From contig CAVPKM010000010.1 of assembly GCA_963705725.1 (NCBI GenBank), positions 1 to 64,000 of the forward strand: a stretch of DNA of 64,000 nt, read 5' to 3'. A program made the position numbers and the translations under genes. This DNA comes from an uncultured Gammaproteobacteria bacterium. GTDB lineage: Bacteria; Pseudomonadota; Gammaproteobacteria; UBA6002. Below the pieces are notes generated by a model. It ran no database searches and was not told the DNA's origin. It saw only the letters and a list, made by a program, of their open reading frames with translations. The first letter of the stretch is position 1, and each line of letters starts with the position of its first letter. This document shows, in pieces, positions 1 through 64,000 of this stretch.

Positions 1-165
1 GTTCGCTACGTCCTCTGCTTTTAGGTAAAGGAGCATCAGCATGTAAAAGCTACCATCTTGAATTTCAGCACTAGATTGTTTTGTCGCTAACGCATAATAT
101 TTTTTGGCAGCATCAAAATCTTGGGTCAAAAAAGCCGCTTGGCCTTGTTCATAATAATTTAACAT
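1..165 (-). CDS. 5' part of a TPR/Sel1-like helical protein running off the left edge
   Basis: 55 open codons from ATG at 165: MLNYYEQGQAAFLTQDFDAAKKYYALAT..., a TPR-like pattern; too short for the ORF track. Confidence 0.4.
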   Translation of the reverse strand, partial: MLNYYEQGQAAFLTQDFDAAKKYYALATKQSSAEIQDGSFYMLMLLYLKAEDVAN

Positions 166-356
166 TGCAGACCGATTAGTTTAAAAATAATAAAAAATAA
201 CTGATTGTTGAGAGAATAAAGCGAGGTGATAAAAGCAATTCAGTCCATTAATTAATGACCTCTTCCCCTGCAGAATACGGATATTTATTCTCCTGTATGT
301 AGAAAATGTTCGAATAAATTTGTAAGCCATTTCTGATATTCAATATTCTGCTTTAT

Positions 357-1994
357 TCATTTCCGAACAAAAAGCGCTAATATAGCTCGCACCTTTTCCT
401 CCGATAAGGGCTTAGCAAGCACGATATCCATCCCCGCAAGATGACAAGCGGCTTTGCCTGCCTCATCAACATGGGCCGACACCGCAATAATGGGTGTTGC
501 TTGATTTTGACTGGCCTTATTTCGCCTCGCTACCCTTGCTACCTCTATCCCACTGCCATCTGGTAACCCAATGTCCATAAAAACTAATTCATAACTTTCC
601 GATTTAATTTTTTCAAGAGCAGAAGCCACCGTTTCAGCTAGGCTGACCTGACATCCAAGCTTGGTGAGCAAGACCGCGCTCACTTTCCGGGCGATCAGGT
701 CATCTTCCACTAACAATACCCGAATTGCACTCGCCTTTGGGGAAGAAAATGGCTGTGCTTTTGCAGCCATAGTGAGCGAAATCGTATTGCCTGCTTTTTT
801 ATTCAGCTGCAGTTCCTGCTCATTTAATAATGCAACTTGTAGCGGCAAGATACAGGTATAAGTCGTGCCTTTTTTTGGACAACTGTCGACATAAATCTCT
901 CCCTCCAGTTCATCGATGATTTGTTTGATTAAGGCTAATCCTAGGCCCGTCCCACGTGATAAGCCTGAATAAGCAGCAGATAAATGTGGTAAGCGCGTAA
1001 ATAGGGCTTGCTGCTTTTCAAGGGTCATGCCAATTCCGGTATCTTGAACCATCATTTTAATAATGACCCGCTCTCCTGCTTGCTTAGCAAGCTGAGCGGT
1101 GAGGGTAATGCCGCCCTTATCCGTAAAATTTAAGGCATTGCTCATTAACTCTACCAGAATTTGCTCAATACGCTCGCCATCCCCAATTAATAAGGGAATC
1201 GATTCATCATATTTCAGCGCTAACTTCAGTCCTTTTTCTTTTGCTCGTGCTTGATTGAGCTTTAATAGAGAAAGCAGTTGACACTTTAGATTAACGCGCT
1301 GCTTTTTAAGCGCAGACACCCCATCCATGGCTTGAGTGCTCATCGTCACCTTATTTAATAAGCTTAAGAGCTCGCTACTTGAACTATCTACATCCTGCAA
1401 ATACTCTTTGGCTTGCTTTATTTCTGGATTTTTTTCCTCTAAGCAGTCTTGCAACAACTGGATGCAGCCACGCATCCCGCTGATCGGGGTGCGAATATCA
1501 TGACGCAGGTTTTCTAAAAATCGGGTTTTAGTCAAATAGGCCGCTTCCACATTCTCCTTAGCTTGGATTAATTTGGCTTCTGCCTTTTTTTGCGCCGTGA
1601 TATCAATGGAAATCCCCAGCACCCCGACCATTTGACCTTGATCGGTTTTTAAGGGAACCTTGATGCTCCACACCATGGCTGCCTTCCCATCTATCACCGC
1701 CATTTCTTCTACCGTTTTTGATAAGCCGCTCACTAACACTTGGCGATCATTTTCCCAAAAATGCGCTGCTAATTCTGCCTGCCAAGGGAGCTCAAAATCG
1801 GTTTTACCGATTACTTCCCGGCCTAAAGTCAGACCTAAACTTTGTGCTTGACGATCGTTACAACCGAGATAAATCCCATCTGTATTTTTCCAATAGACAT
1901 GACCGGGTAAATGTCGCAGTAAACTTTCTAGCACCAGTTGACAATCCACCGCTTGCTTGCCTGCTGCTACTCTTTTCGTGGGGTTCATCGCCAT
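357..1994 (-). CDS. PAS-HisKA-HATPase-REC hybrid sensor histidine kinase (no TM segment visible)
   Basis: PAS LPGHVYWKN..YLGCN and GVLGISIDIT; H-box ENLRHDIRTP; SNALNFT, DTGIG, GTGLGL; REC VLLVEDD, LVFMDIGLPD, AKP. Confidence 0.93.
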   Translation of the reverse strand: MAMNPTKRVAAGKQAVDCQLVLESLLRHLPGHVYWKNTDGIYLGCNDRQAQSLGLTLGREVIGKTDFELPWQAELAAHFWENDRQVLVSGLSKTVEEMAVIDGKAAMVWSIKVPLKTDQGQMVGVLGISIDITAQKKAEAKLIQAKENVEAAYLTKTRFLENLRHDIRTPISGMRGCIQLLQDCLEEKNPEIKQAKEYLQDVDSSSSELLSLLNKVTMSTQAMDGVSALKKQRVNLKCQLLSLLKLNQARAKEKGLKLALKYDESIPLLIGDGERIEQILVELMSNALNFTDKGGITLTAQLAKQAGERVIIKMMVQDTGIGMTLEKQQALFTRLPHLSAAYSGLSRGTGLGLALIKQIIDELEGEIYVDSCPKKGTTYTCILPLQVALLNEQELQLNKKAGNTISLTMAAKAQPFSSPKASAIRVLLVEDDLIARKVSAVLLTKLGCQVSLAETVASALEKIKSESYELVFMDIGLPDGSGIEVARVARRNKASQNQATPIIAVSAHVDEAGKAACHLAGMDIVLAKPLSEEKVRAILALFVRK

Positions 1995-1999
1995 TCCTT

Positions 2000-2329
2000 T
2001 TATTCCCTGCCGAGTCGATGAAAACGCAGCGCAATCGATGTTAATAAATGCGGATGATAATGACAGTCTGAAATGACTTGCAACTGAGATAAATAGCTCG
2101 CTTCACACGAAGAAGCACATTGGCGAAAATGGCGCAGCACAATAGCAATGAATGATGAGAGCTGCATAATTTCATTAGGCTTAAGCGGCCAGGGAGTAGT
2201 ATCAAATTGAATGGCGGGTGACTGCATAGATTTTTCCTTATACGCAGTGCACAACCTATCTAAAGGGTTGGGACACAGCAGAGAGGTTGAGCACAAGTTG
2301 TTGTGTTCAAAATTGAAGGCGGGTGACAA
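2000..2329 (-). CDS. hypothetical protein (real start possibly at MQSPAIQF)
   Basis: ORF ends 5 bp before the kinase start; AAGGA precedes the internal ATG. Confidence 0.3.
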   Translation of the reverse strand: MSPAFNFEHNNLCSTSLLCPNPLDRLCTAYKEKSMQSPAIQFDTTPWPLKPNEIMQLSSFIAIVLRHFRQCASSCEASYLSQLQVISDCHYHPHLLTSIALRFHRLGRE

Positions 2330-2355
2330 TTCAGCCCGCCATCAACCCCCTCTGC

Positions 2356-2550
2356 TTAGAATATTGTCCTAATTCTCGGGAATCTCCCTCCCGCTTGCCG
2401 AACCAAGCAAAATACTTCCGGCCACAACTGCTCACGGCTAACCGAGGGTTTACGGGTGCAATTGGCTTTTGTGTTGGGCAAAAAATGGGAGGAATAAGAA
2501 AAAGGACTTTGCGCAGCAGCGCAAATGAATGATATTCTACTGTTAGGCAT
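2356..2550 (-). CDS. small hypothetical protein with a structured leader
   Basis: ATG preceded by AGAGAGG RBS inside a TTAACC..GGTTAA stem. Confidence 0.35.
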   Translation of the reverse strand: MPNSRISFICAAAQSPFSYSSHFLPNTKANCTRKPSVSREQLWPEVFCLVRQAGGRFPRIRTIF

Positions 2551-2650
2551 GAGTTAACCTCTCTGTGGTTAATTTGTGGCTAGAACCCTTGGGTGCTTCG
2601 AACACCTTTGTGGTTCCGCACGGGCGGGGGTTTCCCCGTCCGTGTGTTTA
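2545..2650 (+). ncRNA. candidate cis-antisense RNA (SymR-like arrangement) over the RBS/start of ORF 2356..2550
   Basis: TTGCGC (2509-2514), 18 bp, TG-n-TATTCT (2533-2538); hairpin GGTGcttcgaaCACC; terminal GC stem GCACGGGCGGGG/CCCCGTCCGTGT followed by GTTT. Confidence 0.4.
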
Positions 2651-2686
2651 TAGTGGCAGATTTTTTAAAAAAAGCAATCTGAAAAA

Positions 2687-3100
2687 TTAAGAGGAGATTA
2701 TTTTTTCCTGACTACTCAGAGAAAAATACTTAAATAGCGTGTACCTCGCTTTCTCATCACTCAACGGTTTAATCATGTAATCATCAATGCCAAAACGCCG
2801 ACATTGCCCGGGAAGTTCACTCGATGCATGAGCGGTTAGCGCGATAATAATTTTATGTTTGTTCACCTTCTCTACACTTCGAATCGTTTCAGCGATTGAA
2901 AATCCACTGATATCGGGAAGATCGAGGTCCAGTAGAATGAGATCAATTGAGCGGGTAATGAGAGTATCCAAGGCTTCCTTGCTATTTTTAGCAACAAGGA
3001 CGCGATGACCCAAGTGAATCAAAACATGAACTGCGACTTTTTGAGCAGCGACTAGGTCTTCGACTAATAATATGTTAATAGATTTATTCATTGCTATCAT
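2687..3100 (-). CDS. single-domain response regulator (REC)
   Basis: ILLVED, LILLDLDLPD, IIALTAH, MIKP. Confidence 0.9.
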   Translation of the reverse strand: MIAMNKSINILLVEDLVAAQKVAVHVLIHLGHRVLVAKNSKEALDTLITRSIDLILLDLDLPDISGFSIAETIRSVEKVNKHKIIIALTAHASSELPGQCRRFGIDDYMIKPLSDEKARYTLFKYFSLSSQEKIISS

Positions 3101-3412
3101 TGTAGGTTAACTGCAGGTCGATGGCTCGAATAATTTTACTATTTTTATCTTGTTCCTCATTTTTTTGGGCCTCTTCGAAAGCGGGAATTGTTAGATTCAG
3201 ATTGAATTAGACTTCAACTGTATAACCTCCATCCACATCGCATCCTGCATGGGTGCCTAAAATACTCCAATTTTCTTTACTCATCTCTCTGATAATGATT
3301 TTTAGATGATCTTTAAGGATGCCATCGTACTGAAATTTTCAACTAAGTAAGAATATAAAGTATTTTAATTTAATCCAATAACCACAAATGCGATATTTTT
3401 TTACTTAAAAAT

Positions 3413-3682
3413 ACTGCGAACACCTTCAGTCTTATTCAAAGAAAGATGTATAACGTCCTGTTAGCCAATGCTGCCAATAACCTCCGCTCTGATGTAACAC
3501 ATCGTATCTCAATGGGCACACTATGCAAATTGATGGGCTATGACAGTAAAGATTATAAAAGTGTCAAAGATAAATTTTGGGAACTACGAAGGATGGACAT
3601 TGAGTGGGATATCATCAATGAGCAGGGGAACAAGGTTTGGACTAATACATCCCCGTTATCACTAGCGCGAGTCATAGAATGA
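3413..3682 (+). pseudogene. N-terminal fragment of a Rep_3-type plasmid replication initiator
   Basis: FSLIQRKMYNVLLANA...LCKLMGYDSKDYKSVK...IEWDII resembles Rep_3 winged-helix N-termini; ends abruptly at the oxygenase junction. Confidence 0.6.
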
Positions 3683-4206
3683 GGGTGAGCCGTGCTAAAA
3701 TGTCCTTGAATTTTATCAATAAAATTGAACTCACCTGTTGTGCTTAAATCCTTAATATCAAAAGAAACAACATCATTGCCTTCTGTCATTGCGATATAGT
3801 TTTCGTCAATACAAGTTGTGTTTACAACGCAATTGTCGTGAGAGTTACCGGTAATTAACTTGATAGAAGATAATATGCGTCCTAGTTTAGATTTGCTTGC
3901 ATAGGTGCCAAACTCATTACCATTTAATTTACCAAGTTTATTACTTTCAACATATTCCTTTGATTGTAAAAAGCGATTTTTAAAACGGACTGTACCAGAC
4001 TTGAAGTCAAATTTTTTAAGCATGGCAAAACCATCAAACCAGTGATTAAAATGAGTTGACCCGACTTCAAACTGCGCTGGCCCATTACTAACGAAGCTTC
4101 CCGATAGCCACGTAGGAACTTCGCCATTGATATGGAGGTTGTCCAATGTTGTTTCATCATTCTGAGAGGAATATGCCTTATAAAGGTTTAGCTTTGCCTT
4201 CTGCAT
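3553..4206 (-). pseudogene. truncated carotenoid oxygenase (RPE65/CCD family), N-terminal part only
   Basis: GEVPTWLSGSFVSNGP, HWFDGFAML, STAHPH; homology stops at about 3682, later His ligands absent. Confidence 0.8.
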
Positions 4207-4223
4207 CTTAGTATACTACTGTT

Positions 4224-4272
4224 ATGTTAACGCAGTAAACATTATAGGTAGGCATGTTAACGATGTCAACAT
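4224..4272. promoter_or_regulatory. two candidate TetR operator palindromes
   Basis: ATGTTAAC-GCA-GTAAACAT (4224-4242) and ATGTTAAC-GAT-GTCAACAT (4254-4272) between the divergent genes. Confidence 0.6.
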
Positions 4273-4895
4273 CAAATAAACCTCTTGCCACAAAGTCGGG
4301 CTATCATCACGGTAACCTTTTAGATGAACTTAAAAAAAGCGCTATCGACATAATAGCTACCCAAGGTATATCCAAAATCAATTTGCGAGATTTAGCTATA
4401 AAATGTGGTGTCTCTGCCACCTCTGTTTACAGGCACTATAAAAACAAAGAGCATTTACTCGCCGTCATTGCAGAAGAGGGATTTACAAAATTGCATCAAA
4501 CCATGTTAGCGACTCAAGAGCCTAATAAATTTCAAAAAATCGGCATCGCTTACATTCATTTTGCTCTTCAACATCAGGTACATTTCCAGCTCATGTTTGG
4601 ACCATTTCTTGAGAAAAAAAATTATCCAGCATTACTGAATGCTAGTACCGAAGCATATCAGGTGTTACGCATCCAAATTGAGCAAGGGATTGCCCAAGGA
4701 GTAATGGTAGGGGATGTAGACAGCTTAACTCGGACAGCTTGGGCAACAGTCCATGGTACTGCTGTGTTGCTACTTGATAATCAATTCGTTACTAATAACA
4801 ATGATATTATAGAGTGTGACCAGATCGCTACTGAAGTCACAATGATCTTAGGTAAGGGATTATATACTCATAATTATCTCGAAAATACTGAATAA
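4254..4895 (+). CDS. TetR/AcrR family regulator (WHG-type C-terminus); start probably 4263
   Basis: YHHGNL, LRDLAIKCGVSATSVYRHYKNKEHLL, WATVHG. Confidence 0.92.
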   Translation: MLTMSTSNKPLATKSGYHHGNLLDELKKSAIDIIATQGISKINLRDLAIKCGVSATSVYRHYKNKEHLLAVIAEEGFTKLHQTMLATQEPNKFQKIGIAYIHFALQHQVHFQLMFGPFLEKKNYPALLNASTEAYQVLRIQIEQGIAQGVMVGDVDSLTRTAWATVHGTAVLLLDNQFVTNNNDIIECDQIATEVTMILGKGLYTHNYLENTE

Positions 4896-5121
4896 CCTTG
4901 CGGGTGGTGTATGACTAATTGATTTACAGGGTTAATTTTTTTTAAAAATATAGCTTGCTCATAAAATGAACTCTAAACGGTCCTTTTCGTCAGAATCCCG
5001 GATCCCGGCCGACCCTTAAGATTAGCATGTTTTGAAAAATATATCTGGTCGATATTAATGCAATCGTTCCGCCTTAGAGGATTGCCCGACTTCGGGGTGC
5101 GGAATGTCCGAGCATAGCTGA

Positions 5122-5541
5122 TTAAATTGGATTTTCCCAAGGATTATATAGTTCAGCTCCGGTTTGCTCGAAGTCTTTCACATTTCTAGTTACAACTGTC
5201 ATACCGTGTACTAAAGCCGTTGCTGCTATTAATGCATCCCTATCTGATCTTGGATTGGGAATATGCAATTTTGCACATCGCAGAACAACAGCAAGATCAA
5301 TATCCAGTATTCGCTCCGAGAAACCGGGTAGGACATGTGCACTAAGCCAGGAGCGCAGGATTGCTCCTTGTGTCAAATCATTTCTCTCTTTTAAAAGGAT
5401 TCCTGTCTCAAGTTCCAAAATAGTAATTACTGATAAAAATAAACTTGACGTTGAAATACTTCTAGCCCAACTTGTAACGCGAGTTTCAGCCCTCTTGCCT
5501 TTTCTCAGCTCAGAAACAACATTTGTATCTAATATATACAT
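5122..5541 (-). CDS. vapC: type II TA toxin, VapC/PIN ribonuclease
   Basis: MYILDTNVVSE, DALIAATALVHGMTVVTRNVKDF. Confidence 0.95.
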   Translation of the reverse strand: MYILDTNVVSELRKGKRAETRVTSWARSISTSSLFLSVITILELETGILLKERNDLTQGAILRSWLSAHVLPGFSERILDIDLAVVLRCAKLHIPNPRSDRDALIAATALVHGMTVVTRNVKDFEQTGAELYNPWENPI

Positions 5542-5798
5542 TATTCAAATTCCTCTGGGCGATAAATTTTATTACCTAATTTTGGAGCCTCGAAATCAAT
5601 ATCTATTGATTCAGGCATAGCCAGTATATCTACAATGGTTTCTTTGGTTTTTGTGAGCTTTAAATAATCTTCAATTGCTAAAAGCACATGGGCAGGATGC
5701 CCCCTATCGGTAATAAAGACAGGGCCTTTTGCTGCGGCTTTTTTAATTTTGCTCGCATCTTGGTTAAATTCACGACTGGTGAATGTGGTGATAGTCAT
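5541..5798 (-). CDS. type II TA antitoxin, Phd/YefM family
   Basis: SREFNQDASKIKKAA, GPVFITDRG; stop overlaps the toxin start. Confidence 0.92.
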   Translation of the reverse strand: MTITTFTSREFNQDASKIKKAAAKGPVFITDRGHPAHVLLAIEDYLKLTKTKETIVDILAMPESIDIDFEAPKLGNKIYRPEEFE

Positions 5799-5813
5799 AT
5801 TGATTTCCTCGCA

Positions 5814-5865
5814 TGTAGTTATATACCTACAGTTATTATAGATATGAAGTAGGTATGTGTCTACA
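5814..5865. promoter_or_regulatory. paired TA operator palindromes
   Basis: TGTAG-N8-CTACA and AGTAG-N8-CTACA just upstream of the antitoxin. Confidence 0.5.
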
Positions 5866-6103
5866 AAAATTGTTTAATTGCCCGTTGCATCACAATTAAG
5901 GCAACCTGAAACTGTGGAGCAACGAATGTTTTTAAGACCTGTTTAAATTTTTATCGGGTTACCTTTAATGTGATGCAACACGCTCATTACAATCAACTAT
6001 ATTTGTGCCGCTATATTTAAAATTCTATGCGGGGCATCTGTGAGGCACTCGGAAATAACAGATGGCAATAAACCACAATATTAGGTTCTGGAAATTTTGA
6101 GTC

Positions 6104-6128
6104 AATGCTGCCAAAATATGTCAGCGTT
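6104..6128. promoter_or_regulatory. candidate WYL regulator box 1
   Basis: AATGCTGCCA-AAATA-TGTCAGCGTT imperfect palindrome, repeated at 6853. Confidence 0.6.
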
Positions 6129-6149
6129 AACTCATAAAAGGTTTGCATT

Positions 6150-6842
6150 TTGTCTAGAACACAACGTCTTTTTGATTTGATTCAGATTCTTCGGCGATAT
6201 CGCTATCCCGTTAGTGGAAAGCAATTAGCCGAGGGGCTTGGGATAAGCTTACGAACTCTTTATCGCGACATAGCTACGTTACAGGCACAAGGAGCCTCGA
6301 TTGAAGGCGAACCAGGTGTTGGCTATGTCTTACGTCCAGGATTTATGCTGCCTCCACTGATGTTTTCTGAAGAAGAAATCGAAGCATTGGTTCTTGGTTC
6401 GCGATGGGTCGCGCGTAGAACGGATAAAAAATTAGGACTTGCTGCAACAAATGTTTTAGCCAAAATAGCGTCTGTTCTTCCGGAAGACCTCCGACATCAA
6501 CTTGAGTTTTCAGGTTTACTGATTGGCCCTGCCAAAACTTTAATAGAACGTGATGATGAAAAAGAAGCCTCAATACGTCATGCTATTCGTAAGGAGCATA
6601 AGCTTCAGATTACTTATACTGATGTCAAAGGGGAGGATTCAGATCGTATTATCTGGCCATTAGCACTTGGTTTTTTTGAAGAGGTGCATGTTGTCGTTGC
6701 TTGGTGTGACCTTCGGTCCGATTTTCGTCATTTTAGAACGGATAGAATCGTGACATTAACGCAGTTAGAAGCTCGTTATTCTAAACGTCGTCAAACGTTA
6801 CTTAAAAAATGGCGTGAAGTTCACAATATCCCTGAACAATAA
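6150..6842 (+). CDS. YafY-family HTH-WYL transcriptional regulator
   Basis: SLRTLYRDIATL, GEPGVGYVL, AWCDLRSDFRHFRTDRI. Confidence 0.95.
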   Translation: MSRTQRLFDLIQILRRYRYPVSGKQLAEGLGISLRTLYRDIATLQAQGASIEGEPGVGYVLRPGFMLPPLMFSEEEIEALVLGSRWVARRTDKKLGLAATNVLAKIASVLPEDLRHQLEFSGLLIGPAKTLIERDDEKEASIRHAIRKEHKLQITYTDVKGEDSDRIIWPLALGFFEEVHVVVAWCDLRSDFRHFRTDRIVTLTQLEARYSKRRQTLLKKWREVHNIPEQ

Positions 6843-6852
6843 ATTGACATTT

Positions 6853-6876
6853 AATGCTGACAAAAACTGTCAGTAC
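6853..6876. promoter_or_regulatory. candidate WYL regulator box 2
   Basis: AATGCTGACA-AAAAC-TGTCAGTAC upstream of the VOC gene. Confidence 0.6.
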
Positions 6877-6925
6877 ATACCAGTAAAATAGGTTCGTTAA
6901 TATCAAATCAATTCAAGGGGCAAAT

Positions 6926-7300
6926 ATGATACTCGAACCAAATGTTATTGTGCTTTATGTTAATGATCTTGCGATAGCCAGCCAATTTTATCAGGACTTA
7001 CTTGGAATAAAGCCAGAAGAGGCATCAATAACATTTCATAGTTTCACATTATTAAATGGAATAAGTTTAGCTTTGAAAGCAAAACATTCAGTTGTGCCGC
7101 CAACTGAAGCAAAGAGCGGTAATGGTGAATTAGCCTTTACACTCGATGATTACAAAAAAGTTGATGAGTTATTTGCAGAATGGCAAGCCAAAGGAATAAA
7201 CATTCTTTTTCCACCAAGCCAGGTGCCTTTTGGCTATACTTTTGTTGCCCTCGATCCAGACGGTCATCGGTTACGGGTTGCTTCTCTTGGCAAATTATAA
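6926..7300 (+). CDS. VOC/glyoxalase family protein (EhpR-like)
   Basis: LYVNDLAIASQFYQDLLG, GELAF, FGYTFVALDPDGHRLRV. Confidence 0.88.
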   Translation: MILEPNVIVLYVNDLAIASQFYQDLLGIKPEEASITFHSFTLLNGISLALKAKHSVVPPTEAKSGNGELAFTLDDYKKVDELFAEWQAKGINILFPPSQVPFGYTFVALDPDGHRLRVASLGKL

Positions 7301-7445
7301 TGAAAAGCTGGATTGCTGTTGCATCAGCAGAACATGCTCGAAAAGAACTGGGGCTATCAATTTCGTTTTGGACTGCTGGAAATCAGCGGACATGATAGAC
7401 AACAAATTTCTATGGCGATGTGCATTAACAATATTTAAGGAGTGA
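7300..7445 (+). pseudogene. EVE-domain gene with the middle deleted
   Basis: N-terminus MKSWIAVASAEHARK joined out of frame to C-terminal NWGYQFRFGLLEISGHD. Confidence 0.65.
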
Positions 7446-7449
7446 CTAA

Positions 7450-7893
7450 ATGTCTATACAACCAACCGTGAAACAAGTAGAAAGTTTTATCGTGACTGGG
7501 TTCAGCGTAAGGACTCAAAATAGCGATGAGTTTAATGAGAAAACGGCAAAATTACCGAGTCTTTGGCAGCAATTTAATACCAGTGAGTTAACTACTAATG
7601 CCAGTATCTTTGGTGTTTATTCAAACTATGATTCAGATGCTAATGGTCCTTACACTGTTACTGTGGGTGTTACATCTGGCCATGCACAAACTCAATTGAG
7701 TTCTGTTACAATCCAAGCGGGTAATTATCTTGTTTTTCAAGGCACAGGTCCAATGCCTGCTACAGTGGTTGAAACTTGGAAACGAGTATGGAAATTTTTT
7801 GAAAAAAATACAGAATATCGGCGTAATTTTATCAGCGACTTTGAGGCATATAGCGGTTCTTCACAAGTAGCGATTTATATTGGATTAGAATAA
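7450..7893 (+). CDS. GyrI-like small-molecule-binding protein
   Basis: GFSVRTQNSDE, FGVYSNYDSDANGPY, GNYLVF, DFEAY. Confidence 0.9.
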   Translation: MSIQPTVKQVESFIVTGFSVRTQNSDEFNEKTAKLPSLWQQFNTSELTTNASIFGVYSNYDSDANGPYTVTVGVTSGHAQTQLSSVTIQAGNYLVFQGTGPMPATVVETWKRVWKFFEKNTEYRRNFISDFEAYSGSSQVAIYIGLE

Positions 7894-7921
7894 TTCTGGC
7901 GGTCTCAATAATGATATACTT

Positions 7922-8050
7922 TCTGATGTGGCCAAAGAATATGAGCGGCTAAAAATTAAATTAGCTCAAGAAAACTTATATGACCGTGAAAAATATACTG
8001 ATAAAAAATTAGACTTCGTTACTAAGATATTGCAGCTTGCTAAAAGATAA
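7922..8050 (+). pseudogene. C-terminal remnant of a GrpB/UPF0157 protein
   Basis: DVAKEYERLKIKLAQENLYDREKYTDKKLDFVTKIL, no start codon. Confidence 0.6.
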
Positions 8051-8585
8051 TATGAATAAAAGTACAATTGATTTCAGAAAGATAACTTTCGCTGATATTC
8101 CTCTGATGTTTCAGTGGTTTAATACCCCACATGTACAAGAGTTTTATTCGCTTCGCTCATGGACAGAAGATGAGGTGCTAGCAAAATTAACGCCTTATAT
8201 TTCGGGGGACAAGCCAGTCTCAGGGTTTATGATTTTGCTTGATGAAAATCCCATCGGTTACTTGCAGTCCTATAACGTAAGCGATTATCCTTGGCCGAAT
8301 CAAAATTTACCCGAAGGGGTTGTGAAGACCTCTGTAGGGATGGATCTATTTATTGGGAGTAAGGATTTTCTTGGAAAAGGATTTGGGCAACGAATTATCC
8401 AAGTATTTATAGAAACCAATGTTTGCCCACAATATCAATATTGCATTGTTGATCCAGACATAAGAAATCTTTCTGCTATCCGGTGTTATGAGAAGCTACA
8501 ATTTCAAGAGCATCAAGTGATTAACACGAAAGATGCGCTACAACGTCCAACTAAGCTTATGCTTATGATTTTGAGGTGCAGCTGA
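8037..8585 (+). CDS. GNAT acetyltransferase, AAC(6')-Ib/Ie-like fold; start probably 8052
   Basis: WFNTPHVQEFY, PIGYLQSY, GMDLFIG..FLGKGFG, VDPDIRNLSAIRCYEK; substrate unknown. Confidence 0.85.
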   Translation: MLKDNMNKSTIDFRKITFADIPLMFQWFNTPHVQEFYSLRSWTEDEVLAKLTPYISGDKPVSGFMILLDENPIGYLQSYNVSDYPWPNQNLPEGVVKTSVGMDLFIGSKDFLGKGFGQRIIQVFIETNVCPQYQYCIVDPDIRNLSAIRCYEKLQFQEHQVINTKDALQRPTKLMLMILRCS

Positions 8586-8902
8586 CTATATTCTTTACAT
8601 ACAGCCAAGCCTCTATTGATCTTGGCCAATATGCTCAAATCGTGCAGATATTTGATTCTCATTGGCCAGAATATCGAAAAAAACAGGCTTATTTAAGCTC
8701 ATTACTCAGCCGAAATAAAATCAATAGTAAATATACGCCCAATAGAAAACTTTTTATGCGGCTCGCTCGTGGTTATTATATAATTAATCCCAAACTGAAA
8801 ATAAAAACTTCATCTGGATGGGAGTCAGTAAAGCCATATGCATTACCGTTAAATTTGCGGACTCGACGACTGGTTATGAAGAGAGGATGGCTGCATGGAT
8901 AA
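8576..8902 (+). pseudogene. fragment resembling the C-terminal tail of large UvrD-type helicase proteins
   Basis: PEYRKKQAYLSSLLSRNK..NRKLFMRLARGYYIINPKL, recognised from memory; no convincing start. Confidence 0.35.
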
Positions 8903-8997
8903 CTATGCTCGGATAATTAATCGGCCAATTTCAGGTATAATTTTGTTAAAAAATCGTCCGGAAATTTGGACGGTTTACGCCTAGAACCCCTTGATGT

Positions 8998-9465
8998 CTA
9001 TTTTTGACGAGCACCTACATGCAATTCTGGGTTACCATCATTTATTAGTAGCTTTTGAGTAATGGATGCAATTTTCCAGTTACGATTATCTTGCTTAAGA
9101 ACAAAAAGATACTGTCCATAAGAATGAAAATAATGCTCTCTGGAACCTTTAAACTCTGGGTGAAACCGATAGATAGCATAATTACACCTAACTTCAGCAA
9201 GGCCATCCTGAAGTTTAACAGATACATTTGAAAGGTTATGTTGCATCTTTAAATTAGAATGATCCTGTTTGCGTTTCGCAATATATTCTTTTTGTGAAAT
9301 TTGACAGGGACTTTCAACCCGAAAACTGGAGTAATCACAGTTTATATCCTCAAAAAGGCACTTGCTAAGATCATCCCAATCTTTGTTGTCAAATGCCAGC
9401 ATAAAACGGAAAAGAACTTCTTGTACAGCATTAGCACAGTAAGTTTGCGAATGTTTTTTTATCAT
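8998..9465 (-). CDS. NTF2/SnoaL-like protein
   Basis: AFDNKDWD, DYSSF, QHNLSN, GQYLFVL, WKIASITQ. Confidence 0.85.
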   Translation of the reverse strand: MIKKHSQTYCANAVQEVLFRFMLAFDNKDWDDLSKCLFEDINCDYSSFRVESPCQISQKEYIAKRKQDHSNLKMQHNLSNVSVKLQDGLAEVRCNYAIYRFHPEFKGSREHYFHSYGQYLFVLKQDNRNWKIASITQKLLINDGNPELHVGARQK

Positions 9466-9995
9466 TCATCCCCCCATTTTTACATTTAGGCGCAATCCAC
9501 ATTTATTAATATAGGTATTGAGGGCAATATGGCTCCTATAGTCTAATACCGTAGCAATTTTTCTACCTGAGCCCACAACCTAGCAATTCTTTAATCTTTT
9601 CAACGTCGTTATCAAGTCTACTTTATGGTAGCAAGATCAATTTTAAAAAGCCATGGCGCATTGGGTGTTAAAACGTTCATGAGCCGGCAGATCAGAGGAG
9701 AATGCTTATTGCCACAATTTGGAACAATTAAAGGCTTTCACTGGTGAGAGTATGAATGATGTTCTTCGGGACTTAGGGTCCGTATGGAACAAAAATATCA
9801 AAGGTCATCATTCAGTTGATACCCCACTAAAGTCAGTTCATCTGAATGATTATGCACAAAAACAACTTCTTCTTGGGTAATAGATAGCCAAAATTCGTTC
9901 GTAGTATTTAGGATAATTAAAAACCCACCTGAACTATCACTGGGCAACTCCACTCTTGGCGCGAACCGTAAAATGCTGCCATTTTTTTCTGACAA

Positions 9996-10034
9996 ATACC
10001 TTTTTTAGAGGCAAATTACCTCTTCTAGAGGTAA
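9996..10034. promoter_or_regulatory. tandem PadR operator palindromes
   Basis: ATACCTTT-N3-AGAGGCAA and perfect TTACCTCT-TCT-AGAGGTAA upstream of padR. Confidence 0.6.
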
Positions 10035-10047
10035 CAATTGGGTTTAT

Positions 10048-10607
10048 ATGAAACAAAGAGAGAATAAAACGCGCTATGTCATATTAGGAATGTTGTCATT
10101 CGCACCCAAGTCTGGGTATGAAATTGGCAAAACCATTCAAAATAGCACTAAGTATTTTTGGTCAGAAAGTGATGGGCAGCTATATCCGATTTTGAAACAG
10201 CTAACTAAAGAAGAGTTGGTGATTTGTGTCGAACCTGAAACATTGCCTGGTAAACGTAGCAAAAAAATATATGAACTGACTGACAAAGGCCAAGCAGCAT
10301 TATTGGTTTGGTTGCGTCAACATCCGACGACATTTACGGTGCGCAATGAATTTTTACTGCAGTTGTTTTTTGGACATCAACTTTCCTGGAGGAAAATCGA
10401 GATAAAATCCAAGCGCTACAAGCACAATTAAATCAAGAACTTGCGGTGTATAACACCATCGAGACACGCATTAAAGAAAATAACCATGATTCGACTTATC
10501 TGCTGATGAGTTTGGCATATGGCCAACACGTCACTAAAGCTGAAATTTCTTGGTGTGAAGAAATGGCAAACCAATTAGAGCAAGAATATGGCAAGGAGAA
10601 GAAATGA
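10048..10607 (+). CDS. PadR/AphA family regulator with a 1-nt frameshift near 10389
   Basis: SGYEI, FWSESDGQLYP, KIYELTDKG; second frame continues EENRDKIQAL...LAYGQH..ISWCEE to a TGA overlapping the next ATG. Confidence 0.85.
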
Positions 10608-11926
10608 GTACTGTTGATAGCCCATTTTTACAAGGTGTATTTGCTCCTTGGAAAAATGAAGAAAATTTAGAGCAGTTAGAAGTAGCTGGAAACATACCTG
10701 CGGATTTGCGAGGGGTATTACTCCGTAATGGTCCTAACCCTCAGTTTGATCCAGTGGGCTCTTATCACTGGTTTGATGGTGATGGAATGGTACATGCGAT
10801 TCGGATCAAAGAAGGCCGAGCAAGTTATGATAACCGTTGGGTGAGAACAGAACGCTTTAAGCAAGAACGAGCTGCGAGAAGATCTTTACCTGACATGGAT
10901 CATACAACTGCAAATACAAATATTATCATGTATCACAACCGGCTTTTAGCCTTAAATGAAGGAGAAGTTCCAACAGAAATGCAATTATCCAATTTGGATA
11001 CCCTGAAACCTTTCACGTTTGATGGGCAAATCACGCGTGCTTTATCTGCACATCCGCGGTTTGACCATCGGCTTCAGGAGTTTTTGACTTATAGTTATAC
11101 TGATCCAGATGGACATTTAGTGTATTATCGTCTCGACGCCCAGCAGCGCATGTTTGCAGAGCATAGAATCAATTGGCCTTATGCATCCATGATGCACGAT
11201 TTTATTAATACTGAACATTATGTGATATTTCCAGTCTTTCCCTGCACACTGAGCTTTGAACGAGCACAACGAGGTGAGAACATTTTTATGTGGGAAGGAG
11301 ATCGGCTCAACACCCATTTTATTGTAACTGATCGATTCGGCCATGAAGTAATGCGTGTCGAAACTGATCCCTGCCATGTCTATCATTTTGGTAACGCTTT
11401 TGAGCGAGGAGATTTCATTTTTATCGATGCATTAGTGTCTGAAGTTGACCCCATGATGCCAAACCGATACGGTAAAATAGCGACTAATGCAGAGGGTGCT
11501 TCAAGTCTATCAAGATGGATTATTGACCTGAAAAAACGTTCCATTCATTTGGAGACTCTAGACAAAACTATTGGAGAATTTCCACGTTTTGATGAGCGAT
11601 TTAATGGCTATTCATATCATCATTTGTACATGAGTGGACAAAAAATCCCCGAAGGTTTATTTGATCGGATTGTGCATTATGATCTTCAAAAAAATAAACA
11701 TATCCTTCATGAATTTGGACAGGATATTCCAACTGAGCCTGTATTTGTACCACGATCTCCGACAGAAGGTGATGGCTATCTTTTAGTCGTGGTATATCGT
11801 ACCCAAGAAGATCGCAGCGACGTAGTGATTTTGGATGCACAGCAGATTGATACAGAACCGCTTGCTGTTATCAAAATTCCGCATAGGATTCCATTTGGAT
11901 TTCATGGAAATTTTGTACAGGCCTAG
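10604..11926 (+). CDS. carotenoid oxygenase / lignostilbene dioxygenase family enzyme (RPE65/CCD)
   Basis: LRNGPNP, HWFDGDGMVH; four Fe-ligand His motifs SAHPR, MMHDF, YHFGN, GFHG; EFPR and EPVFVP. Confidence 0.95.
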   Translation: MSTVDSPFLQGVFAPWKNEENLEQLEVAGNIPADLRGVLLRNGPNPQFDPVGSYHWFDGDGMVHAIRIKEGRASYDNRWVRTERFKQERAARRSLPDMDHTTANTNIIMYHNRLLALNEGEVPTEMQLSNLDTLKPFTFDGQITRALSAHPRFDHRLQEFLTYSYTDPDGHLVYYRLDAQQRMFAEHRINWPYASMMHDFINTEHYVIFPVFPCTLSFERAQRGENIFMWEGDRLNTHFIVTDRFGHEVMRVETDPCHVYHFGNAFERGDFIFIDALVSEVDPMMPNRYGKIATNAEGASSLSRWIIDLKKRSIHLETLDKTIGEFPRFDERFNGYSYHHLYMSGQKIPEGLFDRIVHYDLQKNKHILHEFGQDIPTEPVFVPRSPTEGDGYLLVVVYRTQEDRSDVVILDAQQIDTEPLAVIKIPHRIPFGFHGNFVQA

Positions 11927-12240
11927 TGTCTTGTCAACGTTCAATCTGTGGATGTTAACGGTTGTGTAAAAGCGCGTATAAATGGCGCAGGGTTTTGAGA
12001 AATATGAGCCTATGCGCGATGCGATCCTGGTTGTTAGCCATGCTCAAAATGGGTCGTCTTCATCGGAGGTCCCCCATTGAGTTGAAACCTCCTGTGCACA
12101 TGCTCAAATGTCATTGGGTGCTTCAACATATTGACCATACCGAAAGGGGTGTGCGGAAGAACCTCCAAAAAAAGGGATTTCAAGATAATCCTGTCGGATT
12201 CAAGTTCGGCGAACATGGTAAGGGGTTATCAAATGTCTTA
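11925..12240 (-). mobile_element. degenerate IS630-like remnant
   Basis: minus-strand LPCSPNLNP resembles the IS630 PxYSPxLNPIE motif; NPAPF near the end; multiple stops. Confidence 0.35.
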
Positions 12241-12533
12241 TTTCTATGGATGGCTATCAAACACGCATTTAATCTACTTGCAACATTGCTTAACCTAAAT
12301 TTATTTTTGGCTTGAATTACAGACTCGGTACAAATGCGAACTGGAAACGTGATTTTGGTTTAATTTAGTACTAATTCGGTTTGAAGTTAATTACGTTATC
12401 TAATAAATATCCAGAGTTATTTAAAACAAGTAAATTACTACAAATATAGATTTTATATGGACTTTGGCAGTATCAGTATTGATGAAATTAAGCAATGGTA
12501 CACCAATCACTGATCGCATAATTAGGGTTTGCA

Positions 12534-12778
12534 CTACAAATTAAAATGGCTAATGTTAATACCCCCACAAGCGATAACAAGAATAGATTCTGATGAATGA
12601 ATAATCGGGTGATTATCATAGACCACAGACATCGAAGCTCCACTTGAAAGCTCTACCAACATGCGCTGATCTTTTGCAAAATAACGACTGCCCTGTTCTG
12701 CGTCCGCATCGCTGACGACTATGTTTTTAATCACATTCTCTTTTGCCCATTGCATGAGCCTTGGTGTAACACTTTTTG
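12534..12778 (-). pseudogene. C-terminal remnant of a PLP-dependent serine/threonine dehydratase, cut by IS66
   Basis: VVSDADA, FAKDQRMLVELSSGA, LVIACGG; frame runs into the IS66 end. Confidence 0.75.
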
Positions 12779-12855
12779 GTATCCGCTAATTTAACCACCC
12801 ACTTATGCTATAACGTAAGTTCTTGCATACTCCTGTTTTTTTAAAGGAGTAGCGC

Positions 12856-13208
12856 ATGACAGCAACCCATAATTCGCCTTCTCAAAAAACTCTGGCATTA
12901 AATATGGAAAAATGGCGATCAATAATTACAGATTGGGAATTAAGCAAAGAAAGTCAAAAAAAATATTGTGAGCGGTTAGGGATAAGTTTAAATACTTTTA
13001 CGCATGCCCGTAGCAAGTTAATTCGAGATAAAAAAATAAACCCGCGTTTATTCCTCTCTCTTTGAATCCAATCGAGATTCAAAATTCTTCGAGCATTAAT
13101 ACCGTGATTATTGAAAACCCGAAGGGATTTAAACTCCATGTTTCATCAGAATTATCGTTAGATCGTTTAGTGAAAATTTTTAAATTATGTGGGTGGTTAA
13201 ATGCTTAA
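12856..13208 (+). pseudogene. tnpA: IS66 TnpA, frameshifted in this copy
   Basis: one A fewer near 13040 (TAAACCCG) than copy 2 (TAAAACCCG). Confidence 0.8.
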
Positions 13209-13557
13209 GTTACGAGACGAAGTAAAAATTTATGTGAGCATGGAGCCTATAGATGCGAGAAAAAGCATTGATAGTTTATGTATCCTTATTGTCGAAAATT
13301 TTAAGGATAATCCACAATGTGGGAGCCTCTTTATTTTTTTTAATAAATCACGAGATAAAGTAAAAATTATTTGGTGGGATGCAAATGGTTTTATTCTACA
13401 TTACAAGCGCCTTGAAAAAGGACGCTTTGTTCTGCCAAAATTAAGTGGAATTGATAAACTAGAAATTTCACAAACTCAGCTTCACGGTTTATTGGCAGGT
13501 TTAGATTTCTCACTCATGCGCCATTTTCCTGAAATAAATTATTATCAATATGCATAA
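13201..13557 (+). CDS. tnpB: IS66 accessory protein TnpB
   Basis: PIDARKSIDSL, KIIWWDANGF, KRLEKGRF. Confidence 0.95.
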   Translation: MLKLRDEVKIYVSMEPIDARKSIDSLCILIVENFKDNPQCGSLFIFFNKSRDKVKIIWWDANGFILHYKRLEKGRFVLPKLSGIDKLEISQTQLHGLLAGLDFSLMRHFPEINYYQYA

Positions 13558-13597
13558 AACAGTGAGGCATAGTGGAAAATTATAGTATCATGTCTCC

Positions 13598-15145
13598 ATG
13601 GATAGATCTCATGAATTACAAGCGATATCAAAAGAAGAATTAATTAAAATAATTCAACAAAAAAACACCCTCCTTTTTGAACAAGCAAAACAAATTCAAT
13701 TTTTAGAAGAGCAAATTCTTGCCTATCGACTTCGCCAATTTGCCAATAAATCCGAGAAAATTAATCCTAATCAAATTTCTCTTTTTGATGAGGCGGTATT
13801 GCCTAAATCAGAAGAGAAAATCTTATCACAAGAAGAAGTCATCACGGTTGCTTCTTATACTAAAAGTAAGCAGGTAGGGAGAAGAGCACTACCTGCAGAA
13901 TTATTTCGTATACCTCGAATCTATGATTTATCTGAAGATGAAAAAATTTGTCAATGCGGTTGTGCATTAACTCACATTAAAGATGAAAAAAGCGAGCAAC
14001 TCGAAATTATTCCAGCAAAAATTTATGTCATCGAGCATATCAGAAAAAAATATGCCTGCAAAAAATGTCAAGAAACCATTAAGCTAGCAAAACAACCTGC
14101 TGCACCTATTCCAAGGAGTATTGCAGCAAGTGGATTATTAAGTCACGTATTGGTTTCAAAATTTCAAGATCACTTGCCGCTATTTCGCCAAGAAAAAATA
14201 TTAAAACGCATTGGTGTGGATATTCCTCGAGCCACATTATGTTTATGGGTGATCAAGTGTGCTGAACTTTTGCTGCCGATTTTAAAACTAATGCATGATC
14301 GAATATTAACTTATGATATTGCTTATGTTGATGAAACCACATTGCAAGTTATTAAAGAACAGAATAAAAGTATAAAAAGTAAAAAATACATGTGGCTTTA
14401 TTCAGGCGGACCCAAAGCACAATTTGTTTATTACTACCAATATCATCCTTCACGCTCACACGAAGTCGCCGATGCTTTTTTTGCGGATTTTTCAGGCTAC
14501 TTACACTGTGATGGCTTCATTGGGTATGACACATTAGCGGGAAAAAGAAAAACGATAAAACTGGTTGGCTGTTGGTATCACGCGAGACGAAAATTTATTG
14601 AAGTTACAAAGCTCATGCCAAATAAAGAAGGGGTGGCTTGGCATATTGTTAAACTCATTGCAAAACTCAGCGTGATTGAAGAAGAAATAAAAATCTTATC
14701 TGCTGCAGAAAAACAGGCTATTCGACAAGCGAAATCGAAAGTGATTATCAATGAAATACAGGATTATCTCATCAAACATCAATCTATTATTCCACCAAAA
14801 AGTTTATTAGGAGAAGCGGTAGGTTATACACTCAATCAATGGCCAAAATTATTAAGATTTCTTGATGATGGACGTCTCGATATTAGTAATAATCTTTCTG
14901 AGCGAGGCATTAAACCTTTTGTAATCGGCAGAAAAGGTTGGCTCTTTGCTGATAGTGTGGCTGGCGCTCATGCAGCAGCAACAATTTTTAGCATCATTGA
15001 AACTTGCAAGTATCATCAAGTTGAGCCTTATGATTATTTGCGATATGTGCTTGATGTCATACCCCGATGCAACACGATTGAAGATTACGAAAAACTCCTT
15101 CCTTATAATATTGATCGAGCACTGCTGGTTAGCCAAGTGCGCTGA
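13598..15145 (+). CDS. tnpC: IS66 DDE transposase TnpC
   Basis: CxC/CxxC zinc finger, VDET, CDGF, CWYHARRKF, SNNLSERGIK. Confidence 0.97.
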   Translation: MDRSHELQAISKEELIKIIQQKNTLLFEQAKQIQFLEEQILAYRLRQFANKSEKINPNQISLFDEAVLPKSEEKILSQEEVITVASYTKSKQVGRRALPAELFRIPRIYDLSEDEKICQCGCALTHIKDEKSEQLEIIPAKIYVIEHIRKKYACKKCQETIKLAKQPAAPIPRSIAASGLLSHVLVSKFQDHLPLFRQEKILKRIGVDIPRATLCLWVIKCAELLLPILKLMHDRILTYDIAYVDETTLQVIKEQNKSIKSKKYMWLYSGGPKAQFVYYYQYHPSRSHEVADAFFADFSGYLHCDGFIGYDTLAGKRKTIKLVGCWYHARRKFIEVTKLMPNKEGVAWHIVKLIAKLSVIEEEIKILSAAEKQAIRQAKSKVIINEIQDYLIKHQSIIPPKSLLGEAVGYTLNQWPKLLRFLDDGRLDISNNLSERGIKPFVIGRKGWLFADSVAGAHAAATIFSIIETCKYHQVEPYDYLRYVLDVIPRCNTIEDYEKLLPYNIDRALLVSQVR

Positions 15146-15169
15146 AAGGGCTGATTAATTAGCGGATAC

Positions 15170-15608
15170 GTCATTTCGATAACTGGACACTGAATCATGA
15201 TTTAGGGGGAATGAAACATTATCTGAATAATAATCCCGTTAATGTACTTGAGATTATGATAAGTGATTATAATCACGAAAGGTGTGAGATTCTAATCAGT
15301 GCTGGCTATAGAGAATCCCCTAATGCACTTTCACTAGTTCAGAGAACAATCGGCAATTACTAGAAGCACTTCAAAATCATGGGATAACAGCTGATCTTAA
15401 TGGTGGCGGTACCCTTGTAGTTTTTCCTAGTGCAGAATTAGATTATCTAAATATGTTTAATCTAGAGACCTCTGCAGAGGAATTAGTTCAGGTTCTCCCT
15501 CAAATATTAGATGCTTTACAAGATATAGAACCCTCGATTGTTGCTATTCGGGATGATGTGATGGATACATTTCCTGAGCGCCATCCTGGTCCAGAAATAA
15601 CTGGTTAA
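15170..15608 (+). pseudogene. interrupted hypothetical gene truncated by IS66
   Basis: two long start-less open stretches ending ...FPERHPGPEITG*. Confidence 0.3.
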
Positions 15609-15819
15609 TGCTACTTCGTTAAGTTTTAGCCAGCAAAGTTAGTTGTCACGAGCTGCAATGTTAGTTGACATTTGACGATCAGCACCCTAAAGGAACCATC
15701 AAACCGCAATAGCATGGCCCCCGCCACTTCACAACGGCTTCAAAGCAAGTAAAAAATAAATTTTAACACTTTAAAAAAGTGCAAAACCCCCTGAATACCA
15801 CCTGAATTAATGACATCCA

Positions 15820-17946
15820 CTAACTAGACTCTATCGGATTCACATCAAATTTACCCTTGAAATAATCATGCTGATAATACCGCACTTTTTTACACTTAAT
15901 CGGAGGCAGGCCATGCATGAAAATAAACTGCTCCTCTGAGTTAAGCTCTCGGATTTCATTTAGCGGAATTAAATCCACGCCAGTCTCTTGATAACTTTCT
16001 CCTTCTCCAGATGAAACCGTTCCGCCTACCCATTGCATTTTTTGTTTGGAATCTCCTTCATTGGAAGAAAGTGTTTTCGTCATAATCGTTTTTTTTCCGC
16101 CTAATGCTTGTATCCATTGCAGGGTTTCTACATCATCATTGGTAAAAATCTGCTTAATCGGTGCACCCATAAAAAGATCCGGTTTTTTATAAAGCTTAAT
16201 TTGACTTAAGGTTTGAAACACGGTCCACACCACTAATTTTCTTGCTCTTAATACTTCAATGGCTTGTTCTACATCGGGACAGTAACCCAGCTGCGCCAAT
16301 TCATCTAAAAGAAATAACATCTTCTCTTTGGGCAGTTTACTTGGAGGCGTTTGGACAATTAAACTGGTCAAGAGTGAAAGTAGCATCCTGACAAAGCGTT
16401 GGTGTTCTTTAATTTGATCTTCCGGTAAAATCACATAGATATCCATTTGTCCGGTCATAAATTTGTTCAAATCAACATTACTTTTAGCTAACAGGGCGTT
16501 AATATTGGTATCACTCATCCAATCAATTTGCCGATAACTGGTCGATAAAATGCTCCCTCGCTCATCGACCCCTACTCGAGAAATTTGATTCGCTGCCGCT
16601 GCTGCTCGCCCGGAGAGTGTGGCCATATGTTGAAACGTCTCATTGGCCTGGTCTTGATGCTCAGAAAGTAATGCATATAAAGTTTTCAGGTTACGCGCCG
16701 CTTTAGGCAAAGCCCGCATCATGTAATCAATCAAGCCGCGAATTAAAATCTTGGCATTCTCATCAAAATGCTGGCTACTCCCGCCTTCATTAATAATAAA
16801 CGAAGCGGCAAACGCATTAATCATGCGATCACGAAGTTTTGGGTCTTCGGGTATCCAATCAAAGGGATTCAATGTGTAATCATTAAGGAGCGCCTTATCT
16901 TTTCCTTTTGCAAAATCAGGGGATCGGGTTAATCCATAAGGGTCGAGGGCCACGACCGCTTTGTTAAAGGCTTCCCTTCTAAACCGGCTAGTCACTGCCC
17001 AAAGCTCCCCTTTAATATCGAATACAAAACAATTGCCCGGATGGCTTAATAAGACATTAACCGAAGAACACGAGGTCTTCCCGCCGCCTTGCGGAGAAAG
17101 CGTTAATTTATTCAAAAGCGGCAAGTAAAGGCTTCGCCCGTTTTCATCCTGGCCACTTAAAATGGCATGATGACCCTCATAGAAACCAGCTCGTTTTATT
17201 TCCTCATCCTTTACAAAACGCGCACTGCCAAAACTGTTTGAGGTTTCTGCCTCTATAACTAACACCTTATTGTTAACTAGCTGGCACATTCGGTAGAGTA
17301 AAAAAAGCATGAAGAACAAGGGCGATAACAAAATAAACAGGTTTTTTGCATGAAACATCATATGCGCCGCTAGGCTGAGTTCAGTAGGATCCTGCTTTTT
17401 TACTTCAAAAAATACTGACAATAAGATGAATGTACAAAATAAGCCGACAACCAGCGCATGCTGCTTCGCTAACTTTTTCACATCCTGATGAAAGGATTTT
17501 TTCAGAAAATAATTTAAAATTAAGGTCCCGCTTAAACTGAAAAGATAACTGAAAACCAGACAGAACAATAACGGCGAACCGATTCGAAATATTGTTTCTT
17601 CGCTATGAATAAAAAGTAGGAGAGGCACTAAGGCAAAAAAAATTAACCCCCACCCTAAAAATTTTGTGACATTTCGCCCTACCCTTAACAAGACTTCAGA
17701 TGAAAAAAATGATGCGCTTTTTTGGTTCGCTTGAATGATTAACAATCCTGCAAGTAGCAAAACAATAACAATAAGCTGAAATGTCCAAGAAGTGTGAAAT
17801 AAATAGAAAATCGCCTCGTCCAAAAACCCTGCCTGTTTTTGCTCCCACCCTATTTTGATCATCGACAATAATTGAAAAAATAGGCTGCCGATATCAAGCC
17901 AAACAAAAATTTTTAGCAAAGCAGAAAGCGTGACTCTCATAAGCAC
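15820..17946 (-). CDS. traG: type IV coupling protein TraG/VirD4 with extended N-terminal membrane region
   Basis: FGSARF, Walker A SPQGGGKT, FDIKGEL, LLDELAQLG, FQTLSQI. Confidence 0.92.
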   Translation of the reverse strand: MLMRVTLSALLKIFVWLDIGSLFFQLLSMIKIGWEQKQAGFLDEAIFYLFHTSWTFQLIVIVLLLAGLLIIQANQKSASFFSSEVLLRVGRNVTKFLGWGLIFFALVPLLLFIHSEETIFRIGSPLLFCLVFSYLFSLSGTLILNYFLKKSFHQDVKKLAKQHALVVGLFCTFILLSVFFEVKKQDPTELSLAAHMMFHAKNLFILLSPLFFMLFLLYRMCQLVNNKVLVIEAETSNSFGSARFVKDEEIKRAGFYEGHHAILSGQDENGRSLYLPLLNKLTLSPQGGGKTSCSSVNVLLSHPGNCFVFDIKGELWAVTSRFRREAFNKAVVALDPYGLTRSPDFAKGKDKALLNDYTLNPFDWIPEDPKLRDRMINAFAASFIINEGGSSQHFDENAKILIRGLIDYMMRALPKAARNLKTLYALLSEHQDQANETFQHMATLSGRAAAAANQISRVGVDERGSILSTSYRQIDWMSDTNINALLAKSNVDLNKFMTGQMDIYVILPEDQIKEHQRFVRMLLSLLTSLIVQTPPSKLPKEKMLFLLDELAQLGYCPDVEQAIEVLRARKLVVWTVFQTLSQIKLYKKPDLFMGAPIKQIFTNDDVETLQWIQALGGKKTIMTKTLSSNEGDSKQKMQWVGGTVSSGEGESYQETGVDLIPLNEIRELNSEEQFIFMHGLPPIKCKKVRYYQHDYFKGKFDVNPIESS

Positions 17947-18539
17947 TCCTCCCTGAACCGCCCTTGCAGTGACTTAAAATAGGCCAGGTAGGCTTTTGTC
18001 TCCTGAGGGAGGGGTAATTCCTCAATGGGAAGAGTCGGCGCTTTAATTAACAGGCGTTTAACGCGATTTTCCCCTGCATTGTAAGCGGCAATGGCAAGTT
18101 CCCAGCTGCCAAACTTTTGATGGAGCTGGTTAAGATAAATAAGCGCGCCTTTTGTCGAGGCATTCAGGTTAAAGCGATCTTCTTCTGTCAATCCTAATGA
18201 TTTAGCTGTCGCTGGCATCAGTTGCCAGAGTCCGGCTGCTCCTTTTTTAGAAATAGCCTGTTGCGTATAGTGACTTTCGATCAGGGGAAGGAAGGCTAGC
18301 GATTTGGGCAGATGTTGCTCTGCGAGTTTTGCCAGAATAAACGTAAGCTGACCTTGTTCAAGCGCTTGGTTAATTGAATAATCTATTACATTTTTTTTCC
18401 GATGAGAAAAAGTCCGCGTTTTCACTTCCTCCCTACTTCCGAGATACACCCTATTCCCTTGCACCTGCTTAACCACTACCTCTCTTGCCTCAATTGCAGA
18501 AAAATAACCAAAAAGCAAAATAAGCAACATGCACTTCAC
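17937..18539 (-). CDS. lytic transglycosylase (SLT; VirB1/TrbN role)
   Basis: signal peptide, LIES, GAAGLWQLMP, AAYNAGE, PQETKAY. Confidence 0.92.
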   Translation of the reverse strand: MKCMLLILLFGYFSAIEAREVVVKQVQGNRVYLGSREEVKTRTFSHRKKNVIDYSINQALEQGQLTFILAKLAEQHLPKSLAFLPLIESHYTQQAISKKGAAGLWQLMPATAKSLGLTEEDRFNLNASTKGALIYLNQLHQKFGSWELAIAAYNAGENRVKRLLIKAPTLPIEELPLPQETKAYLAYFKSLQGRFREECL

Positions 18540-19651
18540 GGTTTAGCCCAATAAGGCGTATCAAAAACCAGGTCCTTGGTGACGGTGATGTTAAATAAAT
18601 AGCCAGGGCGGATCGTCAAGGTGGGGTCAATGTCTGCAGTTTTTGATAAAAATTTGGAACCCGCTTCAGATAATTGTTGGCTCGCACTTTGCGAGAATAA
18701 CTCCCCTACCGTTAAGGGATTAAGGTGGGGATTTACAGCCTGCCTTTCTTCTCCTAGCGATAATAGACTCATTAAAAAAGCCGACCTCAGTAATGCGCCA
18801 TAATGGTTATCTACTTTATCTTTTAAGCCAGCATACCCTTCCAGATCACTGCCCGGCATCCCTCCTAAACGGATACTGTCACCACTTGGTAAAATAATAC
18901 GCTGCCAAATTAAGAATAATCGCTTTTGTCCAAAGCAAAGTTTTGATTCATAGTTTCCGATCAGTTTTGATCCTTGCGGAATCAGTAAATATTGACCATG
19001 AATCGAGTCATACACCGAGGTTCTGACCATGGCCATCACTTGACCCGGGAGGCTTGAATTAATTCCCGTCATTAATATTCCCGGAATAATCGTGCCTGCT
19101 TGTAGCACATATGGAGCGGCATTTTTTTCAATAGCAGGTGAATCAGCCTGCACACTTTTTTCTTGAATTGTTTCATTTGGGTTTTCATTTGAACCACTTC
19201 CTGCATGATTTTCCTCTCCATTGTTAGCTTCTTTTGCTAAAGCTTGCGCTTGATTATTTTCGGCAACAATTTGATTACTGCTGATACTGGCTGCCATGGC
19301 TTTTCGCTCTTCTTCTAAACTAGGGGGAATCATATTAGGTGCAGAAGCTTTCTCATCCAACGGCGAATCATCTTGTTTAGGTGCGGGCAAATTAATCAGG
19401 GAAGACTTCGGCAAGTCTTTAAATCGTTTCGCTTCATTTTGATACCAATCCCGATCCAACTGACTGGCTATCGAAAATAACGTCGGCTTTTTTTTATCGA
19501 CCGGATGGTGCAATGCAAAAAAAGTACGCACCAGATTAATTAACGCAATCAACAAAAGACCTGTCATCAACCCCATCAATACCCACTTCCAAATGGGGCG
19601 AAGCGAGACTAACGCTGTTGAGTTTTGCTTGATTTGACTGGCTTTACCCAT
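18536..19651 (-). CDS. trbI: TrbI/VirB10
   Basis: LQAGTIIPGILMTGINSSLPG, IPQGSKLIG, DKVDNHY, PTLTIRPG. Confidence 0.95.
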   Translation of the reverse strand: MGKASQIKQNSTALVSLRPIWKWVLMGLMTGLLLIALINLVRTFFALHHPVDKKKPTLFSIASQLDRDWYQNEAKRFKDLPKSSLINLPAPKQDDSPLDEKASAPNMIPPSLEEERKAMAASISSNQIVAENNQAQALAKEANNGEENHAGSGSNENPNETIQEKSVQADSPAIEKNAAPYVLQAGTIIPGILMTGINSSLPGQVMAMVRTSVYDSIHGQYLLIPQGSKLIGNYESKLCFGQKRLFLIWQRIILPSGDSIRLGGMPGSDLEGYAGLKDKVDNHYGALLRSAFLMSLLSLGEERQAVNPHLNPLTVGELFSQSASQQLSEAGSKFLSKTADIDPTLTIRPGYLFNITVTKDLVFDTPYWAKP

Positions 19652-19655
19652 CTTG

Positions 19656-20594
19656 TTAGGCCTTTTGGTTAATCAGTGTTAATGAGGCTTGATGCTTTCC
19701 TGCCCCGCTAATTAATAGCGCCTTTGAAAAAACTTGATCGATCACAAAGTAAGGGGCGTTAAAGCGATAATTCGCCATCTGCATTTGATGGTGACATTGC
19801 ACAAAGAGGGCCGGTAAATTTGCTTTTTTCATTTGATCATTAAATTCAATAAAGGTGTGCCGGCCATCATCGAAAATCCGAATGGGCGTCCAGCTCGGTT
19901 GCTGACTAAAAAAAGGGGCGCGAATTTTATAATCAAAATTTAAATGGCGGGGATCAATTGCATTGTCACTTTCATTGAGCGGGGCCCCTTCCATTAACTG
20001 ATTGCGTTTAGTATTACTCGCTTGATTCAGGCTCTGTTGAAGATCCTCGGGATACCAAAAACGCACATCTCGAAAATAATGGGGGCTTTGCCGGGAGACT
20101 AACTTGATCGTATAGAAACGCTTATCGGTCATGATCACCAAATCCGTACTAATATTGGGCAGTGCGGGTTTCACCATTACATGGGCTCGGCGCTTTTCTT
20201 TTCCGGAATAAGCGAGAGAATAAGACCAGCGCATCGGATCACCTGAACTCACATTGGTGACCCATTCCCCGGCCTCTAAAGTAATCACCGACAGCTCAAA
20301 GGGGCTGGCCGGCACAATCGGTTGCTGCGCCCCGTAAGCAAACGCCACAAACCCTTCTGTAATAATATTTGGCGCTTTACCCGTTTTTAAATATGTGTGA
20401 TAGGCTTTTTCTAAGGCAGAATCATTGCCGGTTTGCAAAGAAAAAGAGGGAAGAGGCGGTTTCAATAAGATCGGTTGATAAACGATTTGTCTGGCTGCAT
20501 TAAAAGGCAGCAGGCTTTCTTTAGCAAACGTGCTTGCTGTCAATAAGAGAAAACAAAAAATTAAGGGTCGCTGCTTATTGAGGTTTTTTTTCAT
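19656..20594 (-). CDS. trbG: TrbG/VirB9
   Basis: ITLEAGE, GDPMRW, LNFDY, WTPIRIFDDG, PALFV. Confidence 0.92.
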   Translation of the reverse strand: MKKNLNKQRPLIFCFLLLTASTFAKESLLPFNAARQIVYQPILLKPPLPSFSLQTGNDSALEKAYHTYLKTGKAPNIITEGFVAFAYGAQQPIVPASPFELSVITLEAGEWVTNVSSGDPMRWSYSLAYSGKEKRRAHVMVKPALPNISTDLVIMTDKRFYTIKLVSRQSPHYFRDVRFWYPEDLQQSLNQASNTKRNQLMEGAPLNESDNAIDPRHLNFDYKIRAPFFSQQPSWTPIRIFDDGRHTFIEFNDQMKKANLPALFVQCHHQMQMANYRFNAPYFVIDQVFSKALLISGAGKHQASLTLINQKA

Positions 20595-20610
20595 CGTATT
20601 TCCGCCTTTT

Positions 20611-21327
20611 TTATTGAATTTTTGACCAAGAAAGGGCTGTCACGTAAATGCCAAAGGGATTGGTCGTTAAAAACTTGGCATTTGGCGCTGACTGCAGGAG
20701 GGTCAGCGTACCCAGATAGCGAGAGGTCTGACAGATGGCCCCGCCGTTTCGACTTTTTTCCACCTCATCCCAGGTCACCTGCCACGTATTGGCCCCAATT
20801 TTTAAACTATTCAAAATCACGACGCTAACCGTGGCGGTTTCTGCTTTTTCAAAAGGGTTATGATGGGTGTAGTAATCCCGTAAAAAATTTAACGTGTCGT
20901 TGGCTGAGAATGCATAAGTTTTATCCAGGAGAGACTTTTCTGCCTGTGCATCCCCCAAAATGGTTCTAGCGCTCGTAATAAATTCGTTAATCGAATATTG
21001 AATTAACTTGTCAGCACTCGGTAATTGCTCTAAGGGCTTTGCGATACCAATTGGCATCCCGCGAGAGAGTTCCACCACAAAAGGTTTAATGGTTGAGGCC
21101 GTACTTAATTTAATGGTAAGAAGAAGTAAAATAAAATTAATGACAAACAGCGCAAGACAGGCAAGCTGCCAATGCTTTCGTGCTTGACTTAAATTTAAAT
21201 AGCGATCATTCCAGATGCGTTTACCGTTTGAACGATCTAAATAAGGGTTGAGGTTGGCTGGATTTGGCTGATCGCTCTGTGGCATTTTATTATTTTTCTT
21301 CTTGTTTTTATTCAACACAAATTTCAT
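20611..21327 (-). CDS. trbF: TrbF/VirB8
   Basis: NPYL..WNDRY, PFVVE, TWQVTWDE, NPFGIYV. Confidence 0.92.
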   Translation of the reverse strand: MKFVLNKNKKKNNKMPQSDQPNPANLNPYLDRSNGKRIWNDRYLNLSQARKHWQLACLALFVINFILLLLTIKLSTASTIKPFVVELSRGMPIGIAKPLEQLPSADKLIQYSINEFITSARTILGDAQAEKSLLDKTYAFSANDTLNFLRDYYTHHNPFEKAETATVSVVILNSLKIGANTWQVTWDEVEKSRNGGAICQTSRYLGTLTLLQSAPNAKFLTTNPFGIYVTALSWSKIQ

Positions 21328-22580
21328 GCGGGTAACTCCTCTCGTGACTCACTTTCGCTTTTTTCTTCTTGATCAGTTGAGGCATAGACTTCCCCGGCTG
21401 CTGGATGGAGGTTGGCATGTTTAGCTTGCAGGCGCGCGCTTTCTGCTTGATCAAATAAGCGCTCCGCTACCCCAGTAATATGCTGGTGCGAAGCCGCGAC
21501 GCCCTGCCCACCTATTCCTTTTTGAAAACTCTGTTTGACGTGGTCTTGAAAAGAGGTGGAAGACGCTTTTGCCAAATCTACTGCGCCTTGCATTCCTCCT
21601 TTTGCGACACTGCCTATCGCGCCCTCCCCGCTTTTTCGATGACGCGTCATCTGCATCGCACTGTTATAGAAGGCGCTACCCATCATCTTGGCTACTTGGG
21701 GCAGGCCCGTTAAGCTCCCGGCTTGTTTGGCAAAACGGGTTGCTTGCCTCATCTGCCCGCTTCCTCGCAGCAGAGAAGTAGTGAGGCTACCTGCGTCTGC
21801 CCCGTAATGATCCTGCACCGCAATCGAGGCAATTCTGGCTAACTGGTTCGGTAAATTTTTGGCCAGGAGCCAAAATAACAAACAGGAAGCCACCACCCAG
21901 ACATATTGATCAAACGAAATCATTTCTACCGGAATGGTGCTTGCCATAAACTCAATGGTGCGACTGCCTGCCCCAACAACGAGGTAGATGCCAAGCAAAC
22001 GAAAACAGTTTCCCAAGATGACATCTAATGTGAGTCTTGCGATATTGCTGGTAGTGCTTAATGCACTGAAACTTAATAATAAGGAGGAGAGAGAAATTAA
22101 GGCTGTGGTAGTAATCAAGGTTAACGCCAGCTCTAAGGCGATCGTTAAAAATGTAAATAGAATGATCAAATAGGCAATCAAGATAATCACCGCACTCCAG
22201 CCAAAGGTGAGCAGACTCGATTTGGCTAAGGGCATCAGGGTTTTATTCCCCAAGCTGATTCCCATACTAATGAGAGAGGAAGGGTCAAGCGGAATCCCGG
22301 TTAACTGCTGGCCCATCACATGGACCGATTCAAGCAAGGAAAAAAGCCAATCGGGATGTAGCATCAAGGTATAGAAAATTAATATACCCATAAAACGTTT
22401 AATAAATGCGCCAACGCTCTGGGTGAACCCCGCTTGATCAAAGGCGTACCACAGGCACATCCAGCTGACGTTCATGACCATGAGGCTCCAAAAAATCGTT
22501 TGTCCCCAACCCAGAAAAAGTTGGGAGAATTGACTGAAGCTCACTAAATAATTATGCGTGGCGCTGGTAAAGGTATCCAT
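21324..22580 (-). CDS. trbL: TrbL/VirB6 (likely start MDTFTS at 22580)
   Basis: multi-TM region, LDPSSLISMG, Gly/Ala-rich tail, position after trbJ. Confidence 0.82.
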   Translation of the reverse strand: MDTFTSATHNYLVSFSQFSQLFLGWGQTIFWSLMVMNVSWMCLWYAFDQAGFTQSVGAFIKRFMGILIFYTLMLHPDWLFSLLESVHVMGQQLTGIPLDPSSLISMGISLGNKTLMPLAKSSLLTFGWSAVIILIAYLIILFTFLTIALELALTLITTTALISLSSLLLSFSALSTTSNIARLTLDVILGNCFRLLGIYLVVGAGSRTIEFMASTIPVEMISFDQYVWVVASCLLFWLLAKNLPNQLARIASIAVQDHYGADAGSLTTSLLRGSGQMRQATRFAKQAGSLTGLPQVAKMMGSAFYNSAMQMTRHRKSGEGAIGSVAKGGMQGAVDLAKASSTSFQDHVKQSFQKGIGGQGVAASHQHITGVAERLFDQAESARLQAKHANLHPAAGEVYASTDQEEKSESESREELPA

Positions 22581-22584
22581 TCCT

Positions 22585-23310
22585 TCACCTTGGCCGATAG
22601 GGAAGAAGATCAATCGCGTGCCCGGAGAAGCCAATTGGCGGGGCCTGAATTTGACCGGCTAACAGCATTTTTTTAAATTCAGCGCGCTGACTGGCCGCTT
22701 CTTGCACATGGCTTGCAAAATACACATTTTGTGCGGTGGTTTGGGCCATCAATGTTTGGCGAAGCAGTTGGAGCTGACTCACTTCTTCTGAGGCGATTTG
22801 ACTCAACGCTTGAATAGCCTGGGTTTGACCGACCGCTCGCCTTTCTTCTGTTTGCAACAGGTGGAGCTGTGCTTGTTCTTGATCAAAATGTTGGGCACTT
22901 TGATTGAGGCTAAGGAGCACCCCATTTAAGGTGCCAAGCGTTTGGTCGGTGCGTTTTCGATAGGCGCTATCATAATTATTGACTGGCACCTCACCCGGAT
23001 AGCTTGCGTTGAACTGCGAAGTCAAATTTTTCGTCGAATAAGACAACCCTTTAGCCGCTTCAATACTGGCCCCCATCCGGTTAAGCAGCCCCTTCGTACT
23101 GCTCCAATGAAACTGCGAAGGATTCAGCCCCTTAACGCTGGCTAGCTGTTCTTTAAGCGTTGCGAGTTGCTTCTCTAAGAGCAGCGCCTCACTCCCTAAA
23201 CGCGCACAAACTGTGGGATCAAATACCACTGCCGCTACCCCATAAGCAGGTAGCACCAGGAATTGACTGGCTAAAAGCACAAAAAGTAAGCATAAATTTT
23301 TTCTTCTCAT
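22585..23310 (-). CDS. trbJ: TrbJ/VirB5
   Basis: signal peptide, VVFDPT, AVGQTQAIQA..QLQLLRQ. Confidence 0.85.
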   Translation of the reverse strand: MRRKNLCLLFVLLASQFLVLPAYGVAAVVFDPTVCARLGSEALLLEKQLATLKEQLASVKGLNPSQFHWSSTKGLLNRMGASIEAAKGLSYSTKNLTSQFNASYPGEVPVNNYDSAYRKRTDQTLGTLNGVLLSLNQSAQHFDQEQAQLHLLQTEERRAVGQTQAIQALSQIASEEVSQLQLLRQTLMAQTTAQNVYFASHVQEAASQRAEFKKMLLAGQIQAPPIGFSGHAIDLLPYRPR

Positions 23311-23327
23311 CGTTTTTCCCTCTTTTA

Positions 23328-25799
23328 TTATCGAGTTTTCAGTGATTCATTCAGCAAATCACTTGGGTGATCAAGGTGATTGGCAGCTAACCAAACCCCA
23401 AGCCATTTTTCCCCCTGCTCCCTTTGGCAATCCAATAATTGCTGACTTTTTTCTTTCGACAGACCAATAAAACACTTGGCAAGGGGACTGTGCGCTAGCC
23501 CTAAATGAATGAGACGATTGCCTTGTGGTGTCGTGACATAGTAATGATGTTTCGGGGTAGCGACGCGCCCGATGAGATCTAATTGGCGCACATTTAATCC
23601 CATTTTTTGATAAAGAGACCGAGCTTCACTCTCCATTTTTAAATTTGGGAGAAATACTTTGGTGGGACAGGACTCAAAGAGCGTTGCCGTTACCTGCGTT
23701 AAGGTTTTGGTAGCTGGATCATATAAATCAGAGAGCGATTGGGTGGCAAAAATCACGCGGGCATTTTTCTTTCGAAGCGTCTTTAACCAATCTCGGATCT
23801 TGTTAACAAAAATCGGATGAGTAAGATACAGCCAAGCTTCTTCCAGAATGATTAAGGCGGGGCACTTAGCTATACTCTCTTCTAAACGGGTTTCAATTTG
23901 ATCAAACAGATAGAGCAAAACCGGCAAATAGACTTCCGGCTTTTGGGATAATAACCAGCCCATTTCAAAGGTTTGTAAATACCCAGTTTGCAACGTATCA
24001 CTTTCGGCATCTAGTAGGCAGACTTGGCCCTGCTCTGTGTAATAATTGAGCGCCTGGCGAACGGCTTCACATTGAACAAGATTCACCAACACACTTAAAC
24101 TTCGTGATTGCGGATCCACACTTAAGGCCGCGAGCGCTTGGTGGATCGCGCTTTTGATCAATGGGGTCAAGGTCACATTTTGCAATAACACTAAATTTTC
24201 AATAAATTGCTGCGCGCGCATTTTTTGCGAAAAAGTATCGAGTTTTTGCAAGGGGCAAAATGACAGCGGATCCTGACCTATCGCATCATGCCTACCCCCT
24301 AACGCCTTGGTTAATGCTTGATGAGAAAAATCTTTATCAAAGATAAAAATTTGTGCTTTTTGATAGCGTAAAAACTGACAAACCAGTAACCCTAAAAAAG
24401 TCGATTTACCGCTGCCAGTTGGCCCAAGTAACACTTGATGACCCACATCCTGGCTATCTAAATGATACCGGAAAGGAGTTTGCCCTAAGGTCACGCCATA
24501 AAAAACAGGCGGGGAGCTAGGCGGCAAGAGGGAGCTTTTTGGCGTTGCTTTTTCTCCGCACCAAATATGGCTAAGCGGCAAGGCATGGGCAAAGTTATAA
24601 CCTGTCACCAGGAGCCTTCTCGCATTACAACTGCCATGCCCAGGAATCGCCCCTCGCCAGGCCTCTAACGCATTCACTGTCTCAAGTAAGGTGCGACATC
24701 CCGCCTGCTCCAAGTAATTCCCAATCGTTTTACTTGCCGCGTCTAACACATCCTGCTCTTCATGCATTAAGACCAAGGTGCTCGTCCAATAGCCAAACCG
24801 GGTCTGCTCACTTTCACACAACGCGCCAGCTTGGCTCGCTTCATTCCATTTATTCAAGGCATATTGATTGCCCCTAACTTGACCCCCAGAAACCATTTCC
24901 TTAATTAACCCCATCAACCCTTTGGCTGAATTATGCCAATTGCGCTCAATCCGCTTAATTTCTGCCTTTGCCGTGTTAAAGCTAAGCGGAATAAAGCGGT
25001 GAGAGGCGCGATAAACCAGTGGATAGCTGCCAAGCTCTCGCAGCAAACAGGGAAAGGTGGCTTCATGAGCAAACCCAAGCACGGTCAAGACATAAATAGT
25101 TTTCTCCCCAATTCTTGGCACAAAGCCACCGATCAGCGGCTTTTTGGCAAGTGCCACATCAAGGTAAAGGCCACTTGGCGACAAAGGCGCAGGACTCACG
25201 GTCCCTTCAATACAAAAAGTCAGATAAGCAAGGAGTGCGTCAAGGGTTAACTTCGTCAGCGTGAATTGGCTTTGTAAAATCAAGACAGCGCGTTCTACCG
25301 TTTCCAGAAAGTCGCGCAGTAAATGATTAAGATCTGTCTCAAATGCTTTCTCCACCCCTTTTAAAAACAGATAACGAGTTTTCGTCGCGATATCGAGCGG
25401 AAACTTCCACACAAAGGTGAGCACATACCGATTTTCAAAATGCTGCCCTTCTTTAACATAAAGCGCCCTTCGCTCTTCATCAATGAGGGTTGAGACCGGG
25501 TCCGGAAAATGCCCTTTTTCGGGATACGCCCTAGCTGGCAGGCGAATTTCATCTACATGCAGCATCCAGCCATCTTCTAAAACCAGCAGCATCCGATTAA
25601 ATAGCGCCATTAAGGCATCGCGCTCAATCGGGGTAGCGGAATCAAGATCTGGGGCTTGGTAATCATAACTCACCAAGAATCCCCCATCTTTCAATAAAAT
25701 GACCCCTTCCTCTTCCAGGCCATGCGCAAAGTTCAGTAAATCTGACAGCGCTACCTCGTTAAGATGCCGATTTTTTTTCTTGAACCACCCAGCTATCAC
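23328..25799 (-). CDS. trbE: TrbE/VirB4 ATPase
   Basis: DVGHQVLLGPTGSGKST, FDKD, LEEAW, WLKTLRKKN, FATQS. Confidence 0.96.
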   Translation of the reverse strand: MIAGWFKKKNRHLNEVALSDLLNFAHGLEEEGVILLKDGGFLVSYDYQAPDLDSATPIERDALMALFNRMLLVLEDGWMLHVDEIRLPARAYPEKGHFPDPVSTLIDEERRALYVKEGQHFENRYVLTFVWKFPLDIATKTRYLFLKGVEKAFETDLNHLLRDFLETVERAVLILQSQFTLTKLTLDALLAYLTFCIEGTVSPAPLSPSGLYLDVALAKKPLIGGFVPRIGEKTIYVLTVLGFAHEATFPCLLRELGSYPLVYRASHRFIPLSFNTAKAEIKRIERNWHNSAKGLMGLIKEMVSGGQVRGNQYALNKWNEASQAGALCESEQTRFGYWTSTLVLMHEEQDVLDAASKTIGNYLEQAGCRTLLETVNALEAWRGAIPGHGSCNARRLLVTGYNFAHALPLSHIWCGEKATPKSSLLPPSSPPVFYGVTLGQTPFRYHLDSQDVGHQVLLGPTGSGKSTFLGLLVCQFLRYQKAQIFIFDKDFSHQALTKALGGRHDAIGQDPLSFCPLQKLDTFSQKMRAQQFIENLVLLQNVTLTPLIKSAIHQALAALSVDPQSRSLSVLVNLVQCEAVRQALNYYTEQGQVCLLDAESDTLQTGYLQTFEMGWLLSQKPEVYLPVLLYLFDQIETRLEESIAKCPALIILEEAWLYLTHPIFVNKIRDWLKTLRKKNARVIFATQSLSDLYDPATKTLTQVTATLFESCPTKVFLPNLKMESEARSLYQKMGLNVRQLDLIGRVATPKHHYYVTTPQGNRLIHLGLAHSPLAKCFIGLSKEKSQQLLDCQREQGEKWLGVWLAANHLDHPSDLLNESLKTR

Positions 25800-26116
25800 A
25801 CCTTTCTCCTTAACGCGCGTGGCAAAGCAGGAGAAGGCACAGCGGTCGCACTCACTAAAAAAGGAATCGGCTCATAGCGCTGCTGATAACGAAGATGGCG
25901 CTGATACACCGATAAAAAATTAGCATCTTGTTTCGTTAAGCGCTGACCGATACTTAAGCCAATTGACAAAATCACACTCCCGAAGACCAGCATGCTGGGG
26001 GTAAATAAACTCGTTAATACCAGCGAGGAAGCTAGGGCAAGCATTAAAAAAAAGAGGCGTTTTTCACCCCAAAGAACAACGTTTCGCGGTTTAAGGCTTG
26101 AAAATAATGACAACAA
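25796..26116 (-). CDS. trbD: TrbD/VirB3
   Basis: two TM segments, DANF..VY.RHLRYQ, position between trbC and trbE. Confidence 0.8.
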   Translation of the reverse strand: MLSLFSSLKPRNVVLWGEKRLFFLMLALASSLVLTSLFTPSMLVFGSVILSIGLSIGQRLTKQDANFLSVYQRHLRYQQRYEPIPFLVSATAVPSPALPRALRRKV

Positions 26117-26136
26117 GTGGCTTCCATCCTGCCCCC

Positions 26137-26451
26137 TTAGATCACGCTGCCAACGCCAAAGAGGCTACTCACCCCTGCTGGCCCGGCCAAAGCAAGCGAT
26201 GCCCAGCAAAGAATATTTAAAATGCGCTTCACGCCATCCCCCCATTCTCCAAAGGCCATCATCAGCATCGTCGCCACCCATAAAATCACTAAGATGACAA
26301 AGACGCCGGATAAAAAGTTGGTTTTGAAGACGTCCAAAGTGCGATTAAACGGTAAGTAGCCGGTGGTGGAAGCAAAAGCCTCAACTTGACAAAAAAGGAG
26401 CAGCAGTAATGTGCCGCTTTTAAAAGCGCGAACAAATTTGTTACCATGCAT
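26137..26451 (-). CDS. trbC: TrbC/VirB2 propilin
   Basis: AFA leader, LPF..L, two hydrophobic helices around FGE. Confidence 0.8.
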   Translation of the reverse strand: MHGNKFVRAFKSGTLLLLLFCQVEAFASTTGYLPFNRTLDVFKTNFLSGVFVILVILWVATMLMMAFGEWGDGVKRILNILCWASLALAGPAGVSSLFGVGSVI

Positions 26452-26535
26452 TTGTAGGGTTCCTTAAATAACGTGGGGCACTACCTGCCTAAGAAGGGTC
26501 TCAACTCCCCTTCTTAGGATTCTGATTTCATGCTG

Positions 26536-27516
26536 CTAATCCTGCTCAATCAACTCGCCCTCCTCATTGACTTTTTCAACAATAAATTGTCCTCTCTCAT
26601 AACCCTTCACTAAGGCAAGATCGCTAATGACCCCGCCCTGGTTTCCGATACGCTCTACATACAAAATGGCGTCAATGGTTTGCAGCATGAGAGAAATTGG
26701 GGCGGACTGTCCGCCTTGGTGGCAAAGGTCCATTATTCTCTGCAATGTTGCCTCCACCCCATTGGCATGAAGCGTGCCAATTCCTCCTGAACATCCCACA
26801 TTCCAGGCTTGAAGCATGTCATAGGCTTCCACCCCTCTCAATTCGCCCACCAAAATTCGATCTGGACTCGCCCGAAGGCTGCTTAATAACAACCGGCTCA
26901 TCGGCACGCGAGGTTGACTCAAGCAGCGCAGCACATTTCGCCCCGCGCATTGAAGTTCAGGAACATCTTCTAAAATAATCAATCGCTCATTGGGATCCAG
27001 GCGGGTCACTTCATGAATCAAGGCATTGGTGACCGTCGTTTTCCCAGAGTTAGGGCGACCGGCCACCACGATATTTTTTCGCGCCTTTATCCAAGCTTTG
27101 ATACGCGCTGCTCTCCCTTGTGTGATTCTTCCGGTATCCACATAGTCATCCAAAGAAAAAACTTTCCTGGCTTTTTTTCGAATGTTAAAGGCAGGCCCCA
27201 GTACCACAGGTGGCATCTGCGCGTTGAAGCGCTCACCAAATAACCCCCTCTCCTCAGGAAAATCGGCTTCTAAAAAAGGATGATCGCTTGAGATCACCCG
27301 GTTCATTAATCCTGCCACATTATAAATAATCGCGGTTGCTCGCTTCGTTTCAAGCACACCCACGACTTTTCTCCCCTCGCTCAAACTGTCTATCCACACC
27401 TCTTGATTAGGATTACGCATCACTTCAATCACCGCCTTATCTGCCAAGTAAGGCATTAACGGCGCTAGATCTCGCACTAATTTTTCAATGGCGCGGGACT
27501 GTTCAGATCGCTCCAT
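26536..27516 (-). CDS. trbB: TrbB/VirB11 ATPase
   Basis: GRPNSGKTT, ILEDVPEL, LRASPDRILVGELRG, GTLHAN. Confidence 0.95.
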   Translation of the reverse strand: MERSEQSRAIEKLVRDLAPLMPYLADKAVIEVMRNPNQEVWIDSLSEGRKVVGVLETKRATAIIYNVAGLMNRVISSDHPFLEADFPEERGLFGERFNAQMPPVVLGPAFNIRKKARKVFSLDDYVDTGRITQGRAARIKAWIKARKNIVVAGRPNSGKTTVTNALIHEVTRLDPNERLIILEDVPELQCAGRNVLRCLSQPRVPMSRLLLSSLRASPDRILVGELRGVEAYDMLQAWNVGCSGGIGTLHANGVEATLQRIMDLCHQGGQSAPISLMLQTIDAILYVERIGNQGGVISDLALVKGYERGQFIVEKVNEEGELIEQD

Positions 27517-27518
27517 GT

Positions 27519-30500
27519 CTACCTCGACAACAAAGGCAGACTGTGTTTCAGATCAGCTTCTGCCGCTAAATAAGCCGCCTCTTTCGGTTTACCAAAAAAA
27601 TTGGCCCAGATGGAATTGGCCCCATCTATTAAGGTCTTAGAATGATGGGTGAGGTCTCGCGCTAACCGCGCTTGGCGTTTTTCCAATCGTTTGGCAGAAG
27701 GGCTCACAGCGGAGGTGGTCCTGCCACAAGCATCAAAATCGGCATAAATACGCAGCAAAGGATTCAAAAGGGAGGCTATTTGCTCTGCTTTGTCTTCATA
27801 AATGGCAGCTAAATGAGGATCCACCCCTAACGCCCTATTTTTTACCCAATCACTTGGCAGCGTGTGGGTATTTTCAAGGCGAAGGCGCGACATCCCTGCT
27901 TTAAGTGAGGTCAGATCCACCGCTTTTAATTCTGGCACTTCTCGTAATAAGGCTGCCCAGATATAGGTTTCAAACAGCCCCACCCGGCGATAGTCTTCAA
28001 GCAGCGCTGGGTGACCCTCAAATTTGAGCGGGGCGCCCTGACTCAACGCTTTTAATCTGTTGACTTTTTCTTGGGGAAAGTGCACCAATAAGGCATCTCG
28101 TATCATCGAGACTTCTGCTAAATCTTGTGACTCAATCAATTCGCTTAAATAAGCATCAAGCGATTGAATGGCCCCCGCAACGCACGCCTCTGCCTGGGTA
28201 CTAACTAGCGCGCTAATCGGTTCTTCTGCTAAAAAGGTCCACTTTTCCAGCCAATGAATGGCGGGGAGAAAATGTTGACTTTTGACTAACGCCATCAAAT
28301 CTTTCACTTCCTGCTGAATCGATTCTTCTAATTTTGATCGCTCAACTTGGGCGCTGGCCATAGCTTTTAAGCGTGCCCCCTCGCCTATTGCATCCTTTAA
28401 CGACTCAAAAAGATCCAGATAACCTTGTATCCTGTTTGGATGAAAGGGTGCCGCTAAGTAATGCGCAATTAACTGGTACACCTCCTGCAATCGTTCCTTG
28501 CCATATAAGCTTTCAAACGCTTCCACATTCCCAAGTGGAAGCGGCGCATGATAATAAGGATCTGCTGCTAACACTAAACAAGACTGCAGATAAAGAAAGC
28601 GATAGTGCTGCTTGACTGCTGCATCGGCATACTTTTCTACATAGGTATGCAGACTGAAATTCCAGGTTTGCTGTTTTTGAATCCATTGACGGAGCACCTT
28701 TTCTTGACGATCTTGGTTTAATAACACAAGTAACTCAAAATGGGCTTGTGCTCGCTGCAAGCTTTTGAGCCGAACAAAGGGAACACGCGGCAGCTGCTTG
28801 GCGTCAATGAGCGTCATCTTTTGAAGATTTTCTTGCAAATATGCTTGCAGCGCGACTTGAATTGAATCCCGATCTAAAAAACGCGTTAATGTTTCTGTGG
28901 TTTTAACCTCAGCCATGCCGGGTTGGTTTAATTGATCGGTTAACCAGATCTTGAGGTAACGATCTAATAAGCTTGGCATGCCGAGTTTTTCAAAAAGCGG
29001 TAATAAGGTTAACGATGCGGGATGGGTTTCAAATTGAAGCAGCGCCTCCTCAAAGCGTGCAATCAGGCTATCTCGATAGCGAAGAAACCCCCCAACATTT
29101 TTTTCCTGCCAGGTTTCTAAATCCAGAATTTGTGTCAAAGCGATTAACGCCCGCTCCATCGTCGATTTTTCTTCTCTCGTATGAATCCAGATGGAATCCC
29201 CATTCAATAACTGCGGATTTTTTAGGATTTTGCATAAAAAATGAAATTCCCCGGCTATTTTTTTTCGCGCGGCTATCAAGAAATGACTGACACGATCGGG
29301 TTCAAGCCGATAAGCCAAAGAAAAATAAGGCGACTTCTCATCATGGATGGTCGGTAACATAAACCGGGTGAAAATAAGATTGATCATTTTATCACGCATT
29401 GCCGCTAAGATTCCTGGTCCTTCAAAACAGGCAGTGAACGCTGCTTGGTTTTCCGGCACCCACTCTCCTTCAATCAAGAGAAGGATGTGGCTAAGGGCGG
29501 CGTACTCATCATTTGTCAACACGGATTGGATTGCGGTTAACGTTTCTCTAAGTGAAGAGACGGCTTCGCTCGGTAATGACTCAAGGGGTAGTATTTCAAC
29601 TTGATGAAAGAAATACGCAACGCTCGAGGTTTCAATCGGCTTTTTTGTTTCAAGCGCTTGATAGAGCAAGCAGAATGGTTGGTCTTTTTTTCCATTCAAT
29701 AAGAGGCGAAGCCCTCGATAAAAACACCATGCCATTAATCGAGTATCAAGTGAGGCATCCTCTTTTTCTTTCTGTTCTAGTAAAACGGTTAATACTTGGT
29801 GCACTACTTGAGAGTGATACGCTTGACTGGTTGGCATTTCACTGAGACTCACATGATGCTGCAGGCGCTCCAATGCTTCTGCCCATTTTTCATCAGAGAG
29901 TTGATCCAAAATGGCATCGGTTTCTAGTTGAATTTCATTCTTTAATCGCAGGGCGCGGCGTTGAGTTTCAAATAAGGTTTGTAAAGGTGCCATCTCTTCT
30001 TTGAAGGGGGCTCGGAGTAATTGTTCAATGAATGCAAAGTCACCGGTTTCAACAATTGCTTCTTGAGAGAGCGCTCTAAAGAGGAAATCATATAATGCCC
30101 CCATTCTCTCTTCGCCGATGAACGTGGCTAAGTGAATGTCATCAAAATTAAATGCGCTGCGATGCTTAAGACCAAATCCAGAGTCAATGATTCGGGTGCG
30201 AATAAATAAAAAATGGTATTCATTCGCTAACGTTTTATCGTCAAAATTCTCTAGTGCGCTCTGTAAAGCAGCATCCCAATGATTCACTTGAAAATAAGGC
30301 AGCAGCGCATTTTTTACTTTCTCATAACAGGTGGGATAATGATTAATGGAGTAAATCAGCTTCGGGTGATTGAATAGCTCAAAATTGGATTGATCTACGC
30401 TTTCATGGGTGAGGGTTTCTAAATAGTCAGCAAGTAAGGATTCATCGTTTAATGAAAAAACCAGATCAAGAAATTCAGGCAGGATGGGTAGGCTTGCTTT

Positions 30501-32318
30501 TTGCTGGCGTATTGCGACGCTCATCATTTCTTTCAGTGAACAGAGCAGTTTTTCTCCTAACTTTGTGCTTGAAAAATCTTGCAATAATTTAATTTGGGTT
30601 AATACGTTGGTGATATCAGCTGGATAAGGTTGATCATAAATAAAAATGGTTTTCCCGGATAAAGGAAGCGAACTCAGTGCCTGCTTTAAAAATAAAAAGG
30701 CAGCTTCTAAAAGCGGTGTTTTGCGCGCTAACCAATCAGAAATATAGCTGGAATCAACTGCTGACATCCACTGAAAATGAGGCGAATTCATCTCACACAG
30801 TGCCGGTTTCAGGTAATGATCAATGATTGTTTCAACAAACTTTGTTAAAAACGCATCTGGATGTTGATAGTTTTTAAAAAGTGGACGCAACCCTTTTTTA
30901 ATTTCATCAATTGATGTCTCGCCGGTCCCCTTTAATAAATCCGCTAACCCGATCAACGCAGTTTGTTCGTCCGGTTGCAGGTATGCCTTCACTCGATTCA
31001 GTAATGCTTGAATAGCTTTTTCATCACAAGTTAAAAAGCGCAGTCCATTAGCTGCGCGTTTTTCCTTCTGCTTAAAAGGCGGTTCAACATGCAAAATAGC
31101 ATGAAGAAGCGGTGTTAACACATCGAATTTAGTTTGAGTATGATATTTGATTTGATCTAATTGCGTGATTAATGATTGCGTGGTCGCAGGAAAATGATTA
31201 AGCGAGGCTCGTGCTTCATCAATGAGTGAGTAGATCGCCGCTAATTTTTCTATCGGAATCAAATCAAAATGCGAGTGACGATATTGACTGGAAAAAGTGG
31301 TTAACACTTCATTTAAGAAATTTAATTTTAAAGTTTGAAGTTCCTGAAACCCTTGGCAGAGATCTGTTAATTCTACATTTAGCGCTTGATTTTTATCCTG
31401 AAAAAAGTAGGCTTTTATTCCAGCGACCCGTTCATTTTCTACGGTTTGATAAAATCCCAATAATTTCGTTTCAGCCGCTTTCAGTAAATTAATAAAAGCC
31501 AGCGAACAAATATCTTCGGTGGTAGCAAGCTTATTTTTTTCAAGAAAAAACGCCATCGAAAGTTGCTGCATGTCAGATACTCGATTTGCGCGCCGATAAA
31601 ACTGATCCGCTAATAACTGATCGCGATCCGTTGAATTAAAAAACCAACTGCGAAGGCCGGTGAGTTTTTTGGTAAATGTGTCTTGAATAGCATCAAAAAG
31701 ATAAGTGGGCTTGTGATCGATTTCTGCCCTCACCCATTTTTGACCTTGTTGTACATTAAACCAATTAATGCAGTGATAACGCCTTTTTACTTTTCCACTC
31801 GCCTGCTGCTCAATATGCGCATGAAACTGATCAAAATGCGGCTTTGAGATAAAGAAAGGATTGACGCTACTTAATTCCATGAGTCTGGCTTCTTCTTCTG
31901 AAATCAGTCGGTGACATTTTGGCTCTGCAGTTAAAATTGAATGAATGCTATCACGCAAATCTTCACAACCAGTTCGCGCTTCAAGGAGGGATTGTAAGGC
32001 GTGAGCACGTCGCGTAATAATTGCTAAATACGGTACTAATTCCGCCACAAATGCAGCTTGCTTCAAACGAAAATGATTTATTTTATTTTCTAAATCTTCC
32101 TTAGAAAGCGACAATAACGTATGGCGATTTTCAATCTCATGAATGCTGTCTTCAATTAATTGATGTTGCTCTACAATAAAATTAAATTGCTGAATTGAAT
32201 CAGAGAGGATCTGAAAGGAAGCCACATCGTCCGAATGAAAAAAATGATAGAATTTTTTTGAGCGATTAAACTGTTCTAAATTTTCTTCAGTTAACATTGT
32301 TAATTTGCAAGCCAACAT
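27519..32318 (-). CDS. 1599-aa mostly alpha-helical hypothetical protein with an internal duplication
   Basis: uninterrupted 4.8-kb ORF, GGAG RBS, ends 2 bp before trbB; no family recognised. Confidence 0.85.
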   Translation of the reverse strand: MLACKLTMLTEENLEQFNRSKKFYHFFHSDDVASFQILSDSIQQFNFIVEQHQLIEDSIHEIENRHTLLSLSKEDLENKINHFRLKQAAFVAELVPYLAIITRRAHALQSLLEARTGCEDLRDSIHSILTAEPKCHRLISEEEARLMELSSVNPFFISKPHFDQFHAHIEQQASGKVKRRYHCINWFNVQQGQKWVRAEIDHKPTYLFDAIQDTFTKKLTGLRSWFFNSTDRDQLLADQFYRRANRVSDMQQLSMAFFLEKNKLATTEDICSLAFINLLKAAETKLLGFYQTVENERVAGIKAYFFQDKNQALNVELTDLCQGFQELQTLKLNFLNEVLTTFSSQYRHSHFDLIPIEKLAAIYSLIDEARASLNHFPATTQSLITQLDQIKYHTQTKFDVLTPLLHAILHVEPPFKQKEKRAANGLRFLTCDEKAIQALLNRVKAYLQPDEQTALIGLADLLKGTGETSIDEIKKGLRPLFKNYQHPDAFLTKFVETIIDHYLKPALCEMNSPHFQWMSAVDSSYISDWLARKTPLLEAAFLFLKQALSSLPLSGKTIFIYDQPYPADITNVLTQIKLLQDFSSTKLGEKLLCSLKEMMSVAIRQQKASLPILPEFLDLVFSLNDESLLADYLETLTHESVDQSNFELFNHPKLIYSINHYPTCYEKVKNALLPYFQVNHWDAALQSALENFDDKTLANEYHFLFIRTRIIDSGFGLKHRSAFNFDDIHLATFIGEERMGALYDFLFRALSQEAIVETGDFAFIEQLLRAPFKEEMAPLQTLFETQRRALRLKNEIQLETDAILDQLSDEKWAEALERLQHHVSLSEMPTSQAYHSQVVHQVLTVLLEQKEKEDASLDTRLMAWCFYRGLRLLLNGKKDQPFCLLYQALETKKPIETSSVAYFFHQVEILPLESLPSEAVSSLRETLTAIQSVLTNDEYAALSHILLLIEGEWVPENQAAFTACFEGPGILAAMRDKMINLIFTRFMLPTIHDEKSPYFSLAYRLEPDRVSHFLIAARKKIAGEFHFLCKILKNPQLLNGDSIWIHTREEKSTMERALIALTQILDLETWQEKNVGGFLRYRDSLIARFEEALLQFETHPASLTLLPLFEKLGMPSLLDRYLKIWLTDQLNQPGMAEVKTTETLTRFLDRDSIQVALQAYLQENLQKMTLIDAKQLPRVPFVRLKSLQRAQAHFELLVLLNQDRQEKVLRQWIQKQQTWNFSLHTYVEKYADAAVKQHYRFLYLQSCLVLAADPYYHAPLPLGNVEAFESLYGKERLQEVYQLIAHYLAAPFHPNRIQGYLDLFESLKDAIGEGARLKAMASAQVERSKLEESIQQEVKDLMALVKSQHFLPAIHWLEKWTFLAEEPISALVSTQAEACVAGAIQSLDAYLSELIESQDLAEVSMIRDALLVHFPQEKVNRLKALSQGAPLKFEGHPALLEDYRRVGLFETYIWAALLREVPELKAVDLTSLKAGMSRLRLENTHTLPSDWVKNRALGVDPHLAAIYEDKAEQIASLLNPLLRIYADFDACGRTTSAVSPSAKRLEKRQARLARDLTHHSKTLIDGANSIWANFFGKPKEAAYLAAEADLKHSLPLLSR

Positions 32319-32666
32319 ACTTCACTCCGCCTTGAATAATTAGTATTTTTATTTTCAGAAAAGTGTTGCATAGTTTTTTTACGTTGTATGTAAGGAAAAT
32401 ATATTTTTTTATATTTATTTTTAATTTGGATTTTTGCCATTAGAAATTTCATGTTCTATGCCACTTATTTTTAATTTCATTCCTTTCCTCCTATTTTATT
32501 TCCTTTCTTTTTCCTATTCCTTTTCCTTTCCAATTCCCCTTAAAAAAAGAAAAGGCAAAGCACTTTCGCGTTATTCACGCGTGAACGACGTGTTAAACAG
32601 AAATTATCGATAATCCAAGATTGAATTGTACCCGCAACTAGGGTACTGGACATTTTTAAAGTACTA

Positions 32667-32930
32667 TTGACCAAGCAGGCGAAAAAAGATTTAACAAAAG
32701 TACCATTGCCTATTGTGCGCAAGTTACTAGCTTGGGTTGATAGTATTGAGAATATAGGATTAAGCGAAGTAAAAAAAGTTCCTGGCTACCATGATGAGCC
32801 ATTAAAAGGAAATAGAGCCGGACAAAGATCTATTCGATTAAGTAAAAGTTATCGAGCTATTTATGTAATAGATCAGGAAGGAAAAATTGAAATACTAAAA
32901 GTACTAGAGGTGAATAAACATGACTATTAA
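32667..32930 (+). CDS. higB: HigB/RelE-like toxin (true start may be a few codons upstream)
   Basis: PGYHDEPLKGNRAGQRSIRLSKSYRAIY, EVNKHDY; GTACCC-N7-GGGTAC palindrome at 32628-32646. Confidence 0.85.
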   Translation: MTKQAKKDLTKVPLPIVRKLLAWVDSIENIGLSEVKKVPGYHDEPLKGNRAGQRSIRLSKSYRAIYVIDQEGKIEILKVLEVNKHDY

Positions 32931-33234
32931 AAAGAAAAGTGACACCACAAAATTTTTGGAAAATTTAGGCGGAGCATTAACTTTTTCCAATTTAATAGAA
33001 TCAATTCGTCTTGGTGAAGAAATATCACAAGTCGAATTTGCACAGATATTAGGCATATCCAGACAAAATTTATGCGATATTGAGCATGGTCGCCGAACAG
33101 TGAGCCCTAAAAAAGCAGTGGATTTTGCGAAGAAACTAGGCTATCCCCCTCAGCAATTTGTTAGATTATGTTTGCAGGATTTAGTAACGCGAGATGGGCT
33201 GAAATTAAAAATTGACGTTCAAGATGCCGCTTAA
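32920..33234 (+). CDS. higA: HigA-like XRE HTH antitoxin
   Basis: SQVEFAQILGISRQNLCDIEHGRR; overlaps and follows the toxin. Confidence 0.85.
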   Translation: MTIKKKSDTTKFLENLGGALTFSNLIESIRLGEEISQVEFAQILGISRQNLCDIEHGRRTVSPKKAVDFAKKLGYPPQQFVRLCLQDLVTRDGLKLKIDVQDAA

Positions 33235-33324
33235 GTGTAGTTAAGCCATTGGACGCAATTTTAATTAAAAACCTGCGGCAAGATCTGTCACTGAATGTCG
33301 TCATAAGATCAATCCCCTTCATCA

Positions 33325-33546
33325 TTACCATTTTTTATAATGATAGTTAACCACTTCTTCTTTAATTTTTTTAAGATTAGGAAGATTAAGCTTTTCCTTT
33401 ATGCGTGATAAATAGGTTGAAACTGTTTTTGGACGAATGCCTAATTCAATGGCAATTTGATTTATGCTGTACCTCTTCTTTATTAAGTCTAAGCAATCAG
33501 ATTCCCTTTTAGATAATTTGATAGGAGTTGAAACATTAAAATTCAT
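33325..33546 (-). CDS. stand-alone LuxR/GerE-type HTH protein
   Basis: LSKRESDCL..IAIELGIRPKTVSTYLSRIKEKL. Confidence 0.85.
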   Translation of the reverse strand: MNFNVSTPIKLSKRESDCLDLIKKRYSINQIAIELGIRPKTVSTYLSRIKEKLNLPNLKKIKEEVVNYHYKKW

Positions 33547-33597
33547 CGCTTCCTCATTTTAGTATTAGTTTTTATTATTACGCATAGGCTTCAATAA

Positions 33598-34071
33598 TTA
33601 ATGCGATTGTTCAATCACTGCTAACGGCAGTATTGGATTTTGTTTTGAGAGCGCTAAATAGTTTTCAACAAATGCATTTGCAATAGCTGGCACCTGATCT
33701 CTTGCCACTGAACACATCTGCCCCCAACCACCCATCTTGCGAATAACTTGTATAATCATGGGGTCATTAAATCTCACGTTCCCATACCGACCACTATAAC
33801 GAATGGCGCTTTCAACTTTTCCCCACGCTTCAAGGGCCATTTGTTTGTGATTTTTCACTAGATACTGCAAGAAATTAGCGGGCTTTGGCATGAAACGCCC
33901 TTCCTGTGGATGATTAAGATGGTGTAATGCCGCTTTCCTTATATCCTCAAACAAATAGCCTTTTAGGGTGCACCAATAAATTTCGAGCAACGTGCTAGTG
34001 ATGGATTTTTGATAGAGTTCTCCTAGCACATTCATCATTTTAATAAATGCTGGCAAATCGGATTGGTTCAT
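33598..34071 (-). CDS. DUF6475-like protein (phage replication-region partner)
   Basis: GRFMPKPA, AWGKVESAIR, FNDPMI..VI..MGGW. Confidence 0.7.
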   Translation of the reverse strand: MNQSDLPAFIKMMNVLGELYQKSITSTLLEIYWCTLKGYLFEDIRKAALHHLNHPQEGRFMPKPANFLQYLVKNHKQMALEAWGKVESAIRYSGRYGNVRFNDPMIIQVIRKMGGWGQMCSVARDQVPAIANAFVENYLALSKQNPILPLAVIEQSH

Positions 34072-35059
34072 TTTTATCTTCTACCGCCATTTTTTGTGAT
34101 ACCCATCGCTGAGTTGCTTTCAGATTGCTTCTAACCAATTTTGAAAAACAAGGTTTTGGCGGAGAATGCGCGTTGTGCCTAAATTGTTCAATGTGAATTT
34201 CATCTTTAAAAATATTGGATAAATCATTAAATAATTTTCCATCAGTATTTAAACCCATATTAAATGGTGTTTTCTTGCAGCCAATAATAGCTTCTTGAAG
34301 CTCTGATTCGTTGTAACCTAAAGCCAATGCTGCTCTGATTGCTAAGGCGTCTTTTTTGTCAAACCGCGTGCGGCGTTGTTTCATCATCTCGTTCCAATAA
34401 GTAAAGAGACGTTGGATAATTTTTTCATCACATGGATCGTTTGAGGGCGGCATCAAAATAGCAGAGAAACTTTCTCTGAAATTCATAGCGACTTCCTGTT
34501 GACCAACTTTTTCTTTTTGCGAACTTCGCATTGTTTCTTCTTCATCGTATTTAACAGATGAACGCGTTTCAACCAAGAATTGGTCTGCTTTTTTTTGCAT
34601 ATCAATAGAAGGAGCAGAATGATAAGGGAAATTTTTATGCTTACTTTCTTCAACAACTTGCCCAACTGAATCATAATTTGCGCTGTGAGCGTGAATTTTG
34701 AAAGTGTTATGGTTTAATTGTGAAGGCGGCACAGGATAATCACTTTTTTTCTCTTTATTATTGAGTACCTGGTGACGGTGCCAACTGGGAATATAACCAT
34801 ATTCCTCTCCTTGAGCCGCATACTTTTCAATAAACCCGACTTCTGCTAAAGCATTCAAGATTATCGAAAAATCCATCTCATCATAAGGTAACACGTCTAA
34901 TTTTAATTGCCGAGGTCGCCAACGAAATCGTCCTTCTCGATCACAACAGGTAAATAATCCAATAAATGCAAAACGAAGGGGTAATTGATATCTCATTTCT
35001 GCTTCATACAATGCTTCATGTCGAAAAAGATCAGGCTTGACGGTTCGTATTCTTGGCAT
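34040..35059 (-). CDS. phage replisome-organiser-like replication protein
   Basis: MPRIRTVKPDLF, FIGLFTCCDREGRFRW, IPSWHRHQ; C-terminal FTYWN..AIIGC..PFNMG.N. Confidence 0.72.
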   Translation of the reverse strand: MPRIRTVKPDLFRHEALYEAEMRYQLPLRFAFIGLFTCCDREGRFRWRPRQLKLDVLPYDEMDFSIILNALAEVGFIEKYAAQGEEYGYIPSWHRHQVLNNKEKKSDYPVPPSQLNHNTFKIHAHSANYDSVGQVVEESKHKNFPYHSAPSIDMQKKADQFLVETRSSVKYDEEETMRSSQKEKVGQQEVAMNFRESFSAILMPPSNDPCDEKIIQRLFTYWNEMMKQRRTRFDKKDALAIRAALALGYNESELQEAIIGCKKTPFNMGLNTDGKLFNDLSNIFKDEIHIEQFRHNAHSPPKPCFSKLVRSNLKATQRWVSQKMAVEDKNEPIRFASIY

Positions 35060-35166
35060 AATATTTCCTTTTAATTAAAATTATTAAGTAGTTTGATATT
35101 AATTGAACTCTCCTGCTTATTGTCGTTGGTAATAATTCAATATTTCTATATAGAAAAAAGAAAAAA

Positions 35167-35595
35167 TCATCTGATCATTCTAATAAAAGCGTATAACGTT
35201 TGTGGCTCGATAACTTTCGAATGGATTTCATCGATGGCCAAATCACGACAGCGCCTAATTAAATCTGGAATAAACCAAGAGGTGAGTACAACAATTGGTG
35301 TAGGTAATTTTTTATGGTAGGATTCATACGCTCGTCTGGTGCTGGCGATTTCCAACCCATGACAGTCTGGTAGTCCAATGTCTAATAAGATTAAATCAAA
35401 AGAATTTTCAATAATTTTAAATGCTTCTTTTCCGGATGAAACCGACTTTATGGTAACTGCGTATTTTTTTAGATACAATTTCATCACTTGTTTGAGTGTA
35501 GGATCATCTTCTACTAGCAAAATATGCGGTTTTCTCTTCGTTTGTCGCGTAGGTTTAAATAAGATGTAATCAGCTTTTGTCTTTTTGCTATTCAT
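35167..35595 (-). CDS. single-domain response regulator (REC)
   Basis: ILLVEDD, LILLDIGLPD, PIVVLT. Confidence 0.88.
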   Translation of the reverse strand: MNSKKTKADYILFKPTRQTKRKPHILLVEDDPTLKQVMKLYLKKYAVTIKSVSSGKEAFKIIENSFDLILLDIGLPDCHGLEIASTRRAYESYHKKLPTPIVVLTSWFIPDLIRRCRDLAIDEIHSKVIEPQTLYAFIRMIR

Positions 35596-35685
35596 GATGA
35601 TGACCTCATTTATAAAATGATCATCCTAAATTAATACCTTACTTAAGGTTAAATCCTTTTATTAATGTTGGCTTAATATAGACAA

Positions 35686-35713
35686 ATTATATTTCTACTT
35701 AACACTATGTCAA
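35686..35713 (-). promoter_or_regulatory. consensus sigma70 promoter facing the REC/replisome/LuxR/trb direction
   Basis: minus strand TTGACA (35713-35708), 16 bp, TATAAT (35691-35686); overlapped by inverted half-sites CTTAAC...GTTAAG. Confidence 0.7.
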
Positions 35714-35726
35714 GAGTTAAGATAAG

Positions 35727-36359
35727 ATGAATGACAAGCAACAAGCAATTGAGCGTGGCAAGCGACTACGGCTTATTAGAAAAATTGCTGGATTAACAAG
35801 AAATCAATTGGCAGAGTCAATTGGTATGACACCTACTACCTTAAGCACGTGGGAAAATGCTAATTTCAATGGCATCACTCTAGGTGGCGGAGAAAAAGTT
35901 ATCACGACTTTATTGAGTAAGGGCGTCCACTGTTCCCTCGCTTGGCTAATGGAAGGGATTGGTCAACCTCCTGAAATTCTTTCCGAGCTATTAGGAAATG
36001 ATTCTATTTCGTTGAAGCCTGAACCAGAAAATAACATCCACAAAGAAATGATCTTTTTTTTACGTTTAAATCCTAAAAGTATCACTTTTCAAATTCGAGA
36101 CCCTCGCCTCATGCCTTTTTTAAAGCCAGGCGACTGGGTGGGCGGCCTTTGGCAAGCACCCAATGCAACCATCATTAATGAATTTTCTATCATTAAAGTC
36201 AATCAAGAGGAAGAAGTTTGCTTAATTCAGGCGGGATCTCAACCTGATCATTATACGTTGTGTTATACCACACAACTTAATTTAGAAACGCTTCCTCTTC
36301 AGCGCTTTGATGTCAAGCTGAAGGAAGTGGCAGTGATTACTCGTCTTTGGCGGAATTAA
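35727..36359 (+). CDS. CI/LvrR-like XRE HTH repressor with degenerate S24-like C-terminal domain
   Basis: RLRLIRKIAGLTRNQLA..TLSTWE, SLAWLMEGIG, LMPFLKPGDWV (the usual catalytic Ser is absent). Confidence 0.8.
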   Translation: MNDKQQAIERGKRLRLIRKIAGLTRNQLAESIGMTPTTLSTWENANFNGITLGGGEKVITTLLSKGVHCSLAWLMEGIGQPPEILSELLGNDSISLKPEPENNIHKEMIFFLRLNPKSITFQIRDPRLMPFLKPGDWVGGLWQAPNATIINEFSIIKVNQEEEVCLIQAGSQPDHYTLCYTTQLNLETLPLQRFDVKLKEVAVITRLWRN

Positions 36360-37522
36360 CGTCTGTTACCAACGTCCTTAGCATCCTCGAGACATTTTTT
36401 TAATTGCTTAAATGTAATGGGTTTAGCCAGCACCCCGATTAGTCCATTATCTAAAAAATATTCAATATCTGCCGGTGTTGTTGTTGATGTAATGCCCACA
36501 AAAAGACTATTGTGATTTATCGTTTGCATAGCCTGTCGCTTTACTGCTAGCCCATCCATATCTGGTAATGAGATGTCAAGTAAGATTAAGTCATACCGAT
36601 GCTCACTTAACGCCACTACCGCTTCTTGCCCTGTTTTGACAAGTTCTGCCTTTGAGTTTAAACGTTGCAATAACGATTGGAGAATTTCAGCTGTTTCGGA
36701 ATCATCTTCAACCAATAAAATTTCGTTGAGCTCAGTTATATATCGAAAAGATTCTAGTGTTTTTTTCTCACCCTTATTTTTATTTAATCTTTTCTCAATT
36801 CTTCTTTCTTCAGAATAGAAAGGAATGATAATCTCAACGCATGTGCCCTTTTCTAATTCACTTTGAATGGTTAAGTTCCCGCCTAATAATCTAATTAATG
36901 TTTGGGCATACGTCAGCTTAAGTGCTGGGTTTAAATAGCTTAATTCTTGTTCTTTAAAGAACGCAGGCAAGTGATTGATATCATTGACGACTCGTTCTGG
37001 AATTCCGATTCCTGTATCAGCAATAGTAAAATGAAGTCGATTTGAATCAGCGAAAACCTTAGCCTTAAGAAGAATTTGTCCTTGCCGAGTATATGTTAAA
37101 GCATTTTGGTAAAGTATTTTAAGGACTTGATATAAATGATAACTATCAATAAAGAATGTCTTCTCTAACAAGACAGGATCAACATTTATAATGTTTTCAA
37201 CGGATTTTTTCTGTTTTTCTTGCTGAATTTTATCAATCAGCGCCATAATATCAGTCGCGATAATCTCTAACTGAAGGCCACTCGTAACCAGATCGTAATA
37301 TTGACCTAACCATTTCGAACGCAAGTGATAAGTAGCTAGCTGCTTTTTAATTTTTTTCAGTTCTTTAATAATCTGGTTATTCTTAGGAGATTTGTCGAGC
37401 GCTTCCAACAGACATTCAATACGGGCACTTGCATTGGAAATTGGGCCACCCATTTCGTGCATAATTAAGGAAAGAAATTTTTTTTCATTGATATGATAAA
37501 AATCAACAGTGTTTTTCGACAT
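36356..37522 (-). CDS. sensor-less hybrid histidine kinase/REC, atypical ATP lid
   Basis: IMHEMGGP, QNALTYT, DTGIGI, degenerate G2 box (NPALKL), REC LILLDISLPD and AKP. Confidence 0.85.
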   Translation of the reverse strand: MSKNTVDFYHINEKKFLSLIMHEMGGPISNASARIECLLEALDKSPKNNQIIKELKKIKKQLATYHLRSKWLGQYYDLVTSGLQLEIIATDIMALIDKIQQEKQKKSVENIINVDPVLLEKTFFIDSYHLYQVLKILYQNALTYTRQGQILLKAKVFADSNRLHFTIADTGIGIPERVVNDINHLPAFFKEQELSYLNPALKLTYAQTLIRLLGGNLTIQSELEKGTCVEIIIPFYSEERRIEKRLNKNKGEKKTLESFRYITELNEILLVEDDSETAEILQSLLQRLNSKAELVKTGQEAVVALSEHRYDLILLDISLPDMDGLAVKRQAMQTINHNSLFVGITSTTTPADIEYFLDNGLIGVLAKPITFKQLKKCLEDAKDVGNRR

Positions 37523-37783
37523 AATTGCTCTTGTCTAAATTAGTAATAGACTAATAGTCATACTGATTTTGAATTTATAACATACACTTTTCGAGTGTTA
37601 ACAGTTATTTTTTTGTCCATACAAAGAAATCTTGTCAATTTAGTATATAACGTAAATTTCTCTTCTTAATGTCTGTTCTAAATCACCAGTTGAAAGGAGA
37701 AGCTCATTATCCACTTGCGGTATACCCTTTAGTCTTTCTCCGTAAGGCGCTGTCCGCCTGTTATATTTTTGGCGCCAAGCCAA

Positions 37784-37799
37784 TGTTCTACGTAGAACA
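37784..37799. promoter_or_regulatory. parS-like perfect 16-bp palindrome
   Basis: TGTTCTACGTAGAACA versus canonical TGTTTCACGTGAAACA. Confidence 0.6.
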
Positions 37800-37816
37800 G
37801 CGCCCACTGACCGAAA

Positions 37817-38820
37817 GATCCCTTATTGATATCTAATTGAGTCTTATATGATCCCTAATATGAATACTTAAGACTATCAATCATTATTGTAAAGAGAGCA
37901 GTCCAATCGCATCATGCTCCCATCTATATCAAACTTTCGAAACCAATTAAGTTTTCTCATCTTTCAAATTCATTTGTGAATAAAAATAATACATGGGGGC
38001 TTTTAATGCATCAGTACAGACTTATTTATTTTTGTTTACATTCAGAAGAGATAAATTCAGCTATTATATTACGCATATATTGGATTTTTTATAGCTGATT
38101 AACAAAGAAAACCAGTCAGATGATATCTATTTGATTTCCAATAGATACCCTTTTGATATCTATTTAACATCTATACTAACTCAAAGCTACACGTAAAAAC
38201 TGACTTCTCTATCCTATCCGAAAGATGTTGATTGATGATTCCCAATATGACCTAAATTGAAAGGATTAAAGTTGAGTATCAATTGGAGATCTATCGAGCA
38301 TCATTTAGATATCAAAAGATAATCATAAAGGAGCTTTTTAAAACTAATGGGGATCAATCAAGGCTCATATGGAACTCAATTAGGCATCATATAAGGATCG
38401 TATAGATATCATTTTAAATTTGAATCTCTCTATCTAATTCGAATAGCTACTTTGTGTGTTTTTAGATTTATGCAAATCGTTATTGATATCAATTGAACAT
38501 CATTTAAGAATCAACTAGACATCTATCAGGCATCATTTGGCGATCTAAAGAGAATCATTAAGGCACCTATTGGGAATCTTATAGAGATCAACCAAGATTC
38601 ATCTAGAAATCAATTGAATATCAAACAGGGTATCATAAAGGCATCAAGCATTAGGCATCAAATAAGGATCATATAGAAATCAAATTAAACTTGAATCTCT
38701 CTATTTATCCAGGTAACTCATGGGGTATTTTAAATTAATACGAATTGATATAGAAATCAATTAAGCATCTTTCAATAATCATTCAGACATCTATAGGGAA
38801 TCATTCGAGGGATCATTTTT
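37817..38820. repeat. phased degenerate 11-bp repeat arrays, candidate oriV or centromere
   Basis: ATC recurs every 11 bp in blocks from 38278, 38353, 38488 and 38756; reverse-oriented GAT blocks at about 37817 and 38122. Confidence 0.75.
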
Positions 38821-38828
38821 CAATTAGT

Positions 38829-38914
38829 AGTAGTAGTATTAAATTACTACTACTTTATATACACGATTTATTTTAAAAATATGTTTGACAGGTCTTTATC
38901 TGTAAGTTTAAAAT
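38829..38914 (+). promoter_or_regulatory. parA promoter region with an upstream inverted repeat
   Basis: AGTAGTAGTA-N6-TACTACTACT (38829-38854); TTGACA (38885), 18 bp, TAAAAT; AGGAG RBS follows. Confidence 0.6.
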
Positions 38915-38953
38915 TTTATTCAAATTTAACCGCAATCTTAAACAGGAGTCGGG

Positions 38954-39943
38954 ATGGAGCCTAAAATGTTAGTTTCAGAAGCCGCTGAAGCAGTTGGCCT
39001 TACAGTGCAGGCCCTGCACAATCAAATTAAGAAGAAAAATCTGATACATGCAAAAAGCAAGAATCGAGTATATTTTTCACATTCAACCGCTAAATCATTA
39101 TTAGAATTAAAATTCAAAAATCAAATTATCTGCTTCCAGATAGTCAAGGGAGGCACTGGGAAGACTTCATTGTGTCTGTCTGTCGGTGTTAGAGCCAGTT
39201 TATATGGAGCTAAAACGCTATTAATCGATCTTGATTCACAAGGTAATCTTACTACTGCGTGCCGAATAAAATCTCAAGACAAGCCAGTTATGGTCGATAT
39301 TATTAGTGACGATCTAAGTATTGAAGAAGGAATAATTAATGTCAGTGAAGGTTTAGACATTTTGCCAAGTCGTATAGAAAATGTGGTATTGGATAATACC
39401 CTTATGTTAAGAAGATTTCCTGTAGATAGAGTTTATCAAGAACTATTATCCCCACTGCGTCAGAAATATGATCTGATAGTTGTAGACTGTCCTCCTGCCC
39501 TTGGGTATTCGGTTGCTGCTACAGCATTAGCATCAGATAAAGTAATTTCTCCAGTAACACCATCTGAATTTAGCTTAGAGGGCCTAGAAATTACCTCGAA
39601 AGAATTACGAGATTTACAACAAAAATATAAAACCAAAATAAAACACAGCCCAATTTTAAATGAATTTGATGGAAGAACAACCTTATCGCACGATACCTTA
39701 CGATTTTTAGCTAGTCATAAAGAATTTAGCAAACATATGATGAGAACGGTAGTTAGAAAAAATCAAATTTTCGAAAATGTTTTGACAGAGCGCGTTTCTA
39801 TTTTTGATTCTCTATTACATAGCTCAGCTAAAGAAGATGTCGACCTCTTAACAAGAGAGATTCTCAGCATTGGCGTTTTTTCAGAACCCATTGAAGAAAG
39901 TTTGGATAAAAATAAAGTAAAAAAAGAAGACTTGGTTGTATAA
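38954..39943 (+). CDS. parA: ParA family partition ATPase with N-terminal HTH
   Basis: KGGTGKTS, LIDLDSQGNLT, VVDCPPALG. Confidence 0.95.
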   Translation: MEPKMLVSEAAEAVGLTVQALHNQIKKKNLIHAKSKNRVYFSHSTAKSLLELKFKNQIICFQIVKGGTGKTSLCLSVGVRASLYGAKTLLIDLDSQGNLTTACRIKSQDKPVMVDIISDDLSIEEGIINVSEGLDILPSRIENVVLDNTLMLRRFPVDRVYQELLSPLRQKYDLIVVDCPPALGYSVAATALASDKVISPVTPSEFSLEGLEITSKELRDLQQKYKTKIKHSPILNEFDGRTTLSHDTLRFLASHKEFSKHMMRTVVRKNQIFENVLTERVSIFDSLLHSSAKEDVDLLTREILSIGVFSEPIEESLDKNKVKKEDLVV

Positions 39944-39963
39944 GCTAAAAAGGATATTGCTGT

Positions 39964-41043
39964 ATGCCTAGCGTTGAAGAAATACTAAATGGAAAGAAGA
40001 AAAAATTTAAAAAAACAAATTATCGTCCTTGGAATTTTTTAGAAGACGCAGATGTAAAAAAAATTGATTCTGACAGTAAGGAAATTGAATATCATCAAGA
40101 AGCACCTCGACGAATAGAAGAAAGAAAAGAATTTAAAAAAAAATTACAGTCCAATGACACATTTCAAGAAGATCAGCAACATTATATCTCTACAGATACT
40201 TACCTTGATCAAATTGGTAGGTTAACTGGATATCAAAAAAAGATATTTGCCTATGTACTGGAACGTTGTATGAGTAGAGGAATGTTAACAACAGGAATGG
40301 TGACTAATGAAAGTTTATCTCAGATAACATCAACTTCTCGTCAAATGGTTAAAACGTCTATAAGTAGATTAATAGAGAAGGGCTTAATATATCGAGAGAA
40401 GGGTAAATCAGGTAGGGGAGGATTTTTTATTCTAAGAATTAGTGAGGGGATACGAGCTGCTGGGTTGGAACATAAACGAAAAAATGATTTTTTTATTGAG
40501 TACGATAAAAAAATAGATGAAGCGCTACCCGAAATAAAAAATTTAGTTACACCAGAAGGTTGGATTGATGAGGATATTGATTGCTTAAAGGATATTGGCT
40601 TTACATTTGATCATGTACAACAGCTATTAAACATAGGGATATCCACGGAAAAATTAAAAGAATCAATTTTATTTTTTGCATATGACCTAAAATATAACAA
40701 CAAGACAGCTGAAATTAAAAAATCACCTTTAAACTATTTTATTGGTATTTTACGGAAATCTCGAATGTATATACCCCCGGATAATTATGAGTCTCCTGAG
40801 GAGAAAACACTTCGCCTGTACATAGAAAAAAAAGAACAGGCTTTTAAGATTAAAGAAGCAAGACTGAATAAGGCATTTAATTTGGCTTTTGAGGATTGGT
40901 ACTCAACTTTGAATTCAAATGAAAAGGACATAATGCTTCCTAGCTCTTTAAAAAATCTTAAAGAAGGGAAAATTAAAATAGAACATTTTAAAAGCGTCTT
41001 TAGAGAAAAACACTGGCCAAAAATTTTAGATGAACTTTCTTAG
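39964..41043 (+). CDS. winged-helix DNA-binding protein, candidate replication initiator
   Basis: VKTSISRLIEKGLIYREKGKSGRGG; follows parA next to the repeat arrays; no ParB GxxR box seen. Confidence 0.5.
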   Translation: MPSVEEILNGKKKKFKKTNYRPWNFLEDADVKKIDSDSKEIEYHQEAPRRIEERKEFKKKLQSNDTFQEDQQHYISTDTYLDQIGRLTGYQKKIFAYVLERCMSRGMLTTGMVTNESLSQITSTSRQMVKTSISRLIEKGLIYREKGKSGRGGFFILRISEGIRAAGLEHKRKNDFFIEYDKKIDEALPEIKNLVTPEGWIDEDIDCLKDIGFTFDHVQQLLNIGISTEKLKESILFFAYDLKYNNKTAEIKKSPLNYFIGILRKSRMYIPPDNYESPEEKTLRLYIEKKEQAFKIKEARLNKAFNLAFEDWYSTLNSNEKDIMLPSSLKNLKEGKIKIEHFKSVFREKHWPKILDELS

Positions 41044-41297
41044 TAGCAAAACTTTGGAATGATAAAAGGGTATAAAAATTTAATAACCTATTGCTATTTT
41101 TATTTTACCTTCAAAGTTAATTTTAGATCACTGTTTAGTCAAATATCACAAGTAATTTGAATTTTTGCACATATAACGAAAAAATAAAAATTTGTAAAAA
41201 ATACTATAGTTTAAGTTTGTTTTAGCAATCTAGCCATCTAAGCATTTTTAATGTATAGTAATTAAAATTAACTAAATTACACTAAGGATATACAAAA

Positions 41298-42017
41298 ATG
41301 TTTCAATCGAAAGAACCTTCAAATATTAAAGCTTCTCGCAAGGTGCTGACTGCCCGTTTTGCAGGGTTGGCGGGTAAAGCTCCTAATTTTAAAAAAACAA
41401 GTTGTATTCTTCTTGTTAGTGTTGGAAAAGAAAATTTTGAAGGATCTGCCCTTGAAGCTCAGTTAAAATTAATTAATGCAGAATTTAATGATTGCATAAT
41501 ATTAGTTGCTGATACACTTCAGCGCTATAATTTTTTAGCTTCTTATACTGAAATCTTGTCTGAAGAAAAAGCGAGAGAGGTAGGTTCCGAATGGATTAAT
41601 AGACATAATCATTTATTTAAACAGCATTTAACAAATATTAATTATGAGATTTGCAGATGGGATGAATGGATAGAAAAAGAGGGCTTTTTGGGAAAAAAAA
41701 TAATGATTGAACAACAGCTAAATTCAGACAGTATATATATTGAAGCGATGAACAAGTCTATTAACGAGTTTGTTACTAGGTGTCAAAAAAGAATTACACC
41801 TGATCAATTTTTCAATGAATTAGAAATAACTGAAAACTGTAAAAATTATCTCATAGAGGAATGTGCTGTTTTGTTAATGCTGGGCGAAGAAAATTATCAA
41901 TATATTGTCTATCCGGGAAAAGAGACACCTATTTTAGCTGCAACTCTTGATTTCATACATCAACAGAAATCAGATTGTTTAAAGGTTAGAGAAAAAGAAA
42001 GAAAGTCAACCAACTAA
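41298..42017 (+). CDS. tRNA-dependent cyclodipeptide synthase (CDPS), XYP subfamily; probable frameshifted extension to 42222
   Basis: LLVSVG (catalytic Ser), VADTLQRYN, RWDEW, NYLIEECA (Tyr/Glu), IVYPG (Tyr-Pro). Confidence 0.88.
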   Translation: MFQSKEPSNIKASRKVLTARFAGLAGKAPNFKKTSCILLVSVGKENFEGSALEAQLKLINAEFNDCIILVADTLQRYNFLASYTEILSEEKAREVGSEWINRHNHLFKQHLTNINYEICRWDEWIEKEGFLGKKIMIEQQLNSDSIYIEAMNKSINEFVTRCQKRITPDQFFNELEITENCKNYLIEECAVLLMLGEENYQYIVYPGKETPILAATLDFIHQQKSDCLKVREKERKSTN

Positions 42018-42626
42018 TTTTTTTATAAATAGACCTTCTTATCAAGAGAAGAAAATTTCTATCGATTTAAATACGTTAGCCTTATCCTTTACTGTAAACT
42101 TAAAAACTATTTTGCAAGCTATCCCAACTTCTGAAGAGCGAATGGCGCTGCTTGAAAAAATTGAATTAGATATCTTAAATGAATTAAGAGAATTATCTCA
42201 TGAAAAGCAGGAACTTGCATAAAAGCTGTTGCTATTTTATCAAATGGAATTTGAATAATGCATAAAAAATACGATCTCAAAAAAAAAGTAATAACTTTAG
42301 AAAAAATTATTTCATTGTTGCCTGGACATATTTATTGGAAGGATATGAATGGTGTTTATCTTGGTTGTAACTATTATCAAGCAAAATCTTTAGGATTCGA
42401 ATCTATTGCTGAAATTATAGGGAAAACAGACTACGAGTTACCTTGGAGAGAACAAGCAGATGAATTAGTACGAATAGATAAGAAAATAATAGCTACAAAG
42501 CAAGCTATTAAGACAGAGGAATTCGTAGTCCTACCAGATGGAAAAAAGGGTATCCGCTAATTTAACCACCCACTTATGCTATAACGTAAGTTCTTGCATA
42601 CTCCTGTTTTTTTAAAGGAGTAGCGC

Positions 42627-42980
42627 ATGACAGCAACCCATAATTCGCCTTCTCAAAAAACTCTGGCATTAAATATGGAAAAATGGCGATCAATAATTAC
42701 AGATTGGGAATTAAGCAAAGAAAGTCAAAAAAAATATTGTGAGCGGTTAGGGATAAGTTTAAATACTTTTACGCATGCCCGTAGCAAGTTAATTCGAGAT
42801 AAAAAAATAAAACCCGCGTTTATTCCTCTCTCTTTGAATCCAATCGAGATTCAAAATTCTTCGAGCATTAATACCGTGATTATTGAAAACCCGAAGGGAT
42901 TTAAACTCCATGTTTCATCAGAATTATCGTTAGATCGTTTAGTGAAAATTTTTAAATTATGTGGGTGGTTAAATGCTTAA
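42627..42980 (+). CDS. tnpA: IS66 TnpA
   Basis: WELSKESQKKYCERLGIS, PAFIPL. Confidence 0.9.
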   Translation: MTATHNSPSQKTLALNMEKWRSIITDWELSKESQKKYCERLGISLNTFTHARSKLIRDKKIKPAFIPLSLNPIEIQNSSSINTVIIENPKGFKLHVSSELSLDRLVKIFKLCGWLNA

Positions 42981-43329
42981 GTTACGAGACGAAGTAAAAA
43001 TTTATGTGAGCATGGAGCCTATAGATGCGAGAAAAAGCATTGATAGTTTATGTATCCTTATTGTCGAAAATTTTAAGGATAATCCACAATGTGGGAGCCT
43101 CTTTATTTTTTTTAATAAATCACGAGATAAAGTAAAAATTATTTGGTGGGATGCAAATGGTTTTATTCTACATTACAAGCGCCTTGAAAAAGGACGCTTT
43201 GTTCTGCCAAAATTAAGTGGAATTGATAAACTAGAAATTTCACAAACTCAGCTTCACGGTTTATTGGCAGGTTTAGATTTCTCACTCATGCGCCATTTTC
43301 CTGAAATAAATTATTATCAATATGCATAA
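42973..43329 (+). CDS. tnpB: IS66 TnpB
   Basis: protein identical to 13201..13557. Confidence 0.95.
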   Translation: MLKLRDEVKIYVSMEPIDARKSIDSLCILIVENFKDNPQCGSLFIFFNKSRDKVKIIWWDANGFILHYKRLEKGRFVLPKLSGIDKLEISQTQLHGLLAGLDFSLMRHFPEINYYQYA

Positions 43330-43369
43330 AACAGTGAGGCATAGTGGAAAATTATAGTATCATGTCTCC

Positions 43370-44917
43370 ATGGATAGATCTCATGAATTACAAGCGATAT
43401 CAAAAGAAGAATTAATTAAAATAATTCAACAAAAAAACACCCTCCTTTTTGAACAAGCAAAACAAATTCAATTTTTAGAAGAGCAAATTCTTGCCTATCG
43501 ACTTCGCCAATTTGCCAATAAATCCGAGAAAATTAATCCTAATCAAATTTCTCTTTTTGATGAGGCGGTATTGCCTAAATCAGAAGAGAAAATCTTATCA
43601 CAAGAAGAAGTCATCACGGTTGCTTCTTATACTAAAAGTAAGCAGGTAGGGAGAAGAGCACTACCTGCAGAATTATTTCGTATACCTCGAATCTATGATT
43701 TATCTGAAGATGAAAAAATTTGTCAATGCGGTTGTGCATTAACTCACATTAAAGATGAAAAAAGCGAGCAACTCGAAATTATTCCAGCAAAAATTTATGT
43801 CATCGAGCATATCAGAAAAAAATATGCCTGCAAAAAATGTCAAGAAACCATTAAGCTAGCAAAACAACCTGCTGCACCTATTCCAAGGAGTATTGCAGCA
43901 AGTGGATTATTAAGTCACGTATTGGTTTCAAAATTTCAAGATCACTTGCCGCTATTTCGCCAAGAAAAAATATTAAAACGCATTGGTGTGGATATTCCTC
44001 GAGCCACATTATGTTTATGGGTGATCAAGTGTGCTGAACTTTTGCTGCCGATTTTAAAACTAATGCATGATCGAATATTAACTTATGATATTGCTTATGT
44101 TGATGAAACCACATTGCAAGTTATTAAAGAACAGAATAAAAGTATAAAAAGTAAAAAATACATGTGGCTTTATTCAGGCGGACCCAAAGCACAATTTGTT
44201 TATTACTACCAATATCATCCTTCACGCTCACACGAAGTCGCCGATGCTTTTTTTGCGGATTTTTCAGGCTACTTACACTGTGATGGCTTCATTGGGTATG
44301 ACACATTAGCGGGAAAAAGAAAAACGATAAAACTGGTTGGCTGTTGGTATCACGCGAGACGAAAATTTATTGAAGTTACAAAGCTCATGCCAAATAAAGA
44401 AGGGGTGGCTTGGCATATTGTTAAACTCATTGCAAAACTCAGCGTGATTGAAGAAGAAATAAAAATCTTATCTGCTGCAGAAAAACAGGCTATTCGACAA
44501 GCGAAATCGAAAGTGATTATCAATGAAATACAGGATTATCTCATCAAACATCAATCTATTATTCCACCAAAAAGTTTATTAGGAGAAGCGGTAGGTTATA
44601 CACTCAATCAATGGCCAAAATTATTAAGATTTCTTGATGATGGACGTCTCGATATTAGTAATAATCTTTCTGAGCGAGGCATTAAACCTTTTGTAATCGG
44701 CAGAAAAGGTTGGCTCTTTGCTGATAGTGTGGCTGGCGCTCATGCAGCAGCAACAATTTTTAGCATCATTGAAACTTGCAAGTATCATCAGGTTGAGCCT
44801 TATGATTATTTGCGATATGTGCTTGATGTCATACCTCGATGCAACACGATTGAAGATTACGAAAAACTCCTTCCTTATAATATTGATCGAGCACTGCTGG
44901 TTAGCCAAGTGCGCTGA
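43370..44917 (+). CDS. tnpC: IS66 transposase TnpC
   Basis: protein identical to 13598..15145. Confidence 0.97.
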   Translation: MDRSHELQAISKEELIKIIQQKNTLLFEQAKQIQFLEEQILAYRLRQFANKSEKINPNQISLFDEAVLPKSEEKILSQEEVITVASYTKSKQVGRRALPAELFRIPRIYDLSEDEKICQCGCALTHIKDEKSEQLEIIPAKIYVIEHIRKKYACKKCQETIKLAKQPAAPIPRSIAASGLLSHVLVSKFQDHLPLFRQEKILKRIGVDIPRATLCLWVIKCAELLLPILKLMHDRILTYDIAYVDETTLQVIKEQNKSIKSKKYMWLYSGGPKAQFVYYYQYHPSRSHEVADAFFADFSGYLHCDGFIGYDTLAGKRKTIKLVGCWYHARRKFIEVTKLMPNKEGVAWHIVKLIAKLSVIEEEIKILSAAEKQAIRQAKSKVIINEIQDYLIKHQSIIPPKSLLGEAVGYTLNQWPKLLRFLDDGRLDISNNLSERGIKPFVIGRKGWLFADSVAGAHAAATIFSIIETCKYHQVEPYDYLRYVLDVIPRCNTIEDYEKLLPYNIDRALLVSQVR

Positions 44918-45464
44918 GGGGCTGATTAATTAGCGGATACAAAAAGGCAACTTTCTTATCGATTAAACATCCTTTATGTGACGATGATGATAATGTTATT
45001 GGTATTTTAGGAGTTTCTTTTGATATTACTGATCGAAAGCAAATGGAGAGTGAATTAATACGAACAAAAGAACAGGCTGAAATAGCAAATAAAGCAAAAA
45101 CCGAATTTTTAGAAAACATGCGCCATGATATCCGTACGCCATTGACTGGCATCACGGGATTTGCATCAATCATCGCTGATGAATCCAAAGACCTAAAAAT
45201 TAAAGAGTATGCAGAAAACTTGGTCTCTTCTAGCTATGCACTCAATGATTTATTAAATGAAATTTTAGAAGTAATTAAAATTGGATCCAATGAAATTCCA
45301 ATGCTAAAGAAAAAATTTAATTTCAATGATAAATTGTCTAATATCATCAAGCTGTTAAACGCTAAAGCTTTACAAAAGCAGCTTCAGCTGACATTGGACT
45401 ATGATGACAGGATTCCTACTTATCTTCTAGGAGACTCCACTCGAATACATCGCATTGTTTTAGA

Positions 45465-46979
45465 GAGGCTGTAAAATTTTTTGTGTAACTGGATTTAGTC
45501 AGTATAAACTAACTGAAACAAGGAGTACTGACTATGGCGACAAAACTCACTTCATTTGATCCGCAAATGATAGATAATTTGATTAAGGACTGCAAAACCC
45601 AAGAAGATATGTTTGGCGAAGGAGGTCTTCTGAAAAACTTGACGAAGGCACTTTTGGAAAGGGCCATGCAAGGAGAGATGAGCAGCCACTTGGGCTACGA
45701 GAAAAATGAGGCTAAAGGTAAGAATAGCGGCAATTCTCGAAATGGATATTCAGAAAAAACTTTAAAGGGCGAAAATGGCGAATTTACTATCCAGGTACCC
45801 AGAGATCGAAATGCAGATTTTTCTCCCCAGATTGTTGCTAAGAACCAAACGCGTTTTGAAGGGTTTGATGACAAAATCATCAGCCTTTATGCGAGAGGGA
45901 TGACGACACGTGATATACAGGGGCAATTGCAAGAGCTCTATGGGGTAGAAGTCTCTCCTACTTTCATTTCCAATGTGACCAACGAAGTCATTGAGGAAGT
46001 GAAAACTTGGCAGTGTCGTCCCTGATAAACTTTATCCCATTGTTTACTTTGATGCCTTAATGATCAAAGTTAAAGAAGATAAGCGAGTGATTAACAAAGC
46101 CTTTTATCTTGCTTTGGGTGTAGATCTTGAAGGGCAAAAAGAATTACTGGGAATTTGGATTAGCCAAACGGAAAGTTCAAAATTTTGGCTCAATGTGTTA
46201 TCTGAATTGCAGCATCGTGGTGTGGGAGATATTTTGATTGCTTGCGTTGATGGCCTTACGGGCTTTCCTGATGCCATTTCAACGGTATTTCCCAAGACCC
46301 AGGTTCAACTTTGCATTGTTCATATGATTCGAAATTCACTACGCTATGTTCCTTGGAAAAGCCGTAAGCAAGTGGCGGCGGATTTAAAAACGATTTATGG
46401 CGCAAAGACACTCGATGAAGCCGAATTATGTCTCGCTACTTTTTCCGAGAAGTGGGACGAGCATTACCCTTCTATCAGTAAAAGCTGGCTGACTCACTGG
46501 GAAAATGTCACGCCTTTTTTTGGCTACTCTTCTGAAATTCGTCGCGCGATTTATACTACGAATGCAGTTGAATCCGTGAATATGAGCCTTCGGAAGGTTA
46601 TTAAAAGTAAGCGCGTTTTTCCTTCGGATGATGCGGCTTTGAAGCAGCTATATTTAGCGCTTAAAAATATTTCAAAAAAATGGACAATGCCAATACGAAA
46701 TTGGGGTGATGCCATGAATCGTTTTATGATCCTGTTCGAAGACAGGCTAAAAGGAGCGATTTAGTTTAAGAACTGATTTAAAATTTTGTGCCTTCGATCG
46801 CCTGTGGATATATGCACAAACTGACTCGTTGCACTCGTCAGTATTGCGCACATACCCACAGGCACAATAATTTTATTTGTTTATTTAAAAAATTTTTGTT
46901 ATTTTAATTTCGCTATCTGGAATTCGGTAGCAAAAAATCTGCTGACTCAACCTGCTTACACAAAATTATTTACGCTACC
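45465..46979 (+). mobile_element. IS256 family element, copy 1; transposase split into 45534..46025 and 46060..46764
   Basis: imperfect TIRs GAGGCTGTAAAATTTTTTGTGTAA / GGTAGCGTAAATAATTTTGTGTAA; NSRNGY, VPRDR, ACVDGLTG, QLCIVH, IYTTNAVE. Confidence 0.95.
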
Positions 46980-47030
46980 TATATTTTAGGTCATACACAA
47001 GTTTTTCTCAGGAAAAAATTGAATTAAGGG

Positions 47031-47567
47031 ATGATCATGCCAAAAAGATTTGTTATGACAGGTGCGATGGGAAGTGGTAAATCGACTATTTTAAAGTTGC
47101 TGCAATCTACCGGCTTGGCTGTGATTGAAGAACCAGCGAGACAAATATTAGCTGAGCAACGCAGCATCGGTGATGATGGTGTACCAGAAAAAAATCCTAA
47201 ATATTTTTTACAACTCATGTTATCCCGTGCAATCTACCAATTTAAGCAAACTCAAGAGCTAGATGGGAACGTGATCTACGATAGGGGAGTCCCAGATATG
47301 TTAGCGTATTTTCATCTATTCAGTATGAGTTATCCTCCGGCGCAACAAGCCTCAAAATTATTTAGATATGAACCCAAGGTTTTTTTCTTCCCAGCATGGA
47401 AAGAGATATATACAACTGATGACGAAAGAAAAATGTCATTTGAATTAGCACAAGATTTTGGAATGAAAGTCCAAGAAATTTATAGTGACTATGGTTATAC
47501 GCTAATCAATGTACCCTGCGTATCGCCAGAAGAGCGTGTTCAATTTATTATCGAGAGATTGAGTTAA
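47031..47567 (+). CDS. AAA_28/NadR-like P-loop ATPase
   Basis: TGAMGSGKST, EEPARQI, YDRGVPD, FFPAWKEIYTTDDERK. Confidence 0.88.
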   Translation: MIMPKRFVMTGAMGSGKSTILKLLQSTGLAVIEEPARQILAEQRSIGDDGVPEKNPKYFLQLMLSRAIYQFKQTQELDGNVIYDRGVPDMLAYFHLFSMSYPPAQQASKLFRYEPKVFFFPAWKEIYTTDDERKMSFELAQDFGMKVQEIYSDYGYTLINVPCVSPEERVQFIIERLS

Positions 47568-47589
47568 TAAAATGATTGAAAAGGTCAAA

Positions 47590-47660
47590 ATGAAAAAATT
47601 GGTTGTTCTATCTGGTGCGTCTTCCGGCGGAAAAGCAACGCTATTATCCGAATTGTTTTT
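47590..47660 (+). pseudogene. N-terminal remnant of a second AAA_28-like ATPase
   Basis: MKKLVVLSGASSGGKATLLSEL then homology is lost. Confidence 0.5.
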
Positions 47661-47717
47661 TGGGAAGCTAAAGCCAATGATTAAATTTTTCGTTACTGCA
47701 TTATTAGGTGGGTAACA

Positions 47718-48899
47718 GTGTCATCATTGAATCAACATGATATTTCTAAAAAGACAGCACTTAAGTTTGTTATTTTATTAAGCGTGGTCAGTCTATTTGC
47801 CGATATGACTTATGAAGGTGCGCGCAGTATTACTGGACCTTATTTAGCAATATTAGGTGCCAATGCTGCAATTGTAGGTTTTGTTGCCGGCTTCGGTGAA
47901 TTTGCCGGATATGCGTTGCGCATTGTGTCTGGATATCTCGCCGATCGCACAGGTAAATATTGGGCTATCACGATAATCGGTTATGTCTGTAATTTACTTG
48001 CAGTTCCATTGTTAGCATTAGCTGGATATTGGTGGATAGCGACGGTTTTAATTGTCCTTGAGCGAACAGGCAGAGCTATTCGTGTGCCACCGCGTGATGC
48101 CATGCTCTCTCATGCTGGGCAAAAAATGGGGATGGGATGGGTCTTTGGATTACATGAGGCAATTGACCAAATAGGCGCGATGATGGGCCCATTAATTGTC
48201 GCATTTGTACTTTATTCCAAAGGAGGATACAGAGAAAGCTTCGCGGTACTTTTGGTACCAGCATTAATTGCGCTAACAATATTAATATTTGCACGATGGC
48301 TCTATCCAAAACCACAAGCTTTGGAAGTACAGCATGATAATTTTGAAGCTAAAGGAATGAATTTTTCATTTTGGCTTTATCTAACGGGCGCATCGCTAAT
48401 TGCAGCAGGGTATGCAGATTTTCCTTTGATTGCGTTTCATTTTCAAAAAACAGCAATATTATCGCCCATCTGGATCCCTGTATCTTATGCAATCGCAATG
48501 GGTCTGAATTCATTATCTGCGCCTCTTTTCGGACATTTTTATGATAGAAAAGGTTTTGTAATTTTAATTATAGTAACGATTGCTTCATGTCTTTTTGCTC
48601 CTCTGGTATTTTTAGGGAATGCTACAACGGCATTTTTTGGCGTTGCTTTATGGAGTATCGGCGTAGGCGCGCATGAGTCATTAATGCGTGCGATTGTCGC
48701 AAATATGGTACCAATGAACAGACGCGGTTCTGCCTATGGAATATTTAATACTGGATATGGCATTTGCTGGTTTTTAGGTAGCTTTTTGATGGGTATCATC
48801 TATGATGTGTCTATTCCTGCATTAGTTGTTTTTTCAATTCTCATTCAATTATTAGCCGTACCAATATTATGGATAGTAATGAAAAAAATTAAAAAATAG
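47718..48899 (+). CDS. MFS transporter
   Basis: about 12 TM segments, SGYLADRTG motif A, ERTGRAIRVPPRD. Confidence 0.93.
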   Translation: MSSLNQHDISKKTALKFVILLSVVSLFADMTYEGARSITGPYLAILGANAAIVGFVAGFGEFAGYALRIVSGYLADRTGKYWAITIIGYVCNLLAVPLLALAGYWWIATVLIVLERTGRAIRVPPRDAMLSHAGQKMGMGWVFGLHEAIDQIGAMMGPLIVAFVLYSKGGYRESFAVLLVPALIALTILIFARWLYPKPQALEVQHDNFEAKGMNFSFWLYLTGASLIAAGYADFPLIAFHFQKTAILSPIWIPVSYAIAMGLNSLSAPLFGHFYDRKGFVILIIVTIASCLFAPLVFLGNATTAFFGVALWSIGVGAHESLMRAIVANMVPMNRRGSAYGIFNTGYGICWFLGSFLMGIIYDVSIPALVVFSILIQLLAVPILWIVMKKIKK

Positions 48900-59899: not shown

Positions 59900-60169
59900 T
59901 TATTCTTCTGCATCTTTACTAATAACAGATAACTTTTTCTTCAATTCAAGCCGACGCAATTCTTTATAACGATCGCTAGACTGAAACTCTTTAGCGTAAT
60001 CAATCATGTCGTGTATCTCAGCATCTTTTTTCTTATCAAATATTTCTGGGCATTTATTTTTTAACTCTAGCAATTTTGTCAGATTACACTCTCGCATTGC
60101 ATGATGCTTTTCGTATACAATGCAATCGCATCGTTAACCGGCATTTCATCTAAAGATTTTCATATTCAA
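59900..60169 (-). CDS. small hypothetical protein, probably frameshifted near 60115
   Basis: 65-aa ORF plus an upstream segment ..LDEMPVNDAIALY in another frame. Confidence 0.35.
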
Positions 60170-60177
60170 TTCTCATC

Positions 60178-60232
60178 TTGGCCCCTTTGGCCCCATTATG
60201 GCCCCTTTCTTGGCCCCTTTGGCCCCATTATG
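60178..60232. repeat. short GGCCCC-rich direct repeats
   Basis: CTTGGCCCCTTTGGCCCCATTATG occurs twice just past the stop of 60228..61599. Confidence 0.7.
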
Positions 60233-61599
60233 ATGACCCCTTCAACCGATAGGTAGATCCTCGACCAGTGCTTTCTGATGTCAATATTCCTTTATTTTTC
60301 AAGTCAGTTAGCTCTCTGGTTGCTGTTCGCTTTGAAACTTCAGCTATAGTTTGATATTCGCCATTCGTGATACTGCCATGTTCTTTTACATACGCGATCG
60401 CCTTAAGCTGTCGATCAGATAAATCCATTTTTTGAAGCTCTTCTTCGCTCAGCAATTCCCTATTAAAAGTAACGCGAAAACGACCTGATTCAGATTCAAA
60501 TTGTGGAGGTGGAAGTCCAGCTGCTTTTAGTTCTTCAACCATTCTAAGAGTGCCACTACCCCATCGTTCAATTAACCCCGAGTAAAAAAATGCTTCTGCA
60601 ATTTTCCGATTTCTCGGCATAGAATCATGCTCATGAAACAACTCTTCTGGTGTTAAAGCCGGAGGCAAACTACCCGCATTCCAAATTTCTAAATGTTCGT
60701 CATATAGCCTGATTTGGCTGTGAGCTAGACTCGTGTAATCGCGATGGCAAACAGCATTAGTAACAGCTTCGCGGATAGCCGCTAAAGGATACTCCCAATG
60801 CACATCTCGCTCTGGCTTTCCCGTTATAACAAACTCAGTCTCAAGTCGCTCTTTAAACCAGCTCATTGCCCCATCTAATTGCTCAATGATTTTTCCATGA
60901 ATTTCCCGATCATCAACAATCTGAGTCGGCGATCGAAACCGTCCAAGCTTCAAAAATGCAGAAGAGAAAAACGACTCGGGGTTAGATCCGAAAAGCAGTA
61001 ATGCCGCACGCGTAGGAGTTTCATCTTTAACAAGCTCTAATTTGCGTATCACATCCTGGTCTGTGGCTTGAGCTGGGATTGGCAATCGACCTTTTTCTTT
61101 AACGGTTTGCACAAATCGGCTTATATAATCAGCATCCAAATCCGCTAAAGTAGCTGTTGGTTCAATAGTGGCATCCCAGCTTAATCCTGTGCTTGCAACC
61201 ATGCGCCGCATAATCTCATCATGACCCATGCGCTGATTACTTTTTCCTGTTCGCTTAAAATAACGACCACGAACGCTAACTGGTGCTCCTATTGCCGGGG
61301 ATACCTGAATAACAATTATTTGCTTATTCTCTTGCTTCACAATCAATATTTCTGGTTGAATACGAGGATCGGTAGCTTCCTGAATTCGATTTGCAATATC
61401 TTCCAATGTTTTTTTGCCAATCTGAACTCCCAAAACATCGCCAGAATCTCTTACTCCAATAAAAAGAATACCCCCGCGCATTTGCAAAAGCACCAATAGC
61501 CTCAAGAGCCTCTTCTCCAAAAGATTCTTTAAACTCGACTGTCTCTGACTCGCCAGTGGAAATTAAATCAAATATTTTCTCTTTAGTTATCTCAATCAC
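60228..61599 (-). CDS. AlbA_2 + HATPase_c_4 + HTH protein, 1-nt frameshift in a G run near 61472
   Basis: GESETVEFKES..AFANA in one frame; GGILFIGVRD, REAVTNAVCHRDY, PRNRKIA, IERWGSG, RTATRELTDL in the other. Confidence 0.88.
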
Positions 61600-61628
61600 T
61601 CTTAATTCCTTTCAACGTCGCTCTATGT

Positions 61629-62190
61629 CTATTTTACTTCAATATGCTCTACAAGCCATTCGGCTTCATCCAATGAATTAACATGAATAATTACTTTTCC
61701 TTCACCTTTGCTATTAAATTGAATGTTAACTTTTGATGACAATCGTTCTGATGAAATCCTGCGTAAATATAGTGTTTTATGAGAATTATCTGGTGTTAGG
61801 TGCTCAGTTTCAAGCGGAGATAGTTTATATCTGTTAACTAACTTTTCTGTTTCCCGAACAGATAATTGCCCTTCAACTATTTTCTTTGCGATTTCTAGCT
61901 GTTGGTTCTCATTCAAGGTAAGCAACGCTCGTGCATGACCCATATCTAACAACCCATCTTTAAGCATAATTTTTACTTCATCTGGCAGCTCCAACAATCG
62001 TAATAGATTAGTTACTGTAGTCCGGGATTTACCTATAGAGTCGGCAACGGAATTATGAGTCATCGAAAATTCTTCAATTAGCTGATAAATTGCCATTGCT
62101 TCTTCTATCGAATTTAAATTTTCTCTTTGGATATTTTCAATTAAAGCGACGGACATAATATCTTGTTTGCTATAGTCCTTTATTATAGTT
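61629..62190 (-). pseudogene. parB: chromosomal-type ParB/Spo0J lacking its N-terminus
   Basis: ALIENIQRENLN.IEEA, GKSRTTVTNLLRLL, GHARALL, LSVRETE; GERR box missing. Confidence 0.85.
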
Positions 62191-62195
62191 AATCA

Positions 62196-62540
62196 GCACC
62201 ACAAAGTAGCCAATCGAACCGCAGCATAAAGGGACCACTAGATCAGCAACATAAAGGAACCAGTGGAGCCGCAGCATAAAGGGACCACCCGAACCGCAGC
62301 ATAAAGGATCCACTTTTCGTGTCGAACTTTCGAAAAACTCATTAAATTTTCTCTGCTTATAAATTTTAACAAGTAGAGGAAATCAGGATGACCAACCGGA
62401 GGTTTGCAATGTATCAATACAGACATATCATTTTTCGTTTACGCGCAGGAGAGACAATTTGAAATAAACCCTTTTTTAACCAAAAATAAATACCGTTCGA
62501 CACGGTTTTTTGCCAGTTCTAAGTGGTCCCTTTATGCTGC
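62196..62540. repeat. iteron-like 18-bp repeats at 25-bp period plus one inverted copy
   Basis: GCAGCATAAAGGGACCAC-like units at 62196, 62221, 62246, 62271, 62296; inverted GTGGTCCCTTTATGCTGC at 62523-62540. Confidence 0.85.
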
Positions 62541-62664
62541 TGATTGACAAGCTGTTTCTTGACGTTTATTTTTGTAGCTTGCTTATTTGACATGCGCGAT
62601 TTTCTATCTACTAATATTGATTGACATTATAATCTAATCTCACTGCAACAATAAAGATAATCAA

Positions 62665-63177
62665 ATGACAAGCATTAAAACACGCAGTATTTTATTTATT
62701 TTTTTCAGCTTAATTTTTATCTGTCTGGTTAAATCTTCGATGATTATCAATTTAACACCGAGCATGCCTTTGGGGATTTATTTTGAAAAAAAGAAAAATA
62801 TAATCGAACAGGGAGATATTGTGGCTGCTTGTCTTCCTTCTAAATTACGAGAAGAAGCGTTGCAAAGAGGATATGTTTTAAAAGGACTTTACTGTCAAGG
62901 CACCACTCCGCTGATTAAAATAGTGGTTGCTTGTCCAGGTGATCGTGTCAGTATTTTTAATAATCGCATCGTGGTTAATGGCATCACCCATCCTATAAAA
63001 AAATTCTTGCTGGATTATCAGGGAAGATCTCTTACGCTTTATCCAAATGGAGATTACCGCTCAACAGGTTTTTGGTTAATTGGAAAAACGAGTGAACGCT
63101 CATGGGATTCTCGCTATTTTGGCGAATTGAAGCCGAAGCAAATACTTTGTGTGCTTCAGCCCCTGCTTACTTGGTAA
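62665..63177 (+). CDS. traF: conjugative S26 peptidase TraF (pilin maturase)
   Basis: NLTPSMPLGIY, LIKIVVACPGD, SWDSRYFG. Confidence 0.92.
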   Translation: MTSIKTRSILFIFFSLIFICLVKSSMIINLTPSMPLGIYFEKKKNIIEQGDIVAACLPSKLREEALQRGYVLKGLYCQGTTPLIKIVVACPGDRVSIFNNRIVVNGITHPIKKFLLDYQGRSLTLYPNGDYRSTGFWLIGKTSERSWDSRYFGELKPKQILCVLQPLLTW

Positions 63178-63435
63178 TTACGCTTTTCCTTCTTTAAAGG
63201 CCAGCTCACCTTTTAATCGCCACTTGCAAATCGCTTCTTGATTCCGAGCCGTTAACCGCTCCTTTGCATCTAACAATAAGCCATATAAAAGCGCAGTAGT
63301 TTCACCATCAAGACCTGCTTTAATGATGAGACCACCAAGCTGTATTTTTTTTCTTGTCGCTGCTTTTCTATCAAGTTCTGTCATGCGCATTCTCAAGCGA
63401 ATTAACTTTAGTCGTTGCTGGCGAATCTGGCGCAA
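63178..63435 (-). CDS. traD: conjugal transfer protein TraD (Ti-type); start probably at MRMTELD
   Basis: RKAATRKKIQLGGLIIKAGL, LYGLLL, W..KGELAF. Confidence 0.85.
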   Translation of the reverse strand: MRQIRQQRLKLIRLRMRMTELDRKAATRKKIQLGGLIIKAGLDGETTALLYGLLLDAKERLTARNQEAICKWRLKGELAFKEGKA

Positions 63436-63697
63436 TAATTTGCTTTCGTCTTTTTTTATTAAGGTAATCTTCTCCTAACTTTTCATAGTGTTTAATTTGA
63501 TGCGGATGAGTGAGAATGGTGGCTTGATAATCGCTAAAAATACCTGCTATGCAAGCGTCTGAATACATCAGTAGGTCAAATTCCTCAGCTAACTCGCCGA
63601 TTCGATTTTTTCTTTTCTGCATTAATACCAATTCTTGTTCTTTTAGTTGATTTATTTTTTCTTGAAGCTGATGAATTTTATTTTGATATTGACTCAT
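63371..63697 (-). CDS. TraC/TraD-like mobilisation accessory protein
   Basis: coiled N-terminus, IGELAEEFDL, divergent from traA across oriT. Confidence 0.6.
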   Translation of the reverse strand: MSQYQNKIHQLQEKINQLKEQELVLMQKRKNRIGELAEEFDLLMYSDACIAGIFSDYQATILTHPHQIKHYEKLGEDYLNKKRRKQIIAPDSPATTKVNSLENAHDRT

Positions 63698-63829
63698 CTT
63701 GACCTCTTGTTCTTTAAACTGAATTTATTTTAATCGATAAAATATTTCTTGTCTGTAGTCTATTGAGACTACATTTTTTTTAATTCTCTTGAGATAAAAT
63801 TAAATTTTAAAAACTCTAAACTTCGAAAA

Positions 63830-63870
63830 TCATGAACATGCGCACTTACACATCGCACGCGATTTTTTGG
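63830..63870. other. MOBQ-type oriT
   Basis: minus strand TAAGTGCGC (63848-63840) matches the RSF1010-family nic core TAAGTGCGCCCT. Confidence 0.75.
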
Positions 63871-63916
63871 AATTAAAATAAAAATAACTTCTAATTTCTC
63901 TTGAGAAAAAAAGCAA

Positions 63917-64000
63917 ATGGCAATTTATCATCTTCACGTTAAAATACTCTCGCGAGGCAAAGGGCGAAATGTCATCGCCGCTGCTGCCTATCGACGTGCA
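63917..64000 (+). CDS. traA: TraA/MobA (MOBQ) relaxase, 5' end only
   Basis: MAIYHLHVKILSRGKGRNVIAAAAYR. Confidence 0.9.
   Translation, partial: MAIYHLHVKILSRGKGRNVIAAAAYRRA

Follow-up and report, generated by a model that had tools for sequence, protein, structure and literature searches.

The cyclodipeptide synthase (CDPS) gene and the sensor kinase gene behind it, in a plasmid-borne region of an uncultured gammaproteobacterium, probably represent a conserved two-gene module in a state of decay; in the intact form of this module the cyclodipeptide would be the ligand of the kinase. CDPSs take two aminoacyl-tRNAs and convert them into a small cyclodipeptide. The recurrence of a CDPS and a kinase as a pair in many intracellular bacteria suggests an unstudied chemical signalling module. 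What role CDPSs play in intracellular bacteria that have no other secondary metabolism has been debated since 2010 or earlier (PMC2922099). The features of the analysed stretch of 64,000 nucleotides (the window) are given in Table 1.

Table 1. Features of the CDPS-kinase locus and of the related kinase region in the window
Feature	Coordinates	Strand	Details
XYP-type CDPS	41298..42017	+	239 aa; predicted catalytic core intact: S41 (SVG), Y184 and E188 (YLIEEC, glutamates E187/E188), Y205-P206 (YP)
Detached C-terminal tail of CDPS, +1 frame	41998..42222	+	Translation and similarity to tail of P0002
Sensor kinase, 5' part: N-terminal two thirds of VqmA-type PAS (PGHIYWKD motif)	42258..42549	+	PAS_4 E 5e-5 (Pfam)
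IS66-family element inside PAS domain	42550..44940	+	tnpA 42627-42980, tnpB 42973-43329, tnpC 43370-44917
Sensor kinase, rest of PAS (LSIKHPL) and HisKA with phospho-accepting His	44941..45464	+	HisKA E 6e-15 (Pfam)
IS256-family element truncating kinase	45465..46980	+	Transposase_mut; transposase split into ORFs 45534-46025 and 46060-46764
Second, intact kinase of same family and last 58 nt of a CDPS gene (orphan sensor)	283..2060	-	ORF 360-1994, 545 aa
Single-domain receiver protein, upstream of orphan kinase	2687..3100	-	Response_reg E 8e-19

The first ORF of the locus is a genuine XYP-type CDPS, as the first-pass annotation had claimed from its SVG, YLIEE and YP motifs, all of which are present. 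In a phmmer search against the PDB it matched the solved CDPSs 5ocd (E 4.9e-32), 5mlq (E 7.9e-22), and 5mlp (E 6.7e-5), and 5ocd, from Fluoribacter dumoffii, is also the nearest solved structure for the second CDPS paralogue of the genome (E 7.2e-55). The AlphaFold model (pLDDT 85.8) adopts a class-I aaRS-like Rossmann fold, and its top Foldseek matches are CDPS structures, with TM scores of 0.82-0.90 for 5ocd and 0.84-0.90 for the Nocardia brasiliensis CDPS and rmsd values of 1.8-2.4 A to 5ocd, 5mlq, 9iaj, and other CDPS chains; Tyr- and Phe-tRNA synthetases rank far below them. Of the two checks proposed earlier, structure prediction thus confirmed the enzyme and profile searching did not, as the TIGR04539 score of 28.1 bits fell short of the cutoff of 45 and Pfam PF16715 gave no match. 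The clade is too divergent for these curated models, and the assignment is founded on the fold and on the matches in the PDB. Among 41 kinase-linked CDPS relatives, no variation occurs at the catalytic Ser, Glu, and Tyr and almost none at the Pro, and the position of Y184 is occupied by Phe in part of the clade; in AlbC numbering the catalytic residues are S37, Y178, E182, and Y202. In Pfam scans, the neighbouring ORFs proved to encode ParA, a 359-aa protein, transposases, an ATPase of the AAA_28 family, and a transporter of the MFS type, and no tailoring enzyme (oxidase, P450, or methyltransferase) lies beside the CDPS, in agreement with the earlier observation.

The CDPS gene has been damaged at its 3' end. 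Its relatives are mostly 300-345 aa long, and the C-terminal tail has been lost from the 239-aa ORF through a frameshift in an A-rich run (approximately 41985-42003). The following frame encodes a sequence similar to the tail of P0002, which is the closest relative (38% over 47 aa; E 1e-4 in a single comparison). With the tail restored, CDPS and kinase would be separated by about 35 nt, a gap like that of the relatives. The frameshift may alternatively stem from an error of assembly in the homopolymer run.

The kinase gene is interrupted twice. Its first ORF (42258-42560) also matched the PAS family profile (E 7.5e-34), and the piece aligns to residues 8-84 of kinase homologues. The element behind it belongs to the IS66 family, with three ORFs (TnpB_IS66 and DDE_Tnp_IS66 by Pfam), 22-nt inverted ends, and a short target duplication, the 7-bp repeat AAAAAGG at 42543-42549 and 44941-44947; a second copy, 99.8% identical, lies at 12778-15169. 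The HisKA domain on the other side, with the motif MRHDIRTPL, is found in ORF 45043-45474. The earlier claim that a PAS-HisKA gene is rebuilt in frame once the IS66 element is removed proved correct: both flanks share one reading frame, the PAS piece reaches approximately residue 84-93 of the 552-aa kinase of locus L017, the HisKA piece covers residues 91-269 of the same protein, and when aligned to homologous kinases the pieces adjoin, with nothing missing at the junction. The second piece stops within the first residues of the ATPase domain because the IS256-family element cuts there. An inverted copy of the latter element, 100% identical, is located at 52036-53551, and no target duplication matching across its ends was found at either copy. 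The window kinase therefore possesses HisKA with its phospho-accepting His and lacks HATPase_c and the C-terminal receiver, both present in intact homologues; this remainder was not found in the 1.58-Mb assembly. With IS66 in its PAS fold and its ATPase and receiver domains removed by IS256, this copy has been inactivated twice and therefore cannot sense. Together with the frameshift in the CDPS, these insertions identify the window copy as decayed; it retains an open CDPS core, and cyclodipeptide production is at most what it could still do. As the copy is broken, a present function in this organism is not inferable.

With regard to the orphan kinase, positions 283-2060 are 99.2% identical to contig C7 (L015 8620-10397), which carries a chromosomal CDPS-kinase pair, and 923 bp with the CDPS (L015 7697-8619) have been deleted from the window copy. 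The domain order of the orphan, as read from the C7 copy, is PAS_4-HisKA-HATPase_c-REC. This origin, the IS256 truncation, and the CDPS frameshift are points beyond the first-pass annotation. Judging from its position, the single-domain receiver is possibly the phosphorelay partner of the orphan kinase. It had also been suggested that the module feeds into REC/LuxR regulators of the plasmid and possibly controls conjugation. The link to LuxR regulators is unsupported, as no LuxR/GerE domain was detected by Pfam in the 40 window ORFs scanned; control of conjugation is speculation, since nothing ties the module to the trb genes and its neighbours vary in other genomes.

The pairing of CDPS and kinase goes beyond chance. 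The window and loci L001-L098 yielded a non-redundant set of 66 CDPS domains. A kinase lies immediately 3' of the CDPS on the same strand in 55 of them, is fused to it in two, and is missing there in six, three loci being too short to judge; these counts are not independent because the relatives share ancestry. The six exceptions are L014, L088/L092, L089, L094, L096, and L064, the last of which has an adjacent but divergent kinase. Among 31 genomes of the Rickettsiella order, 48 CDPS matches were found in 22, with up to eight per genome, and a class-wide sample gave matches in 36 of 401 genomes (35 of 320 genera). In this sample, a PAS protein or kinase is encoded downstream on the same strand at 21 of 30 loci, on the other strand at five, and not at all at three. 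The conserved adjacency on which the earlier proposal had staked its case is thus evident in both sets. The kinase gene usually overlaps the CDPS gene or is 4-30 nt distant from it, the spacing in most pairs being -84 to +32 nt, and at two loci a single open frame holds CDPS, PAS, and HisKA, with or without HATPase (L079 2193-3674 and L085 3896-5722). The two fusions are 32% identical to each other, and the CDPS of L079 is 46% identical to that of the unfused L082. CDPS and kinase distances correlate (Mantel r 0.76, reached in 0 of 999 permutations, 44 pairs), which is expected for linked genes and shows that the pairs are inherited and duplicated as units.

Intact kinases consist of a VqmA-type PAS domain, HisKA, HATPase_c, and REC, and the PAS domain begins at approximately residue 10-25, which leaves no space for a preceding membrane segment. 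The neighbours of the module differ between genomes, and no DNA-binding response regulator is consistently adjacent. PQ-loop (SemiSWEET-like) membrane ORFs adjoin the module in five of 20 metagenome loci, and a PQ-loop region shares one open frame with a PAS region in L082 and L083; such neighbours are compatible with signal transport, as a hint. In addition, all four plasmids of Ca. Endohaliclona ren carry a CDPS homologue, and in the one inspected the CDPS is followed by a gene annotated as a sensor histidine kinase and by a REC ORF, with the renieramycin gene RenA alongside.

The PAS domain resembles that of VqmA, with which Vibrio perceives the pyrazinol autoinducer DPO. The best PDB matches of the PAS profile are VqmA-DPO structures (E 2e-14), named as such in the Foldseek titles, and passages on these structures support the identity of the matched entries (PMC8284805). 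A PAS model (pLDDT 89.4) gave VqmA chains as its six top Foldseek matches, with an rmsd of 1.8 A and 30-31% identity; the family profile and the C7 paralogue served for these comparisons, in place of the window copy, which is split. VqmA K101, described in a passage as essential for DPO binding (bioRxiv 10.1101/2019.12.19.881847), aligns with the near-invariant Lys of the LSxKxPL motif of the kinases, and its equivalent is kept in the LSIKHPL of the window kinase; K23, D71, and D85 align with K, D, and E that are likewise conserved. At the positions of F67 and F99, which stack on the ligand in VqmA, the kinase consensus has no aromatic residue, and the pocket therefore differs from that of VqmA. 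In the window's own genome, VqmA-type PAS domains occur only in three CDPS-context kinases. The proportions of such PAS matches that adjoin a CDPS in five genomes of the Rickettsiella order are about 8/24, 3/11, 2/10, 1/5, and 2/5. The PAS family is thus larger than the CDPS family, and the domain need not sense cyclodipeptides.

In the intact module, the XYP-type CDPS would make a cyclodipeptide from two aminoacyl-tRNAs with the catalytic residues that are kept here, and the downstream gene encodes a hybrid histidine kinase that is soluble. This cyclodipeptide, or something closely derived from it, may bind the PAS pocket through the lysine that hydrogen-bonds the DPO carbonyl in VqmA, and binding would switch autophosphorylation, with a phosphorelay via REC to separate receiver proteins. 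Signalling between cells, whether to sense a quorum, diffusion, or confinement within a host vacuole, is slightly favoured over signalling inside the producer. The synthase-plus-sensor reading of the first-pass annotation is supported in part, by the adjacency and the VqmA-type PAS domain, but fails for the window's own dead sensor. It is also conceivable, although not probable, that the modules are intracellular gauges of tRNA charging, in which charged tRNA pairs would be turned into a cyclodipeptide second messenger read in cis by its own kinase. Up to eight divergent pairs might then monitor several amino-acid pools, and their output could govern starvation-triggered differentiation in vacuole-dwelling Legionella- or Rickettsiella-like bacteria. 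Reading in cis would be plainest in the fused CDPS-PAS-kinase proteins.

Several other explanations of the pairing were weighed. The kinase might be a cluster-situated regulator that senses another cue (host, redox, or nutrient) and merely controls or accompanies the CDPS, the cyclodipeptide being an effector against the host or competitors. Regulators are common in biosynthetic clusters and would yield identical synteny, many VqmA-type PAS proteins of the five Rickettsiella-order genomes have no CDPS neighbour, the pair adjoins RenA on the Endohaliclona plasmid, and Aravind and colleagues, in a passage of PMC2922099, proposed that these enzymes serve host manipulation in Legionella, Rickettsiella, and chlamydiae. 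However, a consistently adjacent DNA-binding response regulator is missing, the two fusions are hard to reconcile with a protein that only controls transcription, PAS domains of this type belong to a receptor whose ligand is a small heterocycle made from two amino acids, and in the window's own genome this type is confined to CDPS contexts, so that a regulator of this kind seems unlikely. Fusions and overlapping or tightly spaced genes would suit two proteins acting together by contact, with the CDPS-like protein as an aminoacyl-tRNA-binding input subunit of the kinase and no diffusible product; but the invariance of the catalytic Ser, Glu, and Tyr in the kinase-linked CDPSs argues for selection on catalysis, beyond binding alone, and makes such a partnership very improbable.

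For the window locus itself, it is highly likely that no functional link exists and that a pseudogenised remnant is carried as plasmid cargo, its adjacency being historical only: the IS66 split, the IS256 truncation, the CDPS frameshift, and the second kinase copy without its CDPS all favour this. It is accepted for the present state of the window copy, but leaves the conserved pairing elsewhere unexplained, for which the ligand-kinase module is preferred.

If the latter is true, a widespread signalling system exists in small-genome Gammaproteobacteria, given CDPS matches in about one in nine sampled genera, with a tRNA-derived cyclodipeptide as the signal and, as its receptor, a kinase carrying the PAS type of the Vibrio DPO receptor. 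The VqmA-type receptor family would then extend from transcription factors to phosphorelays, and natural orthogonal signal-and-sensor pairs would be supplied. The hypothesis is directly testable with three purified components. The window's own message is more modest, that of a plasmid-borne copy under destruction by insertion sequences.

The earlier statement that no characterised system of this kind is known agrees with the literature searched, in which no experimental study of the CDPS-kinase pair was found, though Skinnider et al. 2018 had already put forward, in one passage, the association of PAS with CDPSs and the quorum-sensing idea (BMC Genomics 19:45, PMC5767969). There, PAS ranks with the most frequent Pfam domains of non-biosynthetic type in the +/-2.5 kb around CDPSs; the section concerned devotes one sentence to it at the Pfam-domain level and does not define a family, name taxa, describe the architecture of the kinase, fusions, or copy numbers, or draw a sequence or fold link to VqmA. 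The papers on the XYP CDPSs of Legionellaceae and Rickettsiella characterise products only. A review passage gives Gly+Gly as substrates for Fdum-CDPS (5ocd) and Phe+Phe/Leu for Rgry-CDPS (5mlp) (PMC12945691). A kinase neighbour is not mentioned in the passages searched, and the word "kinase" does not occur in PMC5816076.

Among known systems, DPO-VqmA of Vibrio cholerae, with the VqmA of phage VP882, has the ligand-binding PAS domain closest to that of the kinase in sequence and fold, and both receptors are cytoplasmic. VqmA binds a small N-heterocycle with a six-membered ring that derives from two amino acids, and K101, the lysine in contact with the carbonyl of this ligand, is conserved in the kinase PAS domain. 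Unlike the CDPS-kinase pair, vqmA is not known to be linked to its own synthase gene. The presumed synthase here, a CDPS, depends on tRNA, whereas DPO is made with the help of threonine dehydrogenase (Tdh), which its synthesis requires according to a passage of the same preprint (bioRxiv 10.1101/2019.12.19.881847). The output also differs, being a hybrid histidine kinase here and a LuxR-type HTH in VqmA.

In CqsA/CqsS of Vibrio and LqsA/LqsS of Legionella, the synthase gene adjoins the sensor kinase gene and the output is a phosphorelay, as in the CDPS pair. Their signals are alpha-hydroxyketones from PLP-dependent enzymes and their kinases are membrane-bound, whereas in the kinase here the PAS domain lies too near the N-terminus for a membrane segment to precede it. 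CDPS biosynthetic clusters, such as AlbC with AlbA/B, YvmC with CypX, and Rv2275 with CYP121, share the enzyme family and fold of the window CDPS; their conserved partner is a tailoring enzyme, whereas here it is a sensor.

A cyclodipeptide synthase (CDPS) of catalytically competent appearance is paired with a soluble hybrid kinase that carries a PAS domain of the VqmA type. The pairing is conserved, and the two genes are inherited together and occasionally fused. Relatives of the CDPS in the window were collected from its own order (five genomes, one holding five copies), GTDB with one genome per species, the Rickettsiella order (48 matches in 22 of 31 genomes, up to eight per genome), and metagenomes (20 loci). 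Collapsing identical sequences left 66 distinct CDPS domains, the window copy included. A kinase lies directly downstream on the same strand in 55 of the 66 and is fused to the CDPS in two, counts that are not independent events as relatives share ancestry; three loci are too short for judgement. Six have no kinase of this type downstream (L014 from Micavibrio, L088/L092, L089, L094, L096, and L064, where the kinase adjoins the CDPS but is divergent). Two further loci (L046 and L067) were left out because HMM re-detection failed; the reported match at each locus has a kinase ORF after it. An even sample of the class covered 401 genomes and 320 genera, and CDPS matches occurred in 36 of these genomes and 35 of the genera (genome G000 included). 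Of the 30 loci retrieved, 21 have a PAS protein or kinase downstream on the same strand and five have it on the other strand, three have neither, and one meets a contig end. The adjacency that the first-pass annotation described for one locus is thus conserved in homologues.

Kinases of this type number roughly 5-24 per genome in genomes of 1.4-1.9 Mb, so that one should seldom fall by chance on the correct side and strand of a CDPS. Furthermore, CDPS and kinase diverge in step (Mantel r 0.76 over 44 pairs, reached by 0 of 999 permutations), which shows that each pair is passed on and duplicated as a unit. Beyond the pair itself, no neighbouring gene is conserved, which leaves the proposed link to conjugation unsupported; the same applies to the proposed LuxR regulators, none of which was found among the 40 window ORFs scanned with Pfam.

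Several other arrangements were observed among the relatives. Two pairs stand in tandem on one contig (L080), and the order is CDPS-CDPS-PAS in L110. In a kinase-less clade (L088, L089, and L092), the start of the CDPS overlaps an ORF of 232-249 aa at two loci: the ORF in L089 shows an HTH-like stretch by eye, and the one in L088 gave no match in a Pfam scan. Downstream of the CDPS, L088 and L092 share a conserved ORF of 129 aa. A CDPS-like gene of Vibrio aquimaris (L129) has no PAS neighbour. The sponge symbiont Ca. Endohaliclona renieramycinifaciens carries the same set on its renieramycin plasmid (L130, MK748464.1): a CDPS, a PAS-PAS-kinase, and a REC gene follow one another a few kb from RenA, with no annotation beyond a hypothetical protein and a putative sensor histidine kinase.

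With regard to the window itself, the synthase was confirmed by sequence matches to solved CDPSs (5ocd, E 4.9e-32; 5mlq, 7.9e-22) and by its AlphaFold model (pLDDT 85.8), which overlays on solved CDPSs with TM 0.82-0.90 and rmsd of about 2 A. The sequence has S41 as its nucleophile, together with Y184, E188, and Y205-P206, the Tyr-Pro pair of the XYP subfamily; the Ser, Glu, and Tyr are invariant across 41 relatives. The top Foldseek rank is 5ocd, and the Foldseek titles, which give 5ocd as the Fluoribacter dumoffii enzyme and 5mlp as that of R. grylli, rule out 5ocd as the Rickettsiella grylli enzyme. Curated HMMs stay below threshold (TIGR04539, 28 bits where 45 are required; Pfam, no match), and this divergence of the clade may explain why it escaped annotation; public records label the CDPS neighbours hypothetical. 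Relatives are mostly 300-345 aa long, and past the stop the +1 frame encodes a tail similar to the one in the closest relative (38% over 47 aa; E 1e-4), indicating that a frameshift in an A-rich run has detached the tail from a core domain that is whole. The frameshift is possibly an assembly error.

The kinase follows downstream on the same strand, as had been noted from the sequence. The initial two thirds of the PAS domain lie in its first ORF, which is interrupted by an IS66 copy flanked on both sides by the 7-bp repeat AAAAAGG; beyond the insertion, the frame restarts with the PAS end and a HisKA domain. Aligned to homologous kinases, the two pieces meet without the loss of a residue, bearing out the earlier claim that the gene rebuilds in frame once IS66 is removed. 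The gene then ends where IS256 cuts it, just as the ATPase domain begins. Homologues that are intact have the order PAS_4-HisKA-HATPase_c-REC and a length of 505-552 aa, so about half of this kinase is gone, and the missing 3' half was not found in the source assembly (1.58 Mb, 20 contigs, 92% complete) with either a 552-aa homologous kinase (L017) or the PAS profile as query. No matching target duplications flank either of the two IS256 copies, which are 100% identical and each have a transposase split in two ORFs; the flanks point to IS-mediated deletion or rearrangement. This kinase copy cannot signal, and the window's own module is a wreck.

An intact orphan kinase also stands in the window. 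It is 99.2% identical to a kinase on another contig of the genome (C7), which there follows a second CDPS, 31% identical to the window CDPS. The 923 bp that hold this CDPS are absent from the window copy of the C7 cassette, and hence an orphan accompanies the broken pair; a single-domain receiver gene lies upstream of it. A search of the Rickettsiella order with the C7 CDPS found no close relative of 5ocd (best match, 28% identity). Prediction of the C7 CDPS-PAS complex from alignments gave a score of 0.01 (mark 0.32), which counts neither for nor against binding.

Positions of the features in the window and in related loci
Feature	Sequence	Position	Strand	Remark
CDPS ORF	window	41298-42017	+	239 aa
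CDPS frameshift	window	near 41985-42003		A-rich run
Detached CDPS tail	window	41998-42222		+1 frame
Kinase, first ORF	window	42258-42560	+	
IS66	window	42550-44940		99.8% identical to copy at 12778-15169
Kinase, second piece	window	44941-45464	+	
IS256	window	45465-46980		transposase ORFs 45534-46025, 46060-46764
Transposase of second IS256 copy	window	52252-53482	minus	split transposase
Orphan kinase	window	360-1994	minus	
Copy of C7 cassette	window	283-2718	minus	
Single-domain receiver gene	window	2687-3100		
RPE65-type genes	window	10604-11926 and 3553-4206	minus	full gene and truncated second copy
TetR regulator	window	4254-4895		
Trb-type type IV secretion set	window	15820-27516	minus	coupling protein, TrbI, CagX/TrbG, TrbL, VirB4-like ATPase, TrbB
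1599-aa ORF	window	27519-32318	minus	
Receiver-only gene	window	35167-35595	minus	
XRE-like ORF	window	35727-36359		
HATPase_c-REC protein	window	36356-37522	minus	degenerate HisKA region
ParA	window	38954-39943		
KfrA	window	58095-59156		
ParB	window	61629-62156		
Integrase, PIN module, AbiEi module	window			
CDPS-kinase fusion	L079	2193-3674		
CDPS-kinase fusion	L085	3896-5722		
PQ-loop ORF	L079	1898-2212		
PQ-loop ORF	L085	3642-3899		
PQ-loop ORF	L084	5515-5856	minus	
PQ-loop ORF	L082	4678-6504		one open frame with PAS region
PQ-loop ORF	L083	2195-2764		one open frame with PAS region
Tandem pairs	L080	1061-4716		
CDPS-CDPS-PAS	L110	1438-3706		
Kinase-less CDPS	L088	2450-4222		
Kinase-less CDPS	L089	3187-4705		
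Kinase-less CDPS	L092	3-925		
CDPS, PAS-PAS-kinase, REC	L130	4890-7947		

The window corresponds to positions 1-64000 of contig C10, and the region 41298-45464 sits on a plasmid-like stretch with Trb-type secretion and partition genes. At the end of the Trb set, a 1599-aa ORF without a Pfam match at E 1e-4 may encode a relaxase/primase-type protein. The RPE65-type carotenoid oxygenase genes are unusual cargo for the plasmid of a small-genome bacterium, and the truncated one is arranged divergently to a TetR regulator gene. A receiver-only gene and a HATPase_c-REC protein, with an XRE-like ORF alongside, lie 4-6 kb upstream of the CDPS; the first two could be phosphorelay partners of the module, to which no link was found. 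No tandem repeats were found in 37400-41300.

The sensor domain was compared through a profile built from 40 CDPS-linked PAS domains. Its best solved relatives are the Vibrio cholerae VqmA structures with 3,5-dimethylpyrazin-2-ol (DPO; 6ide, 6ugl, and 6kju, E 2e-14), followed by the BvgS PAS (7e-11) and a phage VqmA (5e-5). The PAS model (pLDDT 89.4) agrees, its top six Foldseek matches being VqmA chains (rmsd 1.8 A, 30-31% identity). In the cytoplasm, VqmA serves as the receptor for DPO, an autoinducer. PAS domains of this type are expanded in five Rickettsiella-order genomes (G034, G021, G010, G005, and G009), with 5-24 matches each.

CDPSs use two aminoacyl-tRNAs to make cyclodipeptides, VqmA-type PAS domains bind small ligands, and hybrid kinases pass phosphate through their own receiver to further proteins. 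In the proposed mechanism, the cyclodipeptide made by the synthase would be the ligand of the paired PAS kinase, which would signal onward through its receiver. It appears fairly probable that the CDPS product is this ligand: the synthase-sensor reading of the first-pass annotation has gained support from synteny, fusions, and VqmA kinship, all of it comparative. The fusions place CDPS, PAS_4, and HisKA in a single open frame on two unrelated metagenome contigs (L079 and L085, one with HATPase_c too). They share only 32% identity with each other, and the CDPS part of L079 shares 46% with an unfused CDPS, which makes two separate fusion events likely. The main rival holds that the kinase responds to another cue and does no more than regulate or accompany the CDPS. 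This explanation is considered rather unlikely, but it is kept in view because many PAS proteins of the VqmA type have no CDPS neighbour; in the five Rickettsiella-order genomes, no more than about a fifth to two fifths adjoin one.

If the product is the ligand, the module could serve communication between cells, confinement sensing in a vacuole, or a report on tRNA charging inside the cell. A small PQ-loop (SemiSWEET-like) membrane ORF adjoins the pair in five of the 20 metagenome loci and in none of the flanks examined in the window and Rickettsiella loci; such proteins are candidate dipeptide transporters and lean towards communication between cells or confinement sensing, and the fusions lean towards the tRNA-charging report. 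As a class, the CDPS-kinase module is well worth testing.

According to the accessible part of Skinnider et al. 2018 (PMC5767969), PAS belongs to the non-biosynthetic Pfam domains that recur most often near CDPSs, and the authors suggested quorum sensing, with the Vibrio system as their analogy. CDPS-PAS quorum sensing was therefore already in print as an idea, and the figure and supplements of that paper may list PAS-linked clusters. The accessible parts of two other papers note CDPSs in Legionella, Rickettsiella, and chlamydiae, with host interaction proposed (Aravind and colleagues, PMC2922099), and characterised products of Legionellaceae CDPSs, with an extra C-terminal domain (Gondry et al., PMC5816076). 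In the open-access texts searched, no experimental study of the pair was found, nor any statement of the kinase architecture, strict synteny, fusions, multi-copy expansion, or VqmA sequence kinship.

The residues of VqmA that hold the ligand are F67, F99, and K101, and in a residue count on the HMMER alignment all ten VqmA residues named in the accessible part of that paper fell on the expected letters (bioRxiv 10.1101/2019.12.19.881847). K101 aligns to the near-invariant Lys of LSxKxPL, and K23, D71, and D85 align to conserved K, D, and E; the positions aligned to F67 and F99 are not aromatic. The IS66 in the window lies between the equivalents of D85 and K101 and thus splits the pocket. Aromatic clamps suit a planar pyrazine, and a pocket of similar size that keeps the carbonyl-binding lysine without these clamps might be what is expected for the saturated ring of a diketopiperazine.
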